A stretch of 64,000 bases of DNA from Alphaproteobacteria bacterium (GTDB lineage: Bacteria; Pseudomonadota; Alphaproteobacteria; SMXP01): assembly GCA_965248815.1 (NCBI GenBank), contig CBDFKK010000008.1, positions 1,493,720 through 1,557,719 on the forward strand, read 5' to 3'. Each line of letters begins with the position of its first letter. Positions within the stretch are counted from its first letter, which is position 1. The notes under the pieces are model-generated. The model was given only the letters and a program-made list of their open reading frames with translations. It made no database searches and had not been told where the DNA came from. Of the stretch, positions 1-64,000 are shown one piece after another. The position numbers and the translations under genes are program-made.

Positions 1-446
1 AAGACTGGTCAAAACTCGACATTACTTCAGCAACGACCACGCCGCTCGACAAAGAAATGAACGAGTCCGCATCTCTTTTGTTGCCCGGCGGATACACGGG
101 GCCGGCATTTTTGGTCTATCAGAATTTTCGTTCAATATTGCGCTACAACAATTCGACTGCATACGCCCTCGCCGTTTCACTTTTGTCAGACCGCCTTAAC
201 GGCGCTAATCCTTTGCAAGGCAATTGGCCCAAAAGCGAACCGCCGCTCTCAAGGATTGACAGAATCGACATGCAACAGCGGCTCATTAAACTTGGATACG
301 AGCCGGGCCGAGCAGACGGCATCATCGGTGCCCGCACGCGCGCGGCGCTACGTCTGTTTCAGCGGGACATTGGCGTACCCGCCGATGGTTTTCCAACTCT
401 TGCAGTCTTGTCCCGCCTGAGACAAAGCAAAGGAGCAAACCCTTAG
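1..446 (+). CDS. Lytic murein transglycosylase (MltB/Slt family-2 like), 5'-truncated at window edge, with C-terminal peptidoglycan-binding domain
   Basis: Frame is open from nt 1 to TAG at 444-446. The C-terminal LGYEPGRADGIIGARTRAALRLFQRDIGVPADG matches the PG_binding_1 motif. The upstream YTGPAFLVYQNFRSILRYNNSTAYALAVSLLSDRL resembles the MltB-family core. Confidence 0.55.
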   Translation, partial: DWSKLDITSATTTPLDKEMNESASLLLPGGYTGPAFLVYQNFRSILRYNNSTAYALAVSLLSDRLNGANPLQGNWPKSEPPLSRIDRIDMQQRLIKLGYEPGRADGIIGARTRAALRLFQRDIGVPADGFPTLAVLSRLRQSKGANP

Positions 447-486
447 GTTTGCTCCTTCTCAACTCTGAATGTCGATCTAGCCGATC

Positions 487-894
487 TTATTCAGGATTAG
501 CTTCTGTGTGGGCGGCAGCTTGTGCGTTGTAGGCCTCCACGAATACTTCCTGTTCGCCAACAAACGAATCATAGACCATCGTCACAGCTTGATCTTGTTC
601 CGGCGTCAACGCGTCGCCAGCGGCTTGTGCTGCGTCATTAATGCAATCTTGATACGCCGTAATCCGCTCGCCCCAGCTGTTGTAATCACTGACGACGCCG
701 TTCATCTGATCTTCAGTCGCCGTCGTCCCATCCGGAACTGTAGGCGCAACGCCGGGAGCTGTGCACTCGGATATGCCCGGTACTTCCGTCAGTATCACTT
801 TTGCGCCTTCGAGCGTCAATTCTTGAGCACTCGCCGAAACAATTCCAAAACAGGTCGCTCCAACCGCAGCCGTCATGAAGAATTTATTCATCAT
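487..894 (-). CDS. Hypothetical secreted protein (N-terminal signal peptide)
   Basis: 135-aa ORF. The N-terminus MMNKFFMTAAVGATCFGIVSASAQE is a typical Sec signal. It is acidic and Ala/Thr-rich. I recognise no family. Confidence 0.4.
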   Translation of the reverse strand: MMNKFFMTAAVGATCFGIVSASAQELTLEGAKVILTEVPGISECTAPGVAPTVPDGTTATEDQMNGVVSDYNSWGERITAYQDCINDAAQAAGDALTPEQDQAVTMVYDSFVGEQEVFVEAYNAQAAAHTEANPE

Positions 895-1031
895 GTCCCT
901 CCAAAACTATCTTCGTACTAAATCCCACGCCCAAACCCGGACATTAGTGCGTCTCTTTCAAACTCACAACGCCGAATTGCGGCGCTTTTTATGGTTACCC
1001 GTAGGTTAAATCTGAAACGCCGCAGCAATGC

Positions 1032-1046
1032 TGGCTTTGAACAAGC
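1032..1046 (+). promoter_or_regulatory. Candidate sigma-54 (-24/-12) promoter element TGGCtttgaacaaGCtg upstream of motA
   Basis: GG-N10-GC spacing matches TGGCAC-N5-TTGC(A/T). It lies about 115 bp upstream of the motA start. This is a pattern match only. Confidence 0.2.
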
Positions 1047-1162
1047 TGTTTAAGGTCCTTTCACGCAACCTTAAGCAATAATTTTCATTATGTCCCTGCG
1101 AAGGAAGCGGGGGTTAGCCCGCTCATCCCGCATCTACTGTTGGGTGGGAATAAGGCAAAAAT

Positions 1163-2035
1163 ATGTTTCAGCTGGGCGGCATCGCGTTCGTTTTCATAAC
1201 GGTGTTCGGGGGCTTCGTTCTCGCCGGCGGCCATTTTGATGTGATCATCAAAGCGCTGCCGTTTGAATTGATGATGATCGGGGGCGCCGCCATCGGCGCC
1301 TTTATCATTGGCAATAGCTCGACCTTCATCTTTGCAACACTTAAGGACATCGGAAAATTTGTCTCCGGCCCCAAATGGAAGGACCAAGACTATACGGACC
1401 TTTTGTGCCTTCTGTTCCTCCTTACCAAGACAATGAAGTCAAAGGGCGTGATTGCCCTTGAGTCGCATATTGAAAACCCAACCGAAAGTGCAATTTTCAC
1501 GCGCTATCCCCGATTGCTCGCCGATCACTTTTGCATGCACTTCATTTGCGACACGCTGCGCATGATGACCATGAATTTCGAAGATCCTCATCAAGTTGAA
1601 GACGCCATGGAAAAGCTGTTGGAAAAGCACCATCACGAAGTGGAGGCGCCCGCTCACGCGATGCAACAGATGGCGGACGCTCTGCCGGCACTCGGCATCG
1701 TCGCGGCGGTGCTCGGGATCATTAAGACGATGGGCGCTATTACAGAGCCGCCGGCGGTACTTGGTAAAATGATCGGCGGCGCACTCGTCGGCACGTTCTT
1801 AGGTGTCTTTTTGGCCTACGGATTTGTCGGTCCCATTGCCAGCCGCCTCGGCCAAGTCTATTCGGAAGAGTTCCAATTCTATCAAATCATTCGTGACGTT
1901 TTGGTCGCCCACCTTCATGGAAACGCCGCACAGATCTCTGTAGAAATTGGCCGCGGTAATGTACCGACCGCGAGCCAGCCAAGCTTTTATCAGCTTGAAG
2001 AAGCGATCAACGAAATCCCGCCTGAAGTTCGCTAG
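1163..2035 (+). CDS. motA: Flagellar motor stator protein MotA
   Basis: 290 aa with four TM helices. The conserved C-terminal MotA/TolQ/ExbB core ALPALGIVAAVLGIIKTMGAI is present. Length and layout are typical of MotA. No motB follows; the next gene is convergent. Confidence 0.8.
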   Translation: MFQLGGIAFVFITVFGGFVLAGGHFDVIIKALPFELMMIGGAAIGAFIIGNSSTFIFATLKDIGKFVSGPKWKDQDYTDLLCLLFLLTKTMKSKGVIALESHIENPTESAIFTRYPRLLADHFCMHFICDTLRMMTMNFEDPHQVEDAMEKLLEKHHHEVEAPAHAMQQMADALPALGIVAAVLGIIKTMGAITEPPAVLGKMIGGALVGTFLGVFLAYGFVGPIASRLGQVYSEEFQFYQIIRDVLVAHLHGNAAQISVEIGRGNVPTASQPSFYQLEEAINEIPPEVR

Positions 2036-2056
2036 GCCGGAGCGCCACTTCTCAAG

Positions 2057-4249
2057 TCAGCCAGAAGACAAATCGTGGTTGGAGACCGGCAACGTCCGGA
2101 GACGTTTGCCCGTAGCCGCAAAGATCGCATTGGTGAGGGCTGCCTGAACAGCGGGCGTGGCCAATTCGCCCACGCCGCCAGGTTCCGCCTCACTGTCAAT
2201 AAAGTGTGTCTCCACCTCGGGCATCTCTTCTAACGTCATCATAGGATAGTCGTGGAAATTACTTTCAAGCACGGCGCCGTTTTTAATCGTAACTTGGTTC
2301 TTGAGAGCAGCAGTGAGGCCTTGAAACAATCCACCTTCAATTTGCTGGCGCACCAGGTCCGGATTGACAACGCGCCCGCAATCCACCGCGTTCACGACGC
2401 GATGCAATTTGACTTTGCCGCGTTCGACCGACAGCTCAACGACTTGGGCGATGAAGCTTCCGTAACAAGGCCAAAGCGCGATGCCCCGCGCGCGACCCGT
2501 TTGCGCCGGCATGCGCCAATTTGATTTTTCAGCCGCAAGATCGAGGACGGCGCGCAGACGCGGTTTCTCAATGAGTAGATCGCGGCGATACTCGTATGGA
2601 TCTTGTTTCGCGTCTTGCGCCAGTTCATCAATAATGCTCTCGACAAAAAAGATGGCATAACTGCGTTGCACCGAACGCCATGTCCCAAGCGGAGCCGCGT
2701 AGTTACGCTTAACGTGAGCAAAACGAATGTTGGGAATATTGTAGGGCGTTTCATCGAGCCCATTCATGACGTTGGGATCAGCCTCATCATCTTTTACCGG
2801 CAGAAACGCGGGCGCCACAAAGCGCAAATCAAGTGCTTCCGGCTTTCCTTGCTCGTCGAGGGTTGCTCGATAGGACGCCGCAACGGCGGGCCGGTAGTAG
2901 TCGTGCGTGGTTGATTCCTCACGCGACCAAATCACATTGACCGGCGCACCGGCAGCTTGCGTAATTTGGACGGCGCGCACTTCAAGGTCCTGCCCAAGTC
3001 TGCGGCCGAAACTGCCGCCCAAATAAGGCGTGTGAACCGTGACTTGCTCCGTTGACAATCCAAGCAACTCGGCAACTTTCGTTGTCGATCGGGTCATGTT
3101 TTGCGTGCCTGTCCAAATCTCGCAGGCATCAGTGTCGAGCCGCACGGTGCATGACAAAGGCTCCATCGCCATATGCGCCAAGAAGGGCATAAAAAACGTG
3201 CCGCGCTTGACATTTGGCGCTGCCGCGTTGACTTGCTCCACATCGCCGGCGACTTTGTAGTCTGCGCCACGATCTGATTCCGCCGCCTCAATGAATGAGT
3301 CGTATATGTCATCGGAAGACATGTTCGGCTCGTCACCACCTTCAAACTCAATCCGCATTTCATCGAGCGCCGACTTGGCCTGCCACCAACCAACCGCCAC
3401 GACCGCGACCGCATTGTCCATCGGCACAATTGCGCGTACGCCGGGCATCGTGCGCGCCGCACCTTCCGCCACACTCTTGACCCGCCCGCCATAGACCGGG
3501 CTCTGTTTGACGGCTGCGTACAACATGCCAGGCAGCGCGACGTCGATGGTAAACTCAAGCGTGCCATCCGACTTGTCTGCCACGCGCGGCGAGGGCAATG
3601 ATCGGCCGATGAATTTGAACTGTTCCGGAGATTTGAGCTTAGGCGGGGACGGCAGCTCAAGGTTGGCTGCCTCTTCGGCTAATGCTCCATATGAAAGCGC
3701 ATCCCCGCTTCGCACATTGACGACTTTGCCATCTGTTGTTTCGCAGTATTCAGGCGCAACGTCCCAGCGTGCCGCGGCCGCACGGACAAGCATGTCGCGG
3801 GCGGCAGCTCCAGCTTCACGCAAGGGCTGGTAGTAATAGCGAATGCTGGTGCTTGCGGCTGTTGATTGCATGGGCATCCCCATGCCGGGATTGTTGTACG
3901 CCGGATCCAAGGTCGCGCGCACGACGCACAATTGGTCCCAGCGCGCGTCCAGCTCGTCAGCTAAGATTTGCGGTATGGCAGTGTCGACGCCTTGGCCCAT
4001 TTCTGCGCACGGATTAATCAGAGTCACCGTGTCGTCTGGCGCAATCTGAACATAAATGTTGAAGCGGATCGGATCGCCCGAGGCAGCGCCCACTGGCGCA
4101 TCGTCTTCGGAGCAGCCAAGCGTCGCGCCGAGAACAAGCCCGCTAGCAGCGAGCCCGCCCGCTTGCACAAAGACGCGACGATTTATCTTGGATTGGGCTT
4201 TTGCGATTTTTTCTCCTGCGCTCATTCGGCCGATCATAGGGAATGGCAC
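2057..4249 (-). CDS. Xanthine-dehydrogenase-family molybdopterin-binding subunit (IorB / membrane aldehyde dehydrogenase large-subunit-like), Tat signal
   Basis: 730 aa. The twin-arginine motif NRRVFVQAGGLAASGLVLGA is near the N-terminus; the true start may be the internal Met at about 4225. The overall Ald_Xan_dh_C2-like composition is typical of IorB. No adjacent 2Fe-2S small-subunit gene. Confidence 0.7.
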   Translation of the reverse strand: MPFPMIGRMSAGEKIAKAQSKINRRVFVQAGGLAASGLVLGATLGCSEDDAPVGAASGDPIRFNIYVQIAPDDTVTLINPCAEMGQGVDTAIPQILADELDARWDQLCVVRATLDPAYNNPGMGMPMQSTAASTSIRYYYQPLREAGAAARDMLVRAAAARWDVAPEYCETTDGKVVNVRSGDALSYGALAEEAANLELPSPPKLKSPEQFKFIGRSLPSPRVADKSDGTLEFTIDVALPGMLYAAVKQSPVYGGRVKSVAEGAARTMPGVRAIVPMDNAVAVVAVGWWQAKSALDEMRIEFEGGDEPNMSSDDIYDSFIEAAESDRGADYKVAGDVEQVNAAAPNVKRGTFFMPFLAHMAMEPLSCTVRLDTDACEIWTGTQNMTRSTTKVAELLGLSTEQVTVHTPYLGGSFGRRLGQDLEVRAVQITQAAGAPVNVIWSREESTTHDYYRPAVAASYRATLDEQGKPEALDLRFVAPAFLPVKDDEADPNVMNGLDETPYNIPNIRFAHVKRNYAAPLGTWRSVQRSYAIFFVESIIDELAQDAKQDPYEYRRDLLIEKPRLRAVLDLAAEKSNWRMPAQTGRARGIALWPCYGSFIAQVVELSVERGKVKLHRVVNAVDCGRVVNPDLVRQQIEGGLFQGLTAALKNQVTIKNGAVLESNFHDYPMMTLEEMPEVETHFIDSEAEPGGVGELATPAVQAALTNAIFAATGKRLRTLPVSNHDLSSG

Positions 4250-4341
4250 TCGGCGGCGCTACACTGTACTGTATGGTCCGGCCCGGCCGTTCAGACGTAG
4301 AGGGAAATGAGTTGGCAAACGCTCCAATCAGCTTTAAACGG

Positions 4342-4761
4342 ATGAACCTTGTGGTCAGCGATCTTGACCGTGCGCTCAGGGTCTATCGCGATTGTCTGGG
4401 ATTTGAGGTTGAGCATATAAAGAACTCCGCGGACGACTCCTACTCTTATCCCGTGTTCGAATTCCCGCGCGATGCCAAGATCCGCTTCGCGACCCTTGAC
4501 ACACCGGGGCAGAAACGCGTCTTCGCACTGACCGAGCTAACCGGCGCGGAGCTGCCCAAACCACCAGTGCCCCGGGTCGCCGCCGCTGTCATCAATATTG
4601 ACAAGTTTGACGATGCCATCGCCCGCCTTACGGACGAGGGCGTGAAGATTTATCCCGAAGGCGCGTTGAAGGGGGAAGATGGCAACCCAAAGGGGCGCGA
4701 GCTTGGCTTTGTCGATCACGATGGCCACCTCATTGTCATCTACAGATTAAACGACGCCTAA
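4342..4761 (+). CDS. VOC-family protein (glyoxalase/bleomycin-resistance/dioxygenase fold)
   Basis: MNLVVSDLDRALRVYRDCLGFEV is the typical glyoxalase N-terminal beta-alpha-beta motif. I moved the start to the internal Met; the track ORF starts at 4243. Confidence 0.55.
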   Translation: MNLVVSDLDRALRVYRDCLGFEVEHIKNSADDSYSYPVFEFPRDAKIRFATLDTPGQKRVFALTELTGAELPKPPVPRVAAAVINIDKFDDAIARLTDEGVKIYPEGALKGEDGNPKGRELGFVDHDGHLIVIYRLNDA

Positions 4762-4789
4762 TTAAAACCGCCGAACAGGACAAAGACAT

Positions 4790-6301
4790 ATGTCAGTTGC
4801 TGAAGAGACACGAACCAATGTTCAAATGACGGGCCCTTACGACTCGTTTCGTGATTTTATTGCGGCGCTCGAAGCGCGCGGCCGCCTCATCCGAATCAAA
4901 GAGATGGATCAGGATCAATTTGAAGCGACGAGCTTCGCCTACAAACTCATCGAAAAATACGGTTACTACGAAGCCCCGGGATTCGTCATTGAACGGATCA
5001 AAATTGACGGCAAATGGGTCGAAGGACCGTTGTTCGGCAATATGTACGGCGCGTGGGACGTCGATGCCATGATTTTCGGCGTCGAAAACGTCACCAACAA
5101 TTACAACGCCATGTACCACGCCGCGATCGACAAGCTGAAATCAAAGGCGGACCGCAACGGCGCCTGGCCGCTCGTGCCGCCCACCACAACGGACGCCAAG
5201 AACGCGCCGGTGAAAGAAGTCGTCATCACCGGGAAAGATGTCGACATTACGAAATTCCCCTGGTTGCATAACAACCCGGCCGACGTCGGCCGCTATCTCA
5301 ATATGGGCGCGGTGATCATTGACGATCCAGAGCTCGGCCGAAATGTCGGCACCTATCGCTGCCAAATCAAAGACAAGACCAAGATCGGGGTGAACCCGGA
5401 AATCGGTCAGGACGCCTGGCGGATGTTGATGACCGCGCGACGGCAGGGCCGCAAGACGGTTCCCGTCGCCATCGCCCTTGGTGTCGATCCCATCACATTT
5501 TGTTTTAGTGCGACAAAGGCGTGTGGCCCGCGCCAAGACGAGTTAGGGCTCGCCGGCGGCATGCGCGGCAGCCCCGTCGAGCTCGTCAAGTGCGAAACCT
5601 CCGACATTATGGTGCCGGCCAACGCGGAGCTTATCGTCGAAGGCGAAGTGCCGGTCGGCGAAGACGAGCCGGAAGGGCCCTACGGCGAGATGTACGGCTA
5701 TATCGGTCTTGAAAAGCCGCAGAACTTTTTCATGAATATCAAGGCGATCACCCACCGCCACAAGCCGTGGTTTCCCAACGACTTTACCGGTGCGGTTCGC
5801 GGCGCGGTGATGGCGCCGGTCGACGCTATGGGGTTCTTGCGCTTTAAAAAGATGATTTACAATTTGGTCGCGCTGCACACGCCGACCGATGCGGTCGGCT
5901 TTATCATCATCAGCATCGATAAGACACAGCCCGGTGACGGGATCACTGCGGGCCTGCAGGTCGCCGGCAATCTCAACATCGCCAAGATCACTGTCGTCGT
6001 CGACAAGGATGTGGACGTTTACAATTTCCAAGAGGTGATGTCGGCGGTGGGCTCACGCTGGCAGCCCCACCCGGCGAGCGTCATCATCGAACAGACCAAA
6101 GGCATGCGGCTCGACCCGAGCACGCGCAACAGAGGCATGGGCAGCAACATCGTCATCGATGCCACGCGCCAGTTCCCCGAAGAAGGCGGACCGGACGCCT
6201 ATCCGCCGGTCAACCTCACCGCGCTCACCGACGGCGCGCCGGACGCCATGAAGCTCGTCGAATCCAAATGGGACGAGTATCTGAAGGACTGGCAGGGGTA
6301 A
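4790..6301 (+). CDS. UbiD-family (prFMN-dependent) aromatic acid decarboxylase
   Basis: 503 aa. The N-terminal RDFIAALEARGRLIRIKE and the later VPANAELIVEGEV...GPYGEMYGY motifs are typical of UbiD/4-hydroxybenzoate decarboxylases. Confidence 0.8.
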   Translation: MSVAEETRTNVQMTGPYDSFRDFIAALEARGRLIRIKEMDQDQFEATSFAYKLIEKYGYYEAPGFVIERIKIDGKWVEGPLFGNMYGAWDVDAMIFGVENVTNNYNAMYHAAIDKLKSKADRNGAWPLVPPTTTDAKNAPVKEVVITGKDVDITKFPWLHNNPADVGRYLNMGAVIIDDPELGRNVGTYRCQIKDKTKIGVNPEIGQDAWRMLMTARRQGRKTVPVAIALGVDPITFCFSATKACGPRQDELGLAGGMRGSPVELVKCETSDIMVPANAELIVEGEVPVGEDEPEGPYGEMYGYIGLEKPQNFFMNIKAITHRHKPWFPNDFTGAVRGAVMAPVDAMGFLRFKKMIYNLVALHTPTDAVGFIIISIDKTQPGDGITAGLQVAGNLNIAKITVVVDKDVDVYNFQEVMSAVGSRWQPHPASVIIEQTKGMRLDPSTRNRGMGSNIVIDATRQFPEEGGPDAYPPVNLTALTDGAPDAMKLVESKWDEYLKDWQG

Positions 6302-6461
6302 CGCTTAGACTAACGACCCTGCAAGCTCAATCAGGTCACTGCAACGCACTAACGGCACTATTCTGAATGCCGTCAAATGGGCGGCCTATAGGCGATTATC
6401 TCGACGATAACCCGGTCGGTTTTGGCTTGATATTATATGTTATACGTACTACGTTAAGCGT

Positions 6462-6740
6462 ATGATACGGAGCTTCGCCGATCAAGAGACGCAAGCTTTA
6501 TATGACGGTCTGAAAGTGCGACGGTGGCAGGCCATTGAGGGTGTTGCGCGAAGAAAACTTGACATGATTCACGACGCCGAAAGGATTGGCGACCTTCGAT
6601 CACCGCCGGGAAACAGATTAGAGGCCCTTAAAGGCGACGGGCGAGGACAACGGAGCATCAGAATAAACGATCAGTACAGAATTTGTTTTGTGTGGAGGAA
6701 TGGAGATGCCTACGAAGTCGAAATCACAGACTACCATTAA
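6462..6740 (+). CDS. higB: Type II toxin HigB (RelE/ParE superfamily, 'plasmid maintenance system killer')
   Basis: 92 aa. LRSPPGNRLEALKGDGRGQRSIRINDQYRICFVWRNGDAYEVEITDYH matches the HigB consensus nearly position by position. It overlaps the downstream antitoxin gene. Confidence 0.75.
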   Translation: MIRSFADQETQALYDGLKVRRWQAIEGVARRKLDMIHDAERIGDLRSPPGNRLEALKGDGRGQRSIRINDQYRICFVWRNGDAYEVEITDYH

Positions 6741-7083
6741 GAATGAAATGGGCTTTCCGACCAATCGTGTCAGTACGCATCCCGGTGAGATTCTTTTAGA
6801 GGAATTTATGAAGCCGTTCGGCCTGTCGGCGAACGCGCTCGCTCTGGACCTTCATGTACCGTCAAATAGAATACTGGCAATTTCAAAGAGCGAGCGTGCA
6901 GTGTCTGCCGATACAGCTCTTCGGCTTTCCCGCTATTTCGGAACCACGGCAAAGTTTTGGACCAATCTTCAGAACACCTACGATCTATCAAAAGAATATT
7001 TGGAACGACATCGCACCATTGAGCGCGAAGTCGTTCCTCACAACGCTGATTCAGAAGTCGTTCCTCACAACGCTGATTCATAA
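6706..7083 (+). CDS. higA: Antitoxin HigA (XRE-family HTH)
   Basis: HPGEILLEEFMKPFGLSANALALDLHVPSNRILAISKSERAVSADTALRLSRYFGTTAKFW is the HigA-type HTH_XRE motif. The start overlaps the higB end. The C-terminus carries an in-frame 27-bp tandem duplication (EVVPHNADS x2). Confidence 0.7.
   Translation: MPTKSKSQTTIKNEMGFPTNRVSTHPGEILLEEFMKPFGLSANALALDLHVPSNRILAISKSERAVSADTALRLSRYFGTTAKFWTNLQNTYDLSKEYLERHRTIEREVVPHNADSEVVPHNADS
7027..7080. repeat. Perfect 27-bp tandem duplication (2 x gaagtcgttcctcacaacgctgattca) at the 3' end of higA
   Basis: Units at 7027-7053 and 7054-7080 are identical. The repeat is in-frame and adds nine residues to HigA. Confidence 0.9.
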
Positions 7084-7098
7084 GTGTCGCGATGTATC

Positions 7099-8175
7099 CT
7101 AAACCCTCGACCCGAGCCCCGTCGGCGGGGCCGAGATATGTTCGGGGCGTTTTTCGACCCACTCGTAGTCCGGGTTCTCGGGCGGGATGTCCTGCACATA
7201 GGCTTTGGTGACATCGAGCCGCTTAGCATGTTCGGTCATGTCGTCGGGAAGCTCTAAGAACTCGGGCGCGTGCTTTTCCATATAGGCAAGCACTTGCGGA
7301 AAGACGTCGCCGGTGCCCTGCAAGCCCTTATGGCTGAACATGCGGGCAAACAGGATGCCGTCCTCAAAGCCGGAGCCGCCCATGCGCATCCAGGGCCAAA
7401 AGTTCGATTGCCGCGCGAAGCCTGCGATAAAGCGCGACGAGGGCACGTCGCGATCGACCAGCTGGTCGTAATTCATGTTGAACGTAAAATGTTCCGAGGG
7501 CGAAATGCGCGGACCGACGGACGCTTTGGGCCAGCCTTCAGGCTTTACTGGATTTGTGTAGTCGTGGGTGTAGTCCCACTCGAGTAACAAATCGTCGCCG
7601 AAGCGCTGAAACGGCATGAGGAACGGCACCTCGCCGTTCTCATCGGGGAATACCGTCCCTTCGTTCATAAGTGTCGGCACGTCGTCTTTGGTGCCGAGAT
7701 CGAAGCGCGGCATTTGAGTGCCAATGCGCCCGGCATTCATATGATTGTAGAAATGATAGACCTCGACGGTTTCCTCCGTAAACGGATTATCCCAGGTCTC
7801 AAGCACCTCACCCGTCCGCAAATCCGTAAAGAACGCCGTTTCGCGCGAGCGAATACTCAAAAACCCTTCCGGATCGTACTCGCACAGCGTCACTCCGGTA
7901 CCCGCATAGCCGAAGACTGGGATCATGCGCTTGTTGCTGATGCGCCCATACATCATGCCGTGATAGCCGCCGATGACCGGCTCGCCATAGCCGCCCCAGA
8001 TCTTGCCGAAGGCATAGAGATTGTCCTTGGGATCACCGAGATTCAATTTACCGTTTTGCGCGCTCGCCGTTTGGGGCAACATCAGGCCCACAGTACCGGC
8101 AATTGCTGCACCGCCGAGACCCATCAGTGCATCTCGACGGCTGGTCATGAGATCTGAGACAAATAACGATGACAT
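7099..8175 (-). CDS. DUF1838-family protein, Tat-signal (paralog 1 of 3)
   Basis: 358 aa. The twin-arginine signal is SRRDALMGLGGAAIAG. It shares conserved blocks (LETWxNPxTxExVEV, KWP..S.GP) with the ORFs at 8303 and 43554. Confidence 0.55.
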   Translation of the reverse strand: MSSLFVSDLMTSRRDALMGLGGAAIAGTVGLMLPQTASAQNGKLNLGDPKDNLYAFGKIWGGYGEPVIGGYHGMMYGRISNKRMIPVFGYAGTGVTLCEYDPEGFLSIRSRETAFFTDLRTGEVLETWDNPFTEETVEVYHFYNHMNAGRIGTQMPRFDLGTKDDVPTLMNEGTVFPDENGEVPFLMPFQRFGDDLLLEWDYTHDYTNPVKPEGWPKASVGPRISPSEHFTFNMNYDQLVDRDVPSSRFIAGFARQSNFWPWMRMGGSGFEDGILFARMFSHKGLQGTGDVFPQVLAYMEKHAPEFLELPDDMTEHAKRLDVTKAYVQDIPPENPDYEWVEKRPEHISAPPTGLGSRV

Positions 8176-8302
8176 GGAATTCTCCCCAATAATTCTAAAC
8201 GCTTCTGAAGCGCAGTTCGCCGGATCCTAGTCCAGAAGTAATCGCATATGGGAAAAGACGGAGCTATCAATATAATTATCTGAAGGTGCGACACCTGCGA
8301 AG

Positions 8303-9379
8303 GTGTGCAACAGCCGCCTCACAGCTTATGCTCCGGCCAAACGGAATGAATACAGTCAAAACAGGGGAAACATCATGCTTGGATCCGTCAACCTTAAGAA
8401 CATCTCGCGCCGCTCCACTTTATTTGGCCTGGGGGCCGGACTTAGTGCTGGTCTGGGCGCCGGCCTGGGAATGAGCGCCACGCCAGCTCTCGGCGCGTCG
8501 AAACTTCCTTTCGGCAATGCCGATGCCGCCGGGCTCGGTCTTGATTTCTCGAAAGCCGAAGACAATTTGACCGCTTGGGTCAAGCTTGCCTCGAGCCTCG
8601 AAGACGGCGTCGAGACCTGCGGTTATTTTGCCGGCAAACAATTTGCCGTCATCGGCAAACACGAAGTGATCAAGCCGCTGTTTCGCATTAAGGGATTCGG
8701 CATGAGCCGGGTCACAAAGCTGCCGGACGGACGCTATCAAAATCTGCACCGGGAGGTCGTCTATTATTACGACTTGAACGAGGACCGGATCCTCGAGACT
8801 TGGGAGAATCCCTATACGGGTGAGACCGTCGAGGTCTTTAGCACGCACAACGATCCGGTGAATTCACACTACTCGACGAGCTTCAAGCAAACCTTCGGCG
8901 ACCCGGAATCGGGCGTCGAGACGGTCGAGTTTCCGTTCATTCTACCGTGGGAAGTTCACGGCGATCGCGCCGTGTGCTCGTTTGAAGTCAACACGCGTTG
9001 GCCGTCGCCGCTGCCTGCGGACAAATGGCCACGCGAGAATTTTGGCGAGTGGTATCGCACCAGCGAGTATTTCCAAATTCACTCAAGTCTCGCAGAGCTC
9101 AACAATCCGGACATACCGAAAGTGAATTACACTGGCTCATGGCAAAAGGTGGCGCCATGGCATCCCTGGATGTTGATGGACAATGCCGAAGGTGGCCTTT
9201 TGGGCATTACCAGTGTGTTCTCTATGGACAGCACCGACGATCTGCCTCAGAGCGTGCGCGAGTACACTGAAGCAAATTATCCCAAGTACATGCATGCGCC
9301 TGAAGAGTGGACCGAGCCCAACATGGCGACCTGGGAGACCTTCGCCGCCGAGCGCACGCCCGCCCCGGCCAAGATGTAG
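8303..9379 (+). CDS. DUF1838-family protein, Tat-signal (paralog 2; likely start about 8375)
   Basis: It is divergent from paralog 1 across a shared 127-bp intergenic region. The Tat-like motif is ISRRSTLFGLGAG. Shared motifs include ILETWENPYTGETVEVF, DKWPRE and NYTGSWQKVAPWHPWMLM. Confidence 0.55.
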   Translation: MCNSRLTAYAPAKRNEYSQNRGNIMLGSVNLKNISRRSTLFGLGAGLSAGLGAGLGMSATPALGASKLPFGNADAAGLGLDFSKAEDNLTAWVKLASSLEDGVETCGYFAGKQFAVIGKHEVIKPLFRIKGFGMSRVTKLPDGRYQNLHREVVYYYDLNEDRILETWENPYTGETVEVFSTHNDPVNSHYSTSFKQTFGDPESGVETVEFPFILPWEVHGDRAVCSFEVNTRWPSPLPADKWPRENFGEWYRTSEYFQIHSSLAELNNPDIPKVNYTGSWQKVAPWHPWMLMDNAEGGLLGITSVFSMDSTDDLPQSVREYTEANYPKYMHAPEEWTEPNMATWETFAAERTPAPAKM

Positions 9380-9651
9380 GGGCGGCAACCGGGTCTGCTC
9401 TGGACAGAGCTTGCCCAGCTCAATCGGTGAGCAAGACCCCAGTGTCTGGCCGACAACGTTCGGATCCCTGCGAGCCGACGCGTAGGGAATGAGAGCCGCT
9501 GCCCGCTGGGGACGTTTGACGCCATTCTTATGCGCATCGCCGTGTTGATCTTCTTGCGCGAACAACGCACCGTCGTCACCTTGTAGAGGCGAACGATTCG
9601 ACTGGAGCGCCTGCGTGACGACATGAGATGCACCGATGAGATGATCGCTCG

Positions 9652-10200
9652 ATGATCGACAAAGCCGAATCCACAGAAAATGATACGCCACAACACAAAC
9701 GAACAGATGTCCGGCCCCTTACGGATGATCTCAAGCGGTCCTTGAGCACGGAATGCGATGACTTTTGTCGCTATCTGACTAATGACGTACCGGGCGACAG
9801 TCTCAAAACGCACTATGCCGAGGCGGCCCGGGTGCATGGTCTTGCATTTAAGGAAGACTTCACGCGCTTCGACCGCGCCACACTTGCGCTCGCCCTAAAA
9901 CACAAAACGCTCGCGCGATGGGTCGATGCCTATTGCGCCCTGTTCCATCGACGCGGCGCGCTGCGCCGCAAGCTCATCCTGCTGTCTGCCCTACTCGAAC
10001 ATACAGCGCCATCAAATGAAATATTTGATCATGCCGAAGGCCGAGGAGCTTTGCGCGCCGTCGCGAATTTAGCACTGCACGGCGCCTCTTTTGCCGTATC
10101 ACTAGTTTTGGGCACCCTCGTTCTGCTACCTATCGGCGTGATTTGCCTCTCAACGACAATGGCATCAGGCCGGACCGCCAAGGCGAGGCCGCAAGCATGA
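9652..10200 (+). CDS. Hypothetical protein with C-terminal hydrophobic segment
   Basis: 182-aa ORF whose end overlaps the start of the downstream oxidoreductase. I recognise no family. Confidence 0.3.
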   Translation: MIDKAESTENDTPQHKRTDVRPLTDDLKRSLSTECDDFCRYLTNDVPGDSLKTHYAEAARVHGLAFKEDFTRFDRATLALALKHKTLARWVDAYCALFHRRGALRRKLILLSALLEHTAPSNEIFDHAEGRGALRAVANLALHGASFAVSLVLGTLVLLPIGVICLSTTMASGRTAKARPQA

Positions 10201-11822
10201 AGATCATCGTCATTGGCTCGGGTCCGAGCGGTGTTCACTTTGCTCTCTCCGCTTTGCGCAAACGACACAGCGTCGTTATGATTGACGTCGGCCGATCGAA
10301 ACCCCCTGCCGTCTTGCCGGAGAATGACTTTCTCGGCCTCAAACGAAACTTGCCTGATCCAATTTCTTATTTCGCAGGGTCCGACTATAGCGGCCTGACC
10401 ATTCCATCGGCCGATCCAAATGACGAAAGCGAATATTACGGACTGCCACCTTCCAAAAACTATGTTTTCGAGCGGCCGGAAGCATTTTCATATATGGCTG
10501 ACGGACTGACCCCCCTAACGTCCTTCGCCGCAGGCGGGTTGGCAGAAAGTTGGACAGCAGGCAGCTATTCCTTGAATGACGACGAGTTCGCGCAATTTCC
10601 ATTTTGCTATGAGGATATTGAACCATTCTATGAAGAAGTCGCCGCTCGCATTGGCGTGACAGGAGATGAAGACGATTTAGCTGTGCACATGCCGGTCCTA
10701 GACCGCGCATCACCCGCCCTCAGGCTCGACGCCAGCAGCGACGCGTTACTCACCCGTTATGAGCACCGCCGCGATCAGCTCATCGCGAAGCACAAGGCGC
10801 GCATCGGCCGATCGCGCCAGGCTGTGCTGGCCCAAGACTTGGGCGAGCGCCAAGCCTGCACGTATTGTGGGCGATGCATATGGGGATGCCCGAACTGTGC
10901 TCTGTATACACCGTCGCTAACATTGTCGGAATGCCGCAGCCACGCGGCCTTCACCTACATCCCCCACCGCTTTGCCAGCCATTTTAACTTGAGCGCCGAC
11001 GGATCGATTGAAGACGTCGAAGCCTACGCCCTCGACAACGGTCAAAAGGAGCGCCACTGCGGTGATGCCTACGTCTTAGCCTGCGGAACGTTGAGCACGT
11101 CAAATGTAGTTCTTCGCTCGGTCTTTAAGTCTCAGAACGAAATCATTCGATTGCCCGGCCTGATTGACAACCGGCAAGTCTTGGCCCCGTTTCTCAACTT
11201 TGCGATGTTAGGAAAAGACTTCGAGCTGCAATCATACCAATATCACCAACTGGCTATTTGCCTCGAGAGTGAAAGGACAGATCGAAATGTCCACGGACAA
11301 ATTACAACGCTCACGACCGCGACCACGCACCCCATCTTTCAAAGCTTGCCCTTCGACTTGAAATCTGCGATCGGCGTCTTTCGAGAATTACGATCAAGTA
11401 TCGGCGTCGTGAACTTGAATTTTTGCGACTGGCGCCGCGACGACAACTATTTGACCTTGTCGACCAAAGGCCGCGAAAACGAGAATTGGCCCGCCCTGTC
11501 TATAAGATACAGACCTGCTCCGGGCGAAGCGGCGACAATCAAAGAGTCCTTGTCCAGCGTTCGGCACTTTTTTTTCGATCTCAAGGCGCCGCTCATCCCC
11601 GGCATGACTCATATCCGTCCCATGGGTGCCAGCGTTCACTACTCGGGAACGTTGCCTATGTCGCGCGAGCGCGAACCCTGGACCGTCTCAAGAGACTGTC
11701 AGTCCCATGACTTTGAAAATTTGTTTGTGGTGGATGGGGCGGTCATACCGTTTTTGCCGGCGAAAAACTTGACCTTCACGCTGATGGCAAACGCAGCGCG
11801 CGTTGCTGCAACCGTCTTTTAA
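10197..11822 (+). CDS. FAD-dependent oxidoreductase (GMC-oxidoreductase-like C-terminus) carrying an internal CxxCxxCxxxCP ferredoxin-type motif
   Basis: The N-terminal MKIIVIGSGPSGVHFAL is a Rossmann GxGxxG motif. The C-terminal FVVDGAVIPFLPAKNLTFTLMANAARVA resembles GMC_oxred_C. The internal CTYCGRCIWGCPNC is a 4Fe-4S-like signature. Confidence 0.55.
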   Translation: MKIIVIGSGPSGVHFALSALRKRHSVVMIDVGRSKPPAVLPENDFLGLKRNLPDPISYFAGSDYSGLTIPSADPNDESEYYGLPPSKNYVFERPEAFSYMADGLTPLTSFAAGGLAESWTAGSYSLNDDEFAQFPFCYEDIEPFYEEVAARIGVTGDEDDLAVHMPVLDRASPALRLDASSDALLTRYEHRRDQLIAKHKARIGRSRQAVLAQDLGERQACTYCGRCIWGCPNCALYTPSLTLSECRSHAAFTYIPHRFASHFNLSADGSIEDVEAYALDNGQKERHCGDAYVLACGTLSTSNVVLRSVFKSQNEIIRLPGLIDNRQVLAPFLNFAMLGKDFELQSYQYHQLAICLESERTDRNVHGQITTLTTATTHPIFQSLPFDLKSAIGVFRELRSSIGVVNLNFCDWRRDDNYLTLSTKGRENENWPALSIRYRPAPGEAATIKESLSSVRHFFFDLKAPLIPGMTHIRPMGASVHYSGTLPMSREREPWTVSRDCQSHDFENLFVVDGAVIPFLPAKNLTFTLMANAARVAATVF

Positions 11823-12820
11823 GCACCCTTTCGTCCCTGGTGAAGCTCCAGTGTTTCACCATATTCCTCATCTTGCCGCGGCCGACGAATTACATTTTCG
11901 ATGATGTAGAGTGGGCGACTTTTACCTTGCATGTAGATGCGACCCAAATACTCGCCAATGACACCCAGCACAAACAACTGACCGCTGCCCAATATCAACA
12001 CGACCGTCATCAAGGTGGTCCAGCCCTGGATGGCGATCCCAGTCACATAGCTGTGAACCGTATAGCTCATAAAGAAGAGCCCAATGAAGGCGCAGACAAA
12101 TCCTAAATAAGTCGCAAGTCTGAGGGGTAAGATTGAAAAGCCGGTAATGGCGTCAACAGCAAACCGAAACATTTTGCGAAAGGGATATTTTGATTCGCCT
12201 GCAAACCTTTGGTCTCGGTCGTAGAGCAGGGGAACTTGCTCAAATCCGATCCAGCTGATCATCCCGCGAATGAAGCGATGTTGCTCCGGCATTCGATTGA
12301 GTTCATTCAAGGCTCTGCGGCTCATTAGGCGAAAATCACCGGTATCATTCGGAATCCTGATGTCGGTCAGGCGATTCAAGAGCCGGTAGAACATGCGCGC
12401 GGAAAATCTCTTGAAGGGGGTTTCACCTTGTCGCTCTTGCCGCTGTCCGTAGACGACATCAGCCCCATTATCCATGAGCTTCATCATATCGGTCAGCAGC
12501 TCGGGCGGGTCCTGCAAATCAGCATCAATGATCAAGATGCGATCGCCCGTGCAGATGTTTAGACCGGCGGTCAGCGCCAACTGATGACCATGATTTCTGG
12601 ACAGAAAGACCCCTACTATATGTGGATCGTCATCAAACAGACTGCGGATAATCGATTGGGTCTCGTCCGTGGAACCATCGTCAACCAGTACGATTTCATA
12701 GTCGTCGCCGGCTTCCAACTGGCAGATATCGGTCAAACGACGGTACAGCTCCGCCAAAGACTCCTGTTCGTTATAACAGGGCGAAACAATTGAAATTTTT
12801 GGCGTGGCCGCAATTGACAT
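11819..12820 (-). CDS. Family-2 glycosyltransferase, polyprenyl-phosphate sugar transferase type (ArnC/GtrB/DPM1-like)
   Basis: IVSPCYNEQESL...IVLVDDGSTD...DADLQDPPEL are canonical GT2 motifs. Two C-terminal TM helices fit the ArnC/GtrB layout. Confidence 0.8.
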   Translation of the reverse strand: MSIAATPKISIVSPCYNEQESLAELYRRLTDICQLEAGDDYEIVLVDDGSTDETQSIIRSLFDDDPHIVGVFLSRNHGHQLALTAGLNICTGDRILIIDADLQDPPELLTDMMKLMDNGADVVYGQRQERQGETPFKRFSARMFYRLLNRLTDIRIPNDTGDFRLMSRRALNELNRMPEQHRFIRGMISWIGFEQVPLLYDRDQRFAGESKYPFRKMFRFAVDAITGFSILPLRLATYLGFVCAFIGLFFMSYTVHSYVTGIAIQGWTTLMTVVLILGSGQLFVLGVIGEYLGRIYMQGKSRPLYIIENVIRRPRQDEEYGETLELHQGRKGA

Positions 12821-13281
12821 AGTCGCTACCTAAGCAATCCGCTTGCCAGAGCTAACTCTGCTGCACACCCTAAACGTTGCAGGATGCATGGAAGTTTCTC
12901 CTTGAGAGCTCTAAAAGACCGTTAATCTTCCCTACGCATGCTCTCCGCATCTGTAGACGGCGCCCTTGAATCGTAAGGCCAGTCCGATGGCCGTCTACCC
13001 CGTCTGCAGAGCGCAGCTTTCCCCCTACCAGACCAAAAACCGCTTTGGCACCTCAAAGCCAGCGGGCACCAACTTCGGCAAAAAACGTCGCTGTTTTTGG
13101 TTTCAAGACTTCGAATTTACCACATTGCCATGACAATTCTGGGGTTGAAGCTGGTCGACTAGTGCCATTTTGAGAATTCCTTGACGTTTCGGCACATTGT
13201 GTCACGGCGCGCCTGGCACGCCAACGCGACTCCGGCAGCTCCCAAGCACAACATCAAATCGATCAAACCAGGTCGACGCTT

Positions 13282-14784
13282 CTAACTGAGTTTGAATTCA
13301 ACGCCTTGTGCAAGGGGGAGCTCTTTTGAGTAGTTCACTGTTTGGGTTTGCCGGCGCATGTATGACTTCCACGCGTCGGATCCCGACTCGCGGCCGCCGC
13401 CAGTATCTTTTTCGCCGCCGAAGGCTCCACCGATCTCTGCACCCGACGGGCCGATGTTGACATTAGCGATCCCGCAGTCGGATCCCGTTGCCGACAAGAA
13501 TCGCTCCGACTCGCGCAAATTGGTTGTGAAAATGCAAGACGAAAGACCTTGGTCAACGGCGTTGTGCATGTCGATCACCGCATCGAGTTCCGAGTAAGGC
13601 ATTACATATAGAATGGGTGCAAACGTTTCCCGTTCAACAACTTTCGTTTGCTCCTCAAGTTCCACAATCGCGGGACGCACGTAATATCCGCCTGGCACAT
13701 CTGCTGCTTCGACGCGTTCGCCGCCGGTAATCGCCGCACCATCTTTTTTGACCTCACCCAATGCCGTTTGCATATCGCTGAATGTGCGCTCGTCAATTAG
13801 CGGACCGATCAAGACGTCCTCTTGCAGCGGATTGCCCACTCTCAACGACGCGTAAGCTTTCTGTAGCCGATCGACCAATGATTGACGGACGTCTTCATGA
13901 ACGAAAACGCGACGCAAGCTTGTGCACCGCTGACCCGCTGTTCCCACCGCCGAAAAACAAATTGCGCGCATGGTCAATTCCATATCCGCGGACGGTGCGA
14001 CGATGGCGGCATTGTTGCCGCCGAGTTCAAGCAGCGTCCGGCCTAAGCGAGACGCGACGCGGGGGGCCACCTCACGCCCCATACGGCACGAGCCCGTAGC
14101 CGAAATGAGCGGAATGTGTTTGTCGTCAATCAAACGCTCACCCACTTGCCTATCTCCGAGCACCAGTTGCGACAAGCCTTCGGGGGCCTCTCCGAATTTT
14201 TGCGTCGCACGCTCAAACAAGGCTTGTGTTGCAAGGGCTGTCAGCGGTGTCTTCTCTGACGGCTTCCAGATCACACTGTCGCCGCAGACGAGCGCAAGCG
14301 CCGCGTTCCACGACCAGACCGCAACGGGAAAATTAAACGCTGTGATGATCCCCACGGGCCCGAGTGGATGCCAACGCTCGGCCATGTGATGGCCCGGACG
14401 TTCGGAAGCGATCGTTAGACCATAAAGTTGACGGGACAGACCGACAGCGAAATCGCAGATGTCGATCATCTCTTGGACTTCACCCAATCCCTCCGAGAGG
14501 ATTTTGCCGGACTCGATTGTCACCAAACGCCCAAGCGCCTCTTTGTTTTTCCGAAGTTCTTCGCCCAGCAACCGGACCAGCTCTCCGCGGCGCGGCGCCG
14601 GCACTGAACGCCAGTCTTTGAATGCCGAGACAGACGTTGCGATCTTGTTTTCGACTAAGCCTTGATCGTCGGTCCTGACCCGTCCGATCTCGCGTCCGTC
14701 AATTGGTGATTTCACGACTAGGTCGCCGGAAGCGAACTTGTCTTTGTCGAGTCCAAATCCGCTCAGCAATTTGTCTGGTTGCAT
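13282..14784 (-). CDS. amaB: ALDH7-type alpha-aminoadipic semialdehyde / piperideine-6-carboxylate dehydrogenase
   Basis: 500 aa. Near-colinear match to the antiquitin/AmaB family includes GEVQEMIDICDFAVGLSR, ITAFNFPVAV, LELGGNNAAIV, FSAVGTAGQRCT and GSDAWKSYMRRQT. Confidence 0.8.
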   Translation of the reverse strand: MQPDKLLSGFGLDKDKFASGDLVVKSPIDGREIGRVRTDDQGLVENKIATSVSAFKDWRSVPAPRRGELVRLLGEELRKNKEALGRLVTIESGKILSEGLGEVQEMIDICDFAVGLSRQLYGLTIASERPGHHMAERWHPLGPVGIITAFNFPVAVWSWNAALALVCGDSVIWKPSEKTPLTALATQALFERATQKFGEAPEGLSQLVLGDRQVGERLIDDKHIPLISATGSCRMGREVAPRVASRLGRTLLELGGNNAAIVAPSADMELTMRAICFSAVGTAGQRCTSLRRVFVHEDVRQSLVDRLQKAYASLRVGNPLQEDVLIGPLIDERTFSDMQTALGEVKKDGAAITGGERVEAADVPGGYYVRPAIVELEEQTKVVERETFAPILYVMPYSELDAVIDMHNAVDQGLSSCIFTTNLRESERFLSATGSDCGIANVNIGPSGAEIGGAFGGEKDTGGGRESGSDAWKSYMRRQTQTVNYSKELPLAQGVEFKLS

Positions 14785-15092
14785 CGCCGCCTCCCGAGCT
14801 CAAGAAATGCACGCCCGCAAATGCTGCCGCTCGTGACCTGGGAAACAAGCGGGCAGCTTCCGATCATTCAGTCAAATTCAATGCCAAATTATTAACATTT
14901 TCTTCAAGATCGACTGAAATAACGTCAAGATAGGTTAAATAGTCGGGACGCTATGCCATCGAATTTTATATGTTATTCATGTGAGTCGAAAGAAAGAATT
15001 CTATCTAAACATTAAGATCAAAACACACAGAATCAAATAAGCCTGAAGAAAGAAACCTTCCGAGTTAGTTCATAATTTCCAATACATTTCCC

Positions 15093-16253
15093 TTGAACGA
15101 TCAGGCTTGCGATATTTGCGATTCATCCCACGTTCAGCGTTTGAGTTCGACAATGTTGACAGTTGCAACCCGGCTAAACTTATTCAGCCAAGAGCTCAGA
15201 CATGACAACTTTCAGTTTGTTATGCTGCTGCTAGTCTTTTTGGTATCCGGCTTGTTGACTTTCGCGGGACTCACCACAATACCCAGGGTTGCCTCTTTAT
15301 ATTCTCTAGCGGAGGCGCCCAACCCTCACTTCATCGCCGACTTCGCCATTCTGCTATATGTCTGGACACCATTAGTTTCAATGGGCACGATCATCTTCAT
15401 GATGGCGCCCGGCATGGCGCTCTCCCTGGCGTTCGTAAAAACCGAGGCTTTTACAACTTGGCTCATCTCAAGTTTCGCCATCAGCCTCATTCTCGTAAGC
15501 GCTACCGCAGCAGTCATCCAAGAACTTATAGAAGAGCCGTTAGACGGCATCTCATTCTTTAGTACCGTTTCTTTGCTTATCGCCTTATCTGTTTGCTGCC
15601 TTGTCGCTGCAAATTTGCGCAATGCAAAGCCTCAGAGGTTCCACTGGCGTCAGTTTTCCGATCAACAACAGACAATTGTTTTTCTTCTGCTGGGACCAAT
15701 TTTCATTCTTATCGCACTTTCGCCCAAATTTTATTGGGAAAACTTTAATGGTGACGGCGCCCATACCTTCGAAGCGGCTCGCCTCTTGCTGAATATACCG
15801 CTTCCTTTTTTTGAGGCTGCCGCAGGTGGCACTGCGACTTTTCCTGGAATGACTAGTTTTCTTTTTATATATCCTGCCTCTTGGTTCGTGCGGCTTTTTG
15901 GCGAAATTGAATACGCAGTTCGACTGCCCTTGCTTCTCTATTTGCCTCTTATTTATGCACTTGTGTCGGCACTTGTTCAGCACGGCCGGCCGTTTCGACA
16001 GAATGTCATTCGAGATCTGCTTATATGGGGGGCACTGTCAGTATACACCTTAGCGCTTGGCTACAGCGCAACTTACAATCCATTTTTCGCCGATATCGCG
16101 CTCCCGGCGACGCAAGACACTCTTTTGATGGTGTGTTTTCTCAGCTTTGTCTTGTTCAGAGGTGGTTCGGTTTGTTTGAACAACTTTCGGACTGCGGATA
16201 AGTGGATTTCAGCCCCTGTTATGCCGCGACCGGGATTGGTTGCAGCACGTTGA
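15093..16253 (+). CDS. Polytopic membrane protein of unknown function; its 3' end is displaced by the IS3-family insertion
   Basis: 386-aa ORF with many predicted TM helices. The reading frame enters the IS at 16195. Removing the IS plus one copy of ACTG restores a 3' end terminating at TGA 17480-17482. Confidence 0.4.
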   Translation: MNDQACDICDSSHVQRLSSTMLTVATRLNLFSQELRHDNFQFVMLLLVFLVSGLLTFAGLTTIPRVASLYSLAEAPNPHFIADFAILLYVWTPLVSMGTIIFMMAPGMALSLAFVKTEAFTTWLISSFAISLILVSATAAVIQELIEEPLDGISFFSTVSLLIALSVCCLVAANLRNAKPQRFHWRQFSDQQQTIVFLLLGPIFILIALSPKFYWENFNGDGAHTFEAARLLLNIPLPFFEAAAGGTATFPGMTSFLFIYPASWFVRLFGEIEYAVRLPLLLYLPLIYALVSALVQHGRPFRQNVIRDLLIWGALSVYTLALGYSATYNPFFADIALPATQDTLLMVCFLSFVLFRGGSVCLNNFRTADKWISAPVMPRPGLVAAR

Positions 16254-17049
16254 AGTAAGCCTGATCGGGTGTCTGGCGGTCAAGCGATGAATGCGGTCTC
16301 TTGGTGTTATAAAAGACCAAATATTTGCCGAGGGCGGCTCGGGCTTGTGGAACATTGCCATAGGCATGCAGATAGACCTCCTCGTATTTGACCGTGCGCC
16401 ACAGCCGTTCAACAAAGACATTGTCCCGCCACGCTCCCTTGCCATCCATGCTGATGGCGATTTCAGCATCCTTCAGGATTTGTGTGAAAGCGATGGAGGT
16501 AAACTGCGAGCCCTGATCGGTGTTGAAGATGTCCGGCTTACCGTAACGGGCCAGTGCTTCTTCAACGGCTTCAATGCAAAAGTCTGCTTCCAGTGTGATA
16601 GAGAGCCGCCAGGACAGGACACGCCGGCTGAACCAGTCAACCACTGCGGCCAGATAAACAAAGCCCCGTGCCATTGGAATGTAGGTGATATCCATCGCCC
16701 AGACCTGATTGGGTTGGGTGACCGGCAGCTTACGCAACAGATAGGGATAGATTTTGTGGCCCGGTGCAGGCTTGGACGTGTTCGGGCGGCGATAAATAGC
16801 CTCAAGCCCCATACGCTTCATCAGTGTTGTGACGTGCAGGCGGCCAACCTTGTATCCTTCACCAAGCAATAGTCCCTGCAGCATCCTGCTGCCTGCAAAG
16901 GGATAGTCGAGATGCAATTCATCAATCCGGCGCATCAGTGCCAGATCACCGACCGATACGGGACGGGGCTGATAATAGACGCTGCCCCGGCTGATCTTGA
17001 GCGCCTTGGCCTGACGGCTGAGCGAGAGTTTATGTTTGCGGTCGATCAT
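16219..17049 (-). CDS. IS3-family transposase OrfB (DDE integrase core)
   Basis: 276 aa with the rve-type core ...WAMDITYIP...NTDQGSQFTS... Confidence 0.8.
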   Translation of the reverse strand: MIDRKHKLSLSRQAKALKISRGSVYYQPRPVSVGDLALMRRIDELHLDYPFAGSRMLQGLLLGEGYKVGRLHVTTLMKRMGLEAIYRRPNTSKPAPGHKIYPYLLRKLPVTQPNQVWAMDITYIPMARGFVYLAAVVDWFSRRVLSWRLSITLEADFCIEAVEEALARYGKPDIFNTDQGSQFTSIAFTQILKDAEIAISMDGKGAWRDNVFVERLWRTVKYEEVYLHAYGNVPQARAALGKYLVFYNTKRPHSSLDRQTPDQAYFNVLQPIPVAA

Positions 17050-17357
17050 TTTCTTGCGCTCGGCAATCCCGCCTTGGTGAGCGCATCGCCTAAAAAATCA
17101 TTCTCAAGCGTCAGCTCCCCAATCTTGGCATGGAGCCTCTTCACATCAACACGGGGTGCAGGCAGCGGTGATTTACCCTCCCGCCCAAAAACACCCGCTG
17201 CACCCTCAAGGAGCTGATCTTTCCATTGCTTGATCTGGTTAGGATGAACATCAAACTGCTGAGCGAGTTCTCCCAATGTCTGCTCACCGCGAACGGCCGC
17301 AAGGGCCACCTTCGACTTGAACGCAGGTGTATGATTGCGACGTGGTCGTCTTGCCAT
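17046..17357 (-). CDS. IS3-family transposase OrfA (HTH/leucine zipper); likely start at MARRPRR
   Basis: NHTPAFKSKVALAAVRGEQTLGELAQQFDVHPNQIKQWKDQLL is a Transposase_8-like HTH. The track ORF extends to 17408. Confidence 0.7.
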   Translation of the reverse strand: MARRPRRNHTPAFKSKVALAAVRGEQTLGELAQQFDVHPNQIKQWKDQLLEGAAGVFGREGKSPLPAPRVDVKRLHAKIGELTLENDFLGDALTKAGLPSARK

Positions 17358-17508
17358 AGTGGATCTCCTGTTGCCGGCGATCATGCCGCCTACAGGCCAA
17401 AATTCCACTTATCTCAACTGTGCAGATTTCCCGAGCCACTTCTAAGGCGATTCTTATAGAGATTTTGACAATTCAGTACTGAAATGGAGCGAACCTCTAT
17501 TTCGCAAA

Positions 17509-19482
17509 TTGGTACCATCGAATTATCAATTTAAGAGCCCCACACATTCTTATACGGGTTCGCCATTGGTTTGGAACTACTATGCGCATAAACCGAAATC
17601 GCCGAACCAGCATATCAACTACATCATTCAAAATTCTGCTCAAAGCGAACCGCTTAGTGGAATGCTGATAAACTCATCTAACGGCTATGATCTATACGTC
17701 CTTGATGAAGAACTTTTGAAAGGACATCAAACAAAAATCTTGCCAACTCCGGCCGGTGCAGAGATCTACAGCACACCATCTGAGATCTTATGGTCGACCG
17801 GTTGGAGTCTACACGGACGAGCAGTGTACGACCTAATCTCGATCTTAAAGTCAATAACTCCCGAGTAGACCTGGACAAGTCGCAAATACACAAAGTCATT
17901 TAAGTGGTTTCTACTCTTAAACATTGCCCTGTTTATTGTTGGCATCCTAATTGCCGCTAGATGGATTACTGCAAGCGGCTGGGAACAAGTTCGTGAAATA
18001 GTTTTGGATATACGGCCAGTCTATTTTGTTGCCTTACTATTGTTTTTGAGTTGGTACATTTTTCTAAAATTTTTGCGTTGGCAATTCTTATTGCGCCAAG
18101 CGGAAATTGTTGTCCCCATTCGGTCGAATCTTTCGATCTTTTTGGCGTCACTTGTGGGAACGGCAACGCCAGCCTACATCGGAGAACTTGTTAGAAGTAT
18201 TTTTATGCAAAGACGCTTTGGGACGCCAATACTTCTTTCGGCACCACTCATTATCATCGAGCGCATCTTTGACGTCATGACGCTGTCGATCCTGGGCTTG
18301 TTATTTGTTGATGTCGCGTGGTTGAGAGTAATCCTTGGTGCCACCGCATTGGCTTCATACTCATTATTTTTCTTTTCGGCCTACTTCGCTGGATTCGCTG
18401 ACGGACCGCTGACTCAGATTAGTCGGTTGCGGGACGCAGATGTGCAAATCAAGGTTGGAGTTTTTTCGTTGGCAATTTGGGTGCCCACTGCAGTGATTTT
18501 GACCGTTGCGGCAATGAATTACCAAATTTGAATACATCCGCTTTCTAGCATTGGTGTTTTTAGCGCCTCAACGATAACTGGTGCAATGACTCTTATGCCC
18601 GCCGGTATCGCGACAGTCGGAAGCGCGTCCATCATTAGTCTCCAGCAACTCGGTTTAGGGCTGGATCAAAGTGTTGCCATCGTAACGCTTGTGAGATTCT
18701 CAACAGTTGCGATTCTCCTGATGGTCAGTTTTTGCTTTCTGATCCGCGAAATGATAATCGCGCAAACAACCAACAATGAGAGATCGGATGTTCATTTCGA
18801 CGCAATTGCATCTGAATATAAGAACCAATTCGCCGAGCATGTTTGGGACAATCTTATTGAAAGAAAGATTCAGCTCATAATTGAAGCGTTGTCAAAATCT
18901 TCGCAGCAGGCCGGCAACGGGCTAGATCTCGGATGCGGGCTAGGTCGCCAATGCATGGAAATGGGGAATCGCGGCTATGACGTAATTGGTATCGATGTTT
19001 CCCTTGGGCTCTTAACTGTGGCGCGTAAGAAAGGCGCAATAGTCGTGCTTGGAGATGCCAAGACGCTTCCATTTGAAGATAATAGTTTGGAGTTTGTATA
19101 TTCGATTGGTGTCTTACACCACTTGCCAGACAAGGCGACGCAAAAACAAGTGTGTAATGAAGTATTCCGGATTCTGAAGCCTGGCGGCTTATTCATTATC
19201 CACGAGACCAATCCGATGAATCCATTTTTCAAGTTCTACATGAGCTATATATTTCCTCTGCTGAAGTCAATTGATGAAGGCACTGAAAAATGGATCCATC
19301 CTGATGAGTGGCAGAATTTCCAAGGGACGAATCTGGTGGAAAGGCGATTCTTCACTTTCATGCCCGATTTCATACCAAAATTCCTGATGCCTCCATTTCT
19401 TTCGCTTCAAATAAAACTTGAGGGCAGCCGATACAATAATTATTCAGTGCATTATATGGCCGTTGTTCAAAAAGAAATCTGA
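17509..19482 (+). pseudogene. Single 1974-nt reading frame for an N-domain + flippase-like (LPG_synthase_TM / UPF0104-like) membrane domain + class I SAM methyltransferase, interrupted by in-frame TAG (17866-17868) and TGA (18529-18531)
   Basis: The track ORFs 17509-17868, 18004-18531 and 18586-19482 are all in frame 1 with no other stops between them. The flippase-like domain spans the TGA: TM helices lie upstream, and the conserved LMPAGIATVGSAS...LVRF block lies just downstream. The C-terminus has methyltransferase motif I LDLGCGLGRQ. GC is only about 40%. Confidence 0.5.
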
Positions 19483-19703
19483 TCCAATTTAACGAGCTGC
19501 AATGCCCTTTCAAAAGTTCGCGAATAATTTGGTTCGGGTCGCATCGTCACGAAGTGCCCGCGAAAAGCCCACGATTCAAGAATGTGTAACTCTTTAAGCG
19601 TTCTTTTGGAGCGGAAATGCGTTATCGCAATAAGCGATTTTCAACTTAAATTACGGCCAGATTCAGCACCAAATCTCAAATATTTCGTTCTGGATGGACC
19701 GAC

Positions 19704-21863
19704 TTACGGAATTGAAGGTACGCGCCAGATTATTGCGCGATCATCTGCAAAGACTTTTTGAACTCTCGCATTGTTGGTCAACAGATCATATTGGGGCGGC
19801 CAGCGGCTCATGCTCCACGTTGTCACAAGTACATATTCAACATCGCTTGACGCTAGATTTTTCACAAACTGGTCGCTCGAAACTTGAGGAGAAAAGCGAA
19901 ACCAGTCGTCACCCTCGTTTCGCCAATCACTCCACCAGCCCTCCGCCTCCTCACGCCATCTCTCATGTAGCGGTCTTAGAAGAGTTCCATCGTCATCAAT
20001 GGCAACCGGTATGTGCTGAAGACTGCGCCCAAAAATTGGATAGTACTTGGTATACATATGGGGATCCGACATGATGAATGTGATCCGACTACCGCCCGGC
20101 AGACTCTCAACCGCCTTGACAACAGGCCCTAAAGCTTTTTCATCGCTCCCCTCGAAAAATACCTCTGTCTTATAGTCTTTCAACACTGGATAGCTGAAGA
20201 ACAACGCGGCACTTACCACTAGAAGGAGAACGGCCGAGCCAAAAAGTGGTGAAAAATGGATCGCTATTTTTCTAGGCATAATCAAGCTCAGAGTGAGAAT
20301 CCCACTCGCGATAAACAAAAATTTCATATCGACTAAGAGTGTTCCAACAAATGCAATACAACAGTACTGTGCCACTCTGTTTTGAGCCGTTAAGAAAAAA
20401 AGAAGAACGCCCATCAACACAGCTGCACTTAGCCGACGGATTTCGGGGATGAAGTCAGCATAGGGGCGGTTTCCACCTGCGAAAAACGGCTGGAACGGAT
20501 ACAGCAGAATGAGTACGACAATGATAGCCAGGATAAGAAGCTTTAGGTCTAGTGTACTACTTTCATCTGTTGCAGTTTGATAACCTGTTTCAAAGTATCG
20601 CTTCTTAATGTCAAACATGACAAGAATAACTCCCGCGACTGCTATCACGCCCGGGAGTTGAGTTGGCTCTACTATTGACCGATACCACTTTCTGATATTC
20701 ACCAAATCACTGAACCAGTGATCCATCCAGAAAAACAGCGATGTGCGACTTATGGCTTCGCGGTCAAATGGGCCGTCAAAAAATAGTACTTCCGCGGGGA
20801 AAAACGGATTGCCCGTCGCAATCAAATTCCGGAAGTACCAAACGCCTCCGGTTAGTGAGACCGCTGCGAAGCCTATGGCAAGAGCTACTAGGAAATTTCC
20901 AAGTTCAGCTCTTTTGAAAAAAATGACGCCCCAGCCCATGAACAAGAAAACAACTGAATCCAAATATGAAGCCTTAAAACCGAGCACTAAACCCGCTGCT
21001 ATTGAGCTAAATATATAGTTGGCCCACAGATCTTTTTGATCAATAGAGTCGCGCGTTGACAACGCAAGAAACGCTAAGGAGCACATAAACAGGGACGCAG
21101 CCGCAGCACTTGTAGCGCTGAAAGTAGACATCTGCCATAAATAGAGTGGTGAGGCCACACATACGAATGCCCCCGCTACACTTTGTAGACTATTATTTGT
21201 GACTCGATGGACAATCAAATAAATTGATAGTGCGGCCAAGGGTAGCCAGATGAGCGACGTAAGGCTGACAAAAGTGTCGTCCGAATACGGCAACATAAAC
21301 CAAGCCACGACGAGTTCCGAAGAAATTGGAAAATAAGCTTGATAGGTGAAGTTTGTATAGTTGAGGCTGCCGCTTGTAACGATTTTTGCTGGTATCGCGG
21401 CATGATAGGCAAGCTCGTCCCATCCAACAGTCCAGTTTGGAATGGCCTTCAGAATTGCAGTCTGGACCAAGAAGACGACCAAAAATGAAATTATCGAAAT
21501 TTGAAGAAATTTTCCATAGAGATCGCTGCTTTGATGGAACTCAATCGTTTTCCAATTGAGCAAAGCAGCCAATGACAATTGCTTAGATGGACTTGGAAGC
21601 AGAATTACAATTCCAAGAATGATTACGGAAGCAATGAGTACTGAGGAAGGCGCGAACACTCCAAAGTATGCCAATACAAGTGATTCCGTGTGCACAAGAA
21701 AAATAAACAACAACAAGGTGGAAAGGCACGCGACTACTTTGTTCTTATCATCTCCCAGGAATGATCGCAGCAAAATGGCCGATGCAAGGATAGAGGCGTT
21801 GGACAAAACAAAGACTATTGTGCCCGAGAACCCAGACGCCAAAGTGAATAAAGTATCCGTCAT
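19704..21863 (-). CDS. Large polytopic membrane protein with C-terminal soluble domain; GT-C-like (ArnT/PMT-like) glycosyltransferase candidate
   Basis: 719 aa with more than 12 predicted TM helices followed by a roughly 170-aa hydrophilic C-terminal domain. It lies in the low-GC (about 40%) island. The family call rests on architecture only. Confidence 0.3.
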   Translation of the reverse strand: MTDTLFTLASGFSGTIVFVLSNASILASAILLRSFLGDDKNKVVACLSTLLLFIFLVHTESLVLAYFGVFAPSSVLIASVIILGIVILLPSPSKQLSLAALLNWKTIEFHQSSDLYGKFLQISIISFLVVFLVQTAILKAIPNWTVGWDELAYHAAIPAKIVTSGSLNYTNFTYQAYFPISSELVVAWFMLPYSDDTFVSLTSLIWLPLAALSIYLIVHRVTNNSLQSVAGAFVCVASPLYLWQMSTFSATSAAAASLFMCSLAFLALSTRDSIDQKDLWANYIFSSIAAGLVLGFKASYLDSVVFLFMGWGVIFFKRAELGNFLVALAIGFAAVSLTGGVWYFRNLIATGNPFFPAEVLFFDGPFDREAISRTSLFFWMDHWFSDLVNIRKWYRSIVEPTQLPGVIAVAGVILVMFDIKKRYFETGYQTATDESSTLDLKLLILAIIVVLILLYPFQPFFAGGNRPYADFIPEIRRLSAAVLMGVLLFFLTAQNRVAQYCCIAFVGTLLVDMKFLFIASGILTLSLIMPRKIAIHFSPLFGSAVLLLVVSAALFFSYPVLKDYKTEVFFEGSDEKALGPVVKAVESLPGGSRITFIMSDPHMYTKYYPIFGRSLQHIPVAIDDDGTLLRPLHERWREEAEGWWSDWRNEGDDWFRFSPQVSSDQFVKNLASSDVEYVLVTTWSMSRWPPQYDLLTNNARVQKVFADDRAIIWRVPSIP

Positions 21864-22458
21864 ACGCCCTGTTATTGTCCGTTACTGATTCGTATCAAGT
21901 CCCACTTTTGCAAATTTGCTACCACACTGCTATTTATCTTTCGCATGCCAATTTGGCGATCCGCTAATCCGAAGGTCCGTCCAACTTCATCATTCGATTG
22001 ATCGTTAACAACACACTTCATACAAGTGCTTGGTTCTTGCGCGCATCATTACGGCTGCGGACCTGCCGGAAAGGTCAAAGCCAATCGAAGCGATCTTCGA
22101 ATTGGTTGAGACTGCTGGGTGCGACCTTAGTTTTTTGGCTGGCGCAACATCTGGTTTGGTGCCGAAAGCGGCCGTCATATTTGCACTAGCGCTATGACCG
22201 TTTCTGGCCTATTGGGCAATGGCGCATTCACCACAACACCATTCGCCCGCAAAGTTTTCTGGGCTACAAACCACCGACACCAGAAACCATATTGCCTAGA
22301 GAAACAATCGAGAACAGACCAACTTTGTAATTAGACATATCCTGGGGGCGGGTCAGTCCCAAGATAAACGTAACAGCCATGACACGTACGATGGTCGCGA
22401 AATTGATTTTGTTGTCGGTTTATTACGCTTTTCTTGTGTCCGACGATCCACGGAGTAA

Positions 22459-23246
22459 TTGATAACGCAAATTGGAATTGCGACAATTGCGGACCAATGT
22501 ATGGGTAGCCCTGCAAATCCCAGCATCGATGACGATCAATTGACCTATGCCTTTAAGGTGCTTGAGGAAAACCAAGACGCACGTTGGACGTTTCTTTTCT
22601 TGCATCAGCCCTTGTGGAATTTCGAAGATGCAAAGAATTGGCAGGCACTGGAAGACGAGCTGAGATCTCGGAAATATACAGCCTTTGCCGGTCATACTCA
22701 CACTTACAAGTATGATACAAGCGACGATGAGCAGAGCGATCACATTACTTTAGGAACGACTGGCGGAACTTCTCCATTGCGAGGAGAGGTCTATGGCGCA
22801 TTCGATCACGTCACCTGGGTTACGGCAAAGAAAGATGGGCCTGTTATAGCCAATCTCTCTCTCGAAGGAATAACGGACAAATACATTACGAGCCCCACAT
22901 TTGCTGCGACCTTCGAAGAAGCCAAGATCTTTCGCCCAGCTTTGTGGCAAACAGATGAGTCAATAGGTGTGGGGTCAGAAGGCGAGATTGAGCTGACGAT
23001 TGTAAATCCGTTCGAAGCCGCCCTTGACTACGAATTCGAAAGTCTTGCCGGTCCGGACTATCACGTTCTGTCTGAGCTCCCGTCAGGACAACTCGAACCG
23101 CAAGCTCAGAAAACAGAGGTCATTCGTGTACGGATTGCCGAAGACGAGCGCAAGCCGCTATTTTTCACTGCGCTGACTGAAACAAAGCTCAATGACCAAA
23201 AGACGGCACAATGGCGTACGCAAATCGGCTTTCTGCCTGAGCCGCA
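22459..23246 (+). pseudogene. Calcineurin-like metallophosphoesterase fragment (N-terminus missing; 3' end abuts truncated IS copy A)
   Basis: Contains FLFLHQPLW and AGHTHTY (GHxH) motifs. The N-terminal metal-binding motifs are absent, because a stop lies immediately upstream of the TTG at 22459. The track ORF runs 25 nt into the IS. Confidence 0.45.
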
Positions 23247-24177
23247 GTTTAATCCTTTCTCTTTGCAATAGAATAGTTTGGCCGCGCCCGAAGTAGACGT
23301 CGGCAGGCGTGAGGTTCTTCAGGCTCTCGTGATATCGCTGGTGGTTGTAGTGGCCGACGAAGTCTTCGATCTGCGCTTCCAGGTCGCCAGGCAGATAATA
23401 GTTTTGCAGCAAGATGCGGTTCTTGAGCGTCTGATGCCAACGCTCAATTTTGCCTTGCGTCTGCGGATGATAAGGCGCACCGCGTACATGCTTCATGCCT
23501 TGATCATCCATCCAGTCAGCAAGATCGCCAGCAATATAAGACGGGCCATTGTCGGACAGCAGGCGCGGCTTGTGAACGACATTAACTTGATCGAGCCCGG
23601 ATTCGGCGAGAGCTGCTTCCAGCGTTTCGGTAACGTCCTCAACCCTCATCGTGGTGCAGAGTTTCCACGCAATGATATAGCGCGAGAAGTCATCCAGGAT
23701 CGTCGACAGGTAAAACCAGCCCCAGCCGATGACCTTGAGATAGGTGAAGTCTGTCTGCCACATTTGATTTGGCGCCGTGGTCTTGTCTGTAAACTCGTCA
23801 GCCGCCTTGATGACAACAAAGGCTGGGCTGGTGATCAGATCCAGAGCCTTGAGCAGGCGATACACCGAAGCTTCAGATACGAAGTAGCCTTGCGTATCGG
23901 TGAACCTGACAGCCAGCTCGCGCGGCGACAACTCAGGCTCTTCAAGCGCTAGATCAACGATCTTGTCTCGAACGTCATCGGGAATACGGTTCCATACCCG
24001 TCCCGGCTTTGGAGACCGATCTTCCAGCGCTTCCACACCGCCAGTTTGATACTGATCGTACCAGCGATAGAATGTTGTCCGTGGAATGCCGAGTGTATCC
24101 AGCGTGCGTTTAACTGGCAGATGTGATTGCTCAACCAGTCCGATGATCTCGGCCTTCTCGGATGCAGGATATCTCAT
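23247..24177 (-). CDS. IS3-family transposase OrfB, copy A (3' end lost; the track ORF reads through into flank to 23158)
   Basis: N-terminal HTH (RYPASEKAEIIGLVEQSHLPVKRTLDTLGIPRTTFYRWYDQY) plus DDE rve core. The C-terminus differs from copies B and C because the IS is truncated. Confidence 0.75.
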
Positions 24178-24548
24178 TCGATATCCTCCCCATCCCCGAT
24201 CATGCTTTTTTTCAGAAGGCGCAGTTCCAACGCTTGTTCGGCAACGACTTCCTTGAGGTCTTGCGCTTCGCGCCGTAAGTCCTTCACCTCACCAGTATTA
24301 GCGGCCCGCGCCGTATCGCCTGCCAGCCGCTTCTTGCCAGCTTCAAGAAACTCCTTCGACCAGGTGTAATACATGCCCTGAGCGATGCCTTCCTGACGGC
24401 AAAGCTCGGCAATGCTGTCTTCGCCGCGAAGTCCGGCAAGCACAATCCGTATCTTCTCTTCAGCTGAATAGCGTTTGCGCGTCCAGCGGCGAATATCCTT
24501 GACTGTACGTTCCGCAGCTTCTTGATGGCGCACTGTTTTGTCTCTCAT
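24174..24548 (-). CDS. IS3-family transposase OrfA, copy A
   Basis: 124 aa. YSAEEKIRIVLAGLRGEDSIAELCRQEGIAQGMYYTWSKEF is an IS3 OrfA HTH. It overlaps OrfB by ATGA, and a GAAAAAAAG heptamer lies near its 3' end. Confidence 0.8.
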   Translation of the reverse strand: MRDKTVRHQEAAERTVKDIRRWTRKRYSAEEKIRIVLAGLRGEDSIAELCRQEGIAQGMYYTWSKEFLEAGKKRLAGDTARAANTGEVKDLRREAQDLKEVVAEQALELRLLKKSMIGDGEDIE

Positions 24549-24634
24549 CGTCCACTCCTCTCGTGTGACGATGGGCCAAAAACTCTCCCTTACGCAATTC
24601 CCTCAATCTGTCCCATGAGTGCTGACGCCGGACA

Positions 24635-25142
24635 GACATGGAAACGCGGATCATTATGCCGCACAAGATGGTTCCTGCAAAAATCAGCAATTTAAGTGCC
24701 ACAAAATTTTGGGCGATTGGTTTGTACTCAATAAACGAATAGATGGCGGCGACCGCCAGAGTAATCGTTAGGGCCCAGCGCAGCTGAATATCGAACTTGC
24801 TCCATGGCTTTTTTCTTTCCTCGTCCTTTTCGATATGCAGCCACCACACTAACGCCAGCCAGGCGAAACTAAAGGTCCAAATTGCGATGAGCCATGTTTC
24901 GGAAATTGTTAGGTAACCCTTCACGGCTGTAAGCGTGAAGCCGCTAGGGATCATAAGCACCATGGTGGTGCGCGGTGCCATGTCGATATCGCCAACAATG
25001 CGAGCGAGCAACAGGCGCGTTTTCGGGTCATACTGCGGATCGTTACGGAATCGGCCGGCATAAAAAACACCGAGGTCACCGCCAAGCCAGTACACGAACA
25101 AGAGTACATGTAATAAGACGATCAAGCTTTCCCAAAATTCCA
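24635..25142 (-). pseudogene. Membrane protein gene (unknown family) whose 3' end is fused to IS copy A
   Basis: The track ORF 24460-25209 has four or five TM helices. Its last 58 residues (VRRQHSWDRLRELRK...) are translated from the IS left end, so the native C-terminus is lost or replaced. Confidence 0.4.
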
Positions 25143-25308
25143 TTGAGGGCCTCCCGAAATAGCACTTCTGTGTAGCAGATTCGAACGTGGTGTGCCGTAC
25201 CGATTTCACTCAGTGGCCGAAAAGGAACTTTTAGAATTAGTTCGCACCGTGAAGAGATTGATGGGACTATCCTGAGCTTTGGCAAGAGGATTGGTAGGTA
25301 GAGACGAC

Positions 25309-26946
25309 ATGGTCCATTCACAAAACACCCACACATGCGTCAAATTGATTTCTGCGTCACTTATTGCACTTGCATGTGCCGGATTAGCGGCACCCGCGAC
25401 CGCGGGTTATGACGTGGAAATACTTATTCCATCACCTCAGCTCAAAGGGGTGATTGGCCTTGCCGTCGACAAAGAAGGCCTGCTCTACGTGGCGACCACC
25501 GCCGAAAAATCCATTCATGTACTGGACCCCCGGACCGGTGAGAGCCGTCCATTCGTGGGCGGTCCAGAAGGTCAAGCGGAAGATCTCGATTTTGCGCCGG
25601 ATGGCTCGCTCGCCTGGACTTCACCTGACGACAGTACAGTGCGTGCGATAAAGCCCGACGGGCAAATCGAAGTCCTAGCGACGGAGCTCGCCGGCGGAAA
25701 CGGTATTGCATTTTCCTCTGACGGGCGTCTCTTTGTGACTCAAGTTGACGCGGGCGATACCGTCTATGAAGTGGATTACAACGGTTCGAATGAGCCGCGG
25801 CTGCTCGTGCAAGGCATTGGCGGGCTCAATGGTATTGAAGTCGGTCCCGACAATTGGATCTATGGTCCGCTCCAGTTTAAAGGTGAAGTTGCTCGTCTCA
25901 ATCTGGAAACGCTTGATATCGAGACGATTGCCGATGGATTTCCAATGCCAACGGCCGTGAATCTTGATTCGAACGGCAACATATTTGTGGTCGATTGGCT
26001 AACCGGAGATTTAACGAAGCTCAACTCGCCAGACTACGACTCCGAAATCATAACTTCATTCGGCCAACCAATTGACAACTTAGCGATTGATCGAAACGAC
26101 ACCGTTTATGTTTCCACTCCCGCAGAAAATGCCATTTATGCCGTCGATCCTGAGTCAGGTTCTTCGCGGAGAGTGACGGGTGGCTATCTGAGCATTCCGG
26201 GTGACGTTGCCCTCATCAACAGTGAGGGCAAGCAAAAGCTGATCGTGGCCAGTCTGTTTGGGCAAAATGTAGTCGATCTCGAGACTCTCGAGATTGAAAA
26301 AGTAGGGCTGACAAAGGAGATCATTGCTTCAACAAGCGTAGCGGCAAATGACTCTTTTTATGCACTGTCGAACATTACGACCGGCCAGGTTCAGATCGTT
26401 GACCTGGCAACCGGTGAGCCAGTCCATATCGTCGGCGAATTGGCAGCGCCATACGATATGGAGTTTCTGGCAGACGGAAGACTGATTGTCGCCGAGTTTC
26501 TAAAGGATCGAATCGTCACGCTCGGCCTTGGCGACAAAAAGATCCAGGAGACCCTTGCAGACGATCTTGGTGGCCCTATGGGACTGGCGCTGTCCAACAA
26601 CAATTCTGTCTATGTATCCGAGGCTAATCGAGGCAGAGTCACCGAGATAAGATTGACAGATGGCCAACGAAATGTTTTGGCCGAGCAGCTCGATCAACCT
26701 GAAGGAATTGCCGTGATGCGCGACGGGCGACTGGCTGTTGCAGAGGTGGGTGAAAAGAGACTAATCGCAATTGATCCCGCTTCGGGTGAGATCGAAGTTT
26801 TGGTTGACAACTTGCCGATCGGATTGTCGTTCAAGAGCTTCATGCCAATGTTTTTGCCAACGGGGCTGGCCGTTGATGAAACAGGAGCAATCTATCTTGC
26901 CTCTGATTTGGATTATTCTGTGCTCAAAATAACAGAACAGCCTTAG
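25309..26946 (+). CDS. Secreted beta-propeller repeat protein (NHL / SMP-30-gluconolactonase-like repeats)
   Basis: Signal peptide KLISASLIALACAGLAAPATA is followed by repeated hydrophobic-strand/Asp-Gly blocks (IGLAVDKEGLLYVAT, NGIAFSSDGRLFVT, PMGLALSNNNSVYVSE, PEGIAVMRDGRLAVAE). Confidence 0.45.
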   Translation: MVHSQNTHTCVKLISASLIALACAGLAAPATAGYDVEILIPSPQLKGVIGLAVDKEGLLYVATTAEKSIHVLDPRTGESRPFVGGPEGQAEDLDFAPDGSLAWTSPDDSTVRAIKPDGQIEVLATELAGGNGIAFSSDGRLFVTQVDAGDTVYEVDYNGSNEPRLLVQGIGGLNGIEVGPDNWIYGPLQFKGEVARLNLETLDIETIADGFPMPTAVNLDSNGNIFVVDWLTGDLTKLNSPDYDSEIITSFGQPIDNLAIDRNDTVYVSTPAENAIYAVDPESGSSRRVTGGYLSIPGDVALINSEGKQKLIVASLFGQNVVDLETLEIEKVGLTKEIIASTSVAANDSFYALSNITTGQVQIVDLATGEPVHIVGELAAPYDMEFLADGRLIVAEFLKDRIVTLGLGDKKIQETLADDLGGPMGLALSNNNSVYVSEANRGRVTEIRLTDGQRNVLAEQLDQPEGIAVMRDGRLAVAEVGEKRLIAIDPASGEIEVLVDNLPIGLSFKSFMPMFLPTGLAVDETGAIYLASDLDYSVLKITEQP

Positions 26947-27205
26947 GCTAATCGGCAAACCAACCCGCCGGCTGTGTGCCAATCGTCACTCTAACGCCTA
27001 TGCGCTGAACATAACCGTTATCGTAGACAAGAAAATTTTTCAGAACCGCACGGCAATGGTGGCAGAAAATTTGACCGTAAATTATTTTGCTATTAAGGCA
27101 GCCGAGTGCGGAGAGCAACCCTTGCCATGGACATGATAGTCTTCCACCGTATGTGAAGGACTCTTTTCTGAAAACGCTAAATTGCAGTCCGCAAAGGAAA
27201 ATTTC

Positions 27206-28384
27206 ATGGACGAAAGCAAAATCATCATTATAGGGGCCGGCATGGCGGGACTAACCGCGGCATTGGCGCTTCAACGAGCCGGCTTTCAAGTTTCCATATT
27301 CGAACAGGTGCCTCAGTTGGGTGAAGTGGGTGCAGGGCTTTCGATCAGTGCAAATGCAACGCATGCACTCGACTATGTCGGAGTTGGAGATCGGGTACGT
27401 GAGCTCGCCTCGCCAAGTGTGGACAGCACATTGAGGCACTTCCAAACCAATGAAATCCTTGCACAAATGAGCATCGGCTCATCCGAGGAGCAGCAGGCGC
27501 GGTTTGGCAATGAATTTTTCCAGATCCATCGTGCCGACCTCCATAAAATTTTGACGGATGCGGTTCTTTCAAATGATCCCGATTGCATTATATTGAGCCA
27601 TGAATTTAGCGAGCTAGAACAGAACGGATCAGAGGTCCGCGTCAAGTTCCGAAACGGCAACGAAATCAAGGGCGACGTGTTGATTGGCTGCGACGGTGCG
27701 AAGTCTTTGATCCGTGAGCGTGTATTCTCCCAAGAGCCACCAAAGTTTGCCGGGTACGTCGCCTATCGCGGTCTGGTGCCCGTGGAAAATCTCGACCCCT
27801 CCATTGTTCGAACAGGAGCTACATTGAGTATCGGACCAGGCCAGATGTTCATGCGCTACACGGTGCGACACAGGCAACTAATGAATTTTGTCGGTATGGT
27901 TACAACTTCGGATTGGAAAATAGAGGGGTGGAATATTCCATGCGAAGCGGCAGAGGTGTTGAGTCATTTTTCTGAATGGCATGACGAAGTAAAAACCATC
28001 ATCCATGCTGTACCGCCAGAAGCCAGTTTTAAATGGGCGTTGGTCCACCGCAATCCTTTACCGTCTTGGACGGAAGGCCGTGTTGCGGTGCTCGGTGACG
28101 CGGCTCACACGATCACACCTTTTTTAGGTCAGGGCGCCGCGATGGCTGTCGAGGACGGCGTTGTTATCGCCCGCTGTTTCGCATGCTCAAACACACCAGA
28201 AGATGCAATACAATTGTATGAACGAATGCGAATTGACCGCGGCAACTGGGTTTTGGTCGAATCTCAACGCCAGGCAGATCGTTATATGACGAGCGATCCG
28301 GACAATTTCGACTTGACGACGTCGCGAAGTATCCACGCCAAGGCTTACGATTACAATCCAGCGACCGTTCCACTATCAAGTTAA
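27206..28384 (+). CDS. FAD-dependent aromatic-ring monooxygenase (salicylate / 3-hydroxybenzoate hydroxylase family), paralog 1
   Basis: IIIIGAGMAGLTAALAL is a GxGxxG motif, and GDAAHTITPFLGQGAAMAVEDG is the GD motif. It is about 75% identical to the ORF at 49310. Confidence 0.8.
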   Translation: MDESKIIIIGAGMAGLTAALALQRAGFQVSIFEQVPQLGEVGAGLSISANATHALDYVGVGDRVRELASPSVDSTLRHFQTNEILAQMSIGSSEEQQARFGNEFFQIHRADLHKILTDAVLSNDPDCIILSHEFSELEQNGSEVRVKFRNGNEIKGDVLIGCDGAKSLIRERVFSQEPPKFAGYVAYRGLVPVENLDPSIVRTGATLSIGPGQMFMRYTVRHRQLMNFVGMVTTSDWKIEGWNIPCEAAEVLSHFSEWHDEVKTIIHAVPPEASFKWALVHRNPLPSWTEGRVAVLGDAAHTITPFLGQGAAMAVEDGVVIARCFACSNTPEDAIQLYERMRIDRGNWVLVESQRQADRYMTSDPDNFDLTTSRSIHAKAYDYNPATVPLSS

Positions 28385-28782
28385 GTCAGAGAGTTGTCGC
28401 CCGCCATCCAAACCGAAACACGCTTAATCTGATCGTCGTCGAATTCTAGCAACGTGAAATTATCCATCTCGTCGTTTTTGCCTGAGATTGTTTCTCTCTT
28501 AACTTTGAGGCGAATGGCCAAGTGGCCCGTGTCAACATTGGCAATGAATTGAAAATCGCCGTGCCAAGACTTTTTCACGGTTTGCGCGCGCCGGTCGTAG
28601 CTTTCCCGAACGGCCGGAAGCCCGACGTGCCGCACGCCATGCGTAGGCACCTCTAACACACAATCCGCGGTAAAATGAGACAGGATGCCATCGAGATTAA
28701 ACTCATCTACCGCCTTAAAATAACTCTCTGCGCGTGCAATCATCTTTGACAAATAGGAGTCATTGGTCATGATCTGGCCCAA
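28381..28782 (-). CDS. SnoaL/NTF2-like fold protein
   Basis: 133 aa. The YFKAVDEFNLDGILSHFTADCVLEVP pattern is typical of SnoaL-like polyketide-cyclase-fold proteins. Confidence 0.45.
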   Translation of the reverse strand: MGQIMTNDSYLSKMIARAESYFKAVDEFNLDGILSHFTADCVLEVPTHGVRHVGLPAVRESYDRRAQTVKKSWHGDFQFIANVDTGHLAIRLKVKRETISGKNDEMDNFTLLEFDDDQIKRVSVWMAGDNSLT

Positions 28783-28857
28783 TTATGCTTGCGGATTTGC
28801 GTTGATCCCAAATCAACGTACACTGGACTGAGTACCAAAACCAGCTAGGACCAGTCT

Positions 28858-29541
28858 TTGACCACGCTCCCGCCGAAAAGAAACCTGGCCCAAAGACTAA
28901 GAAAGTTTTTCGGTCAGCGCGAAAGTAGTAATTTCGAAAACTCTCGCCAGTATTGGGAGGACCGATATAGTCTTGGCGGGCATTCCGGCAGAGGCTCATA
29001 CGGAGCCCTGGCGGACTACAAGGCCGCCTTTCTCAATGAATTCGTCGAAGAACACGACATTCAATCCGTTCTAGAATTTGGTTGCGGCGACAGCAATCAA
29101 CTTTCTCTTGCCAACTATCAGAATTATTTAGGGGTCGATGTTTCACCGACCGCAATTGAAGCCTGTCGGAAGAAATTCGATCGTGATGAGTCGAAATCCT
29201 TTTGCCTATTGAAAGATTTTGCTGCGGAAAAAGGAGACTTAGCGCTTTCTTTGAACGTGATTCATCATCTCGTTGAGGACAGTGTATTTGAAAGTCACAT
29301 GCGGGTTCTATTCGACAGTTCCAAAAAATTCGTCATCGTTTACTCTTCGAATTTCGAACGAGATGAGGGATTGTCTGATCACGTTCGCCATCGACAGTTC
29401 ACAAATTGGGTAGAAAAATATATGCCGGATTGGTCTTCGGCCGAAAAATTCGAAAATCCGCGCGCTTTAAATAGAGACCAAAACACACGAACAACGGCAG
29501 ATTTTTATGTTTTTTCCAGAAAAACTGCCGAAACGTATTAG
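28858..29541 (+). CDS. Class I SAM-dependent methyltransferase-like protein
   Basis: VLEFGCGDSNQ is methyltransferase motif I. The gene lies in a lower-GC stretch. Confidence 0.45.
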   Translation: MTTLPPKRNLAQRLRKFFGQRESSNFENSRQYWEDRYSLGGHSGRGSYGALADYKAAFLNEFVEEHDIQSVLEFGCGDSNQLSLANYQNYLGVDVSPTAIEACRKKFDRDESKSFCLLKDFAAEKGDLALSLNVIHHLVEDSVFESHMRVLFDSSKKFVIVYSSNFERDEGLSDHVRHRQFTNWVEKYMPDWSSAEKFENPRALNRDQNTRTTADFYVFSRKTAETY

Positions 29542-29781
29542 CCCGGTGCTTCATTCGACATGGGCAATCTAACTGCCCGTCACCAGAAACCGTCCTAATA
29601 ACGCCACCCTATGACGAAGCCGAGTAGAGCCCCCCACTGGCACGGCAGCCGACTGAGACTCACGCGATACCCTGATCACTCAACCATGAATGCGCACCTG
29701 CCATAAACTTTTCATGTTTTAGCATTCCGTCTAGAATCCTTCACGTAAGCGATCGGACTTTCCTTTGAACTGCGGGCATTT

Positions 29782-30945
29782 GTGCACATAGCCATGACCG
29801 GAATACCAACTGCTCTGCGCAATTGTTTGTTGATCGCAGCACTCGTAGCCACGGCAGGTGCGGCCGGTTATTATTTTGCTCTATCGCTCAATTATCCGCA
29901 TGCCGCAATAGGTGTGTCTATTGGGGGGGTGGCTACCATTGGCGCCATCACATTAAGAACTGCAGGGCTGCGTACGGCAGCCCTGTCTCTTACCTCCATC
30001 TTCCTAATATTGAGCCTATTGGAGTCGGGTCTCTATTTTTGGACCAATTCTCAGGTCAAGTCGCAACGAGACTACGATCCTAATTACAGGACCGGACCCC
30101 TGGGATACCATCTCAATCCATCAACCACAGTAACGGATCGAAAGTACTATCCGGACGGCACTCCCATTTATGAAGTGTCGTACAGTATTGGGCCCGACGG
30201 GCTGCGCGTCGTACCAGGAACGAATACGAGGAGCGGCGCCCCTCACGTCCTATTTTTCGGCGGATCATTCGTAATGGGAGAGGGCCTCAATGATGATCAA
30301 ACAATTCCATACTATTTCTCCGAAGCCTTGGGCGGCCAATACCACGTATTGAATTTTGGCGCTCCCGGCTACGGCACACATCAAATGTTGCGTTCCCTCG
30401 AATTGGACCTACCAAAGCAATCGATTACTGGCCCGACGCCTTACGCGATCTATCTCTTTTTTCCTGGGCATATTCACCGCGTTACCGGTCAAATTAATTG
30501 GGGACACGATGGCCCAATGTATGAGTTGACTGGAACTGGTGAGCCCAAATATGTCGGTGCCTTTAATCGATCCAGCAAGATTCTCAACTCGATCTATACG
30601 AGGTTTCTGACATATGACTTTGCCATAAGACCATTTACAGTCTCAAACGACCAAAAAATTAATCTCACTCTAAGCATTGTGCAAAAATCTCGTGATTTGC
30701 TGCGTGATAAATACGACGCCCAACTCATCGTTCTTCTGTGGGATAACAATTCAGAAATTTCAAATGAATTGCACTCTCGTTTGTTGCAGACGGATCTGGA
30801 ATTCGTTTTAAAATCAACTGCAACGAAAGATAAAGATTGGAAGAAGTACATTATTGCCGGTGACGGACATCCGTCTGCCGCGGCAACGGAGCCGATCGGA
30901 AAAATGCTAGCGCGCCATGTTGAGAACAAGAAAGCCCCCCAATGA
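29782..30945 (+). CDS. Membrane-anchored protein with GDSL/SGNH-hydrolase-like block ([11 protein letters not shown])
   Basis: N-terminal TM helices are followed by a soluble domain containing a Gly-Asp-Ser-like block. The family assignment is tentative. Confidence 0.3.
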
Positions 30946-31082
30946 CTCCCTCATCGCAATTAGTTAGCGCAGTCATACCTGTCTACAACAACGAGAGGTA
31001 TATTTCGGACGCCATCGAAAGCGTGCTCGCCCAGGACTACTCACATTTCGAATTGATCGTCGTGGACGACGGCTCCACTGAT
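30942..31082 (+). pseudogene. Family-2 glycosyltransferase N-terminal fragment (47 codons) ending at the IS copy B junction
   Basis: [47 protein letters not shown] is the classic GT2 N-terminus. The frame runs into the IS at 31083, and there is no continuation beyond the IS. Confidence 0.65.
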
Positions 31083-31156
31083 TGTCCGTCGTCAGATAAA
31101 TTGGAACAGATTTCGATTTGAGCAAGCTGAGTCTTTGGCTCATCTGTTGTTTCAAT

Positions 31157-32137
31157 TTAAGCAGCGGCTTTGCGGTGTTGCAAGCGCCGGTGTTCGATTG
31201 TTTTTCGTTTAATCCTTTCTCTTTGCAATAGAATAGTTTGGCCGCGCCCGAAGTAGACGTCGGCAGGCGTGAGGTTCTTCAGGCTCTCGTGATATCGCTG
31301 GTGGTTGTAGTGGCCGACGAAGTCTTCGATCTGCGCTTCCAGGTCGCCAGGCAGATAATAGTTTTGCAGCAAGATGCGGTTCTTGAGCGTCTGATGCCAA
31401 CGCTCAATTTTGCCTTGCGTCTGCGGATGATAAGGCGCACCGCGTACATGCTTCATGCCTTGATCATCCATCCAGTCAGCAAGATCGCCAGCAATATAAG
31501 ACGGGCCATTGTCGGACAGCAGGCGCGGCTTGTGAACGACATTAACTTGATCGAGCCCGGATTCGGCGAGAGCTGCTTCCAGCGTTTCGGTAACGTCCTC
31601 AACCCTCATCGTGGTGCAGAGTTTCCACGCAATGATATAGCGCGAGAAGTCATCCAGGATCGTCGACAGGTAAAACCAGCCCCAGCCGATGACCTTGAGA
31701 TAGGTGAAGTCTGTCTGCCACATTTGATTTGGCGCCGTGGTCTTGTCTGTAAACTCGTCAGCCGCCTTGATGACAACAAAGGCTGGGCTGGTGATCAGAT
31801 CCAGAGCCTTGAGCAGGCGATACACCGAAGCTTCAGATACGAAGTAGCCTTGCGTATCGGTGAACCTGACAGCCAGCTCGCGCGGCGACAACTCAGGCTC
31901 TTCAAGCGCTAGATCAACGATCTTGTCTCGAACGTCATCGGGAATACGGTTCCATACCCGTCCCGGCTTTGGAGACCGATCTTCCAGCGCTTCCACACCG
32001 CCAGTTTGATACTGATCGTACCAGCGATAGAATGTTGTCCGTGGAATGCCGAGTGTATCCAGCGTGCGTTTAACTGGCAGATGTGATTGCTCAACCAGTC
32101 CGATGATCTCGGCCTTCTCGGATGCAGGATATCTCAT
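31157..32137 (-). CDS. IS3-family transposase OrfB, copy B (complete, 326 aa)
   Basis: Identical to copy A over the shared part. The C-terminus ...RKTIEHRRLQHRKAAA matches copy C. Confidence 0.85.
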   Translation of the reverse strand: MRYPASEKAEIIGLVEQSHLPVKRTLDTLGIPRTTFYRWYDQYQTGGVEALEDRSPKPGRVWNRIPDDVRDKIVDLALEEPELSPRELAVRFTDTQGYFVSEASVYRLLKALDLITSPAFVVIKAADEFTDKTTAPNQMWQTDFTYLKVIGWGWFYLSTILDDFSRYIIAWKLCTTMRVEDVTETLEAALAESGLDQVNVVHKPRLLSDNGPSYIAGDLADWMDDQGMKHVRGAPYHPQTQGKIERWHQTLKNRILLQNYYLPGDLEAQIEDFVGHYNHQRYHESLKNLTPADVYFGRGQTILLQRERIKRKTIEHRRLQHRKAAA

Positions 32138-32508
32138 TCGATATCCTCCCCATCCCCGATCATGCTTTTTTTCAGAAGGCGCAGTTCCAACGCTTGTTCG
32201 GCAACGACTTCCTTGAGGTCTTGCGCTTCGCGCCGTAAGTCCTTCACCTCACCAGTATTAGCGGCCCGCGCCGTATCGCCTGCCAGCCGCTTCTTGCCAG
32301 CTTCAAGAAACTCCTTCGACCAGGTGTAATACATGCCCTGAGCGATGCCTTCCTGACGGCAAAGCTCGGCAATGCTGTCTTCGCCGCGAAGTCCGGCAAG
32401 CACAATCCGTATCTTCTCTTCAGCTGAATAGCGTTTGCGCGTCCAGCGGCGAATATCCTTGACTGTACGTTCCGCAGCTTCTTGATGGCGCACTGTTTTG
32501 TCTCTCAT
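32134..32508 (-). CDS. IS3-family transposase OrfA, copy B
   Basis: Identical to the copy A OrfA. Confidence 0.85.
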   Translation of the reverse strand: MRDKTVRHQEAAERTVKDIRRWTRKRYSAEEKIRIVLAGLRGEDSIAELCRQEGIAQGMYYTWSKEFLEAGKKRLAGDTARAANTGEVKDLRREAQDLKEVVAEQALELRLLKKSMIGDGEDIE

Positions 32509-32594
32509 CGTCCACTCCTCTCGTGTGACGATGGGCCAAAAACTCTCCCTTACGCAATTCCCTCAATCTGTCCCATGAGTGCTGACGCCGGACA

Positions 32595-33834
32595 GATAAA
32601 AACCTAAGATGAGATAGAGGATCGTGCTCTTGCCAGCGCCGTTGGGCCCAATGATCGCCACCTTCGCATGTGGGCTTATGTCCAAATTGACGTTGTCAAG
32701 AATCTGCTGCCCTCCATAGCCAAAGGAAACACCAGCAAGTGAAACGGCGCCATCGAAGGAAATCTGCTGCGTGCCGTTGTAAGGCTCAAGTTCATCCGTT
32801 TTGGCAAGATTACGCAGAGTAATGAGAGACTCGTTTCCTGTAATAATGGAAGGCAAGGCGCGTATCGCCGAATTTGCATAGCCATTCAAGAGACCGGCAG
32901 CTACGTAAAAAGATAAAAGTTCGCCGATGGTCATGCTGCCTGTGGCAACCGCAGCGCCTCCCACGACCAGTATTACGATTCCTGCAAATCCCGTCACGGT
33001 GGTTTGCACTTGATTCATGATCGCATAGCTAAACGCCATTTTCTCGCCAGTTGCGCGAAGTTGGTCAATTTGTTCAGACTGACGACTGAGCTCTTCTCTC
33101 TCGAAGGACTGAATCTTCGTCAAATCCATATGCTTCAAAACGAACTGGATACCTTTGCTAAATCGCTCAAAGGATCTTTGGAAAACATAGACATTCTGCT
33201 TGGCAAGCTGGCTGGTTAGACGCGCCGCAAATAACAGAAGTGGCAAAATTAATAGACTGACCAAAAGCAAGAGCCAGTTCAAAAAAATAAGCACCACAAA
33301 CAAGGCAAGGCTTGAGAAAACCGAAGGAAGGAGACTCGTCATGAGCCCATTGCTCATGTTGTCGACGCGCTCCGTATCTTGAACGATGCGTGCATGAATG
33401 GTGTTTCGATCCATGCGGGTATGACTGTCCCTTGAAAGCTTGTATAGGACGTCGAGTAGGTCGCACCGAAGCTCCTTGATAGCACCTTTGATGACTTTCA
33501 AGTTTGCCCTGCGTAGCCAGAGCGAAATCCCGCTATTGAGAAATCGAATGACAAACACGCCGGCGCCGACATAGACCAGCAGCAGAATGTCGCCATTCGG
33601 AATAGCATCATCAAATTCCACTTTAATGAAATAAAGAATAGGTAAGACCAAAAGCGACTGTGCAGATGCAATTAATCCGTACGCACCAAGCTTTTTTTCC
33701 CGACCTTGGAAGTATCGCGCGAAATATTTCCAAGCATCGAGGTCGAAAAGCTCTTTGTTGTCGTTATCTGGCGGTGCGTCCGCCAAATCCGGCGCCACGA
33801 CGTTATCTATCACTCTAGAAATCGATTTCAGCAC
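32595..33834 (-). pseudogene. ABC exporter (fused TMD-NBD, MsbA/McjD-like), truncated just after Walker A by the IS copy B junction
   Basis: Six-TM exporter domain followed by VAIIGPNGAGKSTILYLILGFY (Walker A). The Q-loop, ABC signature and Walker B are absent. The last 11 track residues are IS-derived. Confidence 0.65.
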
Positions 33835-33894
33835 GGCGACGAACCACTTATCGTAATTACCATTCAGGACGTTGCTTGCAGCAAGCGTTTATTT

Positions 33895-35103
33895 TTAGAC
33901 AGTCTTTTTAACTAGGCGCTCGTTGGGCGTGTCTCGCTGCGCGAGTTTCCGCCAAACCCGACCGAAGCCCTTCTTGACCAGCAAAACCAAGACTTCCATC
34001 CTCCCACGCAAGGCCCAGCGATATTGCAAATATTCGGGAAAGCCGAATAGACTCCGCACCAGCCCCCGGTGGTTTGCGAAGCGCCGGTATTCCGCATACG
34101 CAAGTATCAATGGTCCAAGAAACAGTTGATAGCTAATTCTTTTGTCTCGCATAACATAGTTATTTTCGAAAATCTCCATGGCTCCAATTTTTTGTGAAGC
34201 CAGTTCATTCAAGACCCAATCAGGCACCGGTTGGTCCATACGCTGCTCCAGATACGAAAAACCCTTACGCAAACGCAGTCCCAATTCACGCTCTTTGCCA
34301 AGATCGATCAAACGTCGCCAATCAATCTCGTCGTAAGAGCAATTCATGATCATCACGGCGTCAGCGATCCACCGAATTGATGGCATCGGATTCCAACGAA
34401 TCCCGTGAACAACGACGTGAAAGAGCATATCCGTCGGGTCAAGCATTTGGGTGGGCGTACCGTTGAAATCAAATGGTACACATGAATCCCAGAAATCCTG
34501 ATCGACATCACTTTGGCAACATTCAAACAAAGCGTGCCAATGTAAGTCGACTTCGCCTTTGTCTGGATCGCGAAATTGTATGGCATGGCGATAGATGAGG
34601 TCTTTGTCTGAAGCTCGTTGCGTGCGTTTCCAACCGGTACTCTCCAATTGCTCTATGGCGGTACGGGCCTTGTCGGTTGGAACGAGAATATCCAGATCGC
34701 TCATTGGCCTTAAAGCAATGTTGTCGTAGTACTGCAAAGAAAGTGGCGCACCTTTTAGCAGGAGGGTTTTGACGCCGGCTTTGTTCAAGTCCACCAGCGC
34801 TCGCTGTGTTGCGTAAAACAATTGATGTGTTTCGTACCAAGAGCGCCGGTAGATCCCTTTGAGTCGCGCCATAAAAGGATCGGAAACACCAAGCTTGTGA
34901 ACGTTATGGAAAAGGAGCGGCAGCAGGCGAAACGATCCTTGACCGAATTCACCTTCAGGATCGATCCTCTGCCTCCATTCAGTCCAGGCCTCTATTGCCT
35001 TTTCCCCGTCGAGCAAGGCTGCCCTCAACAAGAGTTCCTGCTCAAGTGTGGGCCACAGCCCCTCTTCATCAAAAGCGTCAACTAAATAGGGTGAACTGGA
35101 CAT
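33895..35103 (-). CDS. Nucleotidyltransferase-family protein (PF14907 'uncharacterised nucleotidyltransferase'-like)
   Basis: 402 aa. LLLKGAPLSLQYYDNIALRPMSDLDILVPTDKA fits the GS-x(n)-DxD minimal-nucleotidyltransferase motif of PF14907. Confidence 0.55.
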   Translation of the reverse strand: MSSSPYLVDAFDEEGLWPTLEQELLLRAALLDGEKAIEAWTEWRQRIDPEGEFGQGSFRLLPLLFHNVHKLGVSDPFMARLKGIYRRSWYETHQLFYATQRALVDLNKAGVKTLLLKGAPLSLQYYDNIALRPMSDLDILVPTDKARTAIEQLESTGWKRTQRASDKDLIYRHAIQFRDPDKGEVDLHWHALFECCQSDVDQDFWDSCVPFDFNGTPTQMLDPTDMLFHVVVHGIRWNPMPSIRWIADAVMIMNCSYDEIDWRRLIDLGKERELGLRLRKGFSYLEQRMDQPVPDWVLNELASQKIGAMEIFENNYVMRDKRISYQLFLGPLILAYAEYRRFANHRGLVRSLFGFPEYLQYRWALRGRMEVLVLLVKKGFGRVWRKLAQRDTPNERLVKKTV

Positions 35104-35436
35104 AACAGAAAAAAGTTTTCCAAAAATCTATGCAACGTGGCTTTTAAGAAGGCGCGCCGGCGGCGATATCTAGTCGTGACATTTTTCCTCGGTGCGGAAA
35201 GACAGCAGGAATCCATGCAGCTGGTTGCAAATTTCTGGTGCTGCGCCTAGCTATCCTTTGGTGTCGGCCAGCCGGTCTCATCAACGTCATGAATCGGATC
35301 TAGGAGGAGAAGATCTTGCATATCCGAATACACATCAAGAACGGGGATCTGGAACGGTGTTTTTGACTCATCAGTTGAAACTGCGTTGCCAGACGAGTCT
35401 AGACCGGCTCCATCGGCGCCGGCGTCCTGTACGGGC

Positions 35437-35724
35437 TCAATCAAATGTTCTTCCGTCAGCCGCATTATAATGTTCTTCCGTCAGCCGCATTATAAAGTCA
35501 GCAAGTGCAGCTTCCATATCCTGGCGGGGTGCATCATATTTGCTTTCAAGCGCCTTGATGAGCTGCCCGCGATGCAATCCCTGCTCGATCCAATCCCATA
35601 GCTCGGCGCCCGTATTCTGAATGCTGTAATAGTTGCCAGATTTCAGATTCATAATCACGACTTCGCCGTCGATCGTTTCGCTCACGACGGAAGGCGCCTT
35701 AACTCGATATTTTTCCTTCTCCAT
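35437..35724 (-). CDS. PqqD-family RiPP recognition element (lasso B1-like), C-terminally frameshifted by a 25-bp tandem duplication
   Basis: MEKEKYRVKAPSVVSETIDGEVVIMNLKSGNYYSIQNTGAELWDWIEQGLHRGQLIKALESKYDAPRQDMEAALADFIMRLTEE is a PqqD-fold consensus pattern. Removing one repeat unit joins it in frame to the ORF 35247-35465. Confidence 0.65.
   Translation of the reverse strand: MEKEKYRVKAPSVVSETIDGEVVIMNLKSGNYYSIQNTGAELWDWIEQGLHRGQLIKALESKYDAPRQDMEAALADFIMRLTEEHYNAADGRTFD
35446..35495. repeat. Perfect 25-bp tandem duplication (2 x tgttcttccgtcagccgcattataa)
   Basis: The units at 35446-35470 and 35471-35495 are identical. The length is not a multiple of 3 and it sits in the 3' end of the PqqD-family gene. 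Confidence 0.9.
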
Positions 35725-35811
35725 CCCGACCCCGATACTAAATTTGCTTCGCCAGATTAGGATATTGAGCAATTTCCGTTCCTAGGCGATCTATTTTCTG
35801 TACCACCAATT

Positions 35812-35955
35812 CTACCTGAAAACCTCGGATTTGATCCGTTTGTCTCTCACCCACCCCGCATCATCCGACTCAATATTAATAGTATTGAACAATTCTGCCA
35901 ATTCCGCACAGCGTGAATTGTACTTGGGATAGTTAACGTATTCGTGAATTTCCAT
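35812..35955 (-). CDS. Small 47-aa ORF immediately upstream of the PqqD gene; speculative RiPP precursor candidate
   Basis: It encodes MEIHEYVNYPKYNSRCAELAELFNTINIESDDAGWVRDKRIKSEVFR, has no strong SD sequence, and sits between the sulfotransferase stop and the PqqD start. Position is the only support; it does not fit the canonical lasso leader/core rules. Confidence 0.12.
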   Translation of the reverse strand: MEIHEYVNYPKYNSRCAELAELFNTINIESDDAGWVRDKRIKSEVFR

Positions 35956-36639
35956 CGAAGTAGGCTATCGGCAATCTAGATGGGCCAGGCTCGGACTAAT
36001 GTCTATCTCCGTTTTGCCGCCCAATAGCGACGCCTCGCATTCAAAATGAGCTTCTTGAATCTGTTTTCGCGCCAAGTCGCCACGCTTTCACGGGCCCATT
36101 CCAGCTTGTCGAGTTCAGTCAATGCTTCCAATACATCGTCGGGATTCTTAAATCGATCTAAAATCGTTGACGTGTTTTGCTTTTTGAATGATGGAAAATC
36201 GATTTCGAAATTTCGAACGCCAATAAATCTAAAAAGATCGCTTACAGTTTTTCTAGTCGCCAAATCAGAATATTCAATCTTAAGGATCGTGTTTTTGGCA
36301 CAGTTCTCGATCTGTTGTTCAACTGACGTATATTGCGCGGTCATTGAATCAATGTATTTTACAAATGCTTCCTTCTTAAATGACACTTTGACTTGACCAT
36401 TGGTAGACTGATCGACCATCAGCCACTCTTGAGTTTTGCTACCGATTGTTTGAGAGGAATATTGAGCAAGCAGATTCCGACGAGAAAGAATGATTTTCTT
36501 TATGTCTTGTGCGGTCAGGCAATGGTGCAATGCCTGGGGATCATGTGTGACCTGTCTGACATCAGCGCCTGTGGGACAGATGGAGTTGATTGTGTAACGG
36601 AGGATTTCTGGCTCATCGTCGTGACCGAAGGGAACGCAG

Positions 36640-37014
36640 ATGATCCAGAAATCCATGAGTTTGAAGGACGGCGCCGAGACGGCGGTACGGGACATCCGGC
36701 GCAAGACGCGCAAGCAATATTCAGCTGAAGAGAAGATCCGGATTGTGCTCTCGGGCCTGCGCGGCGAGGACAGCATCGCCGAGCTGTGCCGTCGGGAAGG
36801 GATCGCCGAGAGCCTCTACTACAGCTGGTCGAAGGAGTTCCTGGAAGCCGGCAAGAAGCGGCTTTCGGGGGATACCGCCCGCCAGGCGTCCTCGGGCGAG
36901 GTCAAGGACCTGCGCCGCGAGAGGCATGACCTCAAGGAAGCGCTTGCCGAACAGGTGCTGGAGAACCGGCTGCTTAAAAAAAGCATGATCGGGGATGGGG
37001 GAGACGGCGCATGA
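36640..37014 (+). CDS. IS3-family transposase OrfA, copy C
   Basis: 124-aa homolog of the A/B OrfA. It ends with overlap ATGA onto OrfB. Confidence 0.85.
   Translation: MIQKSMSLKDGAETAVRDIRRKTRKQYSAEEKIRIVLSGLRGEDSIAELCRREGIAESLYYSWSKEFLEAGKKRLSGDTARQASSGEVKDLRRERHDLKEALAEQVLENRLLKKSMIGDGGDGA
36976..36982 (+). promoter_or_regulatory. A_AAA_AAA slippery heptamer (putative -1 programmed ribosomal frameshift site for OrfAB fusion)
   Basis: CTTAAAAAAAGC sits in the OrfA 3' end, 30 nt before the OrfB ATG. The equivalent GAAAAAAAG occurs in copies A and B. Confidence 0.4.
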
Positions 37015-37991
37015 GATACCCCGCATCGGAGAAGCTCGAGATCATCCGCCTAGTCGAGCGATCCCATCTCCCGGTGCTGCGGACGCTGGACAAGCTCGGC
37101 ATCCCGGCAACGACGTTTTACCGATGGTACGACCGGTATTTGCGTGGTGGCGTACAAGCATTGGAAGACCGGTCTCCCAAGCCAAAACGCGTGTGGAACC
37201 GCATCCCCGATGATATTCGAGAGCGGATCGTCGATATGGCTCTTCAGGAACCGGAACTGAGCCCGCGCGAGTTGGCAGTGCGGTTCACTGATACGCAAAG
37301 CTATTTTGTATCCGAAGCTTCAGTGTATCGCCTGCTCAAAGCTCTTGATCTGATTACCAGCCCGGCCTTCGTGGTCATCAAGGCTGCCAATGAGTTCCGC
37401 GACAAGACCACGGCGCCAAATCAAATGTGGCAGACCGACTTCACCTACCTCAAGGTCATCGGCTGGGGCTGGTTTTATCTCTCTACGATTCTTGATGACT
37501 TCTCGCGCTACATCATTGCGTGGAAGCTGTGCACCACGATGAGAGCTGAAGACGTCACTGATACGTTGGAAATGGCTCTGGAGGCATCGGGTTGCGATCA
37601 GGCAAATGTCGCACACAAGCCGCGTCTGCTATCTGACAATGGTTCAAGTTATATTGCCGGCGATCTTGCTGACTGGATGGATGATCAAGGCATGAGGCAT
37701 GTTCGCGGCGCGCCGTATCATCCGCAAACGCAAGGCAAAATCGAGCGTTGGCATCAAACGCTCAAGAACCGCATCTTGCTGGAAAACTATTATCTGCCCG
37801 GTGACCTAGAAGCGCAGATCGATGAGTTCGTGGGTCACTACAATCACCAGCGCTATCACGAGAGTCTGCAAAACCTCACGCCCGCAGATGTTTACTTTGG
37901 GCGCGGCCAAACCATTCTATTGCAAAGAGAAAGGATCAAGCGAAAAACGATCGAGCATCGGCGCTTGCAACACAGCAAAGCCGCTGCTTAA
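37011..37991 (+). CDS. IS3-family transposase OrfB, copy C
   Basis: 326 aa with HTH plus DDE rve core. It is colinear with the copy B OrfB. Confidence 0.85.
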   Translation: MRYPASEKLEIIRLVERSHLPVLRTLDKLGIPATTFYRWYDRYLRGGVQALEDRSPKPKRVWNRIPDDIRERIVDMALQEPELSPRELAVRFTDTQSYFVSEASVYRLLKALDLITSPAFVVIKAANEFRDKTTAPNQMWQTDFTYLKVIGWGWFYLSTILDDFSRYIIAWKLCTTMRAEDVTDTLEMALEASGCDQANVAHKPRLLSDNGSSYIAGDLADWMDDQGMRHVRGAPYHPQTQGKIERWHQTLKNRILLENYYLPGDLEAQIDEFVGHYNHQRYHESLQNLTPADVYFGRGQTILLQRERIKRKTIEHRRLQHSKAAA

Positions 37992-38436
37992 ACTGATACA
38001 ACAGATGAGCCATATACTCCGCTAGCTCAAACCGAAATCTGTTCCAATTTATCTGATGACGGACAGTGTGACCAGGAGCTTCATGCCCAAAGCTAGATGT
38101 TTTCCCGGAGTAGCATAGAGGTTTTCAATAAACCTAACTGGGTTTGCATTTCTCTCCTTGAGCGATTCGCTGTCTTCGATCCGATTGCCTCTGTTCATGA
38201 AGATAGCATTGGGATTAAGTACTTCGTAGTGGCAAGCTACAAGCGGGTGCTGGTCGAGAATAGCGCAGAGGAGGTTTGAGCCTGTTCGGCCACCTGAAAT
38301 AATCACAAATTTCTGCAACTGACGCGCCCCACGAGACCAAACAAAAGTCGCCACTCAGATGCTAGGCAAGGATCTAGAACCGTGCAATGGTGCGTATAGC
38401 TCATTCTGGACGGTACTCCAAACAACTGAGGACGCT

Positions 38437-39045
38437 ATGCCCCGACTCCTATGTTTTGCTTTTGTGACATCTTTCTTCTTTGTTCTAGCCGGCGGCCAAA
38501 CCCATGCGGAGGTGACACCTTGTGACGAAATGGCAAGTCACCCGGAAGACCCAGACAGAGTCATACCCGGCATCGAGCGCGCCGACATAGACTTTGCTGC
38601 GGCTGAGGCTGCCTGCAGAAAAACAGTTCAGGACGATCCGGAAAACGCGCGCTCGGCCTATCAGTTGGGCCGGGTTCTGTTTTATCAAGGTAAGAGCGAG
38701 GAGGGTATCAGTTACGTCAAACAGGCGAGCGACGCAGGCTACCGTCAAGCGATGTTTGTTCTGGGTTAAATCTACGTAACCGGCTCCAATGTCGAGCAAG
38801 ACGTTTGCGGCGGCGCAGACCTCGTTCGCCAATCAGCAATCGCCGGTCGTTTCGCGGGATTAGTTGGCTTCCCCCACTACGTCTTGTCCGGGATCACCGA
38901 TGATTGTCCGGTGCAAAAAGACTGGAACGAGATGCTCGGCTTTTTGGAGACGGCAGCTGACAGTGCAGATGGGTATTACAAAACTCTTCTGGTTGAGACT
39001 TTGACTTCGCAAGTAAAGCAAAGAATTGCCGCGAGCTCGGACTGA
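38437..39045 (+). pseudogene. Secreted Sel1-like (TPR-like) repeat protein with an in-frame TAA at 38767-38769
   Basis: MPRLLCFAFVTSFFFVLAGGQTHA is a signal peptide. The repeat RQAMFVLG-stop-IYVTGSNVEQDVCGGADLVRQSAIAG continues in the same frame to TGA 39043-39045. Confidence 0.45.
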
Positions 39046-39100
39046 TAAGTCTATTGATAAGGTTTGCAGGGCAGCAAAGTTTCTCCGGAAGTAGAACAAA

Positions 39101-40940
39101 ATGCTCATTCAGCCGAACGTCCAAGTAATTGGCTTCGCGCTCTTAGCCCTTGTCGCCAGCTATCCCTCTTCAAGCGCTGCTCAAACGCAAAGGCCGCCTT
39201 TGCATGGCAGTCATTGGATGGCGATCACGGGCAAACCACTTGCAGCCACAGCAGGAGCATCAATCTTTCATAAAGGCGGAAATGCCGTTGATGCAGCCTG
39301 CGCCATGACAGCTGCGACAGCCACAATGTGGGACACCCATGGCTGGGGCGGAGAGACGCAAGCGCTCATTTACGATCCGCGGTCAAAAGAAGTAGTCGCG
39401 ATAAACGCCTTGGGCGTTGCACCCACCGGCGCTACGCCCGAGTTCTATCGCGCGCAAGGCATGGACTATCCACCCCGCTTCGGTCCACTGGCAGCGGTGA
39501 CGCCGGGAACGCCAGGCGGAATTCTGACCATGCTCGCCGAATACGGAACCATGTCTTTGGCGGACGTGCTTGCGCCGGCTATTGAGATGGCGGACGGATA
39601 CGCAATTGAAAACGCAACGGTAAAGTCCATAGAGCGCGGCAAAAAGTATATTTCCGAGTGGCCGTCTTCAAAACGCATTTTTCTTGATCGTCGAGGAAAT
39701 GCGCCCGAGCCTGGCGAGATATTCAAACAAAAAGACTTAGCTAAAACATTGCGCAAGCTTGTTAAAGCCGAACAAGGCGCGCTTGCCGCTGGATTGGACC
39801 GGAAAGCGGCGATCTACGCAGCGTACGATCGGTTCTACAAGGGCGATATCGCTGAGGAGCTGGTCGATGGAACTCAAAAACAAGGCGGCCTCATAACGCT
39901 CGGGGATTTGGCAAACTGGGAAGTCTATGTCGAAGAGCCGGTTCATGTACGATACAAGGGCATTGATGTTTATAAGCTCGATACATGGGTTCAAGGCCCC
40001 GTCATGCTGCAGGCTTTGAACATCCTTGATAATTTCGATCTCAAGGATCTGGGTTACAACACGACGCGGTATATCCATACACTCTACCAGGCAATGAACC
40101 TCGCGTTCGCCGATCGCGACTTCTATTACGGCGACCCATACTTCCCGCCCACCGAGCCCATCAAAGGTCTCCTTTCGAAAAAAATATGCGCGCGAGAGAG
40201 CTAAACTCATTCAGCCCGATAGAAATGACCCGGACATCCGTCCAGGCGATCCTTATCCGTTTCAAGGCGATGAAAATCCGTTCACAAACTATCTCGAGTC
40301 TTGGCATGTGACGGAGCCTGAAGAGAGCGCAATGGCGGAATTCGATCTCACATTTCAGCTCGGCACCACGACCGTGGTTACCGCCGACGCCGAGGGTTGG
40401 GCCGTTTCCATTACCCCGAGCGGCGGCTGGCACACCGCCTTTATACCAGGCAAAACCGGGATTGGTCTCAGTCAACGAATGCAAAGTTTCGTTCTCGATC
40501 CGGCGGAGAACCCATTTAATGTCGTGGAACCGGGCAAGCGACCTCGCGCAACTTTGACGCCAACTTTGGCCTTGAAAAAAGGCAAACCATACTTGGCATT
40601 TGCAGTTCAGGGCGGAGACACGCAAGATCAAAATCTATTGCAATTCTTCCTCAACGTCGTCGAATTCGATATGACGGTGCAAGAAGCCAGCGAGGCCGCA
40701 AATTTTACGAGCTATCAATTGCGCGACTCCTTCGGCAGTCATCAGGCAAAGCCGGGGCGGTTGCTTCTGAACGACTCTACGCCGCCGGAAGTCCGTACGG
40801 AACTTGAAGCCATGGGCTATGATCTTGTGTTCCGTGACCGCACATCCGGCCCGCTCAACGCGATTCTGTTTGATCGCGAACACAAGAGCTTTTGGGGCGG
40901 GGCAAGCAATTACGGCGAAGACTACGGTATCTCGTGGTGA
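39101..40940 (+). pseudogene. ggt: Gamma-glutamyltransferase precursor with a +1 frameshift in an A7 run (40178-40184)
   Basis: The large subunit (39101-40204, signal peptide) and the small subunit beginning at catalytic TTT (LGTTTVVTADAEGWAVSITPSGG) are colinear with GGT but in different frames. The frame switches at CGAAAAAAATAT. Confidence 0.75.
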
Positions 40941-41049
40941 TTGAAGGATACGAAAACGGTTTTCAATCTAAAGACGATTGGAGCCGAACTGCATTTGCAT
41001 TGACGTTATGCACACGCAGCTCGCCCCAATTCTCGATTCTCTGAAAAAT

Positions 41050-42180
41050 TTAATTTAGCCAGCGGCTTTCCTGATCGAGCAACTCTTTCATGTCCATGCG
41101 CGTCTGGGGCAAATCCTCAGGCGGCAGGTCCAAATGATTGAGCGGCACTTCCTGCTGAAATTGATCGAACACCGGCTTGACCACTTCCATCGGGTAGCGT
41201 GGGATGCGCCGGTTTTCTCTGAATTCGGCGATCGGAATTTCCGCTTCAATGATGGCTTCTTTATTCGTTGGGTCTTCGGCCAGAACTTCTCCTCTCGGAC
41301 CTACAATCAATGAACGTCCGCCGCCGGACGCAACCGGCGAGTCCGGCGGAAAAGTAATGTTCGACATCGCTGAATAGAAACGGTTGTAATAAGCCATCGC
41401 CTTCACGTCGAGAGGATTGAACAACGTTGCGGTGCGGAACATGATCTCAACACCGCGCATGGCAAAGGCGGCAAAGACGAAGGGGTCGATTTGTACTGTG
41501 CTAACCGCGATATTGCCGAATTCGGTTTGAATGATCGGAAACTCTTCTTCGATTCCATAGCGGGCACGAAATTTATCCCGCACATTTTCAACGGTCGTAG
41601 TAGGAATCTCTCCATCATCGCCCAGGCGAGAGGCGTTACGCGTCTTCCAATAAGCTTTGACCAACTCACCGTCACGCCCAATGACGGGGTTTAGACTAAT
41701 AATGTGCCCGGGCCATTCTGGATCGTTCGCGTAGCTGCCAAAGATAATGTAGGTGTCGCATTCTTTGGCCAACTCACCTAACTGAACTGTTTCGGGACCG
41801 GGGATCTGAATAGTGAATTTGAGCTTTTCGTCTCGCGAGCCGGACGAATATCCCGTCAGCGGAAATTCATTAAACAAGATGAAGTCGGGCTTTTTGCCTT
41901 CAGTGCAAGCTTTGTTGATCCACGATGTCATACGCGCAAGATTTTCTACCAGCCCTTCTTCGATGGTCGGGGCGTCCTGCAGATTCTGCACGGCATTCTG
42001 AACAACTTTGACGACTATGACGTCCTTCTCAAGCGCCTTTACCGGATAGCTGCCGTCCGGCTGCACCAATTGTGGGACGCCCGCTGAAGGCGCGTTACCC
42101 TGTGCGAAAGCCTGTGCGAATGGGCTAACCGTCAATACCGCGACGATGGCGACGGTTGTCCAGATACGGAACTCTTTCAT
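41050..42180 (-). CDS. Secreted carbon-nitrogen hydrolase (nitrilase superfamily)-like protein
   Basis: A signal peptide follows MKEFRIW. DFILFNEFPLTGY and KTRNASRL fit the CN-hydrolase Glu/Lys regions. The expected catalytic Cys position appears to hold Ser/Thr (IAVSTVQID), judged by eye. Confidence 0.4.
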   Translation of the reverse strand: MKEFRIWTTVAIVAVLTVSPFAQAFAQGNAPSAGVPQLVQPDGSYPVKALEKDVIVVKVVQNAVQNLQDAPTIEEGLVENLARMTSWINKACTEGKKPDFILFNEFPLTGYSSGSRDEKLKFTIQIPGPETVQLGELAKECDTYIIFGSYANDPEWPGHIISLNPVIGRDGELVKAYWKTRNASRLGDDGEIPTTTVENVRDKFRARYGIEEEFPIIQTEFGNIAVSTVQIDPFVFAAFAMRGVEIMFRTATLFNPLDVKAMAYYNRFYSAMSNITFPPDSPVASGGGRSLIVGPRGEVLAEDPTNKEAIIEAEIPIAEFRENRRIPRYPMEVVKPVFDQFQQEVPLNHLDLPPEDLPQTRMDMKELLDQESRWLN

Positions 42181-42422
42181 TTTTCGTCTCCCCCTGAAAT
42201 CACAATGCGGTATTGCCACTTTATCTGACAAAGGGAGCGAAGTGGAGACGACCAAACTCCTACAAATACCTTTTGTTGAGTCAGGCCATATTACGGATCG
42301 CTTTCTGAAACTCATTGACAAACGAAGGGCCCGGCCGCTGACTCTGTATGAGCCCGGAAGAGCCCAGCGAGAAGTCAGATTACATATCCGAATAGGCCAC
42401 CCGCCCCAGAGGTGAGCACATC

Positions 42423-43409
42423 ATGACAAACAGACCTGACAATGTTTCCACGTTTACCCGTGAATATGACCATGCGGCCGATTGGCAAAAATTGTCTTGG
42501 GCCCATACCGAGCAGACTTTGTTTCTGGCCGATATTTGCAAGAAGCGCCAGCCCGGCAAGGCCTTGGACATCGGGTGCGGTGCCGGAACGGACTCGGTCT
42601 TCTTGGCTCGAGAAGGCTGGGAGGTAACCAGCCTGGATTTCGTGCCCAAAGCAATCGAAATGACTGAACAACGCGCCAAGGACGCGGGCGTCGCGGTGAC
42701 CCCGGTCGTCGCCGACGTGCTCGAATGGGAAGCGCCTCACAAATACGACCTCGTGCTGGACCACGGGTTGCTCCACAACATGAGCCCCCAAAATCATTCC
42801 CTTTATCGCGAGCAGTTGTTCAAAGCCATGAGTGACGAGGCAAACTTTGTCATTGTCCATTGGCTGAAAACCCATTCGACACAACCGGTGTCGATGGTCG
42901 GGCCCAACCGCGCGAGTCGAGAAGAGATTAAAGATTTTTTTGCCCCGGAGATGATGGAGCGCTATTTCGCCGTTGAGGAAATTGAAGATTTGCCTTGGTT
43001 TGTGGGGGGCGGACTATCGCAGGCCACAATCTGGTTCAAGCCCAATGATGCAATTCGAAAACCGGCAGAACTCGTCTCGCAAATCAAATCCACATTGAGC
43101 AATCAAGGCGTTGATTATGAGGCCATGATCGCCGATGCGGGAGACGGTTTAGTAGAGGCAGAACTCGTGCCCCATATGATGGCGCGTATTGTGGGGCCGG
43201 GCCGCTTGGGCATGTCTCACACCAATCTTAAACGTGAGGAAGCCGCTTCGGTATTAGCGTCCTGGGCCGAGCGGTCTGGTGAGAACGCGCGCTATATGGA
43301 AAATCTATTGCGCGTCTTTAGCTCCAAGGACCACGGCAAGGTCTGCACCGATATCCCTAATTGCGATGTCTGCGAAGTCACGTTTTGCAAACGGTTGCGG
43401 AACAAGTAA
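42423..43409 (+). CDS. Class I SAM-dependent methyltransferase (TPMT/TehB-like N-domain) with C-terminal extension
   Basis: ALDIGCGAGTDSVFLAREGWEVTSLDF is motif I. The Cys-rich C-terminus is CTDIPNCDVCEVTFC. Confidence 0.55.
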   Translation: MTNRPDNVSTFTREYDHAADWQKLSWAHTEQTLFLADICKKRQPGKALDIGCGAGTDSVFLAREGWEVTSLDFVPKAIEMTEQRAKDAGVAVTPVVADVLEWEAPHKYDLVLDHGLLHNMSPQNHSLYREQLFKAMSDEANFVIVHWLKTHSTQPVSMVGPNRASREEIKDFFAPEMMERYFAVEEIEDLPWFVGGGLSQATIWFKPNDAIRKPAELVSQIKSTLSNQGVDYEAMIADAGDGLVEAELVPHMMARIVGPGRLGMSHTNLKREEAASVLASWAERSGENARYMENLLRVFSSKDHGKVCTDIPNCDVCEVTFCKRLRNK

Positions 43410-43553
43410 GCGCCGATAATACGTGCTTCCAGCCAGTGCGCATCGAAAAATGGACGGCCGGGCATTCCGTGCTAGGCATCAGGTAAGCCGCCACTTAAAA
43501 CCGGCATCACAAGCGCCTATAGGGCATGACTCGCCCAAGATCTGTGAAGGAAT

Positions 43554-44432
43554 GTGTCAATGACGATCAGCTTTGAGACCAAAATCGATTTCACCAGCCA
43601 ATTTTGGAACCGCGATGCTTGGGCGCGGATACAGGGAGACTTGAACCCTGAAAACGAGCGGTTCACCTATTGCACGGGGCAAATCATGGGCATTAAGCCC
43701 AACGAGAAGATCAAAGAACTCTGCAGTTTTGAGACCTTTCTGTGCACGCGGCTCGTACCACAAGAGGACGGCACAATCCGGCGCCTCAACAAGGAGGTGA
43801 TTTTCTATACAGACTCACGCACTGGCGAAATCATCGAGGAGTGGAAAAATCCGTGGACGGGCGAAGTCGTGAACGTCGTTCAGGTGGCCAACGATCCGTT
43901 CAACTACACGATTAGTGAGTGGTTGATTTTGGCGCCTGAAGATTTTCCTGGCCAAGAAAAAGCCGAACCCAGAAAAATTCCCCTTCTATTTCCTTGGCGT
44001 CGCTTGGGTGACGATCGGCTCCTGCTGACGACCGATATGCACCTTTGTTATCCGAACGCGCTGCAGCCCGATAAATGGCCTCGCGAGTCTGCCGGTCCGA
44101 TGGCTCAGGTCTCTGAGTTATTCCGCTACATCGTGTCGGTCGATGAACTCGAGAATCCCGAATTGACGGCGGTGAACTACACGGGGTCGTGGCAGCGCAT
44201 CACACCTTGGCTACCCTGGATGCTTATGGGCCAAACGCCGGGTCATTGCCTCTATGCTTCAACCATGATCGGCTGCGATAATCTGGACATGGTGCCCAAA
44301 CACATTCGTCAATATGCGGAAGAACATTATCCCCACATGTTGTCGGCTCCCACGGAAGACTACGGCCCGAGTATCTCGAGCCTAGAGTATTACGCCCGCG
44401 AGCAAACCCCGGCACCAGTGCAGACGTCGTGA
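43554..44432 (+). CDS. DUF1838-family protein (paralog 3; no signal peptide)
   Basis: Shares IIEEWKNPWTGEVVNV, DKWPRESAGP and NYTGSWQRITPWLPWMLMG with the two Tat-signal paralogs. Confidence 0.55.
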   Translation: MSMTISFETKIDFTSQFWNRDAWARIQGDLNPENERFTYCTGQIMGIKPNEKIKELCSFETFLCTRLVPQEDGTIRRLNKEVIFYTDSRTGEIIEEWKNPWTGEVVNVVQVANDPFNYTISEWLILAPEDFPGQEKAEPRKIPLLFPWRRLGDDRLLLTTDMHLCYPNALQPDKWPRESAGPMAQVSELFRYIVSVDELENPELTAVNYTGSWQRITPWLPWMLMGQTPGHCLYASTMIGCDNLDMVPKHIRQYAEEHYPHMLSAPTEDYGPSISSLEYYAREQTPAPVQTS

Positions 44433-44489
44433 AGATAAGGTAGCGTCGGCGCAAAGATCGTCGTTTGCACCAATTGAATTGGCCTGGAG

Positions 44490-45599
44490 CTAGGCCGCCG
44501 TCTGATCGGCATCCATTGCGTGCTGGCGGGTGCGCCAGAATCGCATGGTGCGTCGTGCGCTTTCCAGTGGAAGCTTTTCGTAGAGGTCAAGCATTTTTAG
44601 ATGCTCTTTCTTCAACAAAAATGACTTGAGTGCGGGGTCATAAGTCAAAAACGCCTTGTACGTTGGCGTTTCAAATTGCAACGCGCAGCAGGCAATAGCT
44701 AATGCGTCGCCGGCCATATCAAACACGATGCGGCGGGCGGTACGATTGTCAATTTCCGCCATTCGCGCAAAGGCAATTAAGAATTCCGGCACCTGTCCGC
44801 TTTCAAACAACTTGACCAGCATGCTTTGGTTGAGTAAGTCCTGCCGCTCGAGATCGTCTACATATTGTTCGGGTGCCGACTTCCGAAGAAGACGGGAATT
44901 TGCCTTCTTGCCCAGCCTTTGTCGGGATTTGGCCAGTGCCTCCTCAAGTGTCGCTTCGTCAATTTTCGCGTTTGTGGCAAGTATGTGGTGCTGAAGCTTC
45001 GACGAAACAAAAAAGTACATTTCGTTCAACAGATCGGGCGGAAGTTCGCGCCGTAATGCCAGTGGCTCATGGAGCTCTACAACGTTTTCAGAGCGTGTCA
45101 CCAACTTTTCCATAGAAGTCCGCGTCAGCTGCGCACCTTCGTTGCGAGCCAACCGCACTAACACTTGGCCCTCACCTCTTTCGACGAGGGCATCACTGAC
45201 GGTTTCCGAAACAGTCTCGCGTTCAGCAATCGAGAATAGATGGTCTTGGCCCTGTTCTTCAGTGATTCTTACCAGGTCATCATCGTTCAATACCGGGCTT
45301 CTTGTGAGGACCGGACGGGCAACTTCGATTTCGTCAGTTGCTAGTTGAAAGATTAAGTCATGGGGTGCATTGGTAACGTGGCTCAGCTGGTCAGAGAGCA
45401 ATACGCGCACTTCTTTTTCTAATTCAAACGCTACGCGACCCATAATTGCGCCAAATTGTTCGACTTCTTTCTCGTTGAATTGGCCGGGGTCGCTGACAAA
45501 TATTTCGGTTACATCACGAAGAATCTCTCGACGATTATCGCTCGAAGCCTCATTGGCAAGACCGATGAGCCGTTCCAATTGTGAGCCGTCTTGAGTCAT
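44490..45599 (-). CDS. DUF2336-like alphaproteobacterial hypothetical protein
   Basis: 369-aa all-helical acidic protein. The family call comes from overall composition and is low confidence. Confidence 0.3.
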   Translation of the reverse strand: MTQDGSQLERLIGLANEASSDNRREILRDVTEIFVSDPGQFNEKEVEQFGAIMGRVAFELEKEVRVLLSDQLSHVTNAPHDLIFQLATDEIEVARPVLTRSPVLNDDDLVRITEEQGQDHLFSIAERETVSETVSDALVERGEGQVLVRLARNEGAQLTRTSMEKLVTRSENVVELHEPLALRRELPPDLLNEMYFFVSSKLQHHILATNAKIDEATLEEALAKSRQRLGKKANSRLLRKSAPEQYVDDLERQDLLNQSMLVKLFESGQVPEFLIAFARMAEIDNRTARRIVFDMAGDALAIACCALQFETPTYKAFLTYDPALKSFLLKKEHLKMLDLYEKLPLESARRTMRFWRTRQHAMDADQTAA

Positions 45600-45800
45600 G
45601 CTGATCCCTTGATGAAGCTGTAATACTCACTGATTTAAGGCCCATCAGTTTCTCAAATAATCATCTAAGTATTGTTAATTCCGGGCAGGCTCAGGATTTG
45701 CGCCGGTTCTCATCGTAGGGCAGCAATTTGTCTGAATGTGAATTAGATGCTAGCCATGAGCCGATAGCATCCTGGAATTTAGGGCATCCACGGCAGTCTC

Positions 45801-47264
45801 ATGGCCAGCAATATGAAACCTCACACAGATATCAGATCAGCAATCGCAAATCTGGACTCAAACGGTCAACTGCTTAGATTTTCCGAAGTAGATCAGGATC
45901 GCTATGAGGCGACCGCTATTCTTTACAATCTCATAGAGGAAAAGGGACTGTATAACGCGCCGGCCGTGTGGTTTGACCGGGTCAAGATTAACGGTCGCTG
46001 GATGGACGGCCCCGTCGTTGCGAACTTATTCGGCAACGTCATCTCCGAATCACTTGCGTTTGGTATCAACGTTGAGACGTCCAACGCCAATGACATGTAC
46101 AGTTTGTGCGTCCGCGACTTGGCACAATGCTTTGTCGATGGGAAGCTTCCGAAGATTCCACCCAGAGAAGTGAATGCCGCCGCAGCGCCTTGCAAGCAAG
46201 TGGTTCTACGGAAATCTGAGGCTGATCTTTCGACTTTTCCATGGCTCAAACTCAATCCCGCAGACGCAGGGCAATACATCAACGCCGGCGCCTTGTTGGT
46301 CAACGATCCCGAACTCGGCGGCAACTTGGGTGTCTATCGTTGTCAGGTAAAGGGAGACCAAAAGATCGGCGTCAATGTTGGACGCGGACAAGACGCCTAT
46401 CCGATACTAATGGGCATGAAAGAGCGCGGCATAAAGGCCGCCCAGGTCGCACTCGTGCAGGGCATGGACCCGGTGACGTGGTCGCTGGCGGCCACGAAGA
46501 TCGGTGGCAAAGGCGACTACGAACTCGAACTTGCAGGCAGCCTCTTGGGTCAACCGCTGGACGTCGTCAAATGCGAAACGAGCGATCTTCTGGTGCCCGC
46601 GCAGGCGGAAATGATTATCGAAGGCAAAATCTCCCTCGAAGACTTTGAAGAGGAAGGGCCTTTTGGCGAATTCCTCGGTTTTCAGGGCCCGAAAAAGCCA
46701 AACAATTTTGTAATGCACGTTGACGCGATCACGCATCGCGAGTCGCCTTGGTTTTACAATGCGTTTTCCGGAATCACGTTCGATATGCCCCATTCGATTT
46801 GGGCGTCGCAGGACCAGGTGCTCTACGAGGGGCATATTCCAAACTACGTTGACACGTTTCGTCCGGCCGCCGGCGTCATTGTTCTTCGAATTGACAAACA
46901 CGCCGCCGGAGCCGGCCTCGAAGCTGGAAAAATTCTCCTCGCCCAAGATCCCTACGCCAAAGTCATTATTGTTGTAGACAAAGACGTTAATACGCTTGAG
47001 TCAGAACAGGTACTGTGGGCCTTAGGCTCCATGTGGCAGCCTTACCCGGCCACCTACATCAAAGAGAGTATGAAAACCGGTTTCACGGACCCAAGCTCCC
47101 CAGAGCGCTTTGTCTCAAGTCGCATCGTTATTGATGCGACTCGTCAGTTACCTGAAGAAGGCGGACCTCAAGTGTTTGCGCCAACCAATCGAAGTCTTCT
47201 GGAAAAAGAATCGCCAAACATTATTTTAGAGACCAAACAAAAATGGTCTCATCTCTGGAAATAG
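45801..47264 (+). CDS. UbiD-family decarboxylase, paralog 2
   Basis: 487 aa, colinear with the ORF at 4790 (LLRFSEVDQDRYEAT..., VPAQAEMIIEGKI...EGPFGEFLGF). Confidence 0.8.
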   Translation: MASNMKPHTDIRSAIANLDSNGQLLRFSEVDQDRYEATAILYNLIEEKGLYNAPAVWFDRVKINGRWMDGPVVANLFGNVISESLAFGINVETSNANDMYSLCVRDLAQCFVDGKLPKIPPREVNAAAAPCKQVVLRKSEADLSTFPWLKLNPADAGQYINAGALLVNDPELGGNLGVYRCQVKGDQKIGVNVGRGQDAYPILMGMKERGIKAAQVALVQGMDPVTWSLAATKIGGKGDYELELAGSLLGQPLDVVKCETSDLLVPAQAEMIIEGKISLEDFEEEGPFGEFLGFQGPKKPNNFVMHVDAITHRESPWFYNAFSGITFDMPHSIWASQDQVLYEGHIPNYVDTFRPAAGVIVLRIDKHAAGAGLEAGKILLAQDPYAKVIIVVDKDVNTLESEQVLWALGSMWQPYPATYIKESMKTGFTDPSSPERFVSSRIVIDATRQLPEEGGPQVFAPTNRSLLEKESPNIILETKQKWSHLWK

Positions 47265-47312
47265 ACCGATCAGTCCGCCACTTATTTTGGATATCGTCGA
47301 CCGGAATCCGAC

Positions 47313-48113
47313 TTAGTCGACAACGTCACCGTGCCAGTCGATCGTCCGGCCGCTATTTTCCATTGTCAGGTTTTCTATAGCCTCAATCATACCGCTGACG
47401 CTGTCTTCGACCGCAACGGTATTGCCCTGGTTACCATCGTCGGGCTCACCGTGCGTGAGGACACGACCTGGCATCAGTGTCACCACTCTCACGTTCCGAC
47501 CCTTCCACCGAATGGCGATTTCCTTTTGGATTGAATCGAGCGCAGCCTTGCTGGTTTTGTACAGAGAAAAGCCCGGCACTGGAATGCCCCGTTCGCCGGT
47601 CCCCGTAGTCAGAGCGGCGATGACTCTTTGCTCGCTCGCAATAATGTTCGGTGAAAAGGCTTCCGCGACCTTGAGCGGCCCCATTGCGTTGGTGCGGTAG
47701 AACAAATCGAATTCGTCATAGTCAATGGAGCCAACCATTTGCCCCACGTCAGGTCCGCGCATGAGACCCGCATTGTTTACGAGAACGTCGATCGGTTTGT
47801 CTTTGTACTTGGCAGCCAGAGCATCGATGCCTTCGTGGTCCACAAGATCCAATCGCTCGACGGTCACATTGTCATAGCCCGAAGCCAGAGCCCTTAATTC
47901 GTCTACGCTATCCGGGTTCCGGCACGTCGCAATAACAGTCCAGCCCGATTCTGCATACTGCTCGACAAACTCAATGCCGATTCCGCGATTGGCGCCGGTA
48001 ATGAGGACCGTCGACGCGTTGGCCGATTGAGAACCTCCGGAAAAGACGAACGAGGCCAAAAACGCAACAAAGACGGCAGATAATCTAACGTATCGGTTCA
48101 TTCTAAACTCCAT
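47313..48113 (-). CDS. Short-chain dehydrogenase/reductase with N-terminal signal/anchor
   Basis: VLITGANRGIGIEF is a TGxxxGxG motif. YKTSK is the SDR YxxxK motif. Confidence 0.75.
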   Translation of the reverse strand: MEFRMNRYVRLSAVFVAFLASFVFSGGSQSANASTVLITGANRGIGIEFVEQYAESGWTVIATCRNPDSVDELRALASGYDNVTVERLDLVDHEGIDALAAKYKDKPIDVLVNNAGLMRGPDVGQMVGSIDYDEFDLFYRTNAMGPLKVAEAFSPNIIASEQRVIAALTTGTGERGIPVPGFSLYKTSKAALDSIQKEIAIRWKGRNVRVVTLMPGRVLTHGEPDDGNQGNTVAVEDSVSGMIEAIENLTMENSGRTIDWHGDVVD

Positions 48114-48198
48114 AAACTGTTTTCAGCTTGGCCAGTATTAGACCCAGGCTCTCACTTTCTTCAATTTGACTGGGCGTATAGTTGTCTTAGCTGTGCAG

Positions 48199-49095
48199 CT
48201 AACCACTCTCTCTTTCAGCGTTGATCTTGTCCAGGAATTCGACGTCGACTTCACTAATACCTTGAGCCTTGGCGGCCTGGATTATACCACCCAAGGCCGC
48301 GCGTAAGAAGGTAGGAGGGATGCCGGTAAGTTGCTTGCATGCGTCCATAGTGAATGTCACGTCATCGTCCATGCGATTGGCTTCGTAGTGCACGACGTCA
48401 TGCTTGGCGCCCTTGTCTGGAATTGGCAGCTTATAAGCCGAATGGGTCTCTCCGAACCAAAACGTGCTCGCACCACGGAATCCATAGGTCAACGGAAAAC
48501 GGGGCATTTCATCTTTCGTGCCGTCTATGTGTTTCGCCCACGTCTCTTTCACAAGAATATTGTCAATATTCAAGAGCAGGTGCGCGGAGCGTGAGTCGCG
48601 AAGAATCGGATTTTCGTTGATGCGGTCCACGTCGAGCGTGCATTCGTAAACCTGAAAGGCTTCCTTGATGATCTTGGGATAGATATCGTTCGACTCGCGT
48701 CCCGGTGTTGGGCTGTCAATCAATTCAAACGGATTATATTCCATTTTTTCTTCAGACGTTTGCCCGGGAAATCCGAATTCCAGAATCGTCTGAATTTTCT
48801 CTTTGTCATACTCGACAAAATGAAGGGCGCATTTCTTTGTACGCTTCACGTTAGTGGCTGTATTAGACGTTGCCCTGCTGATCACCATCCATGAACGGCG
48901 CTCGATCACTTCAAAAGGAAAGCTCAACTGATAGGGCCCGATGTTGGTCACACCGTTCTCATTGACGGTCGTAATGAGTGCAAACGACGATCCATAGAAA
49001 GAACTGGCTTGATACCAATTATCCCGCATCGGACTAACGACAAAAGGCTCGTTTCTTGTATCTATATGCACGTTACGCTTACTCCTTTTCGCCAT
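48199..49095 (-). CDS. Flavin-reductase-like (FMN-binding split barrel) domain protein; start at the internal Met
   Basis: SFALITTVNENGVTNIGPYQLSFPFEV resembles the flavin reductase family core. Confidence is moderate to low. Confidence 0.3.
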   Translation of the reverse strand: MAKRSKRNVHIDTRNEPFVVSPMRDNWYQASSFYGSSFALITTVNENGVTNIGPYQLSFPFEVIERRSWMVISRATSNTATNVKRTKKCALHFVEYDKEKIQTILEFGFPGQTSEEKMEYNPFELIDSPTPGRESNDIYPKIIKEAFQVYECTLDVDRINENPILRDSRSAHLLLNIDNILVKETWAKHIDGTKDEMPRFPLTYGFRGASTFWFGETHSAYKLPIPDKGAKHDVVHYEANRMDDDVTFTMDACKQLTGIPPTFLRAALGGIIQAAKAQGISEVDVEFLDKINAERESG

Positions 49096-49309
49096 AAATA
49101 TCTTAACTTGGCACGATCGGCATGATGGAATACACGCGGCTTCCACGTAGCGGCTTGCCTCCAAATCGCTCCTGCCATTCCATATATCTCAGGAAATCGC
49201 TTTGTCTTGAAAGTGAAACCTTGTTCAATTTCGGTCAAGTCGAACTGAACCGTTGCGACGCCAATTCAATTCTGTTTCGTTTAGCTTAGTTGACTATCAA
49301 ACAGCAAGA

Positions 49310-50527
49310 ATGGCCCGCCGCAGGCCAGAGGACCAAGCAGTGACAAACTCAAACATCATGATCGTGGGTGCGGGCATGGGCGGCTTGACTGCGGCGCTTG
49401 CGTTACAAAGAGCCGGGTTCAAAGTGGCTATTTATGAACAGGCACCGGCACTCCGCGAAGTCGGCGCCGGGCTGTCGATCAGCCCCAACTCCATGCATGG
49501 CCTCGATTATGTCGGCGTCGGAGATCGCGTGCGCGAACTCGGCTCACTCATGGATGGAAGCACGGTCAGACATTACAGAACGAATGAAATCGTCACAGGG
49601 TCCAGCATAGGAACTTCCAAAGAGCAGACGGAGCGCTTCGGTAACCAATATATGCAGATCCACCGGGCCGACGTTCATACGATCTTGACGGAGGCTGCGC
49701 GCGCCAATGACCCTGACTGCATTAAATTAGACTGCGAGTTTGTCGACTTCGAACAAAACGACGGACGCGTCACTGTGAAATTCAAAAACGGCTCAGAGGC
49801 TTCCGCAGACGTCATGATCGGTTGTGACGGCGGCAAGTCGCTCATCCGCGAACGCGGGTTTTCCGAAGAACCGCCGAAATTTGCGGGCTACGTGGCCTAT
49901 CGCGGCTTGGTGCCCGTTAAAGATCTCGATCCGTCAGTCGTGCGCACGGGCGCCACGCTAAGTATCGGTCCAGATCAAATGTTCATGCGCTATACGGTCC
50001 GGAACAGATCGTTGATGAATTTTGTCGGCATGGTGACAACGTCTGAGTGGAAAGAAGAAGGTTGGAATATCCAATCAGATGTGTCTGAAGTATTGCATCA
50101 TTTCGATGAATGGCACGACGAAGTGAAAAGCATCATTCGTGCGACCCCGCCGGGCGCCGGCTTTAAATGGGCGCTCGTTCACCGATCCCCACTGCCGTCC
50201 TGGACGAATGGTCGCGTCGTCTTGTTGGGAGATGCTGCACACACCATTACACCATTTTTGGGTCAAGGGGCGACTATGGCCATTGAAGATGGCGTCGTCA
50301 TGGGGCGCTGTTTCGAGGCAGCAAACAATTTCGATGATGCTTTAACTTTATTCGAGCAAGCGCGCGTGGAACGCGGCAATTGGGTACTCGTCGAATCGCA
50401 AAAGCAAGCGGACCGCTACATGAAGAGCGATCCAGAAAACTTTGACTTGACGGGATCGCGTAAAGTGCACGGTCAAGTCTATATGTACAATCCGGCGACA
50501 GCGCCGCTAATCGCAGCGGCGCAATAG
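49310..50527 (+). CDS. FAD-dependent aromatic-ring monooxygenase, paralog 2
   Basis: MIVGAGMGGLTAALAL and GDAAHTITPFLGQGATMAIEDG. About 75% identical to the ORF at 27206. Confidence 0.8.
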   Translation: MARRRPEDQAVTNSNIMIVGAGMGGLTAALALQRAGFKVAIYEQAPALREVGAGLSISPNSMHGLDYVGVGDRVRELGSLMDGSTVRHYRTNEIVTGSSIGTSKEQTERFGNQYMQIHRADVHTILTEAARANDPDCIKLDCEFVDFEQNDGRVTVKFKNGSEASADVMIGCDGGKSLIRERGFSEEPPKFAGYVAYRGLVPVKDLDPSVVRTGATLSIGPDQMFMRYTVRNRSLMNFVGMVTTSEWKEEGWNIQSDVSEVLHHFDEWHDEVKSIIRATPPGAGFKWALVHRSPLPSWTNGRVVLLGDAAHTITPFLGQGATMAIEDGVVMGRCFEAANNFDDALTLFEQARVERGNWVLVESQKQADRYMKSDPENFDLTGSRKVHGQVYMYNPATAPLIAAAQ

Positions 50528-50779
50528 GCAGCCAACAAAGATTATTTGGTTTGGCCAGTTGATCGCCAAACATTCTGCTGCACTCAAACAGTAATACGGC
50601 ACCCTATTTGGGGACTTCGGTGGTAATTCTATTCACTGAACCTGTTGTGCGGCGATTGGTTAATTCTAAAAGTGGTCCGAAGTAGAACCGCATCGCCACG
50701 GCGTATGCGGCGCATAGTGTAAACGCGACACCGGACCAAAACTTGCACACAGCACACAGCAAAGAGGAGACGCTGTCGC

Positions 50780-52390
50780 ATGACGACTTGCGGTGAAGCT
50801 GTTCTAGAGCTTCTTTCATCATACGGCGTGGACACTGTCTTCGGCATCCCTGGCGTCCATACGCTCGAGCTCTATCGGGGTTTGGCTCACTCGACACTGC
50901 GACATGTAACGCCCTGGCACGAACAGGGCGCGGGTTTTATGGCAGACGGCTACGCGCGTGCTACCGGCAAGCCAGCTGCATGTTTTGTCATATCCGGTCC
51001 CGGCGTCACCAATATGGCAACAGCAATGGCACAAGCCAAATCAGATTCAATTCCAATGCTCGTTGTCGCGAGCGTAGTCAATTCAAAAAAATTGGGTAAT
51101 CTGGAGGGCCTGTTACACGAGCTGCCCGATCAGCGCGGTCTTATCCAACAATGCTGCGTCTACAGCCAAACAGTACGGCACGTTAACGACCTTACAAAGA
51201 TCTTCGCAGAAGCGTTTTCAGCCATGCTCACCGGCCGGAAGGGCCCCGCTTACATTGAAATCCCAGTCGATATATTGGGAGAGGCGGTTGGCGAAATGGA
51301 GACACACGCCCACCCCCTACCCAGCCCTCCCGATATAGAGGCAAAGCAAGTTAAAGGTGCTGCCGCTTTGCTACGCGCCGCAAAAAACCCGATCGTACTT
51401 CTGGGTGGCGGCGCGATAGATGCGAGAGACGCCGTCGTCGATCTCATCGACAAAATCGGTGCACCGGTTGTTAACACGACAAATGCGAAGGGCGTTTTGC
51501 CTCTGTCCCATCCCTTAAGAGTCGGTGGCAGCCCAAGTGACGCCGACCTGCAAAATGCCATCGCCGCGGCGGATGTTGTGCTCGCTGTCGGAACCGAATA
51601 TGCGGAAACCGATTACGACTTTTTCTTTCAAGGCCACAAGAAGCCCACGGGCAAGGTCATTCGCATTGATGTCGATCGCAACCAACTAGAAAAAAATATG
51701 GGAGCGGACGTCGCGATTCATGGTGACGCTGCTCAGGCACTAGTCCTACTCAGTGACACCCTCGAGGACTTCGTACTTGAAGGTGAGCGGGGCCGTGGCG
51801 CACTAAAGCGAGCGAACGCACTTAGATCTCAAGTATTAGAAGCGGCTGATCCGTCATACCGCGCCTTGTTTTCAATCATCGATGCCGCACTCCCCAATGC
51901 TGTCATTGCGGCCGACTCGACTCAGCCTGCCTATCATGCGGTTCTGCACTGGGAGCGCGCGTCGCCCCGGTCATTTTTCACCTCCGCTACAGGATACGGC
52001 ACGTTGGGCTTCGGCCTACCCGCGGCGATCGGCGCCAAGCTGGCCATGCCGGATAGACCCGTTATTTGCTTGACCGGAGATGGCGGTCTTCAGTTTACGC
52101 TTGGCGAACTCGCGACAGCGGCAGAGGCCAAAGCGTCAATCATTATTTTGCTTTGGAACAACGAAGGCTATGGCGAAATTGAAAACAGTATGGAGCGAGC
52201 AGGAATTATTCCCGTCGGCGTGCGACACGCGCCAATAAACTATCTCAATATCGCAGAGGGCATGGGGTGCCACATTGAACGCGCCACGACCCTTCAAGAC
52301 CTATCAGCGTTATTGCACGAAGTGCAAAACGAAACGCGGCCTACTCTCATCGAGCTCCGGGAACGGGATTTTGTTCATCCGGATCGCTAG
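50780..52390 (+). CDS. Thiamine-diphosphate-dependent enzyme (acetolactate synthase large subunit / 2-oxoacid decarboxylase-like)
   Basis: Three-domain TPP_enzyme layout. The N-terminal GIPGVHTLELYRGL is present. GDGGLQFTLGELATA is the ThDP-binding GDG motif. Confidence 0.75.
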   Translation: MTTCGEAVLELLSSYGVDTVFGIPGVHTLELYRGLAHSTLRHVTPWHEQGAGFMADGYARATGKPAACFVISGPGVTNMATAMAQAKSDSIPMLVVASVVNSKKLGNLEGLLHELPDQRGLIQQCCVYSQTVRHVNDLTKIFAEAFSAMLTGRKGPAYIEIPVDILGEAVGEMETHAHPLPSPPDIEAKQVKGAAALLRAAKNPIVLLGGGAIDARDAVVDLIDKIGAPVVNTTNAKGVLPLSHPLRVGGSPSDADLQNAIAAADVVLAVGTEYAETDYDFFFQGHKKPTGKVIRIDVDRNQLEKNMGADVAIHGDAAQALVLLSDTLEDFVLEGERGRGALKRANALRSQVLEAADPSYRALFSIIDAALPNAVIAADSTQPAYHAVLHWERASPRSFFTSATGYGTLGFGLPAAIGAKLAMPDRPVICLTGDGGLQFTLGELATAAEAKASIIILLWNNEGYGEIENSMERAGIIPVGVRHAPINYLNIAEGMGCHIERATTLQDLSALLHEVQNETRPTLIELRERDFVHPDR

Positions 52391-52424
52391 TAAACGCCAA
52401 AGAACCGGTGATTGGAGAAAAAAG

Positions 52425-53579
52425 TTGAAAAATAGCGAACATAGAAAGACAACCCATTCAGTTTTGGATCTCGTGCGCGACCAGCTCCGCACGCTCGTTC
52501 CCTATCAGTCAGCGCGACGACTATTTGGTGCAGATCCGAAAAAACTTTTCCTCGATGCCAATGAATTGCCCTTCGAGCCACAACGCCGGAGCTTTGAAAT
52601 AAACGACTATAATCACTACGCCGACGTTGCCCCGCGGAATTTACGCCGTGCCTACGCCGCGTATGCCGGCGTATCGGAAGATAATGTGATCGCGACTAGA
52701 GGCGCCGATGAAAGCATTGAATTGCTCGTCAGGACGTTCTGCGAGCCAGGTTCAGACGGCGTTGTTTTTTTTCCGCCAACATACGGCCTCTATGAAATCA
52801 CATCGACCATCCATGGAGCGCAAGTCTTACCTGTTCCACTGCTCGGCGACTTCAACCTCGACCGGGAAGCCATTGCACGCGCGCCATCTAACATTAAATT
52901 AGTTTTTCTATGCAATCCCAACAACCCCACCGGTAACCTCATTCCGCCGAAAGACCTGCGCTTTGTCCTCGACACATTTCGCGATCGCGCGATCGTCGCC
53001 ATTGACGAAGCGTATATTGAATTCTGCCCGGAGCAGTCGTCTGTGCCGCTCTTAGCCGAGTATGAAAACTTGGTCGTTATACGCACCATGTCGAAAGCGT
53101 TCGGACTGGCCGGCATCCATGTAGGTTTTTCTTTGGCCAATAGGGAGATCATAGATCTCTTAAGAAAAACAATCACTCCATACCCCATTCCCAGTCCTTG
53201 CGCTGAAATTGCTTTCGATGCTCTATCGCCTGCAGGCATAGGCCAACTTCAGAGCAATAGGGCCCACATCGAAAAGAGCCGTACACTATTTCTGGAAGGA
53301 CTAAGAAAGTTGGAGAATGTCGAGCGAATTTATCCAGGTGTCGGAAACTTCGTACTCGTAAAGTACAAAGATGCAGATGAGACCTTTAACGGACTCGTCA
53401 AACGCGGCATCATTGCTCGAAATCAGAATGCAATTGTACCATTGCAGGGATGCATCCGCTTTTCCATCGGCACAACAGACCAAATGACACTCGTGCTTCG
53501 CGCGCTGCGCTCAATGGAAAAAAGCGGGCGGCGCAATGTCAACGGACAAGATCGCAATTCGGTACTAGCGGCGACCTAA
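52425..53579 (+). CDS. Histidinol-phosphate / aromatic aminotransferase family (class II PLP aminotransferase); TTG start after GGAG
   Basis: LDANELPFEP, FLCNPNNPTGN and MSKAFGLAGIHVGF (PLP lysine) are present. The track ORF starting at 52275 overlaps the upstream gene. TTG at 52425 follows GGAG with 7-nt spacing. Confidence 0.65.
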   Translation: MKNSEHRKTTHSVLDLVRDQLRTLVPYQSARRLFGADPKKLFLDANELPFEPQRRSFEINDYNHYADVAPRNLRRAYAAYAGVSEDNVIATRGADESIELLVRTFCEPGSDGVVFFPPTYGLYEITSTIHGAQVLPVPLLGDFNLDREAIARAPSNIKLVFLCNPNNPTGNLIPPKDLRFVLDTFRDRAIVAIDEAYIEFCPEQSSVPLLAEYENLVVIRTMSKAFGLAGIHVGFSLANREIIDLLRKTITPYPIPSPCAEIAFDALSPAGIGQLQSNRAHIEKSRTLFLEGLRKLENVERIYPGVGNFVLVKYKDADETFNGLVKRGIIARNQNAIVPLQGCIRFSIGTTDQMTLVLRALRSMEKSGRRNVNGQDRNSVLAAT

Positions 53580-54598
53580 ACGTGATTGAAGCCTACAAGC
53601 ACTCGCTGATCCTCATCCCATAGCGCTAATCGAGCGTATTTCAAACTTTCGCCCAAAGTGATGCGGGAGAACTCTCGAAGATCGGGATTTGCATCAAGAC
53701 AATCCCGCAATCGATAGTTCGGAATCGTCCCGCAGAGGTGGTGAATGTGATGAAGACCTATATTTCCCGTAAACCAATGAAGGATAGACGGCAAATCATA
53801 GTACGAGCTGCCGTAAAGCGCGGCTGCGTGAAAATTCCAATTCTCGTTTTCGACCCAATACGCATTCTCATACTGATGCTGAATGTAAAATAGCCAGCCT
53901 CCGATCCATGAAGCCATCACAACGATCGGCATGAACCCGATGACAACAGGCTTCCAGCCAAATACATATATAGCAAGGCCGTAAACGACGACTATCGCGA
54001 CGTTCAAGGACATAATACTTAGCCAACCACGTGGGATTGAATCGGGTACACCAATTGGAATCCGCTGGTCGATAAAAAAGTGATATGGCGATCCAAGAAA
54101 TTGAAGGATGAGAGGATGCCGATACAATCGGTACATGATGCGTTTGCGGAGCGGCAAATCCAGATATTCGCGGACGGTCAGTATGCCGATATCACCGACG
54201 CCGCGGCGGCAAAGGTTACCAGACGTCGCGTGATGAATGGCATGGGCTTTGCGCCAATAAGCGTAAGGCGTAAAGGTGAGAATACTGGTGAAGCGGCCAA
54301 CCCAGTCATTGGTCGATCGCGATTTGAAAAACGAACCATGGCCGCAATCATGTTGAATGATAAACAACCGAATTAGTATTCCGGCCGCAGGAATCGTCAG
54401 TAAGACGCCGACCCACACTTCGTAAGCAACGCTTACCATCGCGCCGCCCCCAAGCACCGCAATCAACAGCAGGTTGATAATCAGCTGTGTGACGCTTCGT
54501 GCAGTGATTGCCCCTTTGTAGCTCGCACAATGTTTAGCCAAACGCCGTACTTGGCGCTCGAACTGCGAGTCAGTGTCTGCCGGCTCCCCATCTCTCAC
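53576..54598 (-). CDS. Membrane fatty-acid desaturase family protein
   Basis: The His boxes HDCGH, HAIHHATSGN and HHIHHL are present. Confidence 0.75.
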   Translation of the reverse strand: MRDGEPADTDSQFERQVRRLAKHCASYKGAITARSVTQLIINLLLIAVLGGGAMVSVAYEVWVGVLLTIPAAGILIRLFIIQHDCGHGSFFKSRSTNDWVGRFTSILTFTPYAYWRKAHAIHHATSGNLCRRGVGDIGILTVREYLDLPLRKRIMYRLYRHPLILQFLGSPYHFFIDQRIPIGVPDSIPRGWLSIMSLNVAIVVVYGLAIYVFGWKPVVIGFMPIVVMASWIGGWLFYIQHQYENAYWVENENWNFHAAALYGSSYYDLPSILHWFTGNIGLHHIHHLCGTIPNYRLRDCLDANPDLREFSRITLGESLKYARLALWDEDQRVLVGFNHV

Positions 54599-54741
54599 TA
54601 TTCTAGGCTCCTCTCAACTTCCGACTTTCTTTTATAATCCGATACGTATTAGTGCTTGTAGATGTTTGTTAATAAATTTTTTGGATGTGACGTTAAGCCC
54701 ACAATATATCGCATAATTCGGGGGAAAAGAGCCCCCGCCAG

Positions 54742-55365
54742 TTATCCGGCTGGGACCATCGGCCGCTCGCCTTGGGCTTCACCGGGCAAATAAATCACAA
54801 TGTGACGGTTGTCGTCGAGGGGTAGATCAAGGAAGTCGTCATTTGAGACCTCGGTCGTCAGATATGTTTGATTCGCTTTGACATAGTCGAAGAGATAGAT
54901 CGTGCCATCTTCTTTAATTTGCTCGAGAAGCGATTCGATACGAGGGTCTTCTGAAATCCATAACGCGAAAAATTCCCCCAATTTGTACTTCTTGACTGGA
55001 TAAGGGCTTTCCACGTGCAGCGTTCCAGATGTTCCCTCGTGGGTATGAATCTCACGAAAACGGAATCTTTCGTCCTCCGCCGTGATGCCTAAATTGGTCG
55101 GAGGCGTGCGCATACCGATGAGTTTTGGAAGCGGCGTGTTAGCTGCGGACGGGTCGTAGAAAACGATCCTAAATAGGGGGTGATGGTGATAGGCGAGGTC
55201 AGACGTGATAAATGGCGGAATGCCAAATGTTTCGTCGGCAGTGACCGGAAGCGAGGCAGTTAGCACGAGCCCGAGGACGAAAAACGGCGCTACCCGCCCG
55301 TAAAGGCTTGGCTTTGTCCCGTATACCGCCCGGCTACTCATTCCCCCTCCCAATATCGAACTCAT
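54742..55365 (-). CDS. Hypothetical secreted protein
   Basis: 207 aa with an N-terminal hydrophobic signal. I recognise no family. Confidence 0.3.
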   Translation of the reverse strand: MSSILGGGMSSRAVYGTKPSLYGRVAPFFVLGLVLTASLPVTADETFGIPPFITSDLAYHHHPLFRIVFYDPSAANTPLPKLIGMRTPPTNLGITAEDERFRFREIHTHEGTSGTLHVESPYPVKKYKLGEFFALWISEDPRIESLLEQIKEDGTIYLFDYVKANQTYLTTEVSNDDFLDLPLDDNRHIVIYLPGEAQGERPMVPAG

Positions 55366-55606
55366 AATTCGACAACTTAGCAGTGTCTGCGCAACCCCTC
55401 AAAGCTAGCGATCTGATGGTAACTTTCTCATTAAGAGATATTTTCCCGTCGCGCCGAGATATTGATGCGGCGACCGTCAGCATCACAAGATCTTCCAATT
55501 CCTGCGCAATCGCGGGGTCCTCGCGACATGTCGGGCCTCGCCTGGGTCAAGTTGGACGTGCCTTCTCGGCTGGTCTAAATTTCTCCATCACGGGCAAGGC
55601 CAAGTC

Positions 55607-56647
55607 ATGCAAATTGAAGTTGAAATTACGCCCGGAATGGCAGCTGCCCAAGTTGTCGACCTTGCCAAGCGGGCGGAAGCGGCAGGAATCGAGCGCCTCG
55701 GCATATCGGATGTCCTTTTTTACCCCGACAGCTTTCAACTGCAGACCGCCTGCGCGCTCGCGACGAACCGCATTCTAATTGGACCTGTGGTCACCAATCC
55801 CTATTCCCGCCACCCGGTTCTTTTGGCGGCCCACGCCGCAACCTTGCAGGATCTGTCATCCGGCCGGGCATTTTTGGGGCTCGGCATTGGAGCCGGGCTT
55901 GAAGACATTGCTATGGAGTCCGTTCGCCCAGCTCGCGCCATGCGCGAGGCGCTTGTCATCATTCGCCAGCTCTTAGCCGGAAAAGCAACGAATTTTGACG
56001 GAGAAGTCTTCCAGGTGACCGGCAATCGGCTCGTGGTCCCGCCGGAAAAACCGGTACCCCTATCTGTTGGCTCGCGGAGTGAGCGCGTCTTGGGTCTTGC
56101 TGGCGAATTTGCTGACATTGCTCTCGTTGGCGCGCGCTACTGGTCAAAGCAGATGGTTGACCAATATCTCTCGTGGCTCAAAGTCGGCGCCGACCGCGCA
56201 GGTCGCTCACTCGATGACATTGAGTTCTCGCCGCGCATGACCCTTTGCGTCTCTGAAGACGGCGCGCAAGCGCGCTCCAGCGTCAAACGGTACATTGCGC
56301 ACTATTTGGCGTTGCTTCGGCCGAAGGAATTGAACATCGATCCCGAGCTTGTCACTCGAATCGATACTGCCCTCGAACAGGCAACAGGCTGGTACTTCGA
56401 TCACGACCGCTTTGATCCACCCGAGCTGGAAGACTTGATCGTTGACGACTTGGTGCGACAATTCGCGATCGCAGGAACGCCTGACGAATGCGCTGTGCAA
56501 ATTGCCGAGCTTTCGCAATTGGGGTTCACAGGCTTTAGCTTCAATCTCGTTGCGGTCCGTCGAGCGAACTTCCATGACGGCATTCTGGAGACTGTCGAAG
56601 GCTTTGCCAAGATCCTCCCCACGCTGCGGCGAGAGCTAGCTGCCTAG
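55607..56647 (+). CDS. LLM-class (luciferase-like) flavin/F420-dependent oxidoreductase
   Basis: 346-aa TIM-barrel LLM pattern (GISDVLFYPDSF..., LGLGIGAG). Confidence 0.7.
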   Translation: MQIEVEITPGMAAAQVVDLAKRAEAAGIERLGISDVLFYPDSFQLQTACALATNRILIGPVVTNPYSRHPVLLAAHAATLQDLSSGRAFLGLGIGAGLEDIAMESVRPARAMREALVIIRQLLAGKATNFDGEVFQVTGNRLVVPPEKPVPLSVGSRSERVLGLAGEFADIALVGARYWSKQMVDQYLSWLKVGADRAGRSLDDIEFSPRMTLCVSEDGAQARSSVKRYIAHYLALLRPKELNIDPELVTRIDTALEQATGWYFDHDRFDPPELEDLIVDDLVRQFAIAGTPDECAVQIAELSQLGFTGFSFNLVAVRRANFHDGILETVEGFAKILPTLRRELAA

Positions 56648-56673
56648 TGCGGTGACCTTAAGGCAAAGAAAAA

Positions 56674-57828
56674 ATGAAAATTAGCGCCATTAATACGTAT
56701 CCAGTTTCGCATGCCGACCATCTCGGCAATCCTTTGAATTACCTGTTCGTAAGGATTAATACAGATGACGGACTGACGGGATATGGCGAGGTGTGCGACA
56801 GCTTTGGCTGTACAAATCCTCTCAGCGTCGCGGGCGTTATCGACGAGGCTTTGGCACCCTTATTATTCGGTGAAGAACCATTGTCCGTCGAACGCTTAAC
56901 TTTCAAAATGCGTGGCTGGACCCGACGGCGCCTCGGCGATCAAGGGGTGATCATTCAGGCGATAAGTGGCGTCGAAATTGCGCTTTGGGATCTCGCAGGT
57001 AAAGCGCAAGACAAATCCGTCAGCCAATTGCTGGGCCGTCGCCAGAATGCCATTCCGGTCTATGCGTCAGGTACATTTCTAGACGAAGGTTCTGCTGACT
57101 ACCATGCAAAGTTCTTTGAGCCTTGCCTTGCGCACGGTGTTCGTCACGTCAAAGTCCGTATCGGTCTTGATTACGGATCCGACCTTGAAACTTTGCGCGC
57201 GCTTCGCGCGCTCCTTGGCGATGACGTTCAAATCATGGTCGACGGTAACGAGCATTATAGCGAAGCAACCGCGCTCGAAATCGCTAAGGAACTTGCCGAC
57301 GTAGGAGTGCTTTTTTTCGAGGAGCCCATTCCTCAAAACCACCGCGCAGCGATCGCCAGTCTTGTCGGCAAGTCGCCCGTGCCTATAGCATACGGAGAGC
57401 ACCTCTTCACGACCGATGATTTCGAAGATTGCCTGATTCACAAACGCGCAAATGTGATTCAGCCGGATGCGGCGATATGCGGCGGCATTGCCGAGGCGGT
57501 GAAAATCTCCGGCCTAGCCTCAACCTATGGCACGCGCATGGCGCCTCATTCGGCGGCGGGGCCCCTGGCGCTTGCGGCAAACCTACATCTATGCGCCGCC
57601 GCTCCTAACATATGGATGCTTGAATTCGCCTTTCCCCTCGAACACTTTTGGAAAGAACTACTAACGGCGCCTGATCTGTCTTCAAGCGCGCTGATAGATG
57701 GCGCTTTGACTGTACCGGCAACGCCTGGCCTCGGGCTCGCGTTCGACGAAGACGTGTTGGCACGATATCCCTATAAGAAGCGGCCGCCCGTAGCTGCTAT
57801 GCCAACCTGGTCTGTTGGGCAGATTTAG
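56674..57828 (+). CDS. Enolase-superfamily enzyme (mandelate racemase / muconate lactonizing enzyme family)
   Basis: The N-terminal capping domain and barrel contain KVRIG, the metal ligands D...E...D (MVDGNEHYS, FFEEP) and IQPD. Confidence 0.75.
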   Translation: MKISAINTYPVSHADHLGNPLNYLFVRINTDDGLTGYGEVCDSFGCTNPLSVAGVIDEALAPLLFGEEPLSVERLTFKMRGWTRRRLGDQGVIIQAISGVEIALWDLAGKAQDKSVSQLLGRRQNAIPVYASGTFLDEGSADYHAKFFEPCLAHGVRHVKVRIGLDYGSDLETLRALRALLGDDVQIMVDGNEHYSEATALEIAKELADVGVLFFEEPIPQNHRAAIASLVGKSPVPIAYGEHLFTTDDFEDCLIHKRANVIQPDAAICGGIAEAVKISGLASTYGTRMAPHSAAGPLALAANLHLCAAAPNIWMLEFAFPLEHFWKELLTAPDLSSSALIDGALTVPATPGLGLAFDEDVLARYPYKKRPPVAAMPTWSVGQI

Positions 57829-57847
57829 ACGTTTCACATTCACTGCA

Positions 57848-58300
57848 CTACGGAATTATGTCGGGCAAGACGGCAGAATGATGGTGCATGATCGGACTTG
57901 CGCTATGCAAGTCGATCACGAACGTAAAGCGTGACTCGAATGAATTAGGGACGCCATTGATATCGAATTTGAATGAGTAAATTCCGGTGGCAACACTAAA
58001 GCGAGAAGTCATTTGCTGCTCACTCAGAGTTTCCTCACTAAATTCGACTTTGAGATTTTGCCGCCCCGCAAGTTGGGTGAAATAGGCCCGGAGAGCTTCG
58101 TGGTCACTCAAGAAATCCGGTGAGAACGTTGGCAACAAGAGGGCTTTTGGACCATAAAGTTTTAGAATATCGTCGATGCGGCCGCCATTCACGGCAGCGA
58201 GCCACGCCGCAACCACATCAAGACCACTCGTGAAGGGTTCCTTCTTCGAGCGCGCGCTCGATTTCTCTTTTGATTCGTTTGACATGGTGGGACTGTGCAA
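57848..58300 (-). CDS. NTF2/SnoaL-like fold protein
   Basis: About 150 aa. The pattern LDVVAAWLAAVNGGRIDDILKLYGPKALLLPTFS is typical of DUF4440/SnoaL-like proteins. Confidence 0.35.
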   Translation of the reverse strand: MHSPTMSNESKEKSSARSKKEPFTSGLDVVAAWLAAVNGGRIDDILKLYGPKALLLPTFSPDFLSDHEALRAYFTQLAGRQNLKVEFSEETLSEQQMTSRFSVATGIYSFKFDINGVPNSFESRFTFVIDLHSASPIMHHHSAVLPDIIP

Positions 58301-58346
58301 TTGACTCGTTTGTTGAATCTCTTGGCCTAACCGACGCTACACTCAA

Positions 58347-59660
58347 TTATCGTTCTCCGGCAACAGCTGGTGCCACCTCTCCGGGCGCCCGCGTAAACTT
58401 GTCGCGGTACTGGTCATAGGGACCCAGAAAGAGAAACATGATCGCCGCGACGAATGAAAAGGCAATCAAGACGGGCAGGAAGCTATCGTAGCTGCCGGTC
58501 GCTTCATAACTCCAGCCGAGCGCAAGGGGTCCAAAGCTTGTGCCCGCCAAAAAGCCAATAAAGATCAGCGCGTAAATTGTCGCAAACGCCCGCAGCCCAA
58601 AATATCGGCCGACCAGAAAGGCGATCAAATCGAACTCAGCGCCGATGCCGACGCCAAGCAAAATGGATCCCATAATAACCAGCCATCCAATTCCCCCGTA
58701 GGCGATTAAGGCAAAGCCGATGGCGGACAATAAGAACGTCACCGTGCCGACGATCGGCGCGAAGACTTCATCAAGCAAAATGCCGACAGCGACACGCGCT
58801 ACCGCCATAGAAATACCAAAGGCAAAAGTGGCCCAGGCTGCATCCCCCGCACTGAGTCCGCGATCCACCAACAACGGCGGCAAGTGGGGCAATAATCCCC
58901 AAAGCCCAAAGGTCACCAGGCCGATAGATACGAGCATCAGCCAGAACGTCTTAGTTTTCATCGCATCAACAACCGAAAGGCCTTCAAAGTTCGGGCTGAT
59001 CAATGACGTTTGGTCAGCTGTCGCGTTCTCGCCGTCTGTTTTGAGTCCGACATCGGCGGGGTCGTTGCGCATGAGCAGCCCCACTGCTGGAACCAACACA
59101 ATTAAAAATACAAGTCCTAAGAAGATAAAGCCCACTCGCCAATCGAAAATATTGATGATTTGAGCGGTCCAGGACGGAAAGATCGCAACACCTAGTCCCG
59201 TGGCACCGGACACAATACCGATCACGAGGCCGCGGCGGCGGTCAAACCACGCTGTTATCGTGCGCGTGAAGCTGATGGAGTTTGTGGCAATGCCTCCGAC
59301 GGAAACAAGAAACAAGCCAAGGACGAGTTGCCAAAGTTCATTTACGAAAAGACCGAGTGCGCACAAAAACAATCCTGCGAGCACAAGCGAGGGAATGAGG
59401 ACCCGGCGCACGCCGAAACGATCAATCAAGAGACCGCATGGAGGATTGGCGGCCGCATTGGCCAAACTATAGATCGTAAGGCCGAATGCCATATCTTGGC
59501 GGCTCCAGCCGAATTCGGCTTCAAGCTCGATCATGAAAAGGCCGAACACGGCATAGATGAGAGGACCAATCGTGGCGAACATGCCTAGGGCACAGGCAAG
59601 TACGACAGGCCAGCCAAAGATCGGTCCAGAGTACCAAGATCGCGGCGGCGCCCAAGTCAA
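58347..59660 (-). CDS. MFS transporter
   Basis: 437 aa with 12 predicted TM helices. An MFS signature-like GLLIDRFGVRRV loop sits between TM2 and TM3. Confidence 0.8.
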   Translation of the reverse strand: MTWAPPRSWYSGPIFGWPVVLACALGMFATIGPLIYAVFGLFMIELEAEFGWSRQDMAFGLTIYSLANAAANPPCGLLIDRFGVRRVLIPSLVLAGLFLCALGLFVNELWQLVLGLFLVSVGGIATNSISFTRTITAWFDRRRGLVIGIVSGATGLGVAIFPSWTAQIINIFDWRVGFIFLGLVFLIVLVPAVGLLMRNDPADVGLKTDGENATADQTSLISPNFEGLSVVDAMKTKTFWLMLVSIGLVTFGLWGLLPHLPPLLVDRGLSAGDAAWATFAFGISMAVARVAVGILLDEVFAPIVGTVTFLLSAIGFALIAYGGIGWLVIMGSILLGVGIGAEFDLIAFLVGRYFGLRAFATIYALIFIGFLAGTSFGPLALGWSYEATGSYDSFLPVLIAFSFVAAIMFLFLGPYDQYRDKFTRAPGEVAPAVAGER

Positions 59661-59840
59661 ACTGTAATTTCCCTGTTCGTCATCGGTGAAAGCAGTTTCG
59701 TAAGTTGCGTCACATCGTAACCGCCGCGCACGATCCTATTTCGCCACGCTCCTAATCACGCCACGCATCCTACGCAGTGTACCAGAATCAGGAAAGCCAA
59801 CGAACTGCTGGTATCTCGAATTCAAATTGTCGGTACTTAA

Positions 59841-60338
59841 TCAGCTCACTTCATCTTCAAGCGCTGTGCCGAGCGATTCGGATACGCTTTGGGCGTCATA
59901 GACGTCCGTCCCATCGGGCTTTGGTCCCGAGCCCATGAGAATTTCAAAAGTATGCACGGCTACGCTTGTGGCCCCAAGAGGGATGCCCACGCCGACGCCG
60001 CCGCCCACGCCGCTACGTCCACCAAACGACCCACCTCCACCTCCGATCGATACACTTGACCTAGAACCGCCTTCTTGTGTTGTCACAGAATTGGTCACGC
60101 GAAACCATTCCTGGCCCTGCGACAAGGTTAGTTCGGCAGCCCGCAGCAAAGCAAAATCTCGAGCGGTAGCGGCATCGCCACCACGATAGGTTACGCGATA
60201 GCGATCGCTTTCAATCGCGGAATCGAAGTATCCGACTGATTGGGGGCTTGTTGCCGGTTGGTACGTCGCAGGCGTTGCGCAGGTTGCTAAACCAAGTGCT
60301 ACAGCAAGTGATAAGGCAAGACGATATCCGGACATCAT
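59841..60338 (-). CDS. Gly-rich lipoprotein (lipobox LATC)
   Basis: MMSGYRLALSLAVALGLATC is a signal with lipobox. An internal GGGGGSFGGRSGVGGGVGVG tract is present. Confidence 0.4.
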   Translation of the reverse strand: MMSGYRLALSLAVALGLATCATPATYQPATSPQSVGYFDSAIESDRYRVTYRGGDAATARDFALLRAAELTLSQGQEWFRVTNSVTTQEGGSRSSVSIGGGGGSFGGRSGVGGGVGVGIPLGATSVAVHTFEILMGSGPKPDGTDVYDAQSVSESLGTALEDEVS

Positions 60339-60389
60339 GTAACTCCCCCCCCCAGCAATCAGAGTCAAAACCAAAAATTTTTTTGACGA

Positions 60390-60797
60390 TCAATCCAAAC
60401 CGTAGATTCTGTGTCGCTCCGGCGTTAGCACCCCAAGGCTCGTACCTTCAAAAGAGAGTTCGCGCGCGCGATCTTTCAAACCCTGTTCGCCAAAAGCGCC
60501 GCGCAAGAGATCTTCCCAAAGCTGAACGGCCTTTTCGTCATGGCGAATTTTCATCGTGCCCCATACAATGACGTGGGCAAGAATTCCTGGCTTGCTGATC
60601 GAAACACAGGCCCGGGGATCGCGTTGCATATTTAGCTTTTTCTGTTGACCGGTTAGGCTGAACAGCAAGCCCTCACCATGGACGCCCATCATCATTGGAG
60701 TCACGTGAGGTCCGCCGTCGCGTCCAATCGTAGCTAAGTGCACCCAAGCGTCAGGAGGGTGAAGTTCGTTGATGGCATCTATCAACGCTTGGTCCAT
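60390..60797 (-). CDS. Pyridoxamine 5'-phosphate oxidase-family (PPOX class) FMN/F420-binding protein
   Basis: 135 aa. VHLATIGRDGGPHVTPM is a typical split-barrel PPOX-family motif. Confidence 0.55.
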   Translation of the reverse strand: MDQALIDAINELHPPDAWVHLATIGRDGGPHVTPMMMGVHGEGLLFSLTGQQKKLNMQRDPRACVSISKPGILAHVIVWGTMKIRHDEKAVQLWEDLLRGAFGEQGLKDRARELSFEGTSLGVLTPERHRIYGLD

Positions 60798-60850
60798 TTA
60801 TGGGTGTCCTTTCATGGCGATCATCCTGTGTCTAGAGTGACATGGAAAAG

Positions 60851-62032
60851 TTATGCAGGTTTTGTCGCGACAATGCCGCCGTGGCCCCGGCGCAATGGCT
60901 CGATCGACTCGTCGACAATAAAGCCGACACTTGCAATGAGATCTCCGAAATCACGGCTGTAATGATCCGGCCGCCAGATTTCGTTGTTCCAGCGATGATC
61001 CCACCATAAGGAAAATCTCCTGGCAGCCGTCATCGCAGGCTCCTGTTTACCAGTCGCGAAATCGACGGGCACGAAAATGCCGCCGGGGCGCAATACGCGC
61101 AGTGCTTCTGCCACGATTTGATCAGCGGCCGCAACAGGCACTTCGTGAAACATGATGTAAGACACGATGACATCGAAGTGGTTGTCGGGAAACTTTGTGT
61201 CTTCAGCTAAGCGCTGCGCAAAATGGCATTCAATGTCCATTTCAACCGAGCGCAAATGCGCATACCGGACCATAGGGCCGCCCACATCCACGCCCCACAC
61301 TTCGGCCTTCGGAAATCGCTCCTTCATAGCTTGTGTCAGACGACCGATGCCACAACCCATATCCAAGACGCGATCGATTTGACCGTCAGAAGGCAACGGT
61401 ACTTTGGATGCAATGCTCGTTTGCACCTCGTCTTGATTGTTGCGCCCTTGATAGAACGCATTGACACCATAGTGGTTGATTTGTCCGGCGAACGGATCGC
61501 CGACATAGCCGCCAGGTTGAATGTGTATTTCGTGTTTAGCGTAGTCGGGAATGTCCATCGTCGGATTGAGTTCGAGCGACCCCGGTCCCGTTTCATCGGC
61601 GCCTTCCATTTCGGCGAAATATGCGTCTGCATTGTTATGAAATTCGTCCTGAATCGCCTTCCACGTCAACTGCTGACCGCTAATCCACGTACGCACGCTT
61701 GTTCCAATGACAGGATCTTTCTCAACCAACTTCAAAACTTTTTTCAAAGGAATATCCGTGTCCGGATCAAGGCCTTTATCGGTTAAGATTTTGGCCATTC
61801 GCTCCTGTGCCGCCTGGCGCAGGTCGCCACCGACCCATTTGCGAAAGCCAGTAAAGAAATCTTGGCGGCTTTCCAAATTGAGATTCGGCAGCCGTTCCAA
61901 TCGGCCTTGCGTGCCGCGAGGTTCAATATCGAACGACATGGTCTTGGCCGCCGCCTTTCCACCGTTGAACTTAGACGCCAACAAAGACGTTGCTGCCGCC
62001 GTAGCGCCAAACAATGTTCGACGATTCAACAT
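60851..62032 (-). CDS. Class I SAM-dependent methyltransferase with an N-terminal Tat-like signal (or a shorter cytoplasmic form starting at 61939)
   Basis: VLDMGCGIGRLTQAM is motif I. The N-terminus is MLNRRTLFGATAAATSLLAS. Confidence 0.6.
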   Translation of the reverse strand: MLNRRTLFGATAAATSLLASKFNGGKAAAKTMSFDIEPRGTQGRLERLPNLNLESRQDFFTGFRKWVGGDLRQAAQERMAKILTDKGLDPDTDIPLKKVLKLVEKDPVIGTSVRTWISGQQLTWKAIQDEFHNNADAYFAEMEGADETGPGSLELNPTMDIPDYAKHEIHIQPGGYVGDPFAGQINHYGVNAFYQGRNNQDEVQTSIASKVPLPSDGQIDRVLDMGCGIGRLTQAMKERFPKAEVWGVDVGGPMVRYAHLRSVEMDIECHFAQRLAEDTKFPDNHFDVIVSYIMFHEVPVAAADQIVAEALRVLRPGGIFVPVDFATGKQEPAMTAARRFSLWWDHRWNNEIWRPDHYSRDFGDLIASVGFIVDESIEPLRRGHGGIVATKPA

Positions 62033-62169
62033 GCCTTGCCCCTTTCCTCAATTGCTGGATTCTATGCAAGTATAGTCAATGAATGAGCGTTAAGATAGCT
62101 TTGGCGGATCCACATCAAATTTGAAGCGAATGTAGGCTTCCCCACAGCTGCCGGCATCGCCGCCCGTTG

Positions 62170-62931
62170 TCAATTGTAAACGCCGACGATCGTACCAATG
62201 TAAGTTTCCGACTCGAGCTGACCCAGAATAAACTCAGCGAGATCAGCTCGCGTTAGTTTTCTATTATAGGGATCATACGTTATCGCATTGACGGCTACAT
62301 TGACCGTGCCGGGTGGCGCGCCGCCCACAACGCGCGCTGGGCGGATAATGATGTAATCCAAACCGCTCGCTTCAATAATAATCTCCATCCGTCTCGTGTC
62401 TTCGAATTTGCGCCGCCTGTTCCACATGAGCTTGTCTACCAGCGGCGCAACGTCGGCCGGTTTGGCAACAAATATTTTCTCAACGCCAGTCGTCGATACG
62501 GCTATCAGTCGGCGATTGCCCTTATTCTCCATAGCCTCAATGACGTTTGAAATGCCACGGGAAAATAGATCGATCTCCTCAACGATTTCGTCGTTGATGT
62601 CGCCGCTGGAACAACAGCCCAAATAGAAAATAACTATTTCATCGCCGGTCAACGCCCGCTCAATCGACTCGCGATCGTAGACGTCGCCCTTCAAGACCGT
62701 AAATCGTTCGTGCCTTAGCGAGACTTCCTCAGGCCGGCGTGCAATTCCGATCACCGTGTGGCCCGCTTCGAGCGCTTGCGCAAAAAAGTCCGGAGCTGAT
62801 TTGGCGGTCGCGCCAATTAGGACCACGCGCTGAAATTGGGCCTCCTCCGCCTGCGCAATCGTTACCACCATGACCCCGAGAATACCGGTCAGGAAAACGG
62901 CGCAAACCTTTGCAAAAAATTTAGGGAACAT
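62170..62931 (-). CDS. NAD(P)-binding (NmrA/atypical-SDR-like) protein with signal peptide
   Basis: VVLIGATAKSAPDFFAQALEAGHTVIGIAR is a Rossmann GxxGxxG-like motif. Signal peptide cleavage is near AQA-EE. Confidence 0.55.
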   Translation of the reverse strand: MFPKFFAKVCAVFLTGILGVMVVTIAQAEEAQFQRVVLIGATAKSAPDFFAQALEAGHTVIGIARRPEEVSLRHERFTVLKGDVYDRESIERALTGDEIVIFYLGCCSSGDINDEIVEEIDLFSRGISNVIEAMENKGNRRLIAVSTTGVEKIFVAKPADVAPLVDKLMWNRRRKFEDTRRMEIIIEASGLDYIIIRPARVVGGAPPGTVNVAVNAITYDPYNRKLTRADLAEFILGQLESETYIGTIVGVYN

Positions 62932-62997
62932 AATTGGGTTAGACTAAATAAGTTGCTTTGCTTTCACAAACGAAATCCAGCGATGGGACAATAGCAT

Positions 62998-63537
62998 ATG
63001 CCTAGAATCCAGCCGATCGAAATGGACGAAGCAAGCGGAGACGTCAGACAAACATTACAAGACTTGGAGCGCCAGCTCGGCACGCTTCCCAACGTATTCA
63101 AGATAATGGCGCTGTCGCCGGCGGTACTGTCGGGCTACTTGGCAGCTAGCCAAGCCGTTTCCCGTTCGGGCATTTCTGCGCAGCTCCGAGAAAAGATTGC
63201 CGTTGCCGCCGCTGGCGCGAACGAATGCGATTATTGCGCTTCGGCTCATACGCATGTCGGGAAGCGTCGGGGCATAGAACCCGAGGAACTAGGTCTTAAT
63301 TTGGTGGGCCAATCTAATGACCCCAAAGACGCAGCTGTTCTCAAATTTGTCCAGGCGGTTCTGACTCACAAGGGCGAGCTTACCGACGACGAACTCGACA
63401 GCTTGCGCAAAACCGGGCTCAGCGATCGCGAAGTCGTAGAGCTCATTTTCTATATCGGTCTAACTACGACCGCGAACTACTTGAACAAAATCGCACAGAC
63501 GGAAATCGATTTTCCGCTCGTCTCATCTCTTAGCTAG
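62998..63537 (+). CDS. Carboxymuconolactone decarboxylase / AhpD-like family protein
   Basis: AAGANECDYCASAHT contains the AhpD-core CxxC..H motif. Confidence 0.65.
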   Translation: MPRIQPIEMDEASGDVRQTLQDLERQLGTLPNVFKIMALSPAVLSGYLAASQAVSRSGISAQLREKIAVAAAGANECDYCASAHTHVGKRRGIEPEELGLNLVGQSNDPKDAAVLKFVQAVLTHKGELTDDELDSLRKTGLSDREVVELIFYIGLTTTANYLNKIAQTEIDFPLVSSLS

Positions 63538-63564
63538 GGTGAGACGACTATCAGGAGTGGCAAA

Positions 63565-63753
63565 CTAAGGCCGCGTAGCGCTCATATATTGATAACCGAG
63601 GCTTGCGCGATAGGCCTCAAGATCGTCATAGCGCGCCGCATGCTCGTGTTCCAAATTGACGATTTCTTCTTTTAGCTCACCTCGCTCCAAGATGAGGTCC
63701 TTGATTTCGAGCACAATCTTTGTGCGCTCCTCAAGGGACAAACCCTGAGCCAA
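63565..63753 (-). CDS. Small coiled-coil hypothetical protein
   Basis: 62 aa and charged/helical. The family is uncertain. Confidence 0.2.
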   Translation of the reverse strand: MAQGLSLEERTKIVLEIKDLILERGELKEEIVNLEHEHAARYDDLEAYRASLGYQYMSATRP

Positions 63754-64000
63754 GACCGCTGCTTCCTTAGCTGTGAGATCTTGATTGACGTCATAAAGAT
63801 GACTCTTGCGCGCTTGAAGTGTCGAGTAAGCCGCATTGGTTGACCGCTCCAGGTCTTATAGATGAGATGCCGGCCCTTTTGATATTCCGCAAGAAACTGT
63901 GGTTCAAGATCGGCTGGACACACCCCTGCATAACTACTTCCCCCGGCGCCGAGACTGAAGCCTTTGCCGGGCCTGCAAAACGTGCGTACGCCTTGCTCGT

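Follow-up and report, generated by a model that had tools for sequence, protein, structure and literature searches.

How can a stretch of DNA remain open over 658 codons and carry two stop codons within it? This question is raised by positions 17509-19482 of the window, the whole stretch of 64,000 nucleotides of an alphaproteobacterial contig that we analyzed. The original prediction, made from the letters of the DNA, described a single long gene in which an unknown N-terminal domain, a flippase-like membrane domain and a SAM-dependent methyltransferase followed one another, interrupted by an in-frame TAG and an in-frame TGA. It left a choice between a freshly inactivated, horizontally acquired gene, an error of sequencing or assembly and, less likely, a recoded gene.

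Re-translation of the window reproduced the three open reading frames of that prediction to the nucleotide. In the ORF list of the window, 17509-17868, 18004-18531 and 18586-19482 all belong to frame 1 and are parted only by the TAG and the TGA. The claim that the 658 codons hold no further stops was confirmed, and the openness of the frame lies far beyond chance: base composition predicts ~36 stops in 657 codons, compared to the 2 that were seen (the probability of 2 or fewer is ~2e-13). Each of the other five frames of 17509-19482 contains 26-39 stops. Because frame 1 has far fewer stops than expected by chance and than are found in the other five frames, we conclude that its openness reflects real coding sequence. 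The base composition, which had been put at about 40% GC, measured 44.4% over this interval; the surrounding genome is at 52-55%. When the three frame-1 pieces were submitted to Pfam separately, the first matched nothing, the second matched PF03706 (profile positions 2-167) and the third matched Methyltransf_11. The features discussed below are listed in Table 1, where gene A and gene B denote the upstream and the downstream gene, respectively.

Table 1. Positions of the features in the window (nucleotide 1 is the first letter of the 64,000).
Feature	Position	Strand	Basis or remark
Gene A 5' fragment	15153-16154	+	N-terminal part of a ~690-aa membrane family that has no Pfam domain
IS3-family insertion sequence	16155-17446	-	Ends set by alignment to a Rhizobium copy
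IS orfB	16219-17049	-	Pfam rve/rve_3/HTH_21
IS orfA	17046-17408	-	Pfam HTH_Tnp_1
Gene A 3' fragment, ending at TAG 17866-17868	17447-17868	+	HMM positions 542-679; the predicted N-terminal domain plus 21 codons to the IS end
Frame-1 open stretch	17509-19482	+	658 codons; stops only at TAG 17866-17868, TGA 18529-18531 and terminal TGA 19480-19482
Remodelled A/B junction	17869-17907	+	Codon list has no in-frame start for gene B
Gene B, probable pseudogene (PplT / LPG_synthase_TM + class I SAM methyltransferase)	17908-19482	+	Ends at TGA 19480-19482, where homologues end too
Flippase-like TM domain (PF03706 / TIGR00374), TGA inside	17935-18723	+	PF03706
Premature TGA in gene B	18529-18531	+	Column is W in the three closest relatives
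Class I SAM-dependent methyltransferase core (Methyltransf_11)	18922-19200	+	PF08241; motif I GLDLGCGLG

Domains and relatives of gene B

We began with the part of the frame that surrounds the TGA. On its own, the N-terminal half of gene B matched PF03706 with 56.1 bits over profile positions 2-167 (gathering score 33.4). When the TGA was read as tryptophan, the search that the original prediction had proposed for the read-through product returned a single match extending across the stop, with 63.2 bits over profile positions 2-300 of 302 and residues 23-285 (gathering score 33.4). The flippase-like domain does span the TGA, as had been claimed, and the LMPAGIATVGSAS block that lies 3' of the stop matches residues that are invariant in the family. 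The second proposed search was equally productive: PF08241 matched over positions 1-95 of its 95 with 80 bits (cut-off 21.2), and D473, G475, C476 and G477 of the SAM motif region are invariant in the alignment. A profile search of the PDB and Foldseek both pointed to generic small-molecule or lipid class I methyltransferases. Foldseek with a model of the fusion did not recover MprF, and only methyltransferases were present among the top 50 matches listed. The flippase domain is therefore assigned on the strength of the Pfam and TIGR profiles.

A first scan of named genomes, in which the single protein served as query, gave no close relative. The search with the read-through product identified 40 intact homologues of 507-570 aa, every one of them carrying PF03706 together with a methyltransferase; the best are 47% identical to gene B, and the homologues cover only the last ~77-80% of the query. 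A family HMM built from 39 sequences matched gene B as one domain of 681 bits over positions 6-529 of 537. Furthermore, of the 67 alignment columns that do not vary among 19 homologues, 64 are unchanged in gene B, the exceptions being two changes of R to K and one of T to L. The retention of these residues argues that gene B was inactivated recently, and would also fit a gene B that is still functional. As gene B has no single uninterrupted ORF with a start of its own, it is not a working member of the fusion family. Two flanking proteins encoded on the same 3.2-Mb contig (P0041 and P0161) are in the public protein collection and the three gene B fragments are all missing from it, suggesting that the deposited annotation treats gene B as a pseudogene.

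In domain order, and by homology over its full length, gene B resembles the fusions of PplT / UPF0104 / LPG_synthase_TM (PF03706, TIGR00374) to a SAM methyltransferase. The copy in the window differs from these fusions in its premature TGA and in the lack of an in-frame start. The architecture had been considered unusual; the flippase-methyltransferase fusion, however, is present in 139 stretches of species-representative genomes and already appears in the literature, among the rarer PplT fusions that have been catalogued (bioRxiv 10.1101/2022.03.11.483950). The literature that we found holds no experimentally characterised member of this PplT-methyltransferase family.

PF03706 is described in the literature as the flippase domain of MprF, and gene B is similar to MprF in two respects. 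Their membrane domains are homologous (PF03706), with a weak match to NF033480 in one homologue of gene B (P0001, E=6e-6), and in both a lipid-modifying enzyme domain is fused to a translocating domain. However, the enzyme domain of gene B is a class I methyltransferase and not an aminoacyl-PG synthase. Consistent with this difference, no aminoacyl-phosphatidylglycerol synthase domain (DUF2156 / PF09924) was detected in gene B in the Pfam scans, and the NF033480 match in P0001 reached 24.9 bits compared to a cut-off of 600. Gene B is not an MprF.

The upstream segment, the insertion sequence and the junction

We then turned to the 119 codons that precede the TAG, which had been assigned to the same gene as an N-terminal domain of unknown type. 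A scan of species-representative genomes yielded the 139 matching stretches; 80 of these loci were retrieved, and the profiles of gene B and of the upstream gene were mapped on their stop-to-stop ORFs. In the retrieved loci gene B is 507-570 aa long and starts ~8-13 codons past the position of the TAG. Since the N-termini of gene B homologues lie there, the first 119 codons are not part of gene B. Instead, they match positions 542-679 in the HMM of a separate upstream family and, judged by their sequence, are the C-terminal remnant of gene A.

The N-terminal part of gene A lies on the far side of an insertion sequence. An HMM built from 106 homologues matched two pieces: nucleotides 15204-16157 (positions 14-329, 387 bits) and nucleotides 17449-17865 (positions 542-679, 95 bits, E=5e-31). 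HMM positions 330-541, amounting to ~212 codons or ~636 bp, are absent exactly at the site of the insertion sequence, and the frame-1 ORF opens exactly at its end. When the ORF at 15093-16154 was joined to 17446-17868 the reading frame was kept, and over 150 homologues were found for the joined product, which are ~690 aa long and lack Pfam domains. The blocks SYGGSPLVWNYYAH, INYV.Q and PTPAGS are conserved in the alignment of the C-terminal piece, and a W-E-N-F-N-G-D-G-A-H block is conserved in the gene A family. At the 5' fragment, the public annotation has a 366-aa chimeric ORF that reads into the insertion sequence and ends at 16253.

What kind of protein gene A encoded was indicated by structure prediction. 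In a fold comparison, the predicted structure of the family could be superimposed on GT-C membrane glycosyltransferases, and we are confident in predicting a GT-C glycosyltransferase fold for it. The closest relatives by predicted fold are ArnT, PMT, STT3/PglB and ALG. Gene A differs from these enzymes in that Pfam, NCBIfam and PDB contain no entry to which it is detectably similar in sequence, and in that its copy in the window is missing ~212 central residues. A search of the PDB sequences with the gene A profile likewise gave no match; only the fold comparison succeeded.

The insertion sequence is 76% identical at the DNA level, over ~1290 nt, to elements annotated as IS3 family transposases on plasmids of Rhizobium, Sinorhizobium and Agrobacterium. 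It shares with this family two overlapping ORFs, HTH_Tnp_1 followed by rve, and has imperfect terminal repeats at ~16156 and 17446. It departs from a typical IS3-family insertion in that no target-site duplication was seen flanking 16155-17446 and that the target gene has lost ~636 bp. The missing duplication and the loss of target DNA suggest an IS-associated deletion.

The TAG that ends the 3' fragment belongs to this upstream gene. In several intact homologues the stop of gene A comes 0-2 codons past HMM position 679, and in three of them it is a TAG. Thus, the TAG at 17866-17868 may be the native stop of gene A, or it may be a nonsense mutation ~12 codons early. We also considered a gene A tail that runs on in another frame, as VDLDKSQIHKVI up to the TAA at 17901-17903, and compared it with the consensus IDMDPILDRLGV. 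Only four residues are alike, which is not significant, and this candidate was rejected.

The short interval between the TAG and gene B has been remodelled. No ATG, GTG or TTG lies in frame between 17869 and 18003. The closest candidate start, a GTG at 17904-17906 directly after the TAA at 17901-17903, is one base out of the frame of gene B. In the window, 42 nt (0 mod 3) separate HMM position 679 of gene A and HMM position 6 of gene B; the corresponding distance is 2 mod 3 in all 27 homologous loci with both genes. Genes A and B therefore share one frame here because the spacing of the junction has changed, and gene B lacks an in-frame start as a result of a one-base frame change at the junction. 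With one G fewer in the GTGG at 17904-17907, the GTG would lie in frame and the spacing would be 2 mod 3, as in the relatives.

In other genomes the two genes are distinct. Gene B is contained in one ORF in 80 of 80 retrieved loci, and gene A lies directly upstream of it in 27. In none of these 27 loci do the genes share an ORF, and in every one their frames are offset by 2. The fusion of three domains that had been proposed thus has no counterpart among the 27 loci. Separate genes with independent starts, which had been named as the result that would overturn the single-gene reading, are partly what we found: the relatives do have separate starts, and the genes are two, not three.

The premature TGA and the competing explanations

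The TGA occupies a column that is variable across 119 homologues (P in 24, S in 22, E in 14 and W in 9; Cys occurs in none). Trp occupies this position in L008, P0001 and P0002, the three closest relatives; the position corresponds to W214 of P0001 and falls in a loop (210-216) between membrane helices in the AF2 model (pLDDT 88.9). With Trp in the three nearest relatives, a change of TGG to TGA is the simplest origin, and by this comparison the TGA likely arose from a Trp codon.

Collectively, the locus is very probably what remains of two adjacent genes, a decaying pair of pseudogenes of which one was broken by an insertion sequence and the other has acquired a TGA and lost its start. Gene A would have encoded a ~690-aa membrane glycosyltransferase, predicted to be of the GT-C type, in which an IS3-family element replaced ~212 central codons. 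Gene B would have encoded a protein of ~530 aa with an N-terminal, MprF-type flippase-like domain and a C-terminal methyltransferase, now interrupted by a nonsense TGA and preceded by a frame-shifted junction. No full-length product of either gene would be made. The pseudogene option of the original prediction is the one that fits best, and the horizontal acquisition that went with it is plausible. Of the single long gene itself, one part holds: the TGA does interrupt a gene that joins PF03706 to Methyltransf_11. The other does not, as two genes are present and the TAG belongs to the upstream one. The original model in full, a single tripartite gene with two nonsense mutations, has in its favor that the three pieces lie in a common frame, whose 658 codons are interrupted by two stops only. 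However, the N-terminal piece is the C-terminus of gene A (HMM positions 542-679), the N-terminal half of gene A lies upstream of the insertion sequence, and genes A and B share an ORF or a frame in 0 of 27 loci; we regard this model as extremely unlikely. Whether the 3' part of gene B survives as a gene in its own right is a different matter. The ORF that runs from the ATG at 18586 to 19482 holds a complete Methyltransf_11 behind the last helices, and its 298 aa could be expressed as a stand-alone, membrane-anchored methyltransferase. Against such a split gene, the ATG is preceded by no Shine-Dalgarno-like sequence and no promoter-like site, the fusion is whole in 80 of 80 retrieved loci, the GT-C partner gene is destroyed, and the public collection contains no 298-aa protein of this kind, all of which makes a split gene highly improbable.

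Two further explanations would leave gene B intact or functional. If the TGA and the shifted junction were consensus errors, produced by base-calling at 18530/18531 and by an indel near 17904-17907, gene B would be whole. The retention of 64 of 67 invariant residues and the full-length match of 681 bits are what an intact gene would show, and dropping one G at 17904-17907 restores start and spacing together. This explanation, however, needs two independent errors, one of which, the TGA, is a substitution outside a homopolymer and hence of an uncommon type in a finished 3.2-Mb contig. Moreover, the partner gene A has been destroyed by the insertion sequence and the loss of 212 codons, so that selection on gene B is expected to have been lost, and IS copies have interrupted further genes of the window as well. 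Errors in the sequence are therefore an unlikely explanation. The remaining one is recoding, in which a full-length protein is made because the TGA encodes selenocysteine, is read through as Trp or is a sense codon of an alternative code. UGA is the leakiest of the stop codons and, when followed by A, stands in a weak termination context; this leakiness, the A that follows and the Trp in the closest homologues speak for recoding. Stop codon usage in the window speaks against it: of the 40 ORFs with a length of 250 codons or more, 16 end with TAG, 16 with TAA and 8 with TGA, and the end of gene B, at the position where its homologues end, is likewise a TGA. The window uses the standard code, and its stop usage shows no alternative code in which TGA or TAG would be sense. 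Nor were there signs of selenocysteine: Cys is found at the TGA column in 0 of 119 homologues, Rfam had no match in the window, and a stretch of 81 nt that covers the TGA and the sequence 3' of it, searched for a SECIS-like hairpin, folds no better than shuffled sequences (z=-1.1). Finally, gene B would have no in-frame start even with read-through. In agreement with the low rank that recoding had been given beforehand, stop usage, the Cys-free column and the lack of a hairpin signal lead us to consider it scarcely credible. It is likewise very unlikely that a functional flippase-methyltransferase is still produced by reading the TGA as Trp and initiating at a non-canonical start. The decaying pair of pseudogenes remains our preferred reading, and the annotation suited to the locus is two pseudogenes, not a recoded or a tripartite gene.

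The surrounding island and the intact pair in other genomes

The two genes lie in a region (~14.9-23 kb) of 44-48% GC compared to 52-55% in its flanks, and a second IS copy is present at 23.1-24.5 kb of the window. An aldehyde dehydrogenase encoded in the flank shares 70-73% identity with proteins of Parvularculaceae, Rhizomicrobium and Hyphococcus and is thus alphaproteobacterial; by this measure the host is an alphaproteobacterium that has no near relative among sequenced genomes. By contrast, the gene B family is found mostly in Gemmatimonadota, Planctomycetota, Acidobacteriota and Chloroflexota, with the A-B family extending to Myxococcota; a distant gene B (L087) is carried by Pyxidicoccus fallax DSM 14698. 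The module therefore probably sits in a low-GC, IS-rich island of an alphaproteobacterial chromosome that was acquired horizontally. The low GC content, the IS copies, and a family spread that is mainly outside the Alphaproteobacteria next to an alphaproteobacterial flank argue for acquisition followed by decay, and the locus itself would represent the routine IS-driven and mutational decay of an acquired envelope-modification module. A convergent ORF of 719 aa (19704-21863, minus strand) showed no similarity to gene A, to the PMT_2 neighbor of the homologues, or to the NCBIfam, PDB and homologue-locus sequences. No tRNAs were found in the window, promoter and terminator predictions stayed at background level, and direct repeats around the locus were limited to short matches at the level of chance.

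A useful by-product of this analysis is the pair itself, a Pfam-less GT-C protein of ~690 aa with a flippase-methyltransferase, present in no fewer than 27 of the species-representative genomes that were retrieved. In nearly all of these genomes the stop of gene A overlaps the start of gene B or is separated from it by no more than 2 nt: the overlap is 4 nt in 16 loci and 1 nt in 4, and a gap of 2 nt separates the genes in 6 loci and one of 8 nt in 1. Among the neighbors in the homologous loci are sugar-nucleotide enzymes, GT2 and PMT_2 proteins, and transferases of the sulfatase type.

By analogy with MprF and the Arn pathway, and with the neighboring genes and the literature on PF03706 in mind, we propose a three-step model for the intact module. 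The methyltransferase would act on the cytoplasmic side of the membrane and modify a substrate linked to a lipid; on the same analogy, this substrate is probably a polyprenyl-phosphate sugar and possibly a phospholipid head group. The fused flippase-like domain would then move the product to the outer leaflet, where the translationally coupled GT-C enzyme would transfer it to an acceptor in the envelope. Seen in this way, the intact pair looks like an undescribed pathway that would modify, flip and transfer a methylated lipid-linked sugar or lipid, and its occurrence elsewhere offers a modest lead worth experimental work. The same order of genes A and B is also found in four metagenome loci, in which gene A is 672-718 aa long and the two genes overlap or lie 2 nt apart.

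IS copies and adjoining reading frames

Insertion sequences (IS) are present in at least four copies in the 64-kb window, comprising the three copies of a second IS and the IS3 element at 16155-17446. Two of the three second-IS copies are identical over the 300 nt given by the repeat finder, and the remaining copy lies in inverted orientation with 82% identity. In P0041, a public protein from the source contig, residues 1-334 derive from gene A, the membrane protein family split by this element, and the final 32 residues derive from the IS3 element end. P0041 is a chimeric ORF.

Two other reading frames adjoin copies of the second IS. The ABC transporter ORF, probably a further gene truncated by an IS, retains only positions 1-35 of the 137 in the ATPase domain, and its end lies beside the copy at 31.1-32.5 kb. 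The 270-aa ORF extends into the copy that begins near 23.1 kb and may represent a further truncated gene of the low-GC island.

Features of the island and its surroundings
Feature	Position	Strand	Description
P0041	15153-16253		366 aa; public protein on 3.2-Mb source contig
719-aa ORF	19704-21863	minus	intact; multi-pass membrane protein
270-aa ORF	22459-23271	plus	without family assignment
Second IS, three copies	~23120-24560, ~31080-32520, ~36630-38065		rve and HTH domains
ABC transporter ORF	32563-33834	minus	partial ATPase domain
GT2 glycosyltransferase	11819-12820	minus	similar to PgfS and ArnC
UbiD-family decarboxylases, two paralogues	4790-6301, 45801-47264
DUF1838 genes, divergent pair	7099-8175, 8303-9379	minus, plus

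Membrane and glycosyltransferase genes in and near the island

The 719-aa ORF lies within the low-GC island of gene B, the flippase-like and methyltransferase fusion, and is convergent to it. Searches of Pfam, NCBIfam and PDB sequences with its product returned no matches, and comparisons with gene A and with the PMT_2 genes that neighbour gene B homologues showed no resemblance either. The protein contains a WDELAYH motif that may be similar to the loop motifs of GT-C enzymes. The GT2 glycosyltransferase is located 2.3 kb away from the island in DNA of normal GC. It is similar to the polyprenyl-phosphate sugar synthases PgfS and ArnC, with scores below the cut-offs of both families.

Paralogues and stop codon usage across the window

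The two UbiD-family paralogues share 77% identity across a common 60-nt stretch. Among the 40 ORFs of at least 250 codons in the whole window, TAG and TAA each terminate 16, compared to 8 for TGA, and this share of TAG is high for a bacterium of ~53% GC.

Follow-up and report, generated by a model that had tools for sequence, protein, structure and literature searches.

We consider it reasonably probable that a locus in the 64,000-nucleotide stretch of alphaproteobacterial DNA analysed here (the window) was pseudogenised recently, that it belongs to a widespread and uncharacterised family of gene clusters with neither a cyclase nor a peptidase, and that members of this family operate the pathway proposed below. 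Judged from the sequence of the closest intact relative (L002), which is syntenic past both ends of the window locus, the ancestral gene order is a NodH-like sulfotransferase, a tailed PqqD-type RRE, a PF14907 nucleotidyltransferase (NTase) and an MsbA-like ABC exporter, followed by an HprK-like kinase fused to GT2 and by four more GT2 genes, the fusion and these last four being carried by L002 itself. The family is an unstudied type of cluster that unites a peptide-recognition protein with a kinase, an NTase, several glycosyltransferases and an exporter.

A preliminary description of this DNA listed five elements in order on the minus strand between positions 32595 and 38354, and each of them is present there. 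Together they combine a lasso-B1-type RRE, a PF14907 NTase, an MsbA-like exporter and a sulfotransferase with a 47-codon ORF. The recent inactivation proposed in that description is borne out by three lesions: an IS3-family insertion in the sulfotransferase gene, a 25-bp duplication in the PqqD gene, and an insertion element, IS-B, that replaces ~5.4 kb.

Features of the window locus and its flanking insertion elements (positions are those of the window)
Feature	Position	Strand	Details
GT2 remnant, N-terminal 47 codons	30942..31082	+	PF00535 E 3e-13; truncated by IS-B
IS-B, IS3-family, 1512 bp	31083..32594	-	ends from three-copy alignment
IS-B orfB	31157..32137		
IS-B orfA	32134..32508		
ABC exporter 5' part, MsbA-like TMD-NBD	32595..33834	-	413 native codons; truncated just after Walker A
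NTase, 402 aa	33895..35103	-	intact; PF14907 E 7e-42
PqqD-type RRE gene	35247..35724	-	PF05402 E 1e-13; frameshifted
47-codon ORF	35812..35955	-	present, upstream of PqqD gene
Sulfotransferase 3' part	36003..36552	-	NodH-like
IS-C, IS3-family, 1513 bp	36553..38065	+	82% identical to IS-A and IS-B
Sulfotransferase 5' part	38066..38354	-	start codon at 38354; PF13469 N-terminal P-loop region

Removal of IS-C and one copy of GTGTGACC rejoins the two sulfotransferase parts into an in-frame ORF of 276 aa. IS-C is a simple insertion, flanked by the 8-bp target duplication GTGTGACC (36545-36552 and 38066-38073), which is longer than the 3-5 bp typical of IS3-family target duplications. IS3 family membership is nevertheless evident from the HTH_Tnp_1 (orfA) and rve (orfB) domains, the ends TGTCCGGCGTCAG / TGTCCGTCGTCAG with their TG...CA terminal inverted repeats, and the A7G slippery site in AAAAAAAG. 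The original label of the interrupted enzyme, Stf0-like, has to be replaced: the reconstructed protein gives no match to PF09037 (Stf0) at E values up to 1, and its sole sulfotransferase profile match is PF13469 (30.7 bits). The only PDB relative found is the LPS sulfotransferase NodH (PDB 9vki, E 3.6e-16), which aligns with residues 14-248 and hence across the IS junction. The NodH-like character of the protein points to a carbohydrate substrate. The flank upstream of this gene is syntenic with L002 3-427.

The frameshift previously noticed in the PqqD gene arises because 25 bp are repeated exactly in tandem (35444-35468 and 35469-35493). When one copy is removed, the gene encodes a protein of 150 aa that aligns end to end with its homologues and is 81% identical to one of the same length. 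The NTase retains the motif G...D136-x-D138 and has the same length as its L002 orthologue, with 84% identity and codon changes that are 125 synonymous and 67 non-synonymous. Profile matches thus agree with the earlier assignment of both proteins, as a PqqD-family recognition protein and a PF14907-type nucleotidyltransferase, respectively.

The exporter fragment matches ABC_membrane (E 1.8e-19) and only positions 1-35 of ABC_tran, has MsbA as its best NCBIfam model, and shares 87-95% amino acid identity with the full-length gene of L002 until its native sequence stops at ...GPNGAGKSTILYLILGFY, the junction with IS-B. Truncation by an IS after Walker A had been described correctly, but it is more than a simple insertion. 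Specifically, IS-B lacks a target-site duplication (compare the flanks TTTTTATC and ATCAGTGG), and its other side abuts a GT2 remnant orthologous to the final GT2 gene of L002 (81% amino acid identity, 9337-10023; 81% nucleotide identity, 9883-10004), so that the element marks a ~5.4-kb deletion. Indeed, nothing in the window corresponds to L002 4509-9882; by this comparison the missing DNA includes the ATPase half of the ABC exporter, the HprK-like kinase-GT2 fusion, three GT2 genes and the greater part of another, although it could lie elsewhere in the genome instead of being deleted. IS-B itself matches annotated IS3-family elements on plasmids of Rhodobacterales and Rhizobiales at 73% over its full length. 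An SGNH hydrolase and a methyltransferase adjoin the GT2 remnant in the window.

The contexts compared comprise loci L001, L002 and L004-L007, plus 80 metagenome loci. In the long loci, those whose sequence continues for 8 kb or more downstream of the RRE gene (n=17), HprK-like and GT2 genes are present in every case, the NTase in 15 of 17 and the ABC exporter in 11 of 17. Where this downstream stretch is 1.5 kb or longer, 44 of 47 loci carry the HprK-like kinase, and its signature HAAAVG..GAVLITGKGGVGKST..ADDY (P-loop/ADD) is kept in 22 sequences. The tailed RRE is therefore constantly associated with an HprK-like kinase and GT2s, and usually with an NTase. Since the exporter is absent from a third of the long loci, export may not be obligatory.

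The RRE bears a C-terminal tail that is near-invariant (FxxPxL..[YF].DM.DLLLLDPIH.VD..GWP) and occurs once per locus. In an alignment of 92 sequences, P119, D126, M127, L131, L133, D134, P135, I136, H137, G143, W144 and P145 are invariant, and among 78 unique tails position P-3 is F in 76 and Y in two, with L at P+2 in 75. The beginning of the tail, FxxPxL, looks like the leader motif of lasso peptides and of the peptides made by linear polyphosphorylated peptide (LPP) clusters, the latter being [Y/W]xxPx[L/V/I] (PMC13381572). The best structural matches of the AF2 model of the RRE are the lasso B1 proteins TbiB1 (5v1v) and 6jx3, with a TM-score of ~0.9 over the target, and both of these structures were solved with leader peptide. 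Model confidence (pLDDT) is ~95 for the RRE, below 50 for the linker, ~90 for residues 111-120, ~81 for residues 121-130, which include a strand at 121-124, and low (55-58) for residues 131-150, the most conserved segment of the tail.

From the pLDDT values and secondary structure of this model, we propose that FxxPxL may sit in the leader-binding site of the RRE in cis, and that the DLLLLDPIH.VD..GWP segment would be offered to partner enzymes, for which it could be a docking motif or the actual acceptor. Following the precedent of pseudomycoidin and the LPPs of Bacillota, the HprK-like kinase would phosphorylate a hydroxyl on the putative RRE-held acceptor, and the NTase and GT2s might then assemble a phosphate-linked glycan on it. 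In the lineage of the window, the NodH-like enzyme could sulfate a sugar, and the ABC pump would export the product. Known HprK-like RiPP kinases phosphorylate Ser only, and the 78 unique tails hold no invariant Ser or Thr, which counts against this explanation; the position that follows the conserved aromatic holds S or T in 69 of the 78 tails and, among the remainder, N, K, A, H or V. Regardless, the pathway is inoperable in this genome, because the window contains neither the kinase gene nor a full-length cluster GT2 gene, the pump has no ATPase half, the RRE is severed from its own tail and the sulfotransferase is split.

The preliminary description favored the remains of a lasso-peptide cluster, either inactivated, with its cyclase and leader peptidase gone, or served by core enzymes from another site; the 47-codon ORF would then be a candidate precursor gene. 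This reading is largely refuted, and we regard it as highly improbable. Its appeal rests on the RRE, which is nearest to lasso B1 proteins in fold and in sequence (NCBIfam lasso_PqqD_Bac, E 2.7e-16), and on the occurrence of NTase, sulfotransferase and HprK kinase genes with some lasso clusters. However, the score of 59.5 bits falls under the model cut-off of 80, and a B1-type RRE is the only lasso hallmark present: a C cyclase, a B2 protein and a precursor with Asp/Glu at core position 7-9 were not found in the material searched. As had been noted, no Asn_synthase cyclase (PF00733) occurs among window ORFs of at least 420 aa. None is present in L002, despite its synteny across the locus, or in L004-L007, none among 19 neighbouring ORFs of at least 470 aa, and Asn_synthase is not among the families matched by at least two of 68 neighbouring ORFs. 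Likewise, the transglutaminase-like B2 (PF13471) is absent from the Pfam lists of these five loci, and 59 neighbouring ORFs of 95-200 aa contain no recurring family and hence no recurring B2. Pfam scans of unassigned ORFs in 19 further long loci reveal no Asn_synthase and no recurring B2 or signal peptidase beside the module. The relatives examined are instead GT-rich loci without a lasso cyclase or a recurrent precursor gene, a pattern that the preliminary description itself had named as telling against a lasso product.

The 47-codon ORF exists as described, but its status as a precursor gene does not survive comparison. It resembles L002 only over its first 24 codons, with one synonymous and nine non-synonymous changes versus 226:108 in neighbouring genes (Fisher p = 3.5e-4), and thus bears no mark of purifying selection. 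A search of 1.84 billion representatives yielded no credible homologue, the other loci have no counterpart, and the lasso leader motif YxxPxL...T at -2 is absent. Judged by these sequence comparisons, it is probably not a gene, and the region may be conserved non-coding DNA or promoter sequence ahead of the PqqD gene.

Two further explanations retain some force. In one, which we consider unlikely, the cluster makes an LPP-like linear phospho-glyco-peptide from a separate precursor that is distant or was missed, and the RRE tail is a regulatory or autoinhibitory pseudo-leader displaced by that precursor. The core enzyme set shared with LPP clusters and the leader-like FxxPxL are consistent with this possibility, and pseudomycoidin is still produced when the leader and the B proteins are missing, which shows that precursor logic can be unconventional in this enzyme family. 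However, none of the small ORFs recurs across the 86 loci, where crude gene calling in the metagenome loci may have missed a small or unusual peptidase or precursor, and the RRE gene of L001 and that of L006 each lie immediately against the gene upstream, so that no precursor gene would fit between the two. Moreover, no leader peptidase of any sort recurs, signal peptidase being absent from the Pfam lists of L002 and L004-L007 and from the recurrent ORF families, and both the LPP and the paeninodin systems have been reported from Bacillota only. In the other, which appears quite unlikely, the locus directs synthesis of a surface polysaccharide or glycolipid with no peptide involved: the PqqD-like protein is a scaffold for the kinase, NTase and GT2s, and the cargo that the MsbA-like pump flips or exports is a lipid-linked glycan. 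Such a role would suit the four to five GT2 genes per locus with GT1/GT4 enzymes, epimerases and GT25 nearby, the NodH-like sulfotransferase, the MsbA assignment of the transporter, and the SGNH hydrolase and methyltransferase beside the GT2 remnant. Nevertheless, an RRE fold with a leader-like tail is more conserved than a generic scaffold requires, the recurrent families in these loci include no polyprenyl-phosphate priming transferase, Wzx/Wzy or Wza-type protein, and the HprK-type kinases of related clusters modify peptides.

Several known systems share parts of this architecture. Haft's 'HPr-rel-A system' (NCBIfam TIGR04352, TIGR04353, TIGR04355) likewise pairs a PqqD-family chaperone with HprK-related kinases and is likewise uncharacterised. 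The RRE scores 19 bits against a cut-off of 35 (TIGR04353) and the kinase domain 32-36 against 200 (TIGR04355), far enough under these thresholds that the proteins described here are not members. NodH (PDB 9vki) aligns with nearly the whole reconstructed sulfotransferase, although the match is distant and the window gene, unlike NodH, is clustered with an RRE.

The likeness of the gene set to lasso accessory genes was recognized correctly at the outset: it resembles the tailoring portion of phosphorylated or glycosylated lasso peptide clusters of the paeninodin and pseudomycoidin types (PadeK; PsmK, PsmN). These clusters share with the family described here a B1-type RRE, an HprK-like kinase, a PsmN-like NTase containing a D-x-D pair and an ABC exporter, and some of them reportedly begin with a sulfotransferase gene. 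The accompanying statement that a lasso peptide modified by both sulfotransferase and nucleotidyltransferase is not known to have been characterised is to be set beside pseudomycoidin, a characterised NTase-modified lasso peptide to which PsmK and PsmN attach a phosphate and then a hexose. Unlike these clusters, the window locus and the homologous loci examined encode no C cyclase, B2 protease or lasso precursor, and the family has multiple GT2 genes instead.

The closest known system is the LPP clusters of Bacillota, which encode an RRE, an HprK kinase, an NTase and an MsbA-like pump but no cyclase, in glycosyltransferase-rich loci (Popov et al., Nat Commun 2026, PMC13381572). Common to both are a discrete lasso-type RRE, an HprK-like kinase beside it (in the relatives, the window itself having no kinase gene), the lack of a macrolactam cyclase, glycosyltransferase gene surroundings, an uncharacterised NTP transferase (LppN being likened to the PF14907 NTase by description) with an MsbA-like exporter, and an RRE-binding motif of the form aromatic-xxPx-aliphatic. 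In contrast to LPP clusters, neither an SpI-type (SipW-like) leader peptidase, LppS, nor a discrete precursor with YxxPxVLxHQxIxFETxxS was found; instead, the RRE itself carries FxxPxL with an invariant 20-residue segment after it, the kinase and a GT2 often form one protein, and a NodH-like sulfotransferase is added in the lineage of the window. Finally, whereas LPP clusters are reported only from Bacillota, the family described here extends across Proteobacteria, Gemmatimonadota, Dadabacteria, Nitrospirota and similar phyla.

The locus is a defunct copy belonging to an uncharacterised family in which a PqqD-type recognition protein (RRE), a kinase, a nucleotidyltransferase (NTase) and GT2s are combined without a cyclase or peptidase. 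According to the ORF list and Pfam scans, each element named in the preliminary description is indeed present on the minus strand between 38354 and 32595. That description had interpreted the elements as lasso peptide machinery. The kinship with lasso tailoring enzymes stands, whereas the missing lasso core, the Stf0 label of the sulfotransferase and the small ORF as an element of the cluster do not.

Features of the locus, insertion sequences, and blocks shared with L002, the closest intact relative locus
Feature	Window position	Strand	Remarks
Sulfotransferase		minus	two pieces
47-codon ORF	35812..35955	minus	from ORF list
PqqD gene		minus	PF05402 match, E 1e-13; broken
NTase	33895..35103	minus	intact PF14907 protein, E 7e-42
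ABC exporter	32595..33834	minus	transmembrane domain complete; ATPase domain limited to first 35 profile positions (Pfam)
IS-A	23247..24634		truncated third copy of the IS3-family element, on the minus strand
IS-B	31083..32594		1512 bp; 8-bp flanks unrelated
IS-C	36553..38065		1513 bp; within sulfotransferase gene, between two GTGTGACC copies (36545-36552, 38066-38073)
Syntenic block	38620-38196		L002 3-427; DNA comparison
Syntenic block	36211-32597		L002 935-4508; DNA comparison
Syntenic block	31082-30961		L002 9883-10004; DNA comparison

Decay of the locus, as originally proposed, is borne out by a PqqD gene frameshifted by duplication, a sulfotransferase gene split by an insertion sequence (IS-C), and a second insertion sequence (IS-B) that stands in place of 5,374 bp. 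Specifically, the frameshift is caused by an exact tandem duplication of 25 bp, ttataatgcggctgacggaagaaca on the coding strand, at 35444-35468 and 35469-35493. Removal of one copy yields a PqqD protein of 150 aa, alignable over its full length with homologues of the same size. The ends of the insertion sequences were set by aligning the three IS3-family copies of the window. IS-C is a simple, recent insertion, and its excision together with one repeat gives an in-frame 276-aa sulfotransferase ORF that is colinear with L002 and NodH across the junction. IS-C is flanked by an 8-bp target duplication, a length confirmed by the restored sulfotransferase frame; duplications made by IS3-family elements are usually shorter, at 3-5 bp. 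One end of IS-B truncates the ABC gene and the other a GT2 gene of which 47 codons remain, the two being in convergent orientation. IS-A has the same sequence as IS-B over about 1.39 kb, with similarity lost at 23246, inside orfB; its left end is entered by an ORF without a Pfam match (24460..25209). Each of the three lesions looks recent, because the 25-bp copies are identical, the IS-C duplication is intact, and IS-A and IS-B are identical in sequence.

The transposase ORFs of these copies carry HTH_Tnp_1 and rve domains, and IS-B as a whole is ~73% identical to IS3-family elements annotated on plasmids of Rhodobacterales and Rhizobiales, a hint that the host is alphaproteobacterial. A search of PLSDB plasmids with the locus DNA gave no match. 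IS-B and IS-C lie in opposite orientations, but an inversion between them would rejoin no broken gene and was rejected.

The ancestral arrangement is represented by L002, a 10-kb ENA contig whose NTase is 84% identical to that of the window. Relative to L002, the window NTase shows that it is still under purifying selection. The three blocks shared by the two sequences establish that synteny extends beyond both ends of the locus. The 5,374 bp at L002 4509-9882, for which the window has IS-B and no counterpart, encode the remainder of the exporter's ATPase domain, a 603-aa protein that joins an HprK-related P-loop domain in its N-terminal half to a GT2 in its C-terminal half, and, in addition, three GT2 genes and most of a fourth. 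The missing target duplication at IS-B fits an IS-mediated deletion. Alternatively, the segment might have moved by translocation to another place in the genome; DNA comparison with L002 finds no HprK-like sequence remaining anywhere in the 64-kb window. Upstream of the GT2 remnant lie a methyltransferase gene (28858..29541, plus strand) and a gene whose 387-aa product weakly resembles SGNH/GDSL esterases (29782..30945, plus strand); the stop of this second gene and the GT2 start share 4 nt. L002 does not reach this far. Both genes were probably once part, with the GT2, of a single glycan-modifying locus in convergent orientation to the RRE operon.

Elsewhere in the window, the gamma-glutamyltranspeptidase gene beside the locus (39101-40940, plus strand) consists of two ORFs in different frames that cover PF01019 positions 2-299 and 325-507, and reflects either a further pseudogene or a mistake in the assembly. 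The segment at ~15000-23000 has a G+C content of 0.44-0.48, versus 0.51-0.59 elsewhere. Within it lie a further IS3-type element (16219..17408), part of an LPG_synthase_TM gene, a methyltransferase and an ORF of 719 aa without a Pfam match (19704..21863). It looks like a mosaic accessory island. Neither of two scans of the 64-kb window found tRNA genes or Rfam families at gathering score.

The preliminary description supposed that the locus had lost a lasso core, or that its core enzymes lay at a distance. A search of representative genome contigs with the NTase returned one distant locus only. Around more distant NTase homologues (from a Gemmatimonadaceae MAG, a Dadabacteria MAG and others; loci L001 and L004 through L007, L004 being from GCA_041476545.1), we find the same module: a PqqD protein of ~150 aa, one to three GT2s, an NTase, often an ABC exporter, and an HprK-like kinase, which occurs on its own (~360 aa) or as a GT2 fusion (~600 aa). 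Precomputed Pfam annotation places no Asn_synthase or transglutaminase-like protein within 10 kb in any of L004 through L007 (4/4). In a metagenome scan that started from the PqqD alignment, at least 469 relatives were confirmed among the 600 candidate stretches listed, and 80 loci were kept. Where at least 8 kb lie downstream of the PqqD gene, HprK-like and GT2 genes are each present in 17 of 17 loci, NTase genes in 15 and ABC genes in 11; with at least 1.5 kb downstream, the HprK-like gene is found in 44 of 47.

The unassigned genes of these neighbourhoods likewise fail to supply a lasso core. Among 68 unassigned co-directional ORFs of at least 200 aa, pooled from 19 long loci and scanned with Pfam, the recurrent families are GT1/GT4 (12 ORFs), epimerases (3) and GT25 (3), and no lasso enzyme occurs among families matched twice or more. 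Individual scans of neighbouring ORFs of at least 470 aa revealed no asparagine-synthetase homologue (0/19). The 59 unassigned ORFs of 95-200 aa contain no recurring family at all, and thus no conserved B2 protease or SpI peptidase. In the window itself, those ORFs of at least 420 aa that were scanned have another assignment or no match, and none is a cyclase. The preliminary description had itself named, as evidence against its reading, intact homologous loci that prove to be polysaccharide loci without precursor or cyclase, and as far as the cyclase goes such relatives are what we found; a lost or distant lasso core is contradicted by the absence of cyclase and B2 from the loci examined.

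Gene order around the kinase was compared in L002 (5079-6890), L006 (11178-13035), L038, L041, L047, L057 and others. The fused kinase-GT2 gene, as in L002, is placed after the ABC or NTase gene, and the free ~360-aa kinase gene directly after the RRE gene, such that fusion or fission is accompanied by a change in gene order.

The 47-codon ORF might have served as the precursor, but its substitution pattern, its lack of homologues and its lack of a leader motif speak against this, and we treat the ORF as unsupported. Compared with L002, similarity is confined to the first 24 codons, of which 14 are identical, and the sequences diverge thereafter. The ten codon differences comprise one synonymous and nine non-synonymous changes, versus 226 synonymous and 108 non-synonymous changes in the NTase, the N-terminal part of the ABC protein and the PqqD tail (Fisher p = 3.5e-4). 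A phmmer search of 1.84 billion representatives gave a single match, to a 901-aa protein, with no stretch significant alone, and the other loci contain no counterpart. Its conserved nucleotides may be regulatory; a promoter-like hexamer pair lies inside the ORF, but the region is no richer in such sites than its shuffles. When 1,600 small ORFs drawn from 86 loci were all compared with one another, only alternative-frame shadows of kinase, GT2 and NTase genes emerged. The apparent recurrent small-ORF 'families' were therefore rejected, and no separate precursor gene is detectable. The tail motif described below also occurs once per locus, with no second copy that would signal a separate precursor.

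A search with the restored PqqD protein matches at least 2,392 distinct proteins (90%-identity clusters) at E <=1e-5; nearly all of the best 120 of these have lengths of 140-160 aa and match over the whole query. In an alignment of 92 sequences, the C-terminal tail is conserved above the PqqD domain itself, with P119, D126, M127, L131, L133, D134, P135, I136, H137, G143, W144 and P145 invariant. The tail consensus is FxxPxL..[YF][ST]DM[QE][DE]LLLLDPIH[DE]VD..GWP. Among 78 unique tails, the motif opens with F in 76 cases and with Y in two, the Pro+2 residue is L in 75, and the residue following the conserved aromatic is S or T in 69, and so not always. The start of the tail fits [Y/W]xxPx[L/V/I/F/A], the leader motif for binding of discrete RREs in lasso and LPP (linear polyphosphorylated peptide) systems.

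We built an AlphaFold2 model on the 92-sequence alignment and read its pLDDT and secondary structure rather than its coordinates. Confidence is high in the RRE domain (residues 1-90, pLDDT about 95), drops below 50 in a linker (94-106), recovers to about 90 at the start of the FxxPxL segment (111-120) and about 81 at residues 121-130, which include a strand at 121-124, and falls to 55-58 in the most conserved tail segment (131-150). Structurally, the model is closest to lasso B1 proteins whose solved structures include their leader peptides, namely TbiB1 (5v1v, 5v1u) and 6jx3. From the model, we infer that the FxxPxL segment would dock onto the RRE in cis, in the fashion of a leader, and that DLLLLDPIH...GWP could serve as a short motif, either folding upon binding to a partner enzyme or being modified itself. 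The 25-bp duplication in the window also copies an ATG, with GGAAG ~9 nt upstream, so that the tail forms its own 72-codon ORF (35247..35465, minus strand; MRLTEEHLIEP...GWPTPKDS), which overlaps the end of the truncated RRE ORF by 29 nt. The lesion therefore splits the RRE from its tail peptide, rather than plainly destroying the gene.

The restored sulfotransferase matches PF13469 (30.7 bits, cut-off 27), and a Pfam profile search gives no PF09037 match. Its only solved relative is the 'LPS sulfotransferase NodH' (E 3.6e-16, residues 14-248). The Stf0-like label must be withdrawn, and with NodH as the only solved relative, a sugar is a likelier substrate than a peptide. The enzyme occurs only in the window and L002, being absent from the other loci, and is therefore a lineage-specific accessory. 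The kinase domain of the relatives retains the HprK signature ...HAAAVG..GAVLITGKGGVGKST...ADDY. The window NTase carries a D136-x-D138 motif, and the equivalent D134/D136 pair of the pseudomycoidin enzyme PsmN is required for hexose addition to phospho-pseudomycoidin.

By analogy and from the structural model, we propose that an acceptor presented by a self-loaded RRE, with the tail acting as its own leader, would be phosphorylated, would then receive a glycan built by the NTase and GT2s, and would finally be sulfated and exported. What, then, is the role of an RRE that bears its own 'leader', as this near-invariant tail implies? A bolder and, in our estimate, rather unlikely reading is that, in the tailed RRE, a recognition element is naturally fused to a leader-like peptide of its own. 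Either the invariant C-terminal segment would be the acceptor, making the RRE a self-primed phospho-glycosylated protein that in this lineage is sulfated, or the fusion would work as a 'leader-in-cis' device through which kinase, NTase and GT2s stay switched on for leaderless substrates. If true, each version would amount to biosynthesis without a separate precursor or leader peptidase across many Gram-negative phyla. The pathway suggests a possible route to sulfated glycans anchored on a peptide or protein. The window copy is dead and therefore physiologically unimportant for its host. This locus led to a large family (at least 2,392 tailed-RRE clusters at 90% identity and at least 469 metagenome stretches) that extends the enzyme set to Gram-negative phyla of soil and sediment, with no cyclase, peptidase or precursor detected.

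The literature searched contains no description of a family that joins a tailed RRE to kinase, NTase and GT2 genes, and these proteins score far under the cut-offs of Haft's HPr-rel-A models. The clusters for pseudomycoidin and paeninodin encode an RRE, an HprK kinase, an ABC pump, sometimes an NTase and in some cases a sulfotransferase, but always with a cyclase, which we did not detect in the tailed-RRE loci examined. The linear polyphosphorylated peptides described by Popov et al. in May 2026 (PMC13381572), stated to be restricted to Bacillota, are made by clusters that encode an SpI-type peptidase, an RRE, an HprK kinase, an NTP transferase as well as an MsbA-like pump, lack a cyclase, and are sited amid capsule glycosyltransferase genes. 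Their precursor leader is YxxPxVLxHQxIxFETxxS, with polyphosphorylation at Ser3 (PMC13381572). The enzyme logic is common to both families. Unlike the LPP clusters, however, the tailed-RRE family resides in Gram-negative phyla, has no detected peptidase or discrete precursor, carries the leader-like motif fused to the RRE, and often has its kinase fused to a GT2. The tailed-RRE family connects the phospho-glycosylated lasso peptides with the LPPs, reported in 2026 from Bacillota only.
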